A stretch of 61,178 bases of DNA, the filler included, from Sphacelaria rigidula (Eukaryota), in assembly GCA_964200075.2 (NCBI GenBank). It is 2 parts of 2 records of this genome, joined end to end, with 100 filler letters (N's around TTAATTAATTAA, not from the genome) between each part and the next. Parts side by side here need not be neighbours in the genome. Positions count along the whole stretch, not along the records: positions 30,713 to 61,178 come from CAXNAA020000060.1; 1 more part is not named here. One strand, written 5' to 3'. Shown piece by piece: positions 1 to 61,178 of this stretch. The number at the start of each line of letters is the position of its first letter. Positions within the stretch are counted from its first letter, which is position 1. A model generated the notes under the pieces. That model searched no databases, was not told the DNA's origin, and saw only the letters and a program-made list of their open reading frames with translations. The translations under genes and the position numbers were made by a program.

Positions 1-165
1 TTACTTGTGATTCCATTCCTAGCCACGGTCGCGAGGAATGGAATCACAAGTAACCGTGGCTCTCCGCACTTGGGCCGTGAAACCGGGATGGGTGACAACT
101 TCGACGACGTTACCGCTACTGACAGTGATAAGTCGAACAACCGTGGCAGAAGTCCTGTAGCGGCC

Positions 166-228
166 GCGAGTGGTGCAGCAGTAGCGAGTGGTGCAGCAGT
201 AGCGAGTGGTGCAGCAGTAGCGAGTGGG
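166..228 (+). repeat. 18-bp minisatellite (GCGAGTGGTGCAGCAGTA) x about 3.5
   Basis: Direct tandem copies visible in the sequence. Confidence 0.9.
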
Positions 229-619
229 GCTGTCAGTATGGGCAGCACCCGTTCGTCATCAACGAGCTTCTGAGGCACCGCACCGGGCAAGATTGGGCGT
301 GTGAGGTCCGCTCCCTGGTCGGCAGACGAAGAAACTTTGAAATCGGGTGCTCCGGCGGCATCATCGCCGATACCGGGAAGGGTGGGTGACCCGCGCAGGC
401 AGGAAATGTGTGCCGGGGGCACGTCCGTGAGAGCGACCAGGGCGGCGAGCATCAGGAGCATGAAGCCTCGCCAGCCGCGGTCGGGATGGAGAGAGCTGAC
501 AGCGTCATTGACACGAGGGAGCCGGTTCAGGACGATGTTGATGTAATGCATCGGATGCCTTCGCAACATACACCGCGATCTTGGAGGACGAAGAGTTGAG
601 CGATCCTTCGTCCTCCAGC

Positions 620-1800
620 ATCGCGCTTACTGCCCAGGTCCGTCACTCCTTCGTCGGGATGGCCTTCGCCGCCTCGATTCCCGGCTCGCTACCGCTGCGC
701 CAGCACCATTACATCGGGACGGCCTGCACCGTTCCCACGACCTCCTCCGCATCGGTTCCCACACAAAGTGGCCTGTACTCCAACACCGCTGTAGGTTCCG
801 TTGTCCTGTGAACGAACGACCCGTTTCGTCAACAAATATCCACCGGCTCTAGAGCCTTTGCATGAAAACGGAGAACAATCTGGAAATTATCGGGATACCG
901 CCGCCGCGCCGGCGCTCCTACGCCGACACGGTCTGCACCTTCCCGATCCCAGGCACGCTGCCGCTGTGTCGCCACTCTTGCACCAGGACGACCTTCGCCG
1001 CCTGAATCCCCGGTATGCTGCTCCTTATCTTGATTCCGTCCTTACCCCCTAGAGTGGGTTATCCTCCATAGACAGTTTTTCAACATGAACGTCGCTCAAA
1101 TCAGGATTTTTTTGCGTGTTCTTCTCTATTTTCATTCGACTTCTACAGAATCGGTGAATAGTATTTCACGAAACGTGTCGTTCGTTCACAGGACAGTGGC
1201 ACCTACAGCGGTGTTGTGTGTACTCCACTTAGTGTGAGAATCGGGGCGGAGGCAATCGTGGGAGCGGTGGAGGCCGTCCTGGTGTAGGAGTGCCGGCGCG
1301 GCGATAGCGTGCCGGGAATCGAAGCGGCGAAGGCCATCCCGGCGAAGGAGTGGCGGCGCAGTGGCGGTATCCGAGTATCGGGGAATATGCAGGCCGTCCC
1401 GGCGTAGGAGCGCCGGCGCGTCGGCAGCGTGGAGGGGACCACCGCCTCGATTCCCGGCAAGCTGCCGCTGCGCCAGCGCTCCTACTCCAAGACGGCCTGC
1501 ACCTTCCCGGTCCTCGGCACGCCGCTACTATGCAGGCCCTCCTACACCGGCGCGGGCCGCACCTCCCCGATCCCTGGCAAGCTGCCGCTGTGTTGCCACT
1601 CCGGGGCCGGAACCACCTTCGCCACCTCGATACCCGGTATGCTGCTGCTCATCGTGATTCCGTCCTTCCCTCCTAAAGTGGGCTGTCCTCTGTAGTCCGT
1701 TTTCCAACATGTACATCGCTCAAATTAGGATTTACTCACAGATTGTTCTTCATTTTCAATCGAAGATCCCAGAATCGGCGGATATTAGTTGAAACGTGCC
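620..1800. repeat. Compound GC-rich repeat of about 57-60-bp subunits arranged as inverted and direct blocks
   Basis: About 630-830 is the reverse complement of about 1165-1370 (gtcctgtgaacgaacgac / gtcgttcgttcacaggac). About 895-1170 is directly repeated at about 1515-1795. The subunit resembles gccgctgcgccagcgctcctac..gacggcctgcaccttcccg. Confidence 0.8.
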
Positions 1801-4794
1801 ATTCATTGGCAGAAGCTATTTCTCAATTTGTGTGCTGTCCGGCCGACATGGGTTGATACCCGCTTTGTCGGTAGAGGGTTATTGCCGACCGTAGTTTGGT
1901 TCAAAAGCACGGCATTTCGGCTACAGCGTATCGAGCAGGTGGGAATTTCGTTTTTTACAACTGAGCCGTGCGATTGTTCACCACAACAAAAGGAATTGAG
2001 TACCGTACATCGAGGAAGTGTCGGAGAGCCAGGAGCTTGGGCTGTGAACTTGTAGGACCCCCAACGATCCGTTAGCCCGCAGGTCGTCCGAAATTGCCAT
2101 TACAAAGAGGTTCCTCGTTTCGACCTTCGTGTCAGATACTAGTACCTCTGACCCATATTTTCTGCAATCAACCGTTTAACGTGGTGACTGTTGGCAATGG
2201 ACAAAGCCTGAGCGGTACACGCTCCGAGGATCCGACACACTTATACCCTGCACTTTTCTTCTGCAGTGATACACATCCCTCCTATGGAGGTGTGGAGTAG
2301 GTATGATAATCAGGTTGGGGACGAAAGGGTACAGAAAATGGACACGAGGACGGGGGAGAATGAAGAGGGGGGGGAGCGATGCTGGTGGTACGATATCGTT
2401 TCCATAGAACAATGATGCATGCGTTGAAAACAACACGCAAGCAACATAGTTTTACGGGAAGGATGCCATAACCCCAAGACTTCTCCTCCCTATTTTCGCC
2501 CCCACCTGTCGCCGTGTCCACTACCTGTAGGATTTCCCCCCCGATCTGTTGATCATGCCTGCAGCACACCTCACTAGGAGGGATGTGCAGCAGCGCATTA
2601 TAAAAACACAGGGCACAAGTGAATCGAGATCATGGAGCATGTACAGTCCAAGCTCGTCTGTTCACAAGAGTCATGACCGTACATGTTCGTCCCTGAAGAT
2701 AAGGATCGAGGGGTATGAGTACCTGAAGCGATTTCCAAAGCAGAAACCGTATATGTGATTATTTTTCAACAGCTTACGGGCTAAGCGGTCGTCGGGAGTG
2801 TTACGAGTGCACAGCCTCGGGCTCTGGCTCTTGGACACCCCCGTTCGACCCATCTAATCCCTATATTTATGGTAAGCAATCGTGGGGGTCGATTTTTTTT
2901 GTTTTTTTCCGGTCCACGTTGAGCAACAGCGAGCATACAGTGTTTTTTTAGCATGGTACGGGAAAGAACACCCCCGACGGAACGTTTTTTTTGCCCCGTT
3001 TTGGTCCGACAACACAAAAATGGAGATGTATTTCCCTGTGAATTCGCGAGCCCCTTTTTTCTACCAATATCTACTTCTGGAGCTTTGGGAGAACGCCATA
3101 CTGAAACGAGGGTAACGCGCAAGGCGATCGTCGGCGCACTATGATAGCATGTCGAAGGAAAATATATTATTCAGATCAGATACCGTCACGTCGATTCTGA
3201 ACAAGAACCGAGAGTCGTTCTTCTCAAACATCCGATAGGGAAAAAGGTAAAAAAATCTTATCCGCAGGCAAGTACGACAAAGATCAGCACGTGATGAATC
3301 AAACGATATCACGAAATACAATATAGTTCCCTCGATGATCAAGAGGGATCGTTTGAAAAATGATCATCTCCACTTGATTTTATCTGATAATGGCGAGCGC
3401 AAAAGAGCAGACAGAACTGAATCACGAATGGAGAACAATTAATTGGGGTTTCTATTTGATGAGCGGCAGAAACGGTATGCAGCGCATCGTAGACTGTTCA
3501 GTCTCTTCTTTCTGGTTCGAAAATGGCATAAGACTAGGCAGGAAGCAATCTCGATTCACCGAATGGACCACAATCCGGTTACTTCGCCTGGCGGTCAAGA
3601 GATGCACCATAACAAGCAATCATGATGCTTGGGGTAAATCGTTACACAGGGTGAGAATCGCGAAAAACGTCGCACACCATCACAGCCCGCGCCGCGAGAC
3701 GAACCCCAACCACGACTAGAAACTACGGCGGTGTACATGGGCCGTCACCACTTCAAAGCTGTGCACGGTGGTGGTGTGGACGTGCGCCACAATAACGGTG
3801 TGGTGATGTTCATGCGTGAAGCAGGGATTTATGCTTCCCGCACCAAGTACATGGCAGAATATACCTGACTAACATTGCATCTTGACCGCCTGCCGTTACG
3901 CATACTGGGAGTCGCAGAGGTGCCTTCATGGCGATTAGCCAACACCTCATCAGCTAGCCGAGAGGCAGAAAGCGTAGGAGTACCTAGAAAGCAACAAGAT
4001 ATGGGGCAGACGAGAGAATGTTCGCGTGAACCAGCCATGCGACGGTGTACCAGAAAGACATCGTATTTCGACCAAACCAGCTACTATGTTGTTTTCGTAC
4101 AAGGAACATGGAATGTCGTTCCAAGCATGGTCCTTCGTTTGGTTACTTTTTTGTGCCAAGTTCCTCTCGCCTGTGCGGTTATTTTTAGCTACTACGTGTC
4201 ATATGGGTCTCAATATTTGTTGGTATGTCGGCAGAGTTCGTGCTTTTCCTTAGAATGCCCGACGCTGTCATGACAGTCTCGATCCTTGCGTTTTCTTCGT
4301 CATTCCTTACTTACAGTAGCCTGTGCACTCCATTTTCGGTATATGAATTCCTCCGTGGGCCTCACTGATCAGAAAACGGGTACTTTTTACTCCTTGGCGG
4401 TCAAAATAATCCACTCTTGAACGGGAACAACTTTTTCCAACTTTTTCGTGGCCATTCGGTGCCGACTTTATCCTCGGTCATTGTGCACCCACGTTCGTTG
4501 AAAGACTCTTCATATCGGGCGAGATACCGACAGGTGTTGCCACTGTAGCACTCGTGCATATTTGGGGCTCTAGGAGAGGTGACACAGATGGTAGTTTTTG
4601 TATCGACGAACGCTTTGATAGACAACCTCTCAAAATAAACACACGTGAACCCTGGGCAGAATCTTAGCACGGCGACCTTCAAGAAAGTGAAGCGGCTAGC
4701 CACAAAGAGGTCCAGAGCAGACAAAACCCTTGACTCAAACTGCTGATAACACTATCTTTTCCCACGTCTTCGGCCACAACATGTGTACGCTACG

Positions 4795-5765
4795 TTGTAG
4801 ATCGAACCGATACTTCGACAGTATGAAGAATGCACACTCCACACAAAACGGTAACTTTGTGAGGCATGTAAACTTTACCCATGAGGATAATGGTGACCGT
4901 TGCTGCACGCATCAGAGAGTACGATAAGGTTTGTTTTGAGTACAACACATCATCGTCATACCCGCTTCGGCCAGTTTGTCAACCTCGGAACAAATTCTCG
5001 ACAAAGTTTCTCACCTCCATTTCGACGTATGGGATCAACACCGGGGATGCACAAAACTGCGATTACCGCCCTGCAGTAGCCGCCGGTAATGGTAGGGTTA
5101 CCAAACGTCCCGAAAGTGATAGCTGCCAGTCGTCGGTCTCTTGCGTTGCCGAAAGCCAGAGACTTACGTGCATAATGATCGTACGCGATCAAAGTCGAAG
5201 AGGTTACGAGAGTGGTGATCCGGCGTCAAGACACCAAAGTGCAAGGTAAATACCTGGAGAGAATGGGCTGAGTCCGCAGCCTTTCCGACTCAGCCCATTC
5301 TCCCCAGGTATTTAACTTGCACTTTGGTGTCTTAACGCCGGATCACCACTCTCGTACCCTCTTCGACTTTGATCGTGTTCAATCGTTTTGCACGTAAATC
5401 TCAGGCTCTCGTCAGCGCTCGAGACCATGGACTGGCTGCTGCCACTTTCGGGACGTTCGGTCACCCGACCATTGCCGGCGGCTGCTGCAGGGCGGTAATC
5501 CTTGTTGGTTGCATCTCCGGTGTTTACCTGGTGCGTCGAAATCGAGGTGAGAGGCTGTGCCGAGAATTTTGTCGGGGTTGACAAACTGACCGAAGCGGGT
5601 ATGACGATGATGTGTTGTACTCAAAACAAACCTTATCGTACTCTCCGATGCGTGCAGCAACGGTCACCAATATCCTCATGGGTGCAGTTTACATGCCTCA
5701 CAAGGTTACCGTTTTGTGTGGAGTGTGCATTCTTTATACTGTCGAAGTATCGGTTCGATCTACAA
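4795..5765. mobile_element. About 970-bp near-perfect palindrome (foldback element / large MITE)
   Basis: Starts ttgtagatcgaaccgatacttcgacagtat and ends atactgtcgaagtatcggttcgatctacaa. The arms pair to a loop of about 12 nt near 5280 (gaatgggctgagtc..gactcagcccattc), with scattered mismatches. Confidence 0.9.
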
Positions 5766-7079
5766 GGTGGGGGGGGCGCATGGCAAAATAAGTATGACAA
5801 GAGGTATGCCGGTGAAGAGACACGGGCGGAGGGCAGGAGTGTTGGGGCAACTGATAAAACTGAGGTACTCGATATATATATATATATATACATTTTTTCG
5901 CACTTTGAACCCCGTCCCTTCCTCGGGACGAGTCCGTGGTCTTAAAGGATCAACCCATCTCTCCCCGGCACTGATATTCACATGACAGTAGCTTGGACGA
6001 TGCCCCCTTGATGAACAGTGTGTGGGTCCGGCAGTAGGCAAGCAATACGTTGTGGAAAAGGAAGTGAGGAAGTCGCCTATAATGTGAGTAGCATATGATC
6101 TTATATCGCAGTGTGCTCGTTCTATTGTCCCCGCTTTGTATCTCTCCGATCTGCCATAGCCGGACTGCATCGCAATATCGATTTCTCCCCCACGGACGGT
6201 TGTTCTATCGCCGCTATACTCTCTCCCAAATAGTAACCTCGTGGCGTGTTCGGTGGTGCTTCGGTTTCAGGATAAAACAATAGTACTGCAAAGCCATAAC
6301 TCTGCAACCTACAGCTTCACATTCTGGTGGAGATCACCAGTGAAATTGCAATGCCTCTAACTGTACAAGCGGGAGAGCTGGCACGTTCTCCTTCCTCCCG
6401 ACTTTGCACTCTGGTCTTGATCAACATTGATGAGGGACATTGATCAAGACCAGCTTCCCATACTGCACACATGAAAATCTTGCGCTCTCCCCTTTCCGGC
6501 GGTGTGCGGGGGGGGGGCTGTCGATGATCGTTGGCGTCCCGACGATCATCAACAAGCGCACCCAAATAGTCCCGCCAACCAATGGAGGCGCCATGATGGT
6601 GCTGTTGAACAGACGGTAGCACATGGGCCAGGAGACAAGGGCACGGGCACATGTAGGCATCAATTTTCAGTAAGGGAAACTGCTCTTGCTTGAGCCTCAC
6701 TCCGTGTCTGCCGCAACCGTACGTACTCTGCTGAGGGTCATCTACTCACAACACGTTCAGTCGTGCTACACTCTATCTCCGATCTTAATCGTGTGTTTTC
6801 ACGCCTCTTCACGTCTTGAAAATATAACTGCCCCGCGTGGTGCCCCCCCCTTCCCCCCCCCCAAGGGTTGGCTTCGGTTTGCAACGACAGCCTCAAACAC
6901 ACACCACTGACTATGTAGGCTAGGTAACCAGATTACCGTTTTATGTTTCGCACGCACTTTTTTCGCGGTAACCATGTGGTGGTGGAGCCAGAACCTATGG
7001 TACGGGGTGAGAGAGCCTCGACTCCGCGCAAAGGAGATGATCGCACCGCCTAGTGTTGATATGGTGAGACACCCACAAG

Positions 7080-7560
7080 GCAGTGTATAACCCGTGGCTG
7101 TCTCTGAAAGTGGCGATACCAGAAAATGAAGCAACTCATTGAAGACCGTCATCCATACGCAAGATAACTAGTGCCCTCTGGGCCGAAGAATCTAAACAGG
7201 ATGCAGGTCACTCCTCCTGCCACTCGCTAAACACATCATGGCGCTTGGTGATTGCTTGCAAGCCTGGTCCGGCGAAAACCCGGTGTGCTCCGTCCCGGTC
7301 TTGTAGGGATGCGAGGCCAGTGGTCTCATGATAACATCATACAAGATCATGAGCACACCTCCACACCATCGCCCCCCTCCAGTATTTGCAGGTATGCGAG
7401 GTCGATGGTCATTGTGACGACGGTACGCAAGATCATGAGTACACCCCCAGTACTTTTTGAGGTGTCTATAAGAGGTAGGAACGGTGCTCCGTCTCAAAAG
7501 GGATGCGTTGTCAATGGTTGAATGACTAAGGCAAGCAACAAAATGAGTACGCCCTCCCCC
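7080..7560 (+). repeat. Interspersed repeat ending in ATGAGTAC plus C-rich tract; relatives at 30160-30440 (-) and 41987-42100 (+)
   Basis: gcctggtccggcgaaaaccc..gtgctccgtcccgg..tgtagggatgcgagg is shared with 30160-30440 (reverse). gtaggaacg.tgctccgtct..agggatgcgt.gtcaatggt..gactaaggcaagca..atgagtacg is shared with 41987-42070. Confidence 0.8.
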
Positions 7561-10500
7561 AGTATTCATGTGTTTCGGACTTTTACCAGGCCATACTGTA
7601 CTAGTGTGGTTCGCCTACATACCTCGATCAGGACCAGCCGTTGCAAGTGCACCAGTCATATATTTGTAGTGGGCAATATTTCGGGAGAACATTGTTCTTA
7701 GTAGTAGGAGTATTACAAAAGTAGTGGACAGGATTGGAGGGACGCCAACAGAAAAAATCACAAATGGGCCTTAACTTTTTGTGTGCATCATTTTTCTATT
7801 TTTTGTCGCTGGTCACCGACCGCGGGGACCTTTGGGTTCGTCCGAGCTACCTATCGTTGTTTGAAGTCGACCCATGAACGCTCGAGTTACGCCCGTTCAT
7901 GTATCCACTCGCACTAACAATGTTTGCCCGTGTTAGAGTGTCTTACAACATTCATGCTTCAGAGCGATACCTTTCAACTCGAATGCGAGGAAAGGTTCAA
8001 GCTTCGGAGCAACTCATACCGCCAGTCTTCCTCCACGCACGAAACGTTCACGCCTATGGTAGGCATTCTCCGGCATTATAATAGTCTCATCACACAATAT
8101 ATGATTAACGGGAGGGTTGAGGGTGAGAGGAAACAGCCTCATCCGGCTGCAGGCAGGAGGACAAGAACAGTACACTTTTGGGGCACAACGATATGACCTG
8201 GAATCAGTTTCAAGGGTAAAATCCCGGCCAATACCACACCTTTTCAACTCATGATGTTTAGAATCTTGAAACACCTAAATTCGACAGCGTGGGAAGCCGA
8301 AGCGTGTTGGGTACAACCGACCGCGGATACAATGGTTCCAGGATTGGAGCCTCATGTTTTTCTGTCATCAACTGAAGTGATGAAGACAGGCGTACTATGG
8401 ACCCAACGTCAGCTAGGGACAAAACACCAACACGTTTCAACGGAGTATCCATGGAGGACAGATTGCCGTTTTAGTTGCATCTCGGGGGTCACTTCCTACT
8501 GTTCTACCGTCCAGACCTGGACGATACTCGCTTTAGTCAACGCACCCCGAACCCGTACCACGACCCTTCCTCGTGGGAACGATGTGTCGGGTTCAATTCG
8601 TCAATACCAGGTTACTACTTGGGTCCTGGAGGATGACGCTCCCTTCTACGTGCTCGGGTAAGTCGAGGTAGATGAGAAGTAAGGGTGACCGAGGGTAGGA
8701 TATGTGGTTCGCATCCAAGGCTTTGAAGGGGAAGCGGGAATAGAGGGATGGGGAGAAATATTTGCGGAAGCAAACCGTGGAGGGCAAAGGGGGTGTCATG
8801 TGTACGAAATGAAGGGTATCATTTTGGTTCAACAGCACAGAGAGTAGGTAGTACTAAGAGTAAAATAGAATATTCAAAGCAAACGTAGAAAAAGCCATCT
8901 ATAGGGACCCGAGAGCGGTGGAGGGACTCAGGAGCTCACGTTTGAAGACGAAGAAACGCCTAAACTCGCTGCATTTGGAACGTGAAAAAAAAGTGGACCA
9001 TAGAGAAGTTGAGAAAAAATCTCAAGCAAGGATTTGACAAAAAAAAAGTCGGAAGAAAAGACAGACGGAAAGCGCAGAACAGACCGGAAATCCGTCACGA
9101 AAAAGTGTCACTTTAGCTGAAGGCGAGGAAAAACATCGTTCGGGAGGCATAACAACAGTAGCTTAGGGCAAGTCGCCGTTCTCCGTGACGATAGTATTAA
9201 TACTGAAGTTGTCGTGCCCTGTCTGAAAAGGCTGACTCCCACCTGTGCTCTGTTACACTACCTTCAAACGACTGCTTTCAAGAGAGTGTGAGGGCATTGT
9301 CGGTGTTCTGACCTCCGTTTAAAAGATTCTTGTCGGTGATCATGCGATCCGGTGAGGTAAATACCGCCTATTCTTGAGATTCAGCATATGTCCATGTTTT
9401 TGTTGTATTTCATTTTTTTGCACTCGGTTCTACACACACGACAATTTTTTACAGCATTGCATTCTTCGACACTTGGTTCTGTACGCATGCCCACGAATTC
9501 CTTTCGGTACTTGTGTGGATTCTGAAAGATAGGAGGGGAAGCGCGCCCACACGTGCACGTCGAGGACTCATCATATTTTCGCATTGGCGATACCATAGCG
9601 TGCCTCTGTGTGCTGCATGAGCGGGAGGCCCCGGGTTTAAATCATGGTCCCCACCAACGCGACGAAGTGAGAGATACATCAAAGTTCAGCGGGCGGCAAA
9701 TAGTCATGAAATTGCTGAGGGAAAATAAAGACTGGCAGATGAATAGCAAGCACAGTTCACACAACCACGGACGAGTCTTCTCCGGAGGTTGTTGGCTTGG
9801 CTACCGAACACACGTAAGATATACGAATAAAACGTGCACAAATATTTTTACCGATAGCCTGCGGGAAGAAAACCTCGTCAACGCTTTACCGCCAAGTAAC
9901 GCCCGACGTTATTCATTAAGGGAGAAGGCGGTGTGGATACTACCATGTAGAGGGGACATATTTACAGAGGCAAGCGTCCGTCGAGGCCTCGTTACCCTTT
10001 CACACATACGAAGTGTGCCTCTTCACATGTCGATGGATGATTATTGAACCTCTCTACACCTGACTCTTACCAGCTGTCAAGGAATACCTGTTACATGTTT
10101 CGACGCTTGCTTCTTTGCAAGTGTCGAGAACGATCTGCTGACAGGCTGGTAGATGTGGTGGTTTTTGCGGTGGTCGTTGGTTCAACATCCATGTGCTGGT
10201 GCAAGTAAGACGGGACAACAATATACAAAGGCTACACATCCACCTCGGAAGTAAGGCTCATAGACACACGCCACACAAGGGGTACTGTATCTCAAACTCG
10301 AGGTTCCGGGCATAATTAATTGTAACTTCCGGCTATATATACCGGGAGGCTCGAGTTTAAGATATCTCTACAGACGCACAATAGCTACACCACTGGCCCT
10401 TGCGCATATGCACACAGAAGTCTTGGTTGTACAGAAATCGGTAACTTCGTGAGTTGAAGTATGCTGGAACGGATTCGAAATTCAGCAAGTTCACAAGGAC

Positions 10501-13500
10501 TAGCTAAAGCAATACATCGTCCATCGAATGTGCGACGCAGATCTGTAGCTAGGTTCACAGATGCTGAGGCTATTACGGTGGTCGGTCGAACATACTACAG
10601 CTGATGCAAGGACCCTCAAATTGAACATGAACAGCATTAGAACGAAATTTTGTTCAATCTGCATACACGTTCGGCGATGCCGTGGTCCGAGCAGTTGTCG
10701 CTGAGGTAGGATTCACGCGACTTCGTCGAACGCATATGTTGGATACCTTCCGGATATTTCGGACCCCAACACCCTGAACTCTGACTCCAAGCCACGGTGT
10801 AACGAGTACACCCGGGCAAGGCGTTGCGTACGGTATACTAGACAAAGTATGCGCTGTTCGAGTGCGAATCGGCGCCTCTAGACATGAGCCGACTTGACCA
10901 AAAACGCGTGCTGCTCACGCTTGAAGCACCTGGGATCGTCAGGCTTCTATGGACCTGAACATGTTGGTTTTAGATTGACGTCAGGCATGTTTCAGCCGTG
11001 GAAATCTGACAACCCCCTCGCGTAAAGTTTATGTAGTCATTGGTACGAAATCTTTGCGCTGGTGCCAGAAAGGCGTGGCAAGGGAACGCGTAACGTATAA
11101 CGCTGACCCCCAAAAGGCACGCACAGAAACCCGCCACAATTTCTAGTTCCTCTCTATTAATTCTCGATCGCTCCCTACTACCGAAACCATTCGAGGAGCC
11201 TTGGATGCGGACCTTATCTTCAACCTCTGAACACATTTGACTATACCCTGCCTCGGCTATCCCGCTCAGCCACCTTGTACATATATGCAATTTTTCAATG
11301 CTCCGACACTTAGTTCTACTAATATTATATTCCTCAAAAAAGCGTCGACAAAATTTCCGAAATCGTTCGAGTTGATTTCTAACCAACGTCGAGGTTTGGT
11401 TCGAAGATACTTACTCATGACCGATTTCGAGTCGTCGAAGCTCGGGGGGTAGTGCTCTGGGCCATTTTTAAGGTCGATTTAGATACCAGGCAATTCTCGA
11501 CTGATTTCGAGCCATTGACTCGTGGCCAACTTCCCTTACTCATGTACCAAGTAGAAACTAGGAAATAGTCGCTAGTCCCTAATTTGAGAGAGAAAGATAA
11601 TGTGATTTTCACAAATAAAGACCCTGGTCGCCGCGGCTGCTCTGTTATAGTAAGGGCCCTTGTATAATCAGGAGGCGCGGAGTTAACGGAGGGCAAATTA
11701 GGGTAGAGCACAGTGCTCGGGACGGCCGAGGGTCACAGCGGGAAAAGACAAAAAATAAGGAGCAGGAATTGTGCAGACATTTCCCTAAACCAGTAAGTGC
11801 TCACCGGTTCAGAGGTCAAATGCTTATTGTAATTTATGAACAGGAGGAACCTGTGCTGCTTGAAATTGAAGCGCGCAGTTAAATCGTGTGGTCTCGACCG
11901 TCACAACAGGTTGCTGGTCTCACAACCATTCACGAACCTGTTCCACATAAATGTCTGTTGTTGACCCAACCACATGTCTCTTCATAATATCACCTTTATA
12001 TCATCGTGATCCTGAGCGTCGTCGTTGTGTCTCTCCCGTGTCTCTACATGCGATAGCTGTCTTCTCTCCCGTTTGTAGTACTTCACAGTAGCTACATACC
12101 CCTCGGCGAGATTAAGCACGAAGAACGATCCACCTTCTCCCGTCCACTGGACAAAAGTGGAGCGCTACCGTGATACACTCTGCTGCAGTCAATGTTGATG
12201 GATTTCCAAAAATCTATTTTTTCCGCATATGTGGCTCGCGTTGCTCCCAACCTGACCTGAGGCTGGTTATGAATGAGGTCGATGGCGCGTCTCTTTCTCT
12301 CTGTCGCTCTGTGAGGAGGATGCCGTTACAAATATCTTAGTATTCCGCCGCACTTTCACCGCGGCAGGCGTTTCTGCGAGACCAATGACGCGCCACAGAC
12401 TCCCCGCGTGACTTTTTGGCGATATTCACTTTTCCGATCCATCCATTTTCGGCGCCGATCGGCGCGTTTCCCAAGTTTAATGATATGGCCACTTTTGCCT
12501 CTATAGCAAATCTTTGGCCTTTCGGAGTGATGGCCGCTGACTCGGCCAGCCATGTTGAGTAAACCCATGATTCAAGACTCCTCAAATCTTCCTTCACGAC
12601 TTCAGCACTTCCTTGTACAGTCCGCGCAAGAAGCAGCCTTGTGCGTATCCAGCGTGATGTACGATATAGCCATCTACAGCCCAATGCGCAAGTACCAATG
12701 ACACAATACATATCAACATATACACAAGTGCAGCGCGCTGGATAGCTATATATGTGTGGAGTGGTTAGTGGTTGATACCACAGAGGGAGGCAAGAGGCAA
12801 GCACGAGCGTTGTGTGGATATTTGGCGATGCATCGTTTTTCGGAAACGGCTTTGAAGAAGGCAGAAACACCATGACGAAAGAGTGGTATTACTTCTATAT
12901 TTAGCTGATATCCTCCTTTGTTCTCGCCCTCGCTCTGTGGGTGGTCAATATCATTTGGCGTCCGAATCGATTGATGGCTTGATGAAATTTACTTACCCCC
13001 CACAGCGGCTCAACCGATCCCGGGTCGGGTAGACTTGCATAGGACTGATGCCATGCTCCAATTTGTAGCATATTCTATGCCCGGTCACAACGCGATTTAT
13101 TGCTTTGGGATCAAGTCATGGCGACAAGGACGACAGCCGAGGTATGCACTAATGGATCGAAACAAGAAGAAAAAAGAGAGAAAGAAGGTGAATAAAATAC
13201 CACCAGACCAATCAGACCTAGTACACAGTACAATAGTACCCCATTCATTCGCCGTCGACGGCACGGCACGACTGCGCCAAACACAGTTATTATTTGGTGT
13301 CTGAAGTCATTTGATATGCAAACGCATTTTTCCCCCTGGGCTTTTCACCCTCCTAAGTTTTTCTTCCATTATGTTAATGACTCTCTCTCTCCCCCTTCCC
13401 CCCGTCCCTCGTCCCCCTTTTGATATGGCTGTTTCCTTTCATGGCTTCCCATTCTGTTTTTGAGTGCCACTTCGTACACTTGTTTGTCTTTTTAAATCTT

Positions 13501-15109
13501 AAATCTTCTACATTTCGACCGCGGATCTGAAATACCACGAGAAGGGCGTGGGCTATCGTTAAAAGAACAAAATGCAACACCTACGGGCGGGTCAATTAGT
13601 AATTCTTGGACGTATCGCCGACAGCATTGGAGCAGAAAGAAGGACCCCATCCATCGACTCCCGATATATGTGTCCTGAGTTCATGTCGTGAGGTTTTCAG
13701 TACAGGTCAGTATGTCCGCGTTGTTGTGTCAAGTTTTCAACGATCTTGTATGCATTGTTCCCCGTAGTGGTGCTATCCGTAGGAACGGCGCATAACACCC
13801 CCCTGGTGACAATTTCTTCAACGTTGGTTTTCTGTAAAAGCAAGTAGCTTGCACTGCGAAACACTCCAATTTGGGGGGAAATATCAATAGCAGCTTTCCG
13901 GCAACACAATTTTCAGTGGCGCAGCTGCTGCAGGTCCAGAGAGAATGTACATCGAGAAGGGTAGCATGCGGGGGTGTTCTCACGCGTAACGTGCTCGATC
14001 ATCCCAGCATGATACATTAAAGTGCCGACTTGAGCGCTACTGGTGGCATACCGCTGCTGCTCCGCGGCCCTCTACGCTACTGTGCGGTACTGTACGGCGC
14101 TGTGCTGTCTGCACGTCTTGACGCCATGTGCGGAAGCTTTTGCGCGTGTGTTGCTGACGAGTGTTTTCAGCGACTATACCCGGCAGGCGGCCATATCACG
14201 GTGTTCATGTTGACTACAAAACCACAGACACTGGAGATTTGCACCACCCCGCACCGCCGTGGGCAGAATATCATAGATATCGTAGGAGCTGGGCCGAGCC
14301 TAAAAACGGAGTTAAGCTTTAAAAGCAATATCTCATCTAATAAAGACGAGTTAGCCCATGATCCGCATATCGTATTAATCGTATAATCAAGGAGAAGGTG
14401 CCCATCTGCTCAAAAATCTGGGCCAATTCTTCCTCGTTGATTAAACCCCATGTCTAGTAATTCCTACACCGTACGGAGATAGCGTCCACACTACAATTTC
14501 TATAAAACCCCGAACGATGCATCCAGCAGATGATGACGATTTTTGGTGTGGACCTTCCCTGGAGCAGGAGGGAGGAGATAGATACCCTCACCTCTACCCA
14601 ATTCGTTATCTATCTCGAGATATCACGCGCATAAGTTTTTATACTAAAATCAATATATTACGAGCAGAGTCACTAGATTAACGAAATCTGGATATCGCGT
14701 CTCTACTTTTGAGAGTTGTGCTATGAAATTTGGTATGAAGAACCGCTAGTGCATAATGAAAGAGATATGAAACAGCTTTAGGCTTTTTCTTCGTGTTTTT
14801 AGGGGAGTTTTGAGAAGAAATGAACATTGCTCTTGAGCCTCATCTCAATTTTTAAGCTCAATTTTCAAAAATTTGATATCAAACCTACAATGGAGAACGA
14901 CAGAGGTATGCTGAATAAAAAGAAATGGGCCTTCATTTTGGGGGGGGAGGGAGAGGTTCGGGCGTTCTCGTAAAAAAACGGTCGTTACCATACTAGAACG
15001 CCCTAAACCAGCGAATAAATAATCCAAACCAACCTTGTCTATTTCTTTTGGTTCATCATGACCTAGCGAGGGTGCGCACAAAGTTTCGGATTTTCGCCGG
15101 CCCGGTTTT

Positions 15110-15393
15110 TGGAAGATGAATTCGCAATTTTTTACTTGGAGTTGGACAGTGAAATTTGTTATGGACAATCAACAGGACACGAAGGAATGCTGTCTGTAAG
15201 GTCCCAAAGTTTTTTTTGTTTTTTTCATGAGTGAAGGGCAATAATCAACTTGAGGTTTTAGTGAAATGCCCTTGACTCACGAAAAAAAAACTTCGGGACC
15301 CCACACACAACTTTTTTTCATGCCCTGTTGATTGTCCATACCAAAAAAATTCACTGTCCAACTCCAAGTGAAAAATTGCGAATTCGCCTCCAA
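15110..15393. mobile_element. About 280-bp MITE-like palindrome
   Basis: gaattcgcaatttttacttggagttggacagtgaa pairs with ttcactgtccaactccaagtgaaaaattgcgaattc; pairing continues inward to about 15240/15266. Confidence 0.85.
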
Positions 15394-15824
15394 ACTACAA
15401 ATCCGCTTCTAGGCTGGCCCAGCCTGTAACACTTGTGGGTAATTACTTAGTCGACATAATTGTTGGCCGCCGCGCCCCGGTGATCCGACTGATACAACTG
15501 ATACACTAACGGCCCGTGAGGGCCGAAGGCTGCGGGCTCAAGGCCCGACAGGTATGGTCTGTCTGTGTAGAACGTGGTTCCTTCCTCTAGACAGAGGAAG
15601 TGAGGAGCATAGAAAATTCGAAGTTTGTTCTCTCCAGGGTATACTGGCTGAAAATCAGGTACAGGTATGTACGGAAGTATGAAAGAGGTATTTTATCGAC
15701 CAATATCCTTCCGAACCATACAGGGATATTCGGTACATCGTCCAGTACGGCTTGGTATGTCAACCAAAAATCTCCCACTTCCTGCTGTACCCTTCAGAAC
15801 ACAACCTTGATTTTGATATGATTT

Positions 15825-16050
15825 TAATTTGATTGATGGTCGCACTTCAACTGATCCCCCAGGGATCCACCCGTGGTCACATGATGTACCTGAGACAAAA
15901 CAAGACTGAAAGACTTACTGGCGAAAGAGAAGGGAAAAAGAGGAGGTAAAACAGACAGTTGAATAAGAAAAGCGAACAAAAAACTGGGAAAAGACAAGGA
16001 GAAAGAAAAAAGAAATGAAAGAAAACGAAAGAAATGGTCGGCTCCTACCA
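15825..16050 (-). mobile_element. 3' end of a non-LTR retroelement-like repeat; relatives at about 42990-43180 (+) and 44240-44380 (+)
   Basis: Shared gaccacgg.tggatccct.gg.gatcagtt.a.gtgcgac followed by an (ATCA)-type tail and preceded by a pyrimidine-rich tract. The LINE origin is an inference. Confidence 0.55.
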
Positions 16051-16587
16051 CATGGCTTCAGTGGAGAAGGTCTCACCAAGTTCAAATTCAACGAGAGTCG
16101 ACGGGCTGCGGGAGTACTCATCCAGTGCTCGACGGTGCTGCGCCAAAGTAAAAACTGAAAAAAAAAACTGAAAAAAAAAAAAAATCGGAAAGGAATCTGA
16201 AGTCTTCTCATCCCCTCGTGCATTGTTGCTGCGCCCAAGGTCGGATCTAGACTCATGGACTTGTTGATTGTGGTTTACATGACGTTTCACCGAAGTTTCA
16301 GCGCCTTGCAGCGACAACAGTGCGCGTACGACCGTGACTCCGGCGCTGAGCATCTCTACAGGCGATACCCGAATCACTCTTGTATATATTGTCATTACCC
16401 AGAGGGTGTGCCAGTACTGATCTATGTTTGTTCATCAGCACTGCGCCCTCTCAGGTGCTTATGATGTGGAAGTGAGTGCATCACCATGTCCACAAACGCA
16501 TTTACTCACAGTGCACAGAATCTGGGCTGCGATATAGTCGCTTTGAGGGCCTATCGACTGTATATCGCTATTCGTTTCTTAGTTCAA

Positions 16588-16705
16588 CCCTTTTGGAACC
16601 CACTGACGATTTTTATTTTCGTGAATCGGCATCATTTTGACTTGAAAATGACTGAGAACGATGGCAATTCACAAAAACAAAAGTCGTCAGTGGGTTCCAA
16701 AGGGG
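16588..16705. mobile_element. 118-bp piggyBac-type MITE
   Basis: tcaa|cccttttggaacccactgacga ... tcgtcagtgggttccaaagggg|ttaa; CCC...GGG ends and TTAA-like target site. Confidence 0.8.
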
Positions 16706-17809
16706 TTAAGTTGCTCGGTGGCCGAAAGGAGCTGCTCTCCGATGCACACGCTACCTGTGTTGTGTCCGACTGTTACACCAAGTTTCATGGTGCTGACTGC
16801 ACCCACGATCCAGAAATGAACAAGTAAAGTTTCCGTTCAAAAGTGCAATGGTTCTTGTATGCCAGTCAACTGCGAGCGTTCACAAATATGTGGCAGGCAT
16901 TCCGGGGTATTACTTTTGTTTTGGGCGCAAGACTGTCGATAGCACGATAGCAAGCAGGTACCGGGAGAGAGATTGATCCCTCGAGACGACGGACTCATCC
17001 TGGGAAAGGGGGGTGACTTGAGGTGTGGTGAAGAAAAATTGCTGATGTTATAGAGGACGGAAGACATCAAACTCCCAAAGTATCGTGCTCGGTTTGACAC
17101 CTCAACATCGTGTTCTAATGGAGCGGCGTTTGGCGGCACGGCCACGGCATTTGTCAAGGAGTTCGAGGTTGAAAAATAACCTCGATTTCCAGTCGACCCT
17201 TTAGGGTCGTTCGTTAACGGAGCTGTTATTCAGATCAGACTTTCGGGGGGGTAAAGACTTTCCCCCCAGAAAAATATGACAGCAGATTTCTCTACCAAGT
17301 CAAGGAATAGAACAATTTAAGCCTGAACGCATATCACTCGGGTAATCTAGCGTTGGAATTTTTTGTCAGAATTCGTTTTCTTTCTTGGAAAGTCGGAAAA
17401 GTCGGGGGAAAGTCCCGTTAATAACGACCCCTAGCGATCAATACGTTAACGACCGCAAGTGGAGACGGGATTGGCGGATTTGAAGTACATGTATACTTCA
17501 TATTTCGCAGTGTATATCCGCAAAGGCTGATTTCAATCGCATGAGCGGATAGTTCACCAGCGAAGCTGGGAATACCGAAAAGAAGTGTCAAGGAATGACA
17601 ACAAGCGAGGGAAAACGTGCCACCGATGTGATGCAACCGCACGTTACCCGTATACAACTCTTGGTCATTAACATATTCGTGTCTAGTCCAGTACGCGTTT
17701 TGCGTAAATTGGTTCAGTGTAGTAATAAGTGGCACCTCTTGAACACCGATCCCAACGCAGACCCCTTGGGGGGCAGGTCAGTCCACGCACAAACACACTG
17801 GACAATCAA

Positions 17810-18235
17810 ATCTACACGTAGAGCAGAGAGAAAACCGGCGGGAGGCTGGTTTAGGGTGAACATGCCAAATGTACTTGTCCGCAAAACCTCACGCCGGTCT
17901 GTGGAGTGAAGACTGTGACATTTTGCAGACATGTACTTTTGGCCATTACGAATCTTTTTCAGGGCGGGTTTCTTAGATTTTTTCATTTTTTTTGCAGGTC
18001 ATCGGGAGTCCCACGGTGTTGGAGGACTTGAGAAAATCACATGCCGTTATGGGACCCCCGATAACCGCAAAAGAAAAAAATCGGAGCACACCGGCGTTGA
18101 AAAATTTCGTAATGACCTAAAGTACATGTGTGCACTTCAGTCGAACACTCAAAACCGGCGTGACGTTTTGCGGATGAGTGCTCTGAAGTTTACCGTGCTG
18201 GTACAACCTCCTAACTACTCGATCTTAGTGTAGAA
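17810..18235. mobile_element. Degenerate MITE-like inverted repeat just upstream of PPR gene 1
   Basis: tccgcaaaacctcacgccggt / accggcgtgacgttttgcgga and catgtacttttggccattacgaa / ttcgtaatgacctaaagtacatg. Confidence 0.75.
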
Positions 18236-18395
18236 CGCCTTCTTAAATAATGATTGTAGCCATCCCACACGAATCTCCACACCCCGTCATCTCGACCTCG
18301 CGACCTGCAGTGCTGTTCCTTCTCAAAGTTCGCACGTCGCGTCACTCCCCGCTTCTCCACCCCTCAGGCTGCAGCGCGCCAAAACTGCGTCGGCT

Positions 18396-20321
18396 ATGGT
18401 ATTCAACTATGCATCGCACGCTGCCAAAAACTCGGCGCGCGCCCTTCGAAGCTACTCACGCTCGCCAAGTGCGCTGGATCTATCGCGCCTATGGCAAGCG
18501 AGGATGTATTCTGGTCGTTGGCCACAGGAACCTACAGGAAAACAGTCCAGCGGTGGCGATGATCGACCAGCCGCAAATCCGGAAACGCGTCTCCACATGC
18601 GCCCCTTTCCGACGGAAACCAGAGAAGACATGTCTAGACGTCCGCGGCGTGGCAGGTCAGATGTTCATGTAGAGAGGGAGTCGGGTAGGTCTTCGCGGCC
18701 GTACAGATGGCGCGGTGGCGAGAACACACCATGTGCTGGCAACGTTTCTTCCCGACACACCAAAGAGAGATCAACTGAGCGGACGGGTTCGGGTCAAGGT
18801 AGCCATCGTTTGCGGGGCGTCGGGGAGGATGTCAAGTCTATTCCAAGGGGTACGGGTTGGACAGAGTATCGGAGGCGAAAAGTAGACCCTGAACGGGGGC
18901 CGGGGGCGAGGAGGATCAGATTGCCAGCTGCGCTTGTTCGACTACAGTGGCTCTTCAATGATCGGTTGAAAGAAGCGGGGCACAATGGAAACTGGAAGGT
19001 GGCGGGGCAGGTGTTGCGGGAAGCTGCCGCGCACCCCGACGCGCCGTCTTTCGTGAACGTGCGGATGTACAACCTTGCCCTCAATGTTTTCGCCAATCGT
19101 GGCAAGTGGAAGGAGGCATTGGTGGTGTTTAATACGATGCGAGAGAAAGATATGAATCCGAATCTCTATACCTATAACACGCTTTTGAAAGCCTGTGCTA
19201 ACGCTGGGGCATGGGATCGCGCCCTGGAGTTGTTACGGAAAATGCGAGAAGAGGATGTCGCGCCCAATGTCATGAGCTACAACACGGCCATGAAAGCGTG
19301 CGGAAATGGTGGTGAGTGGCGGCGCGCGTTAGTGCTGTTGCGCCAGATTCTGTCAGAGGGCCTTACTCCCGATATCTACACGTACAATACAGCCATCAAA
19401 GCGTGCGCGGACGGTGGCGAGTGGCAGCGCGCCTTGAAAGTCTTGGGAGAGATGCGTGCGGAGAACGTCATACCTGACGTGGTGAGCTACAATACTGCCA
19501 TAGGGGGGTGCGGGAAATGCGGCCAGTGGAAGCAAGCGGTACAAGTCTTGGAGCAGATGCGCGCGGGCGGCTGTGCGCCAGACGCCACAAGTTACAACTT
19601 GACGATTAGAGCATGTGGGAAGGGTGGACAGTGGGAGGAAGCGTTGAAAGTGTTGCACAACATGGAGACGGGGGGTGTACTACCCGACGTAATGAGCTAC
19701 AACGCGGCCATTGCAGGTTGTGGAGACTGTGGGCAGTGGGAACGGGCGATTGATCTTTTACCGGAGATGCGGAAAGCGAACATCGCGCCGAACGTGGTGA
19801 GCTACAGTTCGATCATCACGGCGTGTGGAAGAGGCGGTCAGTGGCAACGGGCGTTGGACGTGTTGTCAGAGATGCAAGCAGAAGGAGTATCACCTGATGT
19901 CATCAGCTTTAATGCCGCCATCACGGCATGCGCTAACTCCGGGCAATGGGAGCAGGCACTGGATGTCTTGCGGGAGATTGAAGCCGCGGGTCTTGAGCCC
20001 AACGTTGTCAGCTATAACGCAGCTATGAAAGCATGCGAGGACAGCAGGCAGGGAGAGCACGCCGTGGATATATTGCGGCAGATGCAGGAGCGGGGCGTCG
20101 CACCGAACGTCGTGAGTTACAGCACAGCCGTCGCAGCATGCGGCAGCGAGGGGAAGTGGGACGAAGCGTTGGAAATTTTGAAGCAAATGCGAGCAGACGG
20201 CGTTATTCCCAACGAAATCAGCTACAGCACGACGCTCGATGCGTGCAGTAACTGGTGGGTACATAGACGGGCAGGCGAACATTCCGCAGCTGGCGTGGAC
20301 CGAGGGCTGCCGTCTCCGTAG
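18396..20321 (+). CDS. P-class pentatricopeptide repeat (PPR) protein, 641 aa, single exon, probably organelle-targeted
   Basis: Uninterrupted ORF with 11 complete 35-aa repeats (e.g. DVVSYNTAIGGCGKCGQWKQAVQVLEQMRAGGCAP), one degenerate N-terminal repeat and one truncated C-terminal repeat. The Arg/Ser/Ala-rich N-terminus (MVFNYASHAAKNSARALRSYSRS) resembles a mitochondrial presequence. Confidence 0.95.
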   Translation: MVFNYASHAAKNSARALRSYSRSPSALDLSRLWQARMYSGRWPQEPTGKQSSGGDDRPAANPETRLHMRPFPTETREDMSRRPRRGRSDVHVERESGRSSRPYRWRGGENTPCAGNVSSRHTKERSTERTGSGQGSHRLRGVGEDVKSIPRGTGWTEYRRRKVDPERGPGARRIRLPAALVRLQWLFNDRLKEAGHNGNWKVAGQVLREAAAHPDAPSFVNVRMYNLALNVFANRGKWKEALVVFNTMREKDMNPNLYTYNTLLKACANAGAWDRALELLRKMREEDVAPNVMSYNTAMKACGNGGEWRRALVLLRQILSEGLTPDIYTYNTAIKACADGGEWQRALKVLGEMRAENVIPDVVSYNTAIGGCGKCGQWKQAVQVLEQMRAGGCAPDATSYNLTIRACGKGGQWEEALKVLHNMETGGVLPDVMSYNAAIAGCGDCGQWERAIDLLPEMRKANIAPNVVSYSSIITACGRGGQWQRALDVLSEMQAEGVSPDVISFNAAITACANSGQWEQALDVLREIEAAGLEPNVVSYNAAMKACEDSRQGEHAVDILRQMQERGVAPNVVSYSTAVAACGSEGKWDEALEILKQMRADGVIPNEISYSTTLDACSNWWVHRRAGEHSAAGVDRGLPSP

Positions 20322-23300
20322 TTTTCGAGAGCTTGCGGGGTTGGCAGATACAGTAAACCAAGTTTGAGATTTTTCGTGGTACATATTCCCAGGTGCGCTC
20401 ACCTTAAGGCGACACGAAACTCCATGATTAACACATATATTTTTGTCGAAATTACAGTGCCGCTCACCCAAACCCCGACTCGAGGCACGCCGTACCCGAG
20501 AACGCTCGGGCAAATGGAGTGCCCCAGAGAATGCCATAGGCAACGCGTGCGTTGACAGCCCTTACAATGGTCGCGTCAAGCGCCTTTTCGGGGGAAAACG
20601 CGCATTTCGCACGCCGGTGAGCACCTGGAACTACTGTCAGCCCCCAAATATCCGGATTTAATGGTTGAACACTGAAACGAAGTTTGTGTTCAAACATGGA
20701 ATGTGGTGACGGGTTGTGCGCGAAAAAGTTTGATATGTCACGTTTTCTTGTGAAATAAGAAATGGGTGCGGCAGCTTGTATCTTGAACTCTGCTTGTCAT
20801 GTCATGCTGCATATGCCTCGTGTCTACTTCATCGATCCGACAACATCCGGCGAAGTTACGGCAGTCACACCAAAATGGGTGATTCAACCAAATTGGTTGT
20901 GTTTCTATTTACATGCACACAAAGAACATTTCTTGGAACTCTGTAACTTGGCCAGATGTAATCGAATTTTAAAACTATATGCGGCATAGTATTCCCACGA
21001 GAGCAGGGGTCCCAACACTTGAGACCTCAAGGGTTGTCCGCATGCTGCGCTGCTGGCTTGCGTCTCAGCGATTTCCACCTGTAGAAGTCCCGTTCGTGGT
21101 AGGTCCTGGTGGCTCAGGTTGACAGCAGCATATACGTACATGGATATGTTGCGTACACGAGACGCGATGGAAGCAGTGGCGTCGAGGACTTCCTACGCAA
21201 AAAAAACATGTGGTCCGTTATTATTTGGTGTCTTTTATTTTTAAATACCGAGTCGATTTTTTTGCTGTTGCTCCGGGAAATATATATTATCATGTATATG
21301 TGGCACCACCCCGCTCCACGCCGCGCTGGAAAAAAAAAAAAGAAACGATGATTTTGCGGGGAAACGCGTCGTGCTTGAATGTTGAGTTGATTTCACATGT
21401 CAACCGTGTATCGCTCCTCGTACTCGCCTGTTCATATTTTCGCTCGATCGAATCAATCTAGCTTTTTTCGGACAAATACTGTATTATCTAATTTTTTAGT
21501 GCCCAATTGCGATTCATATAGCCCCAGGTTCTCGGTTATTATTGATATGTTCGCTCGACCGAACCAATCTCGATCGTTTTGGTGAACAATTATATTTTGA
21601 GTTTTTACTCCCAACTGTCCGTTGTGCTCCAGTTGAATAATAAACTTCTTGTTGAACGACACACGGTCAAAACCACTCCCCCACAAAAAACAAACGGGCC
21701 TCCACTCCGTACTGTCCCGACAAAAAATCGGGAAACGAATGTATTGTTAACGAATTGCTTCTCCCACTATCGCCTACACTGATTCTCAAATTTTGAAAAA
21801 ATATGAAAAATCATCTGCGAACAATCCCGACCAAGTGGATTCGGTTTTAAACGTTAAGTTAACTTGACAGCTATCTGTGGCACACGAGGCAGCTGGGAAC
21901 TCCCATGTTTGGGATCATTTTCGCCAATAATGTCACCCATTTGAAGGGCTTCATGAAATCTGAAACTAAAACTATACTACAGTATTATCATAATGCGCTG
22001 TACCCTGACTGTGTGGTCATTTTTATCGTGACAATTTTGGGGCTGATTTCGGGGGGGGTATTGCGGCATCATTCCTGACCAGGTGATTTGAGCCCGAATT
22101 TCAACGCGGCTCTTGCGAGCGGGCCGGCTCTGGTATTATGTGCTTCGATAATCCTTCGAGCGCCAGCAGCAGATGAACGAATGGCAAAAAATGCCGACTG
22201 CGATCAGAGAAGTCTTCCGACAGGGCCCTGTGGACAAATCCTGCAATGCTGAAAGCTTGACGAGCGTGGCTGCTTGCCTGGCCTGCCTACGGTCTCGTTG
22301 CAAAACAGTTGGTGAACGGTGAGCCCCTGTAATGCGTCCATGTTCTTGTTTTTTTCATCACAGCAGGTGTACAATCTCGTTTTGGTTGCTTCTGATTGCT
22401 GACGGGCACATCGATGGTGCAGTTTCGCCAAGGCGCGGTACTGTATGCTCGGTACTGTACAGTAGTGCTGTATACAGCTCTACTATTTTTGAACCATATC
22501 ATACCGTCCTGCAACGGCTCGCTCGGGCATTGGTGACGCGACAATCATCGTTGGTTTCCTTGATTCAGCAACTGCTTCCGAGACAATTCTTCGCCGATGC
22601 TCCGTTGAGTGTCCTGCTTGTACGGTACAGTACCGATCCACGCAAGGTTGGGGCCTGAGATACGCCATACTACGGCGTATAACACCCCCATATATACTTC
22701 AATCTTTATTCTTTGTAATCTCTACAGTATAAGGGAGGCCCGGCACTGCCGGGACATTGTGTTTATAAAAAAACCGCAACAACAAATTTCCAATCACGCT
22801 TTCATAAGCGCCGACGCCACAGTTCTCAAGACAGTCGAGCATCAAGAAAAAAACATCGCGGAAGATGTCGCTGTGATGCGCCTTTGGCCCGCCGTTCCTG
22901 GGAATACATCATACTGTACTGTATTGGGTATTCAGTCAACCCACCAGTGAGCGCAAAACGTGCGACGTAGTGCAGTGTAGTACACTACAGTATAGTTGGG
23001 TTGAACGTGGCATGTATGGCCAGCGGGTACAATGCACACAGGTTCGTACATTTCCAGTACTACCAAGATCCGAGATACATGTCGACAACGATGGTCGCAG
23101 TAAGTCGCTCTTCTGCATGGACAGGTAGCCCTGAGCGAGTGCATCAAGTATTGAAAGACCACCCAGTGGTCTTGATTCACGAAACAGCCCGCCGCCGCCG
23201 AAGAAAGCGTTCCCGACAGCCGTCGGTTTCACCACATTGATCTGCTAGTTCATGAATGGGTCGATAGTCGATACACTTCTCGTACCGCCACCTTGCGTGC

Positions 23301-23482
23301 CTCCCACGCCAATGCGTTCAGAGTCCAGATATGGTCTCATCAACTGCTGCTACTCGTATGCCAAAGTGTGTCCGCCACGAGTGCAATACCCAACACGAAA
23401 CCCCGCCCCCCGCCCGGCCCCCCTCCTTCTTCTCAACTCTCCTCATTCCCCTCCCTGCAGCGACGGCAGCGCCGCGCTGCCG

Positions 23483-25948
23483 ATGGCGTCTTGTTACGCC
23501 ACTCTCACTGCGAGAAGGTCCGTGCGTGCCATCGTGCAGTTGTCGGGCTTCCCAAGGTTGACAGGCCCCGCTGCCCAAGGGCAGACCGTCAGGATCTCGT
23601 ATGCCCGGCGTTGCGGGGCGCGCGAGGGCAACATACTTGTTGGCGACGTGGCAGACGTGACGGAGCACGACAGCCAGACATCTACGCCGACACATTCGAA
23701 ACAGAGTGAGGGCAGGGGATCGGAACGACCGCCAGGTGTGCGTGAAGATAGGAGGGGGGACAGAACAGGTGGGGTGGCAACTTCGACGGAGTCGGAGGCG
23801 GGACGGTTCGAGAGAGCGGCTAATGCAGGGTCAGGAGATTTTGAAGCGATATCCAAAGGGGGCATTCATGAGTCGGACGGCTTCCCCGAAGATGTAGGGC
23901 CGCCGCGCGATGTGGATGTCATGGGCCTACGGGTAGGGGAGGCAGGGGTCGGTAGTATTGTGAAGCCGGCAGATGATTTGTATGTGTCCGATGAACTGCG
24001 TGTGCATCAATCTGCGATTATGCAGAGCCTAATTCGTGCGCGTGGGGAGAAGAATTGGATGGGTGCGGAGCAGATCTTGAAGCACGCTCTCGTGCACCCT
24101 GAGTGGAGGTTGCTCGTGCATGACAAGATGTACGGCGCAACGATAGCGGTGTTCGCGAACTGTGGAAAATGGCAATCAGCGCTCGAAGTGTTGGATACCA
24201 TGGCATCGAACGGATCGTACCCAAACGTCATCATCTATAACTCGGTCATCCAAGCGTGTTGCAACGGTGGCCAGTGGAATCGTGCCGTGGAAGTTCTGAA
24301 GAGGATGCAAACCGAGGGCACTGCGCGCGACGCCGCTAGTTACCACTTGCTCTTGAAAAAATGTTCCGAACAAGGCCATTGGGAGCAGGTTTTGGATATC
24401 TTGCAGCAAATGCGGACGGAGGGTTTGGTGCCGCACGTATCAACTTGTCACAGTGCCATTCACGCGTGCGGTCGCGCTCACCAATGGAAGCAAGCTTTGG
24501 GTGTTTTGGGGCAGATGCAGGACATGGGCACCGCTCCCAATATCATTACCTACAACAAAGCGTTGAAAGCATGCGGGAACCGTGGCCAATGGAAAAGCGT
24601 GCTGCGTCTATTGGAGACTATGAAGAAGGGCCCTACCCCCCCCGATGTGGTGAGCTACAATACGGCAATCAAGGCTTGCGGTGGCGCGCGCGTGTGGAAG
24701 CATGTTTTGAGTCTCATGCGACATATGCGGGAGGAAGGTATCGCCCCTGATGTGGTAACCTACAACACGGCAATGAAGGCGTTCGGGGACGCCGGCCAGC
24801 TCGACAGAGCGTTGGGATTTTTGCAACAGATGCAAGTCGAGGGAATAGCGCCTAACGTCATCACCTACACGACGGCTATCAACGTGTGCAGAAGAGGTGG
24901 CCGATGGGAGGAGGCGGTGGAACTATTGGTGAACATGCAGGCGGCAGGAGTTGTCCCAAATCTAGCTACGTACAACTCGACAATGGGCGCCTGCGGAAAC
25001 GGCGGCAACTGGGAAAAGGCCTTGGACATCTTGAAGCAGATGGAGGCCCACGGGGTAGAGCCAGATCGCGTGAGCTACACTAGCGCCATCAGGGCGTGCG
25101 GCACGTGTGGCCAATGGGAGCTTGCGTTGGATCTATTGCGGAAGATGAGATCTGCAGGGGTTCCGCCACACCTCTCGACCTACAACGTGGCCGTGGCGGC
25201 CTGTGGGCGGGGCGGTGAGTCGAGTCGTGCTTTTGAGCTTCTACCGCAGATGCGAGAAGACGGCATCGCGCCCGACCTTGCGTTGTACACCACACTTATG
25301 AGCGCATGCTTGGAGAACGGCCAATGGGAAGCGACGTTGGACATTTGGCGGCAACTGCTCGCCGAGGGTATCAAACCTGACGCTGTGGTGTACAACAGGG
25401 CCATGGAAGCGTGTCAAGGTCGAGGGCGATGGGAGCAAGCTCTGGATTTGCTTCGGCAAATGACAGCACAGGGTATCAAGCCCAATCCGAAGACCTACGA
25501 GGCGGCTATAAAAGCCTGCGGACAAGGCGATCAGTGGGAGCACGCGAAAGATCTGTTGTGGCAGATGAAAGAAGATGGTTTCGTGCCTGGAGTTACCGAG
25601 TTCAACACGACGATGGCACTGTGTACACAGCGTGGTCATTGGGAAGAGGCCTTGGAATGTTTTGATCTTCTGCTAGAGACACGGACGACGGGCAACAAGC
25701 CTAATCCATCGAGTTTTAAGCTAGCCTTGGATGCCTGTGCGGTCGGGTGTCAGTGGGAAAGAGCCGTCCATCTTTTGGGGGAAGTCCCACCTGATGTGGA
25801 TAGCTACAATAGTGCCATCGTTGCATGCAGGAACGCTGGTCGGGGGGATAGAGCTCTTCATGTGTTGCGACAGATGGACGTCGCTCCCACAGTCACCAGT
25901 TTCAACGCCGTAATATCTGCTTTCGGGCAAGATGGGCGGGCGAGATAG
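23483..25948 (+). CDS. P-class PPR protein, about 821 aa, single exon, tandem paralogue of the upstream PPR gene
   Basis: About 17 PPR repeats plus a partial one (e.g. DVVSYNTAIKACGGARVWKHVLSLMRHMREEGIAP). The ORF track starts at 23252. I prefer the in-frame ATG at 23483 (MASCYATLTARRSVRAIVQL), which gives a presequence-like N-terminus and follows a C-rich leader like that of the first PPR gene. The start is uncertain. Confidence 0.93.
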   Translation: MASCYATLTARRSVRAIVQLSGFPRLTGPAAQGQTVRISYARRCGAREGNILVGDVADVTEHDSQTSTPTHSKQSEGRGSERPPGVREDRRGDRTGGVATSTESEAGRFERAANAGSGDFEAISKGGIHESDGFPEDVGPPRDVDVMGLRVGEAGVGSIVKPADDLYVSDELRVHQSAIMQSLIRARGEKNWMGAEQILKHALVHPEWRLLVHDKMYGATIAVFANCGKWQSALEVLDTMASNGSYPNVIIYNSVIQACCNGGQWNRAVEVLKRMQTEGTARDAASYHLLLKKCSEQGHWEQVLDILQQMRTEGLVPHVSTCHSAIHACGRAHQWKQALGVLGQMQDMGTAPNIITYNKALKACGNRGQWKSVLRLLETMKKGPTPPDVVSYNTAIKACGGARVWKHVLSLMRHMREEGIAPDVVTYNTAMKAFGDAGQLDRALGFLQQMQVEGIAPNVITYTTAINVCRRGGRWEEAVELLVNMQAAGVVPNLATYNSTMGACGNGGNWEKALDILKQMEAHGVEPDRVSYTSAIRACGTCGQWELALDLLRKMRSAGVPPHLSTYNVAVAACGRGGESSRAFELLPQMREDGIAPDLALYTTLMSACLENGQWEATLDIWRQLLAEGIKPDAVVYNRAMEACQGRGRWEQALDLLRQMTAQGIKPNPKTYEAAIKACGQGDQWEHAKDLLWQMKEDGFVPGVTEFNTTMALCTQRGHWEEALECFDLLLETRTTGNKPNPSSFKLALDACAVGCQWERAVHLLGEVPPDVDSYNSAIVACRNAGRGDRALHVLRQMDVAPTVTSFNAVISAFGQDGRAR

Positions 25949-26301
25949 ACCCTGGTCGTGTGATGAAATGCACGTCCATTCTCGTACTAATAGAGTTTTA
26001 GTGTACACAGTAAACCCGTTCTTTCTTCCGCGCTCCTAGTGAATCGTGTTTTGTTGTGTCACCGGTTCATGGTTATTTTTCTTCGTCGTTCCGAAGACCT
26101 ATGAACAAGCATGCGCCGCGAGAGCAATGTGCCGGAGAACCGCACCAGAGTCGGTTGGAGCTGGAGAACAAAGGTGTTGGCGATATGTGGGCAGTGCAGG
26201 CGAAATACGGCGGACAATGTTTTTGCCAGCGTGCACTTTTCGCCTGCCGACTTCCTTCCCAAAACTGCAAGGCATTTCTCATCACGGGCGATACGCGCAC
26301 T

Positions 26302-26667
26302 TGTGTGTGTGTTGTGTTTTCTTCCCGTCTATTCTGGACGCCAGTCTACACCTTTCGGTATATGTGGAAGCACCAGGCGGAGTCACACAGGAGTATGACC
26401 AACACAAGAGTTTTATTTAACGTCATCTTTTGTTACAGTCCTCCACCTTATGCGGTGCTTGCCTTCTTTTTTTTATCGAGAGAGGGGTTCAGCACTCCCT
26501 TCCCTCGTCGACCATGAAGTCGAATTGTGTGTGACCACGACATGGTCGCTCTCCACTGTTGGGCTCTGTGAGGAAAATTTCCAGATCGTGTGACTGCACC
26601 GAGATTCGAACCCACGACCCAACCGCTAGAAGGTTTCGAGGTTACCAACTGAGCCACCGGGGCGACC
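26302..26667 (-). mobile_element. tRNA-derived SINE, family 1, copy A
   Basis: Minus strand begins GGTCGCCCCGGTGGCTCAGTTGG (A box) ... GGGTTCGAATCTC (B box) and ends in a (CA)n tail; colinear with 48058-48422. Confidence 0.88.
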
Positions 26668-29600
26668 GGTTGTATTTGCCAGCGTTTTTAGCCAGCCCAA
26701 GAGCCGTGTGGAAATCATGAGGGATGTTACCCGGTTCACGGATGGGCATGTGTGTGAGAAATTCGGTTTCCCGCTAGGTCTAGAGCTGAGAGCGTCAAAT
26801 TTGCACGGGTGGTTACACTGCTGGTATACGTTATCCGCGTTTTGGAGCATTCTTAGGTTATGATTCGTCATGAATGAGTTGAGAGACGCGCGTGTACAGC
26901 CGAATCGGGTTTGTGATTGCACCTCCTTTGGTGTCGTGTGACCGTTGTAAGTCCGTGTATATCCTCGGACATCCGTTTTGCAACCCGGTTCGTTCTCGTT
27001 CTACGCCTCCTGTTTAACGTGCCGATATCCTACCGGCGTTCCAAAATCCGGATGATTGATGCCTCGATAGCCCGCCTCCCGCCGGAAAAGTCGCTGGGTC
27101 GAGGAGGCAAAATCTACCTAATCATGAAAATGGCAAAAGCAGCTGGTAACTCCTACGCTTGGGATCGTTTTCGCCAATATTCGCTCATATGAGGCGCTTC
27201 ATGCAATCTGAACTCATTCATCATGTGGTGTATGGCTAATTTCTTGGTGACATTTTTGGCGCTGGTTTGGGGTGGGGCGGGGGGAGGGGGGGGGGCTATC
27301 GTGGCACCACTTGGATAATGTGTACACCAGCGGCCATCTGTGTGTACCCGGTTCAAAGACGGGTGACGATATGAGAGCTTGCCTTGCACGTGAAGAACCT
27401 TGCAAAATTGCTCGCTGCTGCAGGTCGTAGTTCAGCGGGGAACAAGCAGTGGCGGCGTTTTATTCTTGTAAAACATATTTTGTAGAATTTGTCTGACAGT
27501 GTGGTGTTGCCACATGACGCAGTCAACCCGGTGCGACGGCCTTTTGTACCCTCTTGACGAAGTTGATGTCGGTACCGCCGTGCCTGCTGGTTTTGTGTAC
27601 CTTACTTGGCTTTGGGAATGTGAACGAGAGCTAACATGCAATGCAGCAGACCAATTATCAAGGAACGTATGTCGCCGCGCTCCGGTGATGTAAATTAAAA
27701 TGGTCCGAGCGTGACCATTAGGGCGGAGAGAACGTGGGTACGATTGATTCCCGATGCGTTGGGTTTTTTGCAATTACGTGCACCTTCAGCACAACAAACA
27801 CATGCCGGCACACAGGTGGTAACGTGAGCACCCTATTATTGGGACGCGTGACGCAGCTCACCACATACCGTAGGAACACGAAATCCGAACCCAGTTGGGC
27901 CTGAACTCGCTCGATCTCGTTGATCCTCCCGCCGTGCCTCACCGAGACCGCGAGCGATTGGTTCTCGAGAATGATCCCTACCGTAGTCGACCTTCAGGGC
28001 AAGGGTATTCATTCGAGCTAGCTCGCAGTTTCCTTAAAGGCCGACACCCTCAAAAGATGAACCTGAGTGTACTTTCTCCTTTCCATTTTCTTGATGTTGT
28101 CATTTTGCACCCCTCCTCTTCCTTGGGACGAGTCCGTGCTCTCAAAATGGATCAACCTCTATGCTCTCCCGCGGTGCACGCCCTACATTTTCGTATCGCG
28201 GATTGGATCACGATCAGCACTACTTGTACTACTACTCCCCCACGACACCCCGCCGACTGTCGTCCGACAAACTCAGTCAAACATATTCGTTTTTGTGCTA
28301 TAATACATACTTTCAACGATGGAAACGAGATACCCCCAAGAAAAAATCACTTTAGAACTAGACCCATCTGGCAACAGTCGAACCCGCATCCTTCCCGCCC
28401 TTATGGTATCAGTTGTACAGTTAGACCCCCGGGGTGCGGCGGTACTAAAATTCCACAAAGAGGGAGTGATGCCGAAAACCAGCCCCAAAACGTGTCACGA
28501 AGACATTGACCATACAGCGTATGATAGTTGGTTCCAGACTGCGTAGAGCGCCTCATATGGGCGACATTGGTGAAAACTTATGCCATTCCTTCGCGAAGGG
28601 CAACTCCCGATCCTCCGGATCCTAATCTGTCACGCTACGCATAAAGACTGCGCCCCAAGAAAAAACGACACACATACACACACAGGTATACCGTTTGATC
28701 CGCGAAAATATCACGGACTCCTACTATACAAACATTCGTACACATCAAAAAACAAGCCCCGGACGCTCGTTTCGTGTCGGCAGACACGACATCGATTTAC
28801 TGGACAATGACACCGGTTCCTTCGCAATCATCGCTTCACCATAATCTCCGCATACAAAACACAAAAGTCAAGAGACAAAACGCATTGCGCTGGCACGCAT
28901 GCACCCTCGTGGAATGAACCACAGGGAAGGACCCAGGTTGTTGACCATGGTTCGTACACGTACGTTTACGTAGTGCAGGTGAAAAAATCTCAGCCATGGG
29001 CAGGGATGAGGACACCGGTGGCCTTCGAGTTTGGGTACAGCACAAGGAATGAAGCTACGAATTTAGGAGAGAAACCAGCCAAGGAAAGCAAGATCCCCGA
29101 CACAAAACCAATTTTGACACGGCAATTTTGAAGTTACTGTGTAGAGAATACCTTAACGATACGCTCCTTAAATCATGATCCAGAGATCCAGAGAGACGTT
29201 CCTCGAAAAGTCCGTACACATTCATGTCCCAGGGGTTGCGTATAACATTACCGTTTGTTGAATAAATCTACATCTAGCGGTACCGGAAGTATCTAAAACA
29301 CCAGCCCATCGTGGAAGAAGACACACCAGTACAGCACACTCCACTAAACCTGCATAAATATAAATATACGATGCAGTTATTTTCCAATACAAGAGGGTTC
29401 AAACAACTACGAAATCGTTCGTGGACAGAAAACCGCACAAGCAAGTTTCGAAAAAAAAAAACGCTAAAAAATCAACTCAGATCCGAACGCTCAGAGTTCA
29501 GAAAAAAAAATAACGACAAATGCGAGGAAGCAAGTGTTTTTGTTGTTTTTGTTGTTTTTCAATTGTTTTCACACCCTGGACAATAGAATACACAGTCAAA

Positions 29601-29722
29601 AAGTGTACTGCGTACGGTATCGACTATTGCGCCTACTGCAACAGCCAATAGATTCCATACTGTACGCAGTACATCTTTTTACAATAAAATCTCTCGTCCA
29701 GGTTGTGATTGTTTTCAGGTGA

Positions 29723-29941
29723 TTAAAGCTCCTTGGTAGTGCGACTTGCTCTCTCTGCTTCCCGGATCTTGTGTTGCCGCATCCTGTCTTCTCTTTCGAC
29801 CCTGGACACGTCCTTCTGAGACACCTCCCACGAATCCTCGGGGGCGAAGTGCACGAAGATGTTGGAAAACGCATCACCCTCAAACGGTGTCGGCCGACCA
29901 TGCAACACGCTTGCGCTCTCGTAATAGATTATCTCTCCCGG
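29723..29941 (-). CDS. Terminal exon of a putative 2OG-Fe(II)-dependent oxygenase; 5' exons not visible
   Basis: After the acceptor ...ttatccag the frame reads PGEIIYYESASVLHGRPTPFEGDAFSNIFVHFAPEDSW...RTTKEL*. The PG-x4-ES-x3-LHGR segment matches the distal His/beta-strand region of 2OG-Fe(II) oxygenases as I recall it from stramenopile proteins. Stop TAA at 29725-29723. Confidence 0.75.
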   Translation of the reverse strand, partial: PGEIIYYESASVLHGRPTPFEGDAFSNIFVHFAPEDSWEVSQKDVSRVEREDRMRQHKIREAERASRTTKEL

Positions 29942-30073
29942 CTGGATAAACGCGGGGGGGGGGGGGGGGGGGGGATGCGGGAAAAGTACGAAGAAAAAGC
30001 GGGGGGGGGGGGCGTCAAGATCGACAAGCTCTTCGGCCGCACNNNNNNNNNNTGTGTGTGGTTGGTGGCCGTG

Positions 30074-30122
<49 letters not shown>

Positions 30123-30612
30123 AGATAGTGAAGATAGTATCAATGAAGCACGGGGCAGGGGAGGGCAAGTACTCATGATATTGCATGCCGTAGCCATACG
30201 ACATTTGACCTCGCATCCCTACAAAGCCGGGACGGAGCACGCAGGGTTTTCGCCGGACCAGGCTCGCAATCAATCGCAAAGCGCGAAGCGCCGCGATGTG
30301 TTCGGCGAGTCGCACGAAGGGTAGGCTGCATGTTGCTGAGATTGTTCGGCCCGAAGCGTACTAATTACACACTGCAACGAGTTGCTTCATTTCCTGGTAT
30401 CGCCACTTGCAGAGACAGCCATGGGCTACGCTGCCCGATGGGTGCCTTACAGGGAGGGGCGAAAACAGGGACAATTCGATAATCAAGTGCACAAAGTATC
30501 GACATGTCTACGCATGAAGACACGCGCTGTGTCATCGCACAAACAGTACTGGAGAATGACTTCACCGACCCCGGTTCGTTTCAGCGTTCTCGAATTCAAC
30601 CCTTGTCCCGAA

Positions 30613-30712
30613 NNNNNNNNNNNNNNNNNNNNNNNNNNNNNNNNNNNNNNNNNNNNTTAATTAATTAANNNNNNNNNNNNNNNNNNNNNNNNNNNNNNNN
30701 NNNNNNNNNNNN
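30613..30712. other. Scaffold gap with artificial TTAATTAATTAA six-frame-stop linker
   Basis: 44 N + TTAATTAATTAA + 44 N; true gap size unknown. Additional 10-N gaps at 30043-30052 and 51164-51173. Confidence 0.95.
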
Positions 30713-30982
30713 CCAAAAAATGGGCATCCGGAGATATTTTATACCTCTTGACAAATTTTGAAAGAAATATTATCTGAGATCAATAATGAGTGACTTACGG
30801 GCTTGACCGATCTTCGCGGGTCCTGCGAGAATACGACCCCAGACTCTAGCTTTTCGGTATTTTCGGTGGACCGACTCGATCCGGATCATATAAATGAAGA
30901 CGCAAAAAAGATTGTATTTTTTCAAATTCCACCTAGTCACTGCGATAAAGCCGGAAAACTATGTTTCTTGGCCCATTTACGT

Positions 30983-31470
30983 TCAATAACACCCTCCTGA
31001 TAAACGGGGTCTTTCCTCCGTATCGCTCCCACAACGCCAACTTGGGCACTGTGATTTGAGCACGGTCTGCTTATTTTGCCAAAACTATCGACGCTAGCAC
31101 TTTCGAGTGCTCATGGAAAATATAATGCGAAAAAACTCGAACAGTACGCCATCCGCAGAAAATGCTAGACTGAGTGAGGTCTGTGCAGTATAGGAGGGAA
31201 ACACGATCTTGATCGTTATTGTGAAGAATGTTACACGTATTCATTTATCTGAATGTTTACCGTTTCGTCGCTGAAGAGCGGAAAAACTGATTATATTGAA
31301 CCAAAAACGGTCAATAACACCCTCCGGATAAACGGGGTATTAAGTCCGCATCGCCCCAAGAAAACCAACTTGAGCACTGCAGTTTGAGCGCGGCCTCCGC
31401 TTTCTCCCTAAATCTACCGGCGCTAGCACTTTCGAGTAGTAGTGAAGAATAGCACTCCAGAAAAACTAAA
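30983..31470 (+). repeat. Imperfect direct duplication of about 155 bp (30983-31140 and 31311-31470)
   Basis: tcaataacaccctcc.gataaacggggt ... gctagcactttcgagt occurs twice, 328 bp apart. Confidence 0.85.
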
Positions 31471-32204
31471 AAAAATAGAACAACTACGAATTCTGAAAAC
31501 TTCTGATGCTCACCACTATTGTGGATCATGGCAAAGTCCGACCAAAAGAGGCGAAGCGACGTCGATAAACAGGTTCGCTTTTTTCACGATTAAAAAAATG
31601 GAACAGTTCTCAGTGTGTGGACTGGGAAGAAAATGCGATGCGCGGCGGTGCATCGCCGAACGATACCGTGCGGGTACCTATTCCCGCAGCTGTTCCACAG
31701 ATCAATTCGCTCTTTGATAGAACAGATCATGCGGGGGTACAGCTCTAGCATCTCCAGTAGCGCGCACGTCCCTCCCGAGTCGTTTTTCTATGAGCATGGC
31801 GCTTATGGGCGGCATACCTTAGGCCTGAAAAGTGTGGGCGGGGGTGCGAAAGCGATATTTCTCCTGTAGGTGAAATCCAGACAGACCCTTGTTTTTTCCT
31901 GGACAATCAAGGGGGTATAGACACCCACGTTGTTTATCGACTCCTCCGTGTAGCCTACCACAGCGGAGGATTTTAACGTCATTAATCATTTTCGGTTCTA
32001 TTATATCATCGTTTTTTACGGCGGACTACGAGCGCCTTGTATTGTTTCAGACGCTGAACCGAGTTGCTTTTTTTTTTATCATATCCCTTGAAAATATACG
32101 AGTGTCTCATTCGGTAATCCTGTATCAAAACGTTTATGTATGACGGTGCATGTAATCTATCCTGTGTCTGCCTGCCGTTGTGACTGGCGGAAAACCGAAC
32201 GAAG

Positions 32205-32347
32205 GAGTCGACAAGGGAGGACAAGAGGTGTCGACGGTGGTGTGTGCCGTGTCCAAGTTGGAACGGTGCTGCCGGCGTTGCATCCGTCTGGCAGTCAAAT
32301 TCTCCGAGGAACTGAAACAACAGAATATGCTCAAAGCTTGCGAGCAG
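32205..32347 (+). CDS. DNA polymerase A exon (end of vestigial exonuclease region); acceptor position uncertain
   Basis: Reads (G)VDKGGQEVSTVVCAVSKLERCCRRCIRLAVKFSEELKQQNMLKACEQ, donor cag|gtgggt, joining in phase 0 to VEMP. Comparable to Pol I 'L...L...L..VFENIEMP'. Confidence 0.7.
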
Positions 32348-32983
32348 GTGGGTACGAAGGGAACTAAAACCCATCATTATTGCTTCGTAATGGTATTCTT
32401 TTCATAGCGGAAACTATAGAGTCGTGAGCTTTTGTTTTTTTCTCTGCAACGTGAGGCTGCGAAACTGTTTTTGATTGCAAGTTTAGGGTGTCGACGTGAC
32501 TGCATGGCGAGAAATAGTAAGTCCGAAGCAGAAAGCTTGCACAAAACGTTCTGCGGAAAAATATGTGCCCCGAGCATGAATGAATATAATACGTAGCACG
32601 GCGTTTTTGCGAAGACGCGGTCACTGGGTTGCAGGCATTACATTCTGGTGTTGGTGGTCAATGGTAGACCCCCCCCCCCCCATTTTGACGCCGGGAATTC
32701 TCACCATACCAACAGCCCTTCATATGCTTCATTTAAAACCGAACGGCGAAGTAAAACCAGACGTCCAGCGAGAAGCGTCAGAAACCTGTCAACGACCTGG
32801 ACGTGCACGGTCACGACCTACGCATTTGTGGCATTCTTGGCCTGTATTCGTGGGGCGTGTGAAGCCTGGTCGTACCACACAGCGAAGGGTGCCGAATAAT
32901 AACGTAACCATTCCATTCCATAGTCCGAAGAGGGCGACAAAACTCCAAGAAGTTGTCATGAAATTCGGGGGGTTCCGAATTAC

Positions 32984-33036
<53 letters not shown>

Positions 33037-36000
33037 CTCTGCCGCCGCTACTTCATGTCCCGACTCCGGATCTTTCATTCTGTGTAAACAAACGAAAACA
33101 TGGAACATTTTTTGGCGATATACCGACTTTCCCTGCTCACTCCTGCCGTAATATGCATATACTGTATACATGTACATGTTACACTCAAGGTGGAAATGCC
33201 GGCCATCCCGGTGCTCGCTGAAATGGAGGTGTGCGGCGTCGTGTTTTTGCCCGAGAGAGTCACACGATTCTCGGAAGCGCTAGGCCTGCACCTGGACGGA
33301 CTGCGCAGCGCTGCGATCGCGGCGGCGGGAGGAAAGGAGTTCAACCTTGCCTCCCCCGACCAGGTATATCACAGCTGGCTTTTGTATTCCAGTGAAATAC
33401 AATAGTGCTGCAAGGCAGATTGTGTGCTTGAAAAGAACTGAAGATATACCGGATGCAATGCATCGTACTTGTAGATTTAGTTGGTGCATCAGATTATTTC
33501 CGGCAGACGACTGCGTTCAAGTATTGATGGTAATGCCCACTGCACAATGAAACGGTCACGCTATTCGGGTGCAGTGAATAGCCCTCGCCCCACGAGACGT
33601 GGTGCAAGAAAAATGCATATGGCAACCACCAGTTGACTTTGATAAAAACCTACGTGTGATGCGTGACTAGCAGCACAGGTGCTTCACGGACAATTTCACC
33701 GCTTCCAACGTTTCCGAGATTTGGTTGTCCGGGAAGTTGCTTTTTTCGTCTGACCGCGAGACCGCTGAGAAAACATAGGGAACAAAATATGACTTTCTTT
33801 TCCGTACACCCGGGAAGGACATCTGTGTTCCCCTCTTTTCTTCTATTCGTGGACCATGATCAAGATGTAAATCTTGCTGCAAAACGAGAAAACCTTACTT
33901 GTTATCCCCGGGCGTACTGTCGTTACGCTGCTTGCGTCTGAACCCTGCAAACGAGATCTCTCCTCCGGCGGTGGGTTTTGTGGTTTTCCAATACCCTCCG
34001 GGCTGACGTCTTGAGGCCGCCGATGACTGTGCGCACTACCAATATTTGGCTGTCCTTTCTAGCTGAAAAATATAGAGAGCAGAAAATATGGCGTATGCGG
34101 TTTAATACTTCACTGGGTGTCTGATTGGCCGCCTGTACGCATCCGAATCGCACCCATTCGATTTAATACCAGGTAGCGGATCTGCTGTTCAAGACCCTCC
34201 AGCTACCGGCACCCCCTGTCAAGGTTAGTAGGCACCCGAGGCAGCTAACCGTCCTCTCCGTTGTTCCTGTTTGTCTGTTTCCAAGAACGAATGCTATTTC
34301 GGACATTGACGAATTCGGCATTCAAGAAGTTCCCTCCTTTATTTCTCTTCACCTCCCGCAATAATTGTCATCGCAAGTGATGTAAGTATATCAGTATGTG
34401 CTGCGTTGTAGATCGTAGGGGAATAGAGAATATGAGGTATGCCCTGCAGATTCAGGAATAGAAAAGTTTAGCGCACTTTTCGGTTCGAGGCACCGCGCTG
34501 CACGCGGTCTGGGCACCTCCAAAAACACTTTCCAGCGCCCCCACCACATGCCCAACGTGGTTGGAGAGCACGCCCAACTTTTTTTATCCATCGCCGCAGG
34601 CTTTTCTAGGGCGCGGAGAAAGAGATCTTGTTAGAGCACCCTACTTGTCAACGAATCGGCCGGGTTTACCTGACTTTCAGCTACAAAGTTATGTCGTACC
34701 CGATTTTGTTTTCACGCGTACCCTTTTATCTTGTTTGACGCACACCCTGCATTCCCGTTTTTGTTCAATGGTGACCCTGCTGCAAGCGCCGCAGTGAATA
34801 CCCAAATATGACCGTTTTTGTATACATACACTTTTGCCGAAACCACCGGAAGCCCGACGACCAAGAAATCTTGGCCTGCTTCTGGTTACACCGCAGTCCT
34901 GAAAGATCCGACGATGTGCAGAGGTCATGACCGCTTTTTCTGCGGGACATCACAACGATCCAAAGAAGTGTGGAAAGCCTTGCCGTCACCAGCACGCACG
35001 CACATCATGTGGAGGATCGCAGCGTAGCGGTATCTGACAGCTGTGGATCCGGGCGAATCGTTACCAGATGCAGCTGCCAGGAGTTGGAAAAATATCGTCA
35101 AAGAGAAAACAGGATACGGTCGCCCGCCTGCTGTACGCCTGGATTTGTTTGTCCGCGTTCTGTCGACCCTCTCTTTGCAGTATAGTTTGTCCCAGTCCGG
35201 AGCCATGCTATCCACGGTTGATATTACTTGATTTGAATGTGGACACCGCGAATCGGACCTTCATTGGGGCTGACGGTCCCGAGTGCTTCATAGCGTGCGC
35301 AGAACGCGGTTATGCCCAAACAGGTGCCGCCGGCGACGATTTGAGGTCTTCCAACGCGCACTTTGCATAGGGCATTCTTAGGATTCTTCTCGCCCGAGGG
35401 GTCTTGGTATTCGACAAGTTGAACGGCATGAGTGAAGCGTGAAGTGGGTTGCACGACACATGTCCCACGATATAATCAGGTTCACACTGGTTACACGAGG
35501 CAACACAGCGCGCGATCACAACCCGATTTCATTCTGTACGCACGTCTTTGAACCCATCCATTACGTACCATGACTTGGAGATGCTCAAAAGTGCGGATAA
35601 CGTGTACCAGCGACCATCCGTGCACCTCCTTTTGTTGTTGGGGGTTGACCGGGTTGATGATTCCCGCAAGGATGAAGTGGCAGCGGCGCTGCCGCGCTGG
35701 TGCATAACATCGCTCGTGTGGAGCACCGACATGGTCTCAATGCGGTGTGACGCTTGGTGCGTTGCTACCTTCAACGTACGAAATGTTGATGAACACTTGC
35801 CCAGCAGTACATCCGATGATGCGTAATTCGATTCGTTTTTTCCTTCAACCCGATCGCTGATAGCTGCATATGGTAACGATTCGTCCTGGTCCACACGTGT
35901 TAGATGCCGCTACGCTGTGATCCTCCCCATGATGACGTGCGTGCGTGCGGGTGAAGGCAGGGCTTTCCACACTTCTTTCGATCTTTGTGATCTCCCGCAG

Positions 36001-39000
36001 ATGAGCGTTCGCGCCCTGCACACGTCACCGGATTTCTCAGGACTGTGGTGCAACCAGCAGCAGGCCACGATTTCTTGATCGTCGAGTTTTTCGGTCGTGT
36101 CGGCAAGGTGTACATGAACAAAAACGGGTATATTTGGGTGTCCACTGCAGAGCGCTTGCAGCAGGGTCACCGTTGAACAAAACGGGCATGTAGGTGTGCG
36201 TCAAAGAACATAAAAGAGTACGTGTGAGAACAAAGTCGGGTACGATATGACTTTGTTCGTGAGCGTTGGGTATTCCCGGCTGGTTTGTTGACGAAGTAGG
36301 GTACTCTAACAAGATCTCTTTCTCTGTGCTCTAGCTAAGCCTGCGGCGATGTATAAAAGATGTTGGACGTGCTCTCCAACCACGTTGGGTGTGTGGTTGG
36401 GGCGCTGGAAAGTGTTTTGGCGGTGCCCAGGCCGCGTGCAGCGCGGCCCTTTGAACCGAAAAGTGCGCTACACGTTTTTGTTCCTGAAGGAACATGGTAT
36501 AACCCCATTTTGTTTTTCAAACCACGGAGTATACATCCATTGTATATATTCCTCTAGATGGTAGCTTGTAGTCGAGAATATCTTTTAACATGCTGTCGCA
36601 TCAACCGCCGAATTTGTTTTCACGAGGCACTCTGCTGACGCCGTTTATTCCCGTTCAGTTAGCAGGGATCACGGATCTTCTCCAAACCTCAAGAATATCA
36701 TCCGTCCGACTTACGAAGGGTTTTGCTCAAACGTACGATTTATCGTTGAGTTATATGCGTTCGAGCACTAGCCTTCTTTCGTGACGTATACAGAGATCGC
36801 AGTGGTAGATGACAACGTTGTAGGCCCTTATAGTTTGTCAAAACATGTTGTCGAGATGACTGTATCTCGGTAACTTTCGCGTTGGCGCAGTCCAGATCTC
36901 CATGATCCGCGCGTTCAAGTCATGCAGAAGAAATTGGAATCAAAAGCCAGACCATTGGCTGCTTTGCCCTGTGTAAAGGTGAAACCATGTGCGTCCCACT
37001 GCATACTTGCCGTTCGCTAGAGAGGTTCGTGCATACAGCAGATCATTAGTGAATCCCTCCGGGGCCAGCGAACTGCACGTAGTGGTATAGGATCCCCGAA
37101 GGCTTCAGACCGATGTAAACTTGCGTAGGTCAGCAGGTAGAACATCCGGTCCCATCGCTTTGCCGTTCCCCATAGCTCTCAGTGCCTCTCTTGCTCTATC
37201 CGGGATCGGCGGGTCTCCAAGTGACTACACTTTCGGTCGTTACGCGATGCTCTCGATGACGGTTTGATCGATGATTACCGATATGATATTCCGCACAGTA
37301 CGAATGTACCGTTTCCGTCGCTCACAGATTGGGCCCTTGTGCCACAGAAAATTTCCGTCCTCGCCCGTCATGTACTGCTCGCTCTCTAGGTTTCCTCCCG
37401 CCAATCTCCGTCCTCCTCTCAGATGCTCCTACCGCTCTGTCATGTCTCCAATTCTTAAACACTCTCCCAGTTCCTCCGCATACGCGTGTCGGTACCTCAA
37501 CCAAACTTGAATAATCTCTTTGAGCCTCCTGCACGTTGCTCGCAAGGTGCGCCATGCGATGCTACTGCTACCTCTTGGCCCTACTCGTGTCGCCAGTCTC
37601 GCCCTCCTTCAATCAATCCAAGCCCGTTCGAACTCGGCTCGGATCGCGCCGTCCTTAAACGATCTTTGTAAATGGGGCTATCGGGTCGACCATAACATCA
37701 CCGTCTCGGCCGATTTCAGAAGTGTGTCGACAAGAATTGTAGCTAACCACGATGCTGCGATCTGAGTCCGGCCGGTTGGGCGGCTGGGGGGTTGCGGTGA
37801 CATTTCGACCAACCCGGCGGTGGTTTACTCGTGATGATGATGTAAGGTTATGGCCTTCTCTTCCATGGGAAGACTCGCGATGCCGGTGAATGTACCCGGC
37901 GTGCCTCGGTTGGGCGTAAAAAATGTTCTAACCGGGGCAAAGCTGTTGTTACCTTCAAGCTGTGGTAGTGCAATGTCGGTGCTGTCGCTTGCTCGGAGTC
38001 CCTGCTGTGTTACTCTATTATTTCACTATCTTCCTGTCCTGCTCGTACCCCGTTACAAGCTTTGGTATCTATCAAAACAAACAGGTGGTCATCGCCGGGA
38101 ACTTGGCTCACAGTGCTGTCCGGCTCAGTCCAGAACATGTCCTTTCGCTGGATTTTCGCTCGTCTGTGGGAGCAAAGGCAACTTCCGAACGTGGTAGTGT
38201 TCGACTTGCCTGCTACGTTGAAGGCCATGGCCATGAGGCGCTCGCTGACGAACGCCCGTGTCCATGTAGCTTTACTGATCATCGGCTCCTTCATCACCAA
38301 CTTGATCCATGCTGCTCAGCCCTTCGCTTGCATCCTTCCACTCCGCAGCAGAAGTCTCGGTATCCTGCGGCAGAGGGCTCCGTTCTGGCAGGTCTTTGTG
38401 TGTTTTGCAGCCCGATGACATCTCAACATGTCGCTCTGTATATTTGCAGCCCGATGAAATCTCAACATATCGCTGTGTATATTCGCTGAAACACCACAGG
38501 ATGACCAGCCCCGTTCTGTTCGACGAAGGACACTGCACAAACGCACCGTGAGCTCCGTTGTACAGAACCTAGCTCTAGCTCTATCTGCATCGTCGAGCCT
38601 TCCTTTTTGTTCTGTTCTCTCGAGGTTTCACCGTACTCTTTCGTGCGTGCAATTTTCTGTCCTGATTCTTTCGGTGGTCTATCCATCTAGGTATGTGTCC
38701 TTCATTTCGGTCTCACGGGGAAGGTGCAGCCGTCCCAGCTTCCGTCGGCGGCTAACTTCATTCCGCCGAGAATGGCGCTTACTGACTCGTGTCTCATCTC
38801 GATCAAAGCGTTTTCCGTTACCAAGTTCTGACTTCTGGGTAAAGCTCCGCAATCCGCAGATGAGGTCAAGTCCCAGCACGGGGTGGAACTCTGAACCTGT
38901 AGAAGTCAGCCTCGAGCGCCAAACGTTCGACGTAGCCCCTCTATAGGATTGCAGCATTTTGTTCATTGAAATGTGGTGTTTTCATTGACCAGCTCCGCGT

Positions 39001-42000
39001 TGAGAAAGATGTGCTGTTCAAACCTATTTTTGCTACGTAGATTTTCGACTCAAAAGACATTTTGGAACCTATTCCCTGGCGGTGGTCGCTGCTGTCTCTG
39101 TCCGACGAGGCTCATTCATGGACAGTAGCGGTTCAAGTTAAGGTCAGTCAGGTTAAGTGCCCCCTTTCGAACAGATTTTTTTTGTCTGCCAGTCACGCGG
39201 ATTTCGATTTTTTGCGGCTGATGGGTGAGCCTGCAGGTGGACTACCGTCCCGCTAGCTCCCCGCCACCCACACTTAGGTTGATACCTCGGGATGGCATGG
39301 CGATGCACGTGCGTCTATGTCTGCAGAGATACTGGCTTATTTCCAAAGCATTGACCTGAGCGAATTCCAGCGACACTGACTGTTCAGCGTACCCCCGGGA
39401 AATTGACACATAACTACTGTAAGTAGGACGATGTGCTCGCTCGGTCAACGTGTTTTCGTTGTGTTGTGGTGTCTTACTTCGGTTTACAGGCGGGCAGCGT
39501 GCGTGCCTCTACGTCGGCAGAAGTGCTAGAAGGGCTGCTGGGAAAGCACCCTGTGGTCGCTCCGATCTTGGAGTTTCGCGGCGTGAACAAGCTCAAGACG
39601 ACGTGTGTATACATGTATTTGAGTTGAATGATTTGATCAATTAACTGTTTTCCTTGCATCAACATATCCGCCATATATCCAGCCGCGGTCGCACGATGAA
39701 TACAGTCAAGGGAAAAAGCACCAGGAAGACTGTCTAAGACCTGAGGAAAGGGGGAAAATGAGAAAGTAAGAATAGCAGAGATCCCCAGAAACCAACCGCA
39801 ACAGACCTCCTACCAGGGGAAATAAACGATTTTTGCATTCATTTTGTGTGCTTTATATAGTATTGCAGTCGTGCAGGCTAACTACTGAGCATCGTTACTG
39901 TTAAGTCGACCGTCAAAATTGCCCGTGTGTGGTCGTGCCGTTTGCCCGTGAGAAAGTGCGTTGTGCGCAGGGCACTCGAACATGTACATCTGTGTGTGTA
40001 CCTCCACTTGCACAAGATTTTCATACTGTGCCAGATACAAATGATGTAGAGTACTACCTACGCTCCCGTGAGCCCCCATGTGCCCATTGTATACGGGCTT
40101 TCACGGGGTCAGTATGCCCTGCAGTGCTCCGGCGAGTGCGCCACACGAACCCCGAATCGCAGTGCCGATCGCGATCCAGTTTTTTTTTTTTTCCGTTGAC
40201 AGAAGGAAGGAACCCTCACCCAACACTCACCCCGCAAACGCTTTCATGGGCCGATTACCCGAAGGCTCGGCTAGATGCCTCTCGGCAGTCATGCGGGGTG
40301 AGCGCCTCGTGCGTTCGGACAACGTTGCTAAAAATCAGTTTGGAAGTTGGACCCACTAAACCCCCTGTCAACTTGACGCTGTGCACGCATCGCCCTCCTC
40401 TTATGAACTTCGGCCCTAGACCGCGCCCCAGTTGTGCCTTAGTCAAGGCTGAAAATACAGCGAGAAAATATGAATAATTCGGTTGTGCGCTCCATCTCCT
40501 CTCGGAGCCCACCGATCGCGGTCCAAGTACTGTAGATGAGGTTTCGCTTGGGTCGTATCACGTAGCTCAGACTGTATGGAGCTATCCACGATTTCTCCTG
40601 AGCCCTGCCTAAGCCCTACATAATGATCACCCGAAAGAACAAATTACCGGTGTAATCCCTAATCTACAATCGCACAAGGTGCGCGGGTAGGCATGTGTGA
40701 AGAAGAATTGAGGTCTTGAGGCTGCGGAAGTGCTGACCCGATTGTCGATCAAGACTCGGTGGGGCAGTCTCCAGGAAGAGCTGGTTTCATTATCCCTCGT
40801 GGTGCAGACTCACTCATTTTGAGAAATGGGTTGGAGGGATGGGGGTATTGAACGTTAGACCGAAGGAGACGAAACGTGCACGTTGACAAGCCTACCGGAA
40901 ATATCGGTGAGTGTGACGCATGGCTGCACACACCGCATTGATTGTTGACGTGTCCCTGTACCCGTGTTCCCAAAACCTTATTCAAACCCGAAAATCCCAC
41001 CCTGATGTCTCAGCGAAGTACTTGAGAACCCCTGTGGAATTATCGCCTCGATACAGCCAAACCCCATGAGAAACCCGTACCCCTTATAAATTGCCGTATA
41101 CACTTTGCTTCAAAGGTACGTCGATAAGCTTGCAGAAAAAGCAGTGGGTGCGGCCCCCGCAAGCAGCGCCGTGCCCGCCAGCCAAGGGGTAGGTGCCGCG
41201 CGGATACACGCAGCATGGAACCAGACCTCCGTGAGGACTGGGCGTCTCAGCTGCTCACGGCCAAACCTGCAGCAGGTGTGTGATGAGGGACCGAATGTAT
41301 TTATATTGCTTTGTTGTGGTGTGCAGTACGCATATTCATTTCATTGAGATCGATTGTGCTTGGGCACCTGTGTTGTTCCAGACCAAATATGCAGCAGGTG
41401 GATGCGTGATGTGGGGATCGTATTCTTGCTTTTACTGTTGTCGTCGTTGCCGTTGTTGTCCTCTTTGTGTTGACTTCATGTTTCCGTGTGGTCAGGCGTT
41501 CGCCCCAAACTCCTCCCTTCTTGAAGACTGTGACCCCCCGCCCCCCCCCTCCTTGCCCACGTAACGTAGACGAGGAAGAACACCTGAAGATGTACGGGGG
41601 TTTGAGAAACGGGATAGGGATGAAATCATATCTGCACGGCCTAATGGACTTCTTGAAAAATGGAAACTGCGATTTCGGGTAGGGGACCTTGATCTGCTAG
41701 GAGGAAGAAAGAGATATACCGGTAGTCGAGAGGAGGAGGAAGTAGATGTACAGAATAACCCCTGTGGCGAAGCAATAGAGAGCAGAACTTATATAGTGGC
41801 AGAATGTGAAGTACACAAGGAGGAACGGGACGTGCTAGAGGGGGAAATGCGGGACGTGAACAAAGGTGATATGAAATCGTTTGATGCATTCGACGGTAGG
41901 GAGACATCGATGGCTATACGGGGATAGATGTTGGCCACAGAGGCAAAGCAGGAAGGGGATAAGATATGTAAAAGATTTTTGTGTAATGTAGGAACGATGC

Positions 42001-43182
42001 TCCGTCTTGAGAGGGATGCGTGGTCAATGGTCAAACGACTAAGGCAAGCAGCGAATGAGTACGTGCCCTCCCACCCCCCTCCCCCCCCTCCCCCCCTGCG
42101 TCCAGATCCCAAAGGGTAGCGATCCCCTTGCTGGTGTGGCCGGCGTGAATATCCGCGATGCGTTTGCGGCTTCGAGAAACTTCACGCTCATGGCGGCAGA
42201 CTACAGCCAGATAGAGGTACATCCATATTTTGGTGACTGTCGCTGCTATCGTCACTTCTGGTGAAACTCGCACAGCTACACGCTTGTAGATTTCTGTTCC
42301 AGTGTTGACTCTCAAGCCTTTGGGAAGGATCATGCGCAGCACACATGTATTTTTCGTTTTCATTCAACCTTGTGTTTGTTGTTGATGATTTTCCGGTCAG
42401 TTTCATGACAGAAGTAGACTCCGCAGGAAGCATCGCTGGACGTTCTTGTTTTACCGGCGGTGCTTTCGCCGTTGTTTTCACCCAGATGCGGGTGCTGGCG
42501 GATGCCTGTCAAGACCCCGGCTTGTCCAAGTTGTTCGCCTCATTGGGCAGCGACGGAGCCAGCAGCGGAGGAGGTGATGTTTACCGTGGCCTGGCCGCCG
42601 AGGTAATAACATCTAGCAAACTCTGTCATACATATCAACAGATTCGCAGATGTGTTTGTCGTTAGTGTCCTGTGTGTGCCCTTTTATCAGGTGGGTGCAC
42701 AACCCCTTCATAATTCAAAGCTGTATCTCCGTCGTCGACTTATCCTGGTACAGTGCTTGAGGTATCGTGATGGCATCTCGTATGATCAACTACCTATCAC
42801 GGTGTATGCAAAGACGCAGTTTAGTGCCTCGCCTCCGTAAGATTCATAGGTGAGAGCTCATATCCAAAGTAGTGCGGCCGAAATAGATGAGCCGAAATCT
42901 GTTCCCGCGGTTCGTCGTTTCTGTTTTCGATTGGGTATGAATGCGTGTGCTGTCGCGCAAGAATTTTCCCGCCTGAAGTCATGTTGCAGAGGCCGGCCAT
43001 TTCTACTTTTTTTTTTCTCGTCTTTTTTTTTCCTCTCTGTCTACGTTTCCTGTCTGTTCTACCTTTCTGTTTTTCTTCACTCCTTCAGTGACTGTTCCCG
43101 TTTCGATTTACCTCCGGTACGGTCGTCATGAGACCACGGCTGGATCCCTTGGAGATCAGTTAATGTGCGACAATAATGCAGA

Positions 43183-43213
<31 letters not shown>

Positions 43214-46200
43214 CATTCCCGGAAGCCATGCGCCAGGGAGCTGCCGCTTTTTTCATTTCTTCTCATTTTCACCTCACTGTGTTGTCCCTTTTTCCCTCCT
43301 CTTCCCTCTCTTTTTCGAGGAACCGAGTGTTCCGTTTGTTTGTCTTGTGTGTCAATTTTTTGACATGATTGGATTCGCAGTTGATTCGCTACACAATGAA
43401 TTGGTGGTGTCTACGATGATGATAATGATAATGATAACGATGATGATGCGATGGGTATTTTGTATCAAATCTCCTCACACGGCTCAAAAGATACCACGAT
43501 GATATCGTAAAAATCATACATCATTTTCATGTGAAAAACGTCCAGGTATTCAAGAAGGAGGCGGGCACCGTGAGCGACGCGGAGAGAACACGAGCAAAAG
43601 TCGTGTGCCTAGGCATCATATACGGTGAGAGGGCGAGATCGAGGCGATGCCCACGTGTTACATGTCCGGCACTCCCTGCACAACGCTCATCGACGTGTAC
43701 GCTAGCTTTCGTCTCCTTCCGACCGGCATGGAGGAATGGTGAATCGTATTCTGTCGAGGATTGTGATATTCACATAATCGCGTATTCATTCACGTTTGCG
43801 AAGTATGACGATGCAAAGAGTGAACCAGGTGCGGAGTGCAATCGAGCATTTTTGGTTTATAACGCAGCACCAAAATGTGACCATGCCAATATGCAGGTTT
43901 GAACCCAGTTCGTTTTCCCTTCCTCGCTCCCTCCCCGGAAACACACTATCTTTTTCCGTATGTTGCCGAATGCGGCTTTCATGCTATTTTTTGTGGCTTG
44001 TATGCCTCGCTCCATATAGCTTAGCTCTTTTCGATGTTTTGGGGCCTCCCTACTTGAGAGCTCGTGGTTGAGAATTTGTGCATCATCCGGTTCCGTTTCC
44101 CGAGAGCTGAATCACAACCTGCTGATCAGACCTTGTTTTTGCACGAGCCACTGCTTGAAATCCTGTCCGGGGCTTTTCGTCCTGTTTCTGCTTCTCAGCT
44201 AACCTTAACCTCACATCTCCGTCGAAAATATATGTTTATTTCTCGCCTCATGCCGTCTTCCTTATCCCGAAGCTTCCTCGTGTGACTGCATTTTCCCATC
44301 TTCATCTGGTCCACTTCGAGACCGCGGCTGGATCCACAGTGGATCCGTTCGTGGGAGACGATCAAATGATACAATTAATCAATTTGCGTACTGTTGTCTG
44401 TGCCTGAAAATTCTTTCACAGACGTATCATGCAGACTGACAGTATCTCCTTGCAAAAAAACATTCGGATAGGAGTGTTGAACACACGTGAAAAAACACAG
44501 AACTGGACACGAATGGATCATACGGTCAGGCGATAAACGGGATCTCAACACCCCTCACGATGCCTGAGCATGCAAACATACATTTCACGGATCACCTACT
44601 TGCCGTGCCTCACATTTGTTTACACTACTGCTCTTGTGCGGTGGGCCCTAACAGCAACACGTGCGCCAAAAACGCGACGAACGCCGTTGAACAGCATCAT
44701 TTACATTTTTCCTTTTCCCCATGTACTTGAACTTGTCCCCTTCTGGGACGATTCCGTAGTCTTAAGGTCTCCGTCGAACTCTCTCGCGGTGCACGCCTGC
44801 CATCTTGGCATCGCGGATGAGATCAGCGCTCCCACACAGCGTCGACCTATTTCAAACCTCCTCGTGCTACTGTCGTCTTCACCTTCCAACCACTGAAATC
44901 AGAAAATCCCGAGAAAACGCAGATGATGGTATCTTCCGAAACGAATCGATCCCCCTACTCCGCTCTGACCGGCTTCAAGATGTACCAGTCAGAAAACCAC
45001 GGCGCGGCTGTCGGAGGTGTACATTGTATGCGTATGCACAGCACTTCACACCGCTGGGTTTTTCACGCGCCATAATTTATCATACCTGAAGTTGGGGGGA
45101 GAAACACAACACAAGTTGCCGCAAATTTTGGTGGGAGCTGAGTGACTGCACGCAGAAATGATACTCAATACTCAACTTACGGGATAGCTTGCATAAAGAA
45201 CGCGATACATGTACAACGTAGATATCTGATTTTTTGTGGCGTAACTGCGCATGTTCTTTCATGCGTGGAGCCACCTACTGTTATCAATCGCCATGTTTTT
45301 CTTGTTCGCCTGTTCCCGACCGCGGTTTCCAAATAGGCATGGGCACTCCTCAGGTGGCGCGTAAGCTGGGGGTTACGGAATCACAGGTGTGTGGTAGTAC
45401 AATATAGGTTCTCGAGGTACACAGCACTGCAGTGGGTTGTTCGTTTTTGTGGTGTGCTCCTATATTTGTCGCAGTATACACGACCGGCTTCAACAGTGTG
45501 CGATGCTGCTAGTAGTGCCCTGCTACCCCTTCCCGTCCTCTGAGCACCCGGCCTTCCCCTCATGAATACCCGCTACCGGCGTCTTGCTTCGTTTTGTTGG
45601 GACGGGAATACTTCATGAGAAAGTGGAAGAATGCCTGCTGCTCGGCCATGCTTTGCCTCAGCTGTGTATCGTCGGGAGTTACTGTTATATTGTTTTCGTT
45701 TAACCAGTCCGTGGGGCTTCAACCCCCTATGCCCCCCATTCCATTTTCCCCTTATTTTCTTGTCTTGAAGTTTTGCTCATCTTTGTTTTTATTCTCCCCC
45801 CCCCCACCCCTCCCTTTCTTTTCTCCCTATTTTTTTTCCCCCTCTGTGCTTGATATTCGATCGATTGCACGCTACGCGATACACCTCGCAAATATGTGAT
45901 GGACTTTCTACTTCGCATACTTAGGCTCACGGGCTGGTGCGATCGTTCCTTAAAGCATTTCCGAAGATCGAGCCATTCTTGGCGGCTACGCGAAGGTACT
46001 GTTTTCGCTCGGTAGGCACAATTTGGCTTTTTTCCGGACCACTTATCGTATCGGAACAATTGTTTTCGGAAAGAGAAGAAGAAACCAGATGTTCTGTATG
46101 GTTGAATATCGCACGAATATCACTTTGTGCTTACCCGGCTTTTCGCCGTTTTCGGGAGAAATGCGGCGAAATGCCTTTCAATGATGAGATGTACTGACGT

Positions 46201-49200
46201 CTGAGAATGGGAATCAGGATGCACGTGCTAGTTAGTTCAACCTGACCACTAACAATCATTTTCCTGAGGGTTAAAGGCGGTGGTTGCTACCTGCCACTGC
46301 CAGTGCACTGCAACAAAGGAATACTAGGTCCAGCACTCTACTTCCACCTGGCCCTATTCGATATCATGACTATCAGTTGCCTACAGAAATTCGAATGGAG
46401 TAGTGAACTGAATATTACATTCTGCCCAACTTGAGACACGTGTTGAATCACGCCTTCTCCTACGGTATCTTGTTTGTCCCAATTTGAAACCCTCCCCTTC
46501 CCTGGGACGAGTCGATGGTCTAATGGTCTCGAGAGATCGACACATTTCTCCCCGGTACGCCTGGCTCCCGAAAAGAAAGGGTGACGTTTGGGCTTCGCCG
46601 AATGAACGAGGTTGATGGAATGCTCGGCTGATTTTCACCTGTTCTTGTGCACCCGGGAACGGTGCTTGTTGAGTTTGCTCCTGTGTTGCCATGGCGTAGG
46701 TACGCTCGAGACAAGGGCTACGTGTGCACTCTCACGGGAAGGCGGCGCCACCTGCCCGAGATCAACAACGCCCGCAGCGCCGTGCTCAAGGCACAGGCGG
46801 AAAGACAGGCGGTCAATTCAGTCGTGCAGGTGAACACATGTGTGCAGTCGTGTTTCCGTGTCTCATTGTCCCTTCGTGGTTGTGTCTACTGCTACAGTTA
46901 GAGTAGTCGCAGTGCTTGGTACGAGAGCGGCATCAAGTTTTATTCGCCAATCAGATCCCGGTATGTATCTAGGATAGGTCAGGATCGGATATTGCGAACC
47001 CCCACCCCACCACAACCATTTTTCGGAGCGATTAAAAGAACAAGCTACCCGCATTTTGTTTCTCCATTTGGATGTCATGATTCCCTATCCCGTTCGTTGC
47101 GGGGAGTATTCTAGACGCGGAAAACGTACTTGTGGGATGAAAAACACGTGGATTTCAGGTGACGGAGGCGGGCGGCGGGAAGGCGCACGCACCTCCTCTG
47201 TGCCACTTTCTGAGTACATGGTCAAACTCATGCAGGAAGTTACGGCCCCTGGGTGTTACCGCGTTTGAACTGTTTGCCGACCTTCAAAGTGTCAGCTGCG
47301 AACCCCAGATGCATGAAAAATGCCCGGCAATGTTCATTCGCTCGCCGTTGTTCGAAAAGACCGCGATAACAGTGTGCGGGAAGACTCTCTCACCTGTCCC
47401 GTCACCATCGAATATCATGCTTCCAGTCGACTATACACAGTATTCCGCGTCAGTCTCGATGTAAATTCTTGCGTTACGGTGTTTCTCGTCGGTGGATGCT
47501 AAACAAGAAAGGCTGAACGTACTTCGCGAGAAATACCGTGAACTATGTCTACACGGTTTGTTGATATTTTGCGTAGTGACGCACAACACGCCCTTGGTGT
47601 CGAACTCATCGCCCGCACCACTCGCCAGACTAAACGTTTTCGCGAATATCGAGAGGTCCGTCTTTCCAGCTGCCTCGTAGGCCCACGCTAGCTTACAGGA
47701 GGCGCGAAAGCCCCCCCCGCTGACCCCCTTGTGCATTCGGTCGGAGACGTGATATGGTTGTTGCCCGTGTTACACCCGCTGCCACCCCCCCTCCCCTTCT
47801 CTTGGTCTCGTTGTTCCCTCCGGCTCTTCTTCACGACTTCGTCGGGTTCCCTCTCCTTCACCTCCTCCTCTTGCTCCTTCTCCTCCTCCCCCCCTTCACT
47901 CTGTTTATCTGGGTAGGTGCCCTCACTCCCCCAGCTTTAGCTGCCTGCACTAGTTTCCTCAGTGGCATCTATCTTAGCCCCTACCACCTTTCCTGCTGTC
48001 GCCCGTTCCGTGGGTTCCTCGTCATTTTTCCCGCCGTCTTATTGTGTCCCACCTTGCGGTCGCCCCTGTGGCTCAGTTGGTAACCTCGAATCCTTCTGAT
48101 GGTTGGGTCGTCGGTTCGAATCTCGGTGCAGTCACGCGATCTAGGTCTTTCATCTCTCACAATTCTCAGCAGTGGAAAGCGACGATGTCGTGGGTTCACG
48201 GAATTAGACTTCACGGTTGACGAGGGAAAGAGACTGCTGAACCCCTCTCGCGATACAAAACAAGGTAAGCACCGCAGAAGGAAGGTGTAGTACTGAAGGA
48301 AAAAAAATGAAAAACCTCCCGTGCTGGCCCCCCTACTGTTTGACCCCGGCTGATGCGCCCACATATACCGAAAGGTGGAGACCGGCGTCCAGACTAGACA
48401 GGACGACAACCCCCACACAACACACCTTGCGCGATCCACCCCTTACTCGTCCAGACTTTAGCTTTGAAGACGTTCCGGAGGTGGCCAGTACAAGGTTCTC
48501 CTCATTTGGCGCAGTGTACTCTTTGGCAAGGGCCTTCGTCATATTGCCGATATGGAGCAGGATGGATCGATCTCGGTGTTTAGTCGCCACGTGGTTGCTC
48601 ATGCCATACCTCTAGACATACCGTGCTTGCTCGCAAAACGTACTAGCATGGACAAATTGGTTGACGACCGTGACTCCTTGGGTAGTCTTGCAGAAGAAGC
48701 GCGGGGGTATACTTCCTCGCCGCGCATGTGCACCCTTGGTGCATAGCGACAGTTGGGCAGCAGCACCCTTTGAGCCCCCTTCTCTGTGACTGGAGCCTTG
48801 ATTGAAGAACGGCATTGTCCCGACTGGAGGCAAAATCCACAGATATATCACTTTTGCAAGTGTTCGTGCTCAAGGATGTGCCGAGTAACATGACGGCACA
48901 TGCTCTTCCTGTTCACATCAACTTGACAAGTCGTGCACGCGACATATTCGGGTGCACCCCCTGTGTGCTGAAGGTTGACTTGTCCGACATATCGGAGTAG
49001 GTGAAATCTTCGTCAATAGGTAATGGACTCACCTGTCCAGTCGGGTATTGCAGCTGTATTGAAAGGGCGCTCCAGCCCTTGAGCCCATCAACGGTGGTAA
49101 AAAGAGCTCCCCTCAGACTCTCGAGGTCATCCTGTGTGAACTGAATCGTCGTGAAGGCATCGTTCATATATCGGGATTTAGCTGCACCGCAAACTTGGTG

Positions 49201-52200
49201 TAGACTTACAATTTTCACGGTGTAGACCCTCGTGTTCCGTCCGATCTCATCCCCACACTCTCTCGGCATCTGCCGATGACTGTGTCTCCTCAACCATCCC
49301 CATGAGGGTGCCGCGCACTTGTGCCCCGAAAGTAAGTGCCCCCGGAAGGACCCTCTTCGAATTAGCAAGTGTCAGGGAGAGCCAAGGGGTAGGAGCCAAA
49401 TTTATCGAGTGATGCCACCGATGCAGCGAACGGTTCTGCCACGTGAAGGGGTACCTTTTCACATGGTGCGCTGTCAGCGGCTCGCGTCGATGAGAACGCC
49501 CCGACCCGCGTGAGAGGATCCCGACAAGCTGATCAACATTTTGCGAATTCCGTTGGTCTGTACAAGGTCTTCACGAGATTCGCGCCCAAGCACAAACTAC
49601 GTCTCTCGCCCCTCCGTGTTAGAAAGTAATTGTAACGTTACCGTAAACCGTGGACAGGTGTCGACATTTAGCAAGCCGCGCTTGGTCTGACCCCACGAAA
49701 TCGAAAGTAAGTGGTTGTTCTACCGTAGCACCCACGTAAAACTCGACCTGTGCTCTACACTGAACTCGAGCAGGTTCTGCAAGCTACGCTAAACTCACGT
49801 AGTTAGTACAAGCCGCGCTGAACTCGAGCACTTAGTATACGCGATACTAAATTCAAGCGGTTTGTACGACATCTGCCCCCACTATCATCCTCCTCTCCAA
49901 CCCCATTTGTTTTCGATTCTAGAAACGGTTGGGGGTGATCCTGATATTCAAAACAACCTGACCCACCGCTGTGAGGATAGTATATACGTCTTGATGTGCG
50001 GCAGTGAAAATATACTCATCGCTTCGTGCACGGATTTTCAAGTTTGCCTACCCAGCCCCGTGCTTTTTGCAAGCGATTTGGCGCGTAAACACACCTACCG
50101 AACTTCGGTGCAATCGACTCAAACATGACATGATTCCATACCTGTTCCGTAACGGCCGCGAGTCTTATTGCCCCCGCATCAACCGGTAGGGTACGGCTGC
50201 AGACATCATCAAGTCAGCTATGGTACTATTGGCGGTACGGCTGGATCAATGGCGAAGAAGTCTCCAGCCTGGGGGGGACAGCCCGAGGATGATCATGCAG
50301 GTGACTTTTCCTTGAGTTCTAAACATGTTTTCCCAATGGTTTGTTTACGTTGTTCTTCCTCTTTTCGTGTTAAGAATATCACAAATATTTTGGTAGAATG
50401 CATTGTAGGATGAGAGCACACAAGTCTACCGGAAAGCCGACGACCGTTGGACTTTCTCTCGTTTCCCACCATGGAAGTGCACCACAGCACGAGGAACGTG
50501 TACTGGGAATCAAGCGCACTCATGAGGGCGTATTCCTTCACGATTCGGCTAGCAGAAGATTGACGATACTCAATTTCGCGCCCGACGTGAAGTAAACTCT
50601 TACTGTACGGGCGCACGGTTCTGTGGTATTTCGGTCTTCCATACGTTTCTATCTTGCGTTGTTTGTCGGTTTTCAGTGTCTTCTGCTCCATCTCCCTCTC
50701 GAACATCTCCCTTTTCTCGAGTTTACTTAGCCCAGTGTTCCCATCTTGTTCAACTTGGGTACATCCATCCTGTGACCATGGCTGTGTTAAGATCCTTGTC
50801 TCGACACAAACGCCGACAAAGACGCCCATCAAGGCACGCGGGCATTTCCGAGTACTTTCCGAAAAGATGAATCACCCACCAAGTAACTGCGGAGGATCTC
50901 GCGCCTTTTCACAATAATTCTGCATCTGAAGCTCTCAAACATCAATGGTCACAGCAGCCGGCTGAGATCTGTTGAGTTGTCCCGACTCTCCGCTTTTGCA
51001 CCTCATGGCAAGTACCTCATAGGAAGTAGGCCTGCGACCAGATTGGCGCTTGATGCCTTTCAGTGGCCACCGTTGGCAGCCACGAGCCCCCTGCAGGAGC
51101 CGCCGGAGCCCCCCCCCCCCCCCCCCCCCCCCCCCCCGCCCCGCGCCGCCCGGCCACACGCACNNNNNNNNNNGGCCGGGCACGCATTTGCGCCGTAAGG
51201 GCTTTCGGGGGCCCGCGGGGGCGAGCCGAGCCCCCCGCGGGGGCCCCGGGGGCCCCCCCCCCCCCCCCCACTGGAAACCCCCCCGGAGGGCGGAAAGTTC
51301 AGTGTGCCGTTTTGTACATATTACGATGTGGTGCTCAGTACAGAGCAGCACAGTGCACTACAGTGCGGTACAGTATTCGAAAGTTAAAGAACAGCCGAAA
51401 ACAGAGGGCATACTGCGTCTTCGTTCATGTTTGAATTCGGATATCTTTCGCGGTCAGGGCCGCTGTGAAGTGGTTGATAGTAGACATGTTTGACAATACC
51501 TTTGCAGCGACAGGCAGCAGCCGAGCAACCGCGCCCTATCAGCGGCCTCATGTCTGAAAGCATTCGGCGGCTGCTGAAACTGAGGATTGCGGCAAACCGC
51601 CGATACCCGATCTGCTTCGAGTGCTGCGCCGCAGCGCCGCATTTCTAAACATCCCTGTTGTAGCTTCATATCTTCTCCAGAAATGTGCAAGTTGAGATGT
51701 GCCGTTTTCACGGATACAGTAGTAGATATAGCCACGCTACACAGGCGCGGTAACAATAATGGCCGCTTCAACACATTGTTGGCGATTTCAGGTGATACAA
51801 CATTCGGGCTCACCCGGGGGTGTTGTATAGGACGTGATTGACGACGTATATACCGACACCACTCTTGACAAATCGAACAATTACCACTTAGCGGTGTCAT
51901 TAAAGGGGTGGTATATATTGCAAGAGTATTCAACGGTGTATCTTCGATAGTTGAGATACTCTCCACGAATTCTGTGGATGTCGTCATCAAGGTTCGACCC
52001 GTGCGAATGGCTCTTCCGTTTCATTGTTTGTATTTCGTGTTTCGTTATCGTCACAGATTCACGATGAGCTGGTATTCGAGTGCCCCGCACGGGAGGAAGA
52101 CCTGGGGAAGCTTAAGGTGCTACGCATACGACGAGTTGCGTTGTTTTGATAACAGACCACTACGTGAATCTCTCCACTCAATTCCGAGCTACATTGGCAG

Positions 52201-55200
52201 ACACGAAAATGAGTTCGGAGTGATCAGATACATCGCTATGTAGACGTGAGAATAATGCTTCAAGTCGGGAAGGAGCCGCGATGGCGACCAAGTCGCCCGC
52301 GACCACAGTCCGCATGCCCCTGGCGGTTGCTGGGGTTAACATGGCATGGCCTCTTTTAAAGAGAGAGCGCACATTATTGCATGTTACCCTAGGTAGATCT
52401 ACTTCGTGAGAGCTAAGCAGTGCCTTATGATTGCTCATACGCCCACGTCCAAGCATGGAACCTAGCGCAATAAAAACATCGCGTGGTCAGCCATTTGTTT
52501 TCATCTCAGATGTTTCAGTTTGCCTATGTTTAACCACTCTTACTGGCGGGTAGGGCTGTTTCTGTCTCTACATCTCCTGTGTGACAGTTTTGTCACCCCA
52601 GTCATTTGATATAGGATGCATTCCGCCGTTCTACAGGTATACTTTCGTGAGAAAGCTTTGGGGTAGGAACCTCAGAACTCATACACCAGCGAAGAGTAAC
52701 GTGTCAATGATGTATGTGAACCCACCATATGGTTTCGTGCGTGCAGGTAACGCACGATTTCATTCCTATGGACCTTTTGGTGCAAATATTTCGAAACCAG
52801 AACAGTAGGGCGCAGCAATAAAACGACGCACTTTAACGGTACAAGATGTTCGGATGCTTGTACAGCACGGTAGAGCATACTGTTTGCTGCATGTTTTTGG
52901 AACTTGACCGTGACTTTACCAACAACCTGAGCCTGGAACACTTTCACCCGAACCACGGAAACTTGGGGCCGGTCGCTTACCCGTAGGTAAGTCTGTATTC
53001 TCAAAATGGAGGTAGGAGGTTGCGGCTGCCCCCAATTGCGATACTTTCTGGCATTCACAATTTTTTCACTGTTATTGGTGCGCCTGACCCCCCAAAATGG
53101 GCAAAAAAGTGTCACCGACCAATATCACGAACGGACACGAACAACACAAACAGACCGACCTCGGGGGCTTATCCAGGCTCATGGGGTAAAATGTGCCTTA
53201 CGTCATCGGAAGAGAACGGCATGAATCCAAAGTTCATATCGAGAAAAAGTGGACTGCATTCTAAAATCAAAACCCTACCGTTATTGTCATTTCCGTTGTT
53301 GTTCCTCGTATATTACATGCCACTGCGTCGCTTTTCATCCGCGCTTGCGATACCCTGGCATGCAAGGAGGCTAGTTGGGTTGACCCAACCCAAGGCACAC
53401 CGAGAATACTCGGGCAAGGGTGGTACTTACATTCCCTGAACAAAGTGAGGCCTTTCAACGAAAACGCGTTCTGCGCACCCGATGAGCAGACGGGATTGTC
53501 AGCTATACTAAAATTCCATTTATCGTTGTACACACCCAAATCAAGTAATATCAACCGTGAATATTTGTAGCCCAACGCCGGTAAATGAAACCAGGAAGCT
53601 GAACCATTTTTGGGAGGGGATGCGGATCGAAATTGGGCCAACAAGATGTGCTCAACATGCGACAGAGCCATGTCTACTGATGAACTTCAACGAGGGCGGC
53701 CCTTACACAGACGAGTGGGGTACAAATAGTCACCGGGTGTGTGATGTGAGCTGGGCGGTTGTTCCACCACCTCGTCATGTTTTGAGGAGTTTGAGTCATC
53801 GGCTGCCATCATTCCACGGCTTTTGTCGGATGAATGACTCGCCTTGTGCGAATGTATTTTTGTTCCTTGGCATGACTTTTCATTTAATGAATATGATGTC
53901 AATTAACCCTTTGACCGCGAGGGTTGGTCACCTGCTGGATCGGCATCAATTTTCACTTGAAAAAAGTATGCATGGTCCAGAAGAACTGCCCTCGCGGTTG
54001 TAGAGGTTAATCGGACTCCAAAGATATTGTGTTGCAAGAGGGAATGAAAACAAACGGTCGTCCGTCATCCACTAGTGCCGACACAACAGATGCGTATCTT
54101 AGGACGGGTAGGTTCACTGAAAGACATGGATGGGGCTTCGGTGCCATGAGGCTTCAGCGAAAGTAGGCCTACGACTTTATGCTGTCTTTTGTGTCGTCTT
54201 GCAGTGTACTTCACCATTCGGGAGAGTAAGTGGTCCATCTTGATCTTTGTGTGGAAACCAAAATCCAGATCTTTCATTGGGGCTGTGCTCTTAGCATGCT
54301 CCTAGCGCGCCCAGAACGCGTTTTTGTCTAAATCGGCGCCTGGGGTGCCGATTTGAGGTCTGGCAACGCACCCTTCGCTAGGGAACACGTTGCACCCCCC
54401 TTGCGCGAGAATTCTTGGTATGCATTCGTTCTGGTTAGAGGTAGGATTAGTGTTAAAATTTGTTCTCTTCGCTGCTGCGAGGTCGCGAAGATGATTCTTG
54501 ATTCTGGGGGTCCGGTCGAAGGTTCAAATTCTACACCTGTTGAACATTCCACAAATCCGCTGTATCAACTATCTGCATTATCAAGACTCATTCATGGGTG
54601 CCATCTATTCTGAGGCCGTTGGACAGGGGTGAGGTTTCCGCGTTTGTGAAAACCGGCGAGGGTTGGAGGCGCTTGTTTGCGATCATAGCCCAAACTGGTG
54701 GGCCGATTACTCGTCGCCGCGGCCATCGATTGGGATGCGACCTTTTGCATCATCTGCGCCTAGACAACAGCTACAACTTGACCGGATGAATTTTTTTATT
54801 TCATCAGGATGCGAGTTTATAACAAACGAAGTGAAAAAAAAAACATGTATTTTTCTCGATTTTCACGATCACCGTAACTTCTTTCGTAAAACCATCCATC
54901 AAATTGTAGCTTGGACAAACTCACGCCGGTGAGTAGCCGAGCCACGCCGTGGTTCGTACTCCGGAACGAGGAAACGTCGAAACCGTGAAATGGAAACCCC
55001 TCGAATCACAAGTACTTTGAGGGATTCCACGGCGTGCATAATCAGGGGATGAAGGACATCTCCGGTCTGTTCGTGCTTTTGGTCGGTCACATTTTTTTGG
55101 TTCATTTTAAGCGGTCAGGCGCGCCCATAACTGTGCGGTGTATCGTACATAAATACACCGTCGCGTAGGTGCGGGTCACTGAGAATACCTTGTCCCCATG

Positions 55201-55463
55201 CTCTTGTTACGTTTGTCGCTACTACGTTTTTATTCTTGTGATTTACTACACGGTCGATGTGCGAGAAACAGGGCCTACTGAAGAAGTGCATGGAGGAGGA
55301 AACCCCTGCCCGACTAGGTATCAAGTGTCCCCTTACGGTCAACATGCTCGTGGGCATGTCCTGGGGCAGCATGCGGCATGTGGTCGCCGTATCGTGCGAA
55401 TCGAGTAGCAGCGACGTGGATGATGAGGACAGTTTTGTCAGCGACAGTGAACGACTAACGTGA
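32205..55463 (+). CDS. Family A DNA polymerase (Pol I / Pol nu / Pol theta-like polymerase domain); spliced gene join(32205..32347,33190..33363,34173..34223,39490..39602,41116..41275,42106..42216,42486..42602,43546..43624,45337..45386,45925..45995,46700..46829,50190..50300,52057..52116,55272..55463); 5' end uncertain
   Basis: All introns are GT-AG and all phases are consistent. The joined protein contains VEMP..LAEME..G, FNLASPDQVADLLF, STSAEVLE..HPVV..ILEFR..KLKTTYVDKL, NQTSVRTGRLSCSRPNLQQIP, motif A (AADYSQIEMRVLA), motif B (RTRAKVVCLGIIYGMG), GYVCTLTGRRRHLP, AERQAVNSVVQGTAADIIK, motif C (QIHDELVFE) and PLTVNMLVGMSWG. Confidence 0.92.
32988..33035 (+). repeat. (CTG)16 microsatellite, intronic
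   Basis: Direct reading. Confidence 0.95.
33190..33363 (+). CDS. DNA polymerase A exon (thumb)
   Basis: aag|VEMPAIPVLAEMEVCGVVF...GKEFNLASPDQ|gtatat; 174 bp. Confidence 0.92.
34173..34223 (+). CDS. DNA polymerase A exon
   Basis: cag|VADLLFKTLQLPAPPVK|gttagt; 51 bp; completes FNLASPDQVADLLF. Confidence 0.88.
34407..36535. mobile_element. Non-autonomous foldback element with about 650-bp inverted arms and about 780-bp spacer, inside a polymerase intron
   Basis: About 34430-35078 is the reverse complement of about 35860-36510 (tagcgcacttttcggttc / gaaccgaaaagtgcgcta; aaagaagtgtggaaagcc / ggctttccacacttcttt). Outer boundaries are approximate. Confidence 0.85.
39490..39602 (+). CDS. DNA polymerase A exon
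   Basis: cag|AGSVRASTSAEVLEGLLGKHPVVAPILEFRGVNKLKT(T)|gtgtgt; phase-2 donor. Confidence 0.92.
41116..41275 (+). CDS. DNA polymerase A exon (TGRLS motif)
   Basis: aag|YVDKLAEK...RIHAAWNQTSVRTGRLSCSRPNLQQ|gtgtgt. Confidence 0.93.
42106..42216 (+). CDS. DNA polymerase A exon (motif A)
   Basis: cag|IPKGSDPLAGVAGVNIRDAFAASRNFTLMAADYSQIE|gtacat. Confidence 0.94.
42486..42602 (+). CDS. DNA polymerase A exon
   Basis: cag|MRVLADACQDPGLSKLFASLGSDGASSGGGDVYRGLAAE|gtaata. Confidence 0.92.
43182..43207 (+). repeat. (TA)n microsatellite; another at 5872-5890
   Basis: Direct reading. Confidence 0.9.
43546..43624 (+). CDS. DNA polymerase A exon (motif B, O-helix)
   Basis: cag|VFKKEAGTVSDAERTRAKVVCLGIIY(G)|gtgaga; phase-1 donor. 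Confidence 0.94.
45337..45386 (+). CDS. DNA polymerase A exon
   Basis: tag|(G)MGTPQVARKLGVTESQ|gtgtgt; completes YGMG. Confidence 0.9.
45925..45995 (+). CDS. DNA polymerase A exon
   Basis: tag|AHGLVRSFLKAFPKIEPFLAATR(R)|gtactg; matches 'A...I..YF..FP.V..'. Confidence 0.9.
46700..46829 (+). CDS. DNA polymerase A exon
   Basis: tag|YARDKGYVCTLTGRRRHLPEINNARSAVLKAQAERQAVNSVVQ|gtgaac. Confidence 0.94.
48058..48422 (+). mobile_element. tRNA-derived SINE, family 1, copy B, with target-site duplication
   Basis: A box TGGCTCAGTTGG, B box GGTTCGAATC, CA-rich tail; flanked by CACCTTGC at 48050-48057 and 48423-48430. Confidence 0.92.
50190..50300 (+). CDS. DNA polymerase A exon
   Basis: tag|GTAADIIKSAMVLLAVRLDQWRRSLQPGGDSPRMIMQ|gtgact. 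Confidence 0.93.
52057..52116 (+). CDS. DNA polymerase A exon (motif C)
   Basis: cag|IHDELVFECPAREEDLGKLK|gtgcta. Confidence 0.93.
53067..55135. mobile_element. About 2.07-kb non-autonomous DNA transposon with about 70-bp imperfect TIRs starting CAC(T/A)G
   Basis: Left end cactgttattggtgcgcctgaccccccaaaatgggcaaaaaagtgtcaccgaccaa versus reverse complement of the right end cacagttatgggcgcgcctgaccgcttaaaatgaaccaaaaaaatgtgaccgaccaa. No transposase ORF and no clear TSD. Confidence 0.75.
53907..54006. mobile_element. 100-bp piggyBac-type MITE nested in the CAC element
   Basis: ttaa|ccctttgaccgcgaggg ... ccctcgcggttgtagagg|ttaa; perfect TTAA on both sides. Confidence 0.85.
55272..55463 (+). CDS. 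DNA polymerase A terminal exon
   Basis: cag|GLLKKCMEEETPARLGIKCPLTVNMLVGMSWGSMR...ERLT*; matches the family A C-terminus 'ME...L.VPL.V....G.SWG'. Confidence 0.9.
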   Translation, partial: GLLKKCMEEETPARLGIKCPLTVNMLVGMSWGSMRHVVAVSCESSSSDVDDEDSFVSDSERLT

Positions 55464-55619
55464 AGTCCGTGTTCTCCTAACCTGCCTGGGCGGGTGCCGT
55501 CGATTTGCGTACGCAGTTACTTCACGCTTCCGAGAAACACCGAGTGTTTGAAATTGTTATCGCTGAGAAACCCTTACGACCATAAATGCACGTTTCCATG
55601 GTCATGTTCAGTAGCACAC

Positions 55620-55900
55620 TTCCTATTTTTCCCCTCTCGTCACATTTTGAACCATTTTCCTTCCTCGTGACGAGTCCACAGTCTCAAGGTATTAACCCAT
55701 CCATCCCCGGTACGCGCTTCGCATCTTTGTATCGCGAATTGGATGAGCACTTCTACACCGCGTCGACTCTCCTCAATGAAGCTTTTCCCTTGCTACTCAC
55801 GTTTTCCCGTTTCTGAGGACGGCAATGACACACGTCCCAGAAAAAACAGTCGCATCTGCCGGGAATCGAACCCGCAATCTTTCGGCCTCAATGGTGCAGG
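55620..55900 (-). mobile_element. Interspersed repeat family 2, probably a SINE; other copies at about 5895-5990, 16960-17030 (opposite orientation), 28085-28420, 44715-44990 and 46478-46565
   Basis: Shared core ttga.ccc..cc.ttcc(t/c)..ggacgagtcc..gtct.aa.g.atcaacc..tctccccgg. A B-box-like GGGTTCGATTCCC is present on the minus strand at about 55861-55873. Confidence 0.7.
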
Positions 55901-56636
55901 AGCCGAAAAAAACCCAAGCATGTTGTATTTTCTTTCTACGGCCTCCCCCCTCTCCATTCGTCTGTACAGTGCACGTTATCCCTCAAATACGTGCTAAATG
56001 CCTACTTATTGGACTTGTTGGAAACATCTGCATGATGCTGTGGGTTGGCTTGACTTTATTTGGTGGTCGTGGTTGGAGACGACCCCCAACCAAGACCATC
56101 CCCTGCGGCAACCTTGGATAAGAGCTACGAAAAACAACCACGACTTACATCTAAGCTTGTACAAATCAGTAACAACGGAAGGGACTCATGAGGAGCCTAC
56201 AGTACAATGGTGGTGGTGTGTGCAGTGTTTCAAATACTTGAGTTCACCGTAGGACCGGTTTTCGAGATAAAATATGTTCAGGACTTAGTATGGAATACAG
56301 TAGACTCATTTCTAAGATAATCTCAAGGTGGCTGGTTTCGTCATCAATTCCAATTTTCAAATTGGTTGTTGTCTCAGGCTATATTCCAGATTCGGCATTA
56401 GATTTCTGTGACAATAAACCCTCTCGGTTTTTTCGAAATACTTTTCAAAAAACGAGCAGGACTTTTCGAAAAACTGCTCAAACCATGCCCCCATTATCTG
56501 GAGTATAGGGTAGTACACTCAAGACAAGACAATTTTGCAGTGGTGTATGGAGTACAGAGTACTACACCCAACACAACACAACACAACACGACAGTTCTGC
56601 AGCATCACGAGAAATCCCGCGCCGTTCTAATCGCGT

Positions 56637-56936
56637 TCCGCACGAGAAGAAGCAACAACAGCAGTATCAGCATCTTTACTGCCAGCAGATGTACGCGGCT
56701 GGGGGTGGGTCTTAAATTAGCCGGTGCCGATTTGTGTGTGTGTCAGCGCTGTCCAGCACGGTGGCTATCACTCGCAACGTATGTGGGTGTTGTCGCACGG
56801 TCGAAACGCGGACCGTCTACGATCAAGGGCAGCAGCAGCAGCATCGCCGCCGGTTGATTCAGACCCATCCCTATCCACGTACATTTACTGGCTATAAAGA
56901 TGCTGCTGATATTGCTGTTTCTGCTTATCGTGCGGA
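56637..56936. repeat. 300-bp imperfect hairpin (about 90-bp arms) downstream of the polymerase stop codon
   Basis: tccgcacga..agcatcttta.tgccag..gatgtacg..gggg.tgggtct pairs with agacccatccc..cgtacatt..ctggc.taaagatgct..tcgtgcgga. Confidence 0.8.
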
Positions 56937-59900
56937 CGGTCCACGGCACTTGACAGCCCCCCGGATACACACAAGACCTAGAGGACCTAGTTTGATATTT
57001 TGCTGGCGTCGCGTCAGCGGCCCGGAAATCCCCCCCCCCCAGAGCAGAAAACACTATTTTTGTGCATTTGGGTTATTTTCGAATAAGCATCACGCTTAGA
57101 CGCGAAAACCAAGCTATGCAGCGTAGCTTGGGTGTGTGGAAAGCGCGCGCAAGAAACCGCAGTCCAATCCCCCGCTTCGGTGTCGAGTTGTAAGCGTTGC
57201 GCGATTGGCACTTTTGGGTTGAAGATCAGTAGCGTCTTTCGAGGTCGAAGATGGCAAATAAAAAAAAATCGGTGCGCATGGCGAGTATCCTTTGAAGTGT
57301 CGAACTACAGAGGGACAGTTGGCAGAAGAAAGACAGAGCTGGCGGCTGCTTCATGTCAGGGCTCCAGTTCAGAAGCCGAGGCGTCGAGAGCGATTTTAGC
57401 ACGACTATGTGCGTTACATCTGCTGGCGACCGCGGTCATGTATTTAGTAACTGTCTGTATATACTATTAATAGTATTGGATATAATAAGTATTCAAATGA
57501 GATGCAAACTATGCGATGTTTGACAACGGTTCCAGCGGAGAAGCCAAGACGCGAGGAGTGATTTAGATTTCAGACTGCGCACCATGTATTGTTACGGGTC
57601 GCGGCGTGGCGTGGTGGATAAGGACAGTACGATGATGGGCCGTCAGTTTCAAAACGACATTACGCCCGGAGGGCTGATTGTGGGAACTGGCTTGTACCGC
57701 AATCAGGAGCGAAGGGGGTAATCCGTCAAGAGACGGAATGCATAAACATGCCTTTACATCTGGTTGGGTCCGGTTCTCTCCAAGGATCGATTCAATCAGC
57801 GCCCCGGTGTTCACTACTTCGCTGAAGTACAAGGTTTAAACACCACCATCGAAAAAGAGAAATCGAATCGGCCTGAAGCTGCGACCGAGATATCCTGAAG
57901 TTCGTTGTGTATCGTTCTGCGTTGGACTTTCCCACGTGCTGTGAGCTTACTTTTGTTTCAAGGAACACGGTGAGACTGTTACGATGTTTGATTCAGACAA
58001 CGAGCAGATGCATGAGGGTCGACAAAATAGTAAAACGAACAATGTGTGCAAATAGATAGTGAAACGTGGAATTATATGGTAAAAGTAAATCGCATTTGCA
58101 TGAGCTAGCGAGTCGTCGTAACTTACATGATCGAAATGCTACTGTTGTTTGCTCTAGAGTTCGACTTGTACTGTAGCGATACACGTTGTCAACAACAACG
58201 ACTGGCCAATACTATTCTGTTTGTAAGATGGCGCTTCTACAACCGGGACTATTGTGTGGACTGATGTCATCCGTGACATGTTGATCACTCCTCTTGCGAT
58301 TTTCCGAAATGCGCTCCTTCAACAACGCATACACCACAGTGATTTTTCGGCCCCGATACATGAAGATTCGTTGTTCGCCTCAAACGAGAACCCCGCATGT
58401 GATGACGAATTTTTCTGTCTGAGAATGACGAATGAACGAACTGGTCCTCGGTCAATCGCTGGACTTTGAGCTTGCTGATGACTGATCATACAGCTGAAAT
58501 CCAGCTACCTAGACTGTTTTCATGTACTACGGTCTGTCTGATGCCGTTGAACTGGGGGTGTAAAGGCAGGTAATCTGTTGTGTGCATCTCGCATCATCTG
58601 AAATAGCGTTGCACAACGCTTGCACAGTGCACGAACCAGGCTGATACCCCATACACATTGCCATATAAATGCGGAGGGTTTTTAGATGTGATGATCTTCC
58701 TTACGCCTTGAAATAAATCTGCTTCCACGGAGTGGGTACAGGAACAAAATGTGAAAGTTGAACCTGCAAGGAGGTGTGACATGAGACAACTTGGTGCTTG
58801 CTCTATACACCACATCATGGTTGACGCCAAGATGAAATGATTCTCCACACCGCTTTGCTGTATTCTTGGATTCCATCACTGCTGTAAGCCCGAGTTCGCT
58901 GTGTAATGCAGCTGCTCAGTTTTACTGTAGGCTCTGATTTGGTCGTGTGATGAGACAACGCCATGCTTGCTATATACCCGTGACAGGTCAAATATTGTCG
59001 TGTAGACCTGATTGAGTAGAGTCACGGTGGATACTAGGATTGCGTGACTCTCCACACTGCTTTGCTAAATATTTCCATGAAACAGCTGCTGTATGTTTTC
59101 TGCTGTGCAATGCAGCTGAAAGGAGCGACGCTATGCTACCTCACACATCAAGCTTGCTGTTTACTGTATTCGTCACACGTGAGTTTACACTGCAACTCAA
59201 AATGAAGTAAAACCACTGTGCCCGTTTCACACGCCCTGCTTACCGACGCCAGCTGGGGTTCAAGTTTGAAGTTGTTCAACCCAAGCCTACGCAATGATAC
59301 CCCTGCAGCCCCGTCGTAAAACAACCGTTGCGATTGGTAGTGATGATGCTATAAAGGATGGCTGTTGTAAGCGACATACATTATTGCCTGGATGCTACGT
59401 TTATCGCTCTCGAAAATCACAGACGCACGGGAGAGTGCTTTAGGTGTCCAAAGGTTGCCGGGGCGCGATCGTTTTCATGCATTCAGGTACTTTAGCTTCG
59501 AGTGACGTACTTTCACTGGAGGCGCGAATATCCGCGTGTTACAGTCACATGTAGAAACGGGATGGGGCATGCAAACTAGGTTGGATCTATATATCAGTTC
59601 AACCCCACTGCTTCAAGTTTAAGCTCTAGGTGTTGCCGCTGGACGGAGAAGCGTTGGACTCGTTCACATCTGACGCCGCTGTTGCCATATGCTTCGATTT
59701 TTGCATAGTGATGCTTGGTTCATGCAAACTCCACTTCGGTAAGACCCGCTAGATGAAAAATCGCTTGTGTCTCCGCAAATTGGGTTGCGATATCACCCTG
59801 GGGTTTTACGACATGCAACCGTCTTATTTAGTGTGACGATGCTGTTACAGGATGGCTGTACAAGATATCTGAACTGCTGCTTGCAACCGCCGTACCCATT

Positions 59901-61178
59901 GGGCACACAGAATTGTATTGCTGCATTCACGTCCTGACTGAGTGTTGGCCTTGGTGTGAATGTGCAAACAAGTGCTCGTCCAACAACTAACTGTTGTATT
60001 TTACACCGACAGCCGATTGCTTGACAGAGTCATTTTTCTTGCTTCATTATTCACCCTGCACATGAGTCGTACTGCGATACTTTTGGATACCGACGCTCAG
60101 TTCTTCAACATGCTACCGTCTGATTGATTTATGATTGCTGTTACAATATTACGGATGTACAGAATGACGGCACTGACTGTTTACGGCCTGCACCATCTTC
60201 TCGATGAAATCCTTGACTTTATACTCAGTCTAACAGTGCATGAGTGATGTACTTTCACTGTAGGAACAAAACTGTCCCGAATCACCATCGAATGTCAAAT
60301 GTCGGACAATGCAGCCGTGTAATGTTTATTCGAGTCTATATACTGTGGGGACACATGAGGTAGCGATGGCAGTGTTACCTGGGTGAAACTACTGAACGCG
60401 ATATCAACCAGCCGATGGGAGTTAACGAACTGCCTGTGGAAGAGATACACAGGAGCTATCGAGATGTTGTCGGCTACAACTAGTACCGAGTACAGCATAT
60501 ACTTTCAGGAACGCGAACCATTTGCCAGGGTATCTCATGCATGATCACGGATGCAACGGTGAAATAACGTCATTTTTACTCTATACTTCGCAAATTCACA
60601 AAACTGCTTGTATGACCGTAATGTCAAACTGGTTGTGCATACATGCTACAAGGCACGATACCATGTAAGCCGATTAGCCGTGAACGAAAATGGCGAGGCT
60701 TGAGTGAACGAAACATGAGGTATTTACCCCACCCCCTGGTCAGGGGGGGCAAATTGTTAATGCTCAAAATGCTTTATCATCATGGAAAATGGATGTAACC
60801 TCTACGTGGCTCCCCTGCTTGATCGTTTGCGCCCTTGGTAGATATCTTCAAAGAGTATATGCGAGCAATGCATGCGTAAAACAAATGGAGAGTTATGTGA
60901 AGTTGTTTCGATTCTAAGAGATCAAACCCAACCGTGTACTTCTAGCTTACATTTCGACTGTGAATACATGGGTGGGTGTTTACAGCTGCACTTTTGTCAT
61001 CGACTATGCTCACGCTCTGCCATGGGCAACAGAGATGCAGGATATAATGCGGTACAAATAGCATGGACCATGTTGCAATTACGGAGGGTTAGGTGACCAA
61101 TCAGGACACTTTCTACGATAGCCCCCCCCCCCAAAAGTGCATGGTTCTGGGAGGCAAAATCTTCACGTGAATCGAAAT

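Follow-up and report, generated by a model that had tools for sequence, protein, structure and literature searches.

Leucine occupies position B3 of the O-helix (motif B) in a family A DNA polymerase gene of the brown alga Sphacelaria rigidula, and this leucine is confirmed as real. It marks an uncharacterised enzyme family, not an error or a decaying gene: judged by sequence comparison, Leu appears to be the normal state of an undescribed polymerase group that lacks a helicase, is predicted to be dead for proofreading and occurs in brown algae and other protists. For sugar selectivity, fidelity and speed, no determinant in family A polymerases is better studied than the B3 residue. We consider it probable that the gene is a transcribed, correctly spliced brown-algal nuclear gene for a stand-alone family A polymerase and that Leu at B3 is fixed and selected throughout a eukaryotic lineage. 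All positions below refer to the window, i.e., the whole stretch of DNA analysed (61,178 nucleotides, filler included).

The gene proved to be of the intron-rich nuclear type that the first-pass annotation had proposed, with AG/GT borders at its exons and with the catalytic motifs intact (Table 1). The NCBI protein P0001 from S. rigidula is 100% identical to the window gene and maps letter for letter on nine exons with AG/GT borders, one of which is exactly 43546–43624; one open frame of 397 aa is read from eleven exons. The NCBI model is truncated, since it begins at an internal ATG (42190) within the motif A exon. The family A motif set is complete, comprising A (DYSQIE), B (RxxxKxxx[FYL]GxxYG) and C (HDE), and the match to the family A polymerase domain PF00476 reaches 228.6 bits in P0001 and 342–368 bits in the orthologues. 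Three upstream exons cover the last part of the exonuclease-like domain and the beginning of the thumb. Upstream of 32162, no exons were found by tblastn, by two HMMs on both strands or by a regular expression for the Cys motif described below; the 5′ half of the gene, which in orthologues includes the Cys motif region, is absent from the whole window, and the N-terminal architecture of the Sphacelaria enzyme is taken here from the orthologues. A weak look-alike at 3730–3789, out of context and ending in a stop, was judged to be a chance occurrence.

Table 1. Features of the polymerase gene and assembly gaps in the window.
Feature	Position	Strand	Basis
Assembly gaps (N runs 30043–30052, 30613–30656, 30669–30712)	30043..30712	.	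sequence
Upstream exons (~32162–32350, ~33187–33366, ~34170–34229)	32162..34229	+	homology only (tblastn, HMM); approximate borders
Exon (GSVRASTSAEVLEGLLGKHPVVAPILEFRGVNKLKTT)	39490..39602	+	contig piece 39488–39602, joint 39602>41116 (GT..AG); 5′ border approximate
Exon (YVDKL...RIHAAWNQTSVRTGRLSCSRPNLQQ)	41116..41275	+	homology, contig joints
Motif A exon (LMAADYSQIE)	42106..42216	+	joints 41272>42103 (cut +3), 42214>42484 (cut +2)
Exon (MRVLADACQDPGL...VYRGLAAE)	42486..42602	+	P0001 mapping, contigs
Motif B (O-helix) exon, RTRAKVVCLGIIYG	43546..43624	+	frame reading, P0001 mapping, spliced-contig joint
Exon (MGTPQVARKLGVTESQ)	45337..45386	+	P0001 mapping
Exon (AHGLVRSFLKAFPKIEPFLAATRR)	45925..45995	+	P0001 mapping
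Exon (YARDKGYVCTLTGRRRHLPEINN...AERQAVNSVVQ)	46700..46829	+	P0001 mapping; X7 contig joint 46827>50188
Exon (GTAADIIKSAMVLLAVRLDQWRR...MIMQ)	50190..50300	+	P0001 mapping, contigs
Motif C exon (QIHDELVFECP)	52057..52116	+	P0001 mapping
Last exon, stop codon within	55272..55463	+	P0001 mapping

The + strand frame over the motif B exon is VFKKEAGTVSDAERTRAKVVCLGIIYG, with AG before 43546 and GT after 43624. Its codons gtc (43600), gtg (43603) and tgc (43606) are followed by cta (43609–43611), which encodes Leu, and by ggc (43612); the O-helix of the window gene is K-V-V-C-L, with V at +1 and Leu at +4. In Klenow numbering, we take F762, the B3 position, to be K758+4. phmmer pairs the orthologue segment ‘rakvvclgityg’ with Klenow ‘sakainfgliyg’, and because Leu is aligned to the Phe of the latter, it sits on F762, where the initial reading had placed it. 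Since the motif is conserved in a conserved gene, chance is not at issue for the Leu reading.

The codon is the same in the read contigs (X1, X6 and X7), where CTA is found and no Phe or Tyr codon appears. A DNA contig covering 43221–45793 from X1, possibly the source sample, has no differing letters and keeps CTA. X6 and X7 come from a study separate from that of X1 and show no differing letters either; in spliced contigs of theirs, 3509 and 3605 nt long, the joint 42600>43544 (GT..AG, 80 exon-side letters) is present, and ahead of position 39488 these contigs hold ~2.8 kb. These two runs are RNA-like by contig splicing alone, no listed run being recorded as RNA. Because CTA is unchanged in spliced (GT..AG) contigs, the Leu codon is transcribed. 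X3, a diverged strain, gives no cover of 43.2–47.8 kb, the motif B exon included.

Leu is found in all six of the brown-algal or brown-alga-like proteins with motif B coverage (P0001, P0004, P0006, P0007, P0009 and P0010), with neither Tyr nor Phe at B3 in the brown-algal orthologues; P0002, P0003, P0005, P0008 and P0014 do not cover the motif and stand outside this count. The residue is kept from Discosporangium through Ectocarpus and beyond. When 1.84 billion representatives were searched with a profile, the best 150 comprised 85 proteins with Phe, 52 with Leu, 8 with Tyr, 1 with Ile and 4 missed by the pattern, and the motif listing gives Leu for these four too (P0146, P0147, P0150 and P0154). 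Across 346 aligned domains, B3 is F in 270, L in 64, Y in 10 and I in 2. The named members outside the brown algae are Paraphysomonas, a chrysophyte genus, and Chrysoparadoxa; other members are many unnamed eukaryotic proteins from metagenomes and transcriptomes. The latter are regarded as eukaryotic because of the genes neighbouring them on metagenome contigs, namely kinesin and DXR on L002 and a valyl-tRNA synthetase spread over several ORFs on L001. These were the two informative contigs in a metagenome scan with P0131, which was dominated by the ADYSQIEM pattern and returned mostly Pol I-like loci.

Pfam scanning of 53 proteins has detected no helicase or exonuclease family in 51 of them; the exceptions are P0151, with a Pol theta-type helicase (Helicase_C, POLQ_helical), and P0265, a bacterial Pol I. 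None of the Leu- or Ile-type proteins among those scanned matches either family, the polymerase domain being the sole Pfam domain of family members, and P0006, P0007 and P0010 carry no helicase family, none being seen in brown-algal orthologues of 1219 and 1307 aa. Neither the lack of a helicase and of a working exonuclease nor the Cys motif described below had been noticed in the first-pass annotation. By eye, the exonuclease motif DxE is missing from alignment A4. PF18049, the pseudo-exonuclease of Pol nu, is faintly matched in P0184 (26.6 bits, the cut-off being 27) and in the N-terminus of P0277 (13.3 bits), and is unmatched in the remaining family proteins scanned. The N-terminal domain lies nearest to Pol I exonuclease-like clusters in a language-model search (0.95). 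Taken together, the sequences point to an exonuclease fold that is kept while its signature is lost.

The exonuclease-like domain bears a motif, C-x5-C-x2-W-x-C-x-C, in 31 of the 39 Leu-type proteins whose polymerase domain is preceded by 330 aa or more, and in none of 11 Tyr rows; its cysteines are invariant in the 24 rows of alignment A4. The motif invites a second reading of the gene, possible but rather doubtful, in which the Leu family would be a separate ancient eukaryotic subfamily of family A, neither Pol theta nor Pol nu, combining a Leu O-helix with a putative metal-binding four-Cys insertion (zinc or iron–sulfur cluster) in a dead exonuclease domain. If this were true, the metal module would swap proofreading for a sensing or docking function. 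To our knowledge, a metal site of such a kind would be the first in family A polymerases.

A careful IQ-TREE of 88 rows, built with the B3 column excluded, separates Pol I (23 rows) from the remaining 65 rows at 100/100. The core eukaryotic clade comprises 47 rows, 45 with L and 2 with I, at a support of 93/93, which is under the star threshold of the tool; brown algae and Chrysoparadoxa group together at 100/99. The conservation of Leu in orthologues and a distinct family A lineage, both raised in the first-pass annotation, are borne out by the 6/6 brown-algal proteins and the 45/47 core rows. The ‘distinct algal subfamily’ proposed there stands as a distinct lineage but not as an algal one only, since Paraphysomonas and unnamed eukaryotic proteins are included. 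For Leu lineages, Tyr lineages of the Pol theta type and a single Phe row, the backbone gives no resolved order, and therefore neither Pol theta nor Pol nu is established as a specific sister. The sole anchored reference of the tree is P0151, called Pol theta from its Pfam helicase domains, and the tree contains no named POLN, POP, alvPolA, abanPolA or phage Leu-type sequences.

The 100/100 split that sets Pol I apart leaves the Pol theta-type rows and the Leu family together on the other side, and motif B of the Pol theta-type P0151 resembles that of the Leu family, as would be expected if Pol theta (POLQ) were split into two genes, of which this would be the polymerase half and the other, elsewhere, the helicase half, with Leu as a lineage-specific substitution of Tyr. 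Annotations in some lineages show POLQ as split, according to the accessible part of Takata 2017 (PMC5472330), and Thalassiosira and Dictyostelium have polymerase-only proteins grouping with PolQ, according to that of Leal 2020. Such a split is nevertheless unlikely: the Cys motif of the core clade is missing from all 11 Tyr rows, and the insertions in the polymerase domain are short, only ~7–14 aa relative to Klenow. POLQ, which has a role in repair, carries the long polymerase-domain inserts 1–3.

The family model (pLDDT 82.5) finds Pol nu 4xvl as the top Foldseek match (E 2.3e-39, TM 0.70/0.84, 27% identity), then Pol theta and then Bst, while the VIA-align Z values are 34.3 for M. smegmatis Pol I, 33.5 for Pol theta, 33.2 for Pol nu and 32.7 for Bst; on the modelled structure, fold comparison does not separate Pol I, Pol theta and Pol nu. 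Single-protein scores are 186 bits for Klenow, 164 for Pol theta and 152 for Pol nu, and those of the family profile are 470 for Bst, 463 for Pol nu and 409 for Pol theta, which shows no preference for Pol theta. An Atlas search with the polymerase domain returned generic PolA clusters only. 7PBK, the sole solved Leu-B3 polymerase named in the accessible text of Czernecki 2023, is neither among the 60 listed of 71 PDB sequence matches nor among the Foldseek matches listed.

Bacterial Pol I structures score at least as high as Pol theta and Pol nu, with the single sequence and with the profile, which could also indicate an organellar (plastid or mitochondrial) Pol I-like replication/repair polymerase similar to POP, the more so as organellar enzymes are numerous in eukaryotic family A (Harada 2024, in the portion available). 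This is quite improbable, given that the family is split from the sampled Pol I at 100/100 and that the Ectocarpus N-terminus has, by eye, no hydrophobic start resembling a signal peptide. Moreover, POP enzymes keep the exonuclease DxE in ~89% of the sequences of their cluster and have Phe at B3, as stated in the available sections of Czernecki 2023, against the Leu-/Ile-type proteins scanned here, which have no exonuclease Pfam match.

The first-pass annotation described natural Leu762 as best known from phage PolA genes, and the accessible part of the classification in Czernecki 2023 indeed records Leu at B3 in phage and bacterial groups only, Pol theta and Pol nu having Tyr; our literature searches returned no eukaryotic Leu-B3 polymerase and no brown-algal Pol theta or Pol nu. 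This record is what speaks for horizontal transfer of a Leu762-type polymerase from phage or bacteria (SPO2-like, APEX, CHEAP or phiJL001-like), but such an origin is very improbable for a gene with many spliceosomal introns. The best tblastn matches among 50,697 phage records do not exceed 38% identity, the annotated top rows among those listed being ‘DNA-directed DNA polymerase’ of enterobacterial records, and the DNA pattern of the Cys motif gave a single chance match each in IMG/VR and in prokaryote species genomes. That the copy is decaying or mis-assembled, with Leu due to relaxed selection, is hardly credible: the 5′ half missing from the window, the N gaps upstream and the truncated public gene model would fit, but the eleven exons form a single open 397-aa frame, the catalytic motifs are all intact, the 3.5–3.6 kb spliced contigs extend ~2.8 kb ahead of 39488, and conservation of Leu extends from Discosporangium to Ectocarpus and further.

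If, as we favour, Leu is the fixed state of a eukaryotic lineage of stand-alone polymerases, the orthologues suggest an enzyme in which a long N-terminal region precedes a dead exonuclease-like domain, followed by a complete polymerase domain. Its lineage is distinct from the sampled bacterial Pol I, sharing its side of the tree with Pol theta-type (Tyr) enzymes, and the core lineage is further marked by the four-cysteine motif in the exonuclease-like domain. By analogy with Pol nu and Pol theta, it may act as a nuclear polymerase for repair, gap filling or lesion bypass, devoid of proofreading; the Leu family would then represent nuclear repair-type polymerases with Leu replacing the usual Tyr. 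An aliphatic Leu, in place of Tyr or Phe, would pack against the sugar of the incoming dNTP, and might confer Phe-like rejection of dideoxynucleotides and an insertion that is slower but more selective. Such an effect is modelled on Taq polymerase with the F-to-L mutation, cited in the accessible part of Nasko 2018. The unusual nucleotide selectivity proposed in the first-pass annotation is likewise hypothetical.

A conserved, expressed Leu lineage with the Cys motif and without proofreading would provide a natural experiment on how accuracy is tuned in an exonuclease-less repair polymerase, and the family offers a candidate enzyme for DNA repair in protists, brown algae among them. The existence of a eukaryotic Leu lineage also calls for caution where virome studies take residue 762 as a marker of phages.

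As for the known systems, bacterial Pol I (Klenow, Bst and Taq) is similar to the Leu family in its compact polymerase domain, in equal sequence and fold scores and in the presence of all six motifs, but it differs in its residues 761 (Asn) and 762 (Phe). 5′-nuclease Pfam domains are present in the Pol I rows, most of which have an exonuclease domain too, whereas the Leu family matches neither exonuclease (PF01612/PF22619) nor 5′-nuclease families and has Leu, not Phe, at B3, which distinguishes it from both Pol I and POP. The SPO2-like, KPP25-like, phiJL001-like, phiVC8 DpoZ, APEX and CHEAP groups, compared by their description in the accessible part of Czernecki 2023, have the same O-helix Leu in other hosts, and the phage Leu-B3 groups are described there as retaining an active exonuclease. 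The PolQ-like proteins of Thalassiosira and Dictyostelium, compared by description (Leal 2020, in part), are polymerase-only with a degenerate exonuclease, like the Leu family, and equally uncharacterised.

Pol nu (POLN of animals; PDB 4XVI–4XVM) is likewise a stand-alone, helicase-less family A enzyme with an inactive pseudo-exonuclease. In the accessible text of Takata 2017 (PMC5472330), POLN is reported from Metazoa only and is defined by an O-helix (K/R)xxY and three inserts, whereas the Sphacelaria enzyme has VxxL; the Cys motif is seen in 0 of 11 Tyr rows, none of which is identified as POLN. Pol theta is exonuclease-dead and shares the side of the Pol I split with the Leu family, and the motif B sequences of P0151 (AKQICYGIIYG) and Sphacelaria (AKVVCLGIIYG) are similar. 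However, a helicase-like domain forms the N-terminal part of POLQ, as P0151 shows, while the brown-algal orthologues of 1219 and 1307 aa have none, and POLQ carries Tyr at B3 where the Leu family has Leu.

The leucine at B3, the O-helix site aligned to Klenow F762, is real in the Sphacelaria polymerase gene. The motif B exon translates in frame as VFKKEAGTVSDAERTRAKVVCLGIIYG, is preceded by AG and followed by GT, and carries the leucine codon CTA (coordinates are collected in the table). A neighbouring polymerase exon, used as a query, matched at 100% identity a Sphacelaria rigidula protein of 278 aa from NCBI (P0001); by script mapping, nine window exons with canonical borders account for it letter for letter, and the motif B exon is exactly one of these. 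A single open frame of 397 aa is formed by eleven exons, three further upstream exons included. The public P0001 model begins at an internal methionine within motif A and lacks at least five upstream exons that are supported by homology and spliced contigs. In the phmmer alignment of motif B of the brown-algal orthologue, the leucine stands opposite the phenylalanine of Klenow ‘sakainfgliyg’, which we take to be F762. The first-pass annotation, which described a CTA leucine in motif B together with intact motifs A (DYSQIE) and C (HDE), is borne out by the translated exons.

Four sequencing runs were compared with the window: X1, which may be the sample of origin, X3, and, from another study, X6 and X7. 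A single X1 contig covers 43221-45793 with zero differing letters. The X6 and X7 contigs (3509 and 3605 nt), with zero differing letters anywhere in both runs, skip 39602>41116, 41272>42103, 42214>42484, and 42600>43544, all at GT..AG, and are therefore spliced transcripts containing the exon with CTA; X7 additionally has the joint 46827>50188. About 2.8 kb of each spliced contig stands ahead of position 39488. No run is recorded as RNA, and X6 and X7 are termed RNA-like because their contigs are spliced. The proposed check of the codon in reads thus finds CTA unchanged in the X1 DNA contig and in the spliced contigs. Each of X6 and X7 also holds an unspliced 758-nt contig spanning an intron between polymerase exons, which could reflect intron retention, antisense transcription, or carried-over DNA. 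X3, an ‘algae metagenome’ run, represents a diverged strain whose contigs do not reach the motif B exon; its many single-base differences, mostly intronic, at 39000-43100 and 48100-51000 point to a second strain or haplotype.

The window does not contain the 5′ half of the gene, and the gaps at 30.0-30.7 kb are the probable cause; the upstream N runs probably hide the 5′ exons. The same strand also carries two pentatricopeptide-repeat (PPR) genes upstream of the polymerase gene. In all four runs, highly repeated sequence occurs inside two polymerase introns, with a summed contig depth of ~1.4 million (X1) and ~0.4 million versus ~70 elsewhere; many loose contig ends there lead into C-rich tracts, and ORFs in these introns have no Pfam match.

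Features of the polymerase gene and its surroundings in the window
Feature	Position	Strand	Evidence
Motif B exon	43546-43624	+	window sequence
CTA (Leu) codon	43609-43611	+	window sequence
Internal Met starting P0001	42190		public model
Long single-exon PPR gene	18234-20321	+	PPR_2, 393 bits
Long single-exon PPR gene	23249-25948	+	PPR_2, 339 bits
N runs (assembly gaps)	30043-30052, 30613-30656, 30669-30712, 51164-51173		window sequence
Repeated intron sequence	41406-42207, 47822-48623		contig depth
Unspliced 758-nt contig	45970-46727	-	X6, X7

Whether brown-algal orthologues share the leucine had also been asked, and they do: K[VT]VCLGI[IT]YG is the reading in each of the six brown-algal or brown-alga-like proteins covering motif B (Sphacelaria, two Ectocarpus, Choristocarpus, Discosporangium, and a EukProt protein with 80% identity to Ectocarpus), and five more matches are fragments without motif B. 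A profile from three of these six proteins was searched against 1.84 billion representatives; the best 150 matches carry at B3 52 Leu, 85 Phe, 8 Tyr, and 1 Ile, and the four missed by the pattern are likewise Leu in the motif listing. Among 346 aligned polymerase domains, the counts are 270 F, 64 L, 10 Y, and 2 I.

These were thinned (80% identity for non-F, 52% for F) to 88 rows (56 L, 20 F, 10 Y, 2 I) for a careful IQ-TREE analysis with the B3 column excluded and without named POLN, POP, alvPolA, abanPolA, or phage Leu-type sequences. The 23 Pol I rows split from the remaining 65 at 100/100, within which 47 rows (45 L, 2 I) form a core clade supported at 93/93; brown algae group with Chrysoparadoxa at 100/99. 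No resolved backbone joins the core clade, the other Leu lineages, six Tyr rows (P0151, with its helicase, among them), and a single Phe row, and no bacterial sister lineage to the Leu family appears in this tree.

Named Leu-type members include Chrysoparadoxa australica and Paraphysomonas. Two metagenome contigs encoding members are eukaryotic, since one (L002) carries a kinesin gene and DXP reductoisomerase alongside, and the other (L001) a valyl-tRNA synthetase spread across several ORFs. Among 53 proteins scanned, PF00476 is the sole Pfam match in every Leu- or Ile-type protein, and there are helicase families of Pol theta in P0151 and nuclease domains in the bacterial P0265. The three long brown-algal proteins (P0006, P0007, and P0010) also show no helicase or exonuclease family in Pfam; the Pol nu pseudo-exonuclease model scores 26.6 bits in one member (cut-off 27) and 13.3 in another. 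In the brown-alga-like orthologue P0007 (EukProt g6606.t1), WSC and Fringe-like domains are fused at residues ~1210-1571, probably through a merged gene model. The first ~50 residues of these long proteins are conserved (...LVPPG.PPSGP.LH..AKN.PFAL..SLE..RG.DYF.ME.FR) and precede a long low-complexity region; they may form a docking peptide.

In a language-model search, the clusters closest to the N-terminal domain are Pol I exonuclease-like (0.95). In the 24-row family alignment A4, read by eye, the expected Exo I stretch is LW-D-x-[TS]-[ST]-[NS]-H, in which no acidic pair is conserved, and the aspartate of Exo II is missing. Between these stretches, C-x5-C-x2-W-x-C-x-C...R is invariant; of 39 Leu-type proteins that have 330 aa or more before the polymerase domain, 31 carry this Cys motif, as do none of 11 Tyr rows. 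A DNA pattern for it gave one match in IMG/VR and one in prokaryote species genomes, both by chance (one opposite an RNA polymerase ORF, the other out of frame). Leucine is fixed in a eukaryotic family A lineage that lacks a helicase and is apparently proofreading-dead, and for which architecture and relatives suggest a role in nuclear repair or bypass, where the leucine would tune sugar selection and accuracy.

The Paraphysomonas member was modelled with AlphaFold2 using A4 (pLDDT 82.5, pTM 0.81), and the top Foldseek match of the model is Pol nu 4xvl (E 2.3e-39), ahead of Pol theta (2.4e-38) and Bst (1.3e-35); VIA-align gives a tie of M. smegmatis Pol I, Pol theta, Pol nu, and Bst (all Z 32.7-34.3), and sequence scores are as undecided among Pol I, Pol theta, and Pol nu. 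No description of a eukaryotic enzyme with leucine at B3 was found in the literature searched. The available text of Czernecki (2023) lists this leucine solely for phage and bacterial clusters and names two Leu superclusters, neither eukaryotic; that of Harada (2024) describes nuclear alvPolA and abanPolA and no stramenopile type. In Takata (2017), POLN is confined to Metazoa and defined by (K/R)xxY and three inserts, and unexplored polymerase-only proteins of Thalassiosira and Dictyostelium group with PolQ in Leal (2020). A Taq F-to-L mutant is cited as slower and more accurate in Nasko (2018). The eukaryotic Leu-type lineage is a newly described variant of a kind of enzyme already known.
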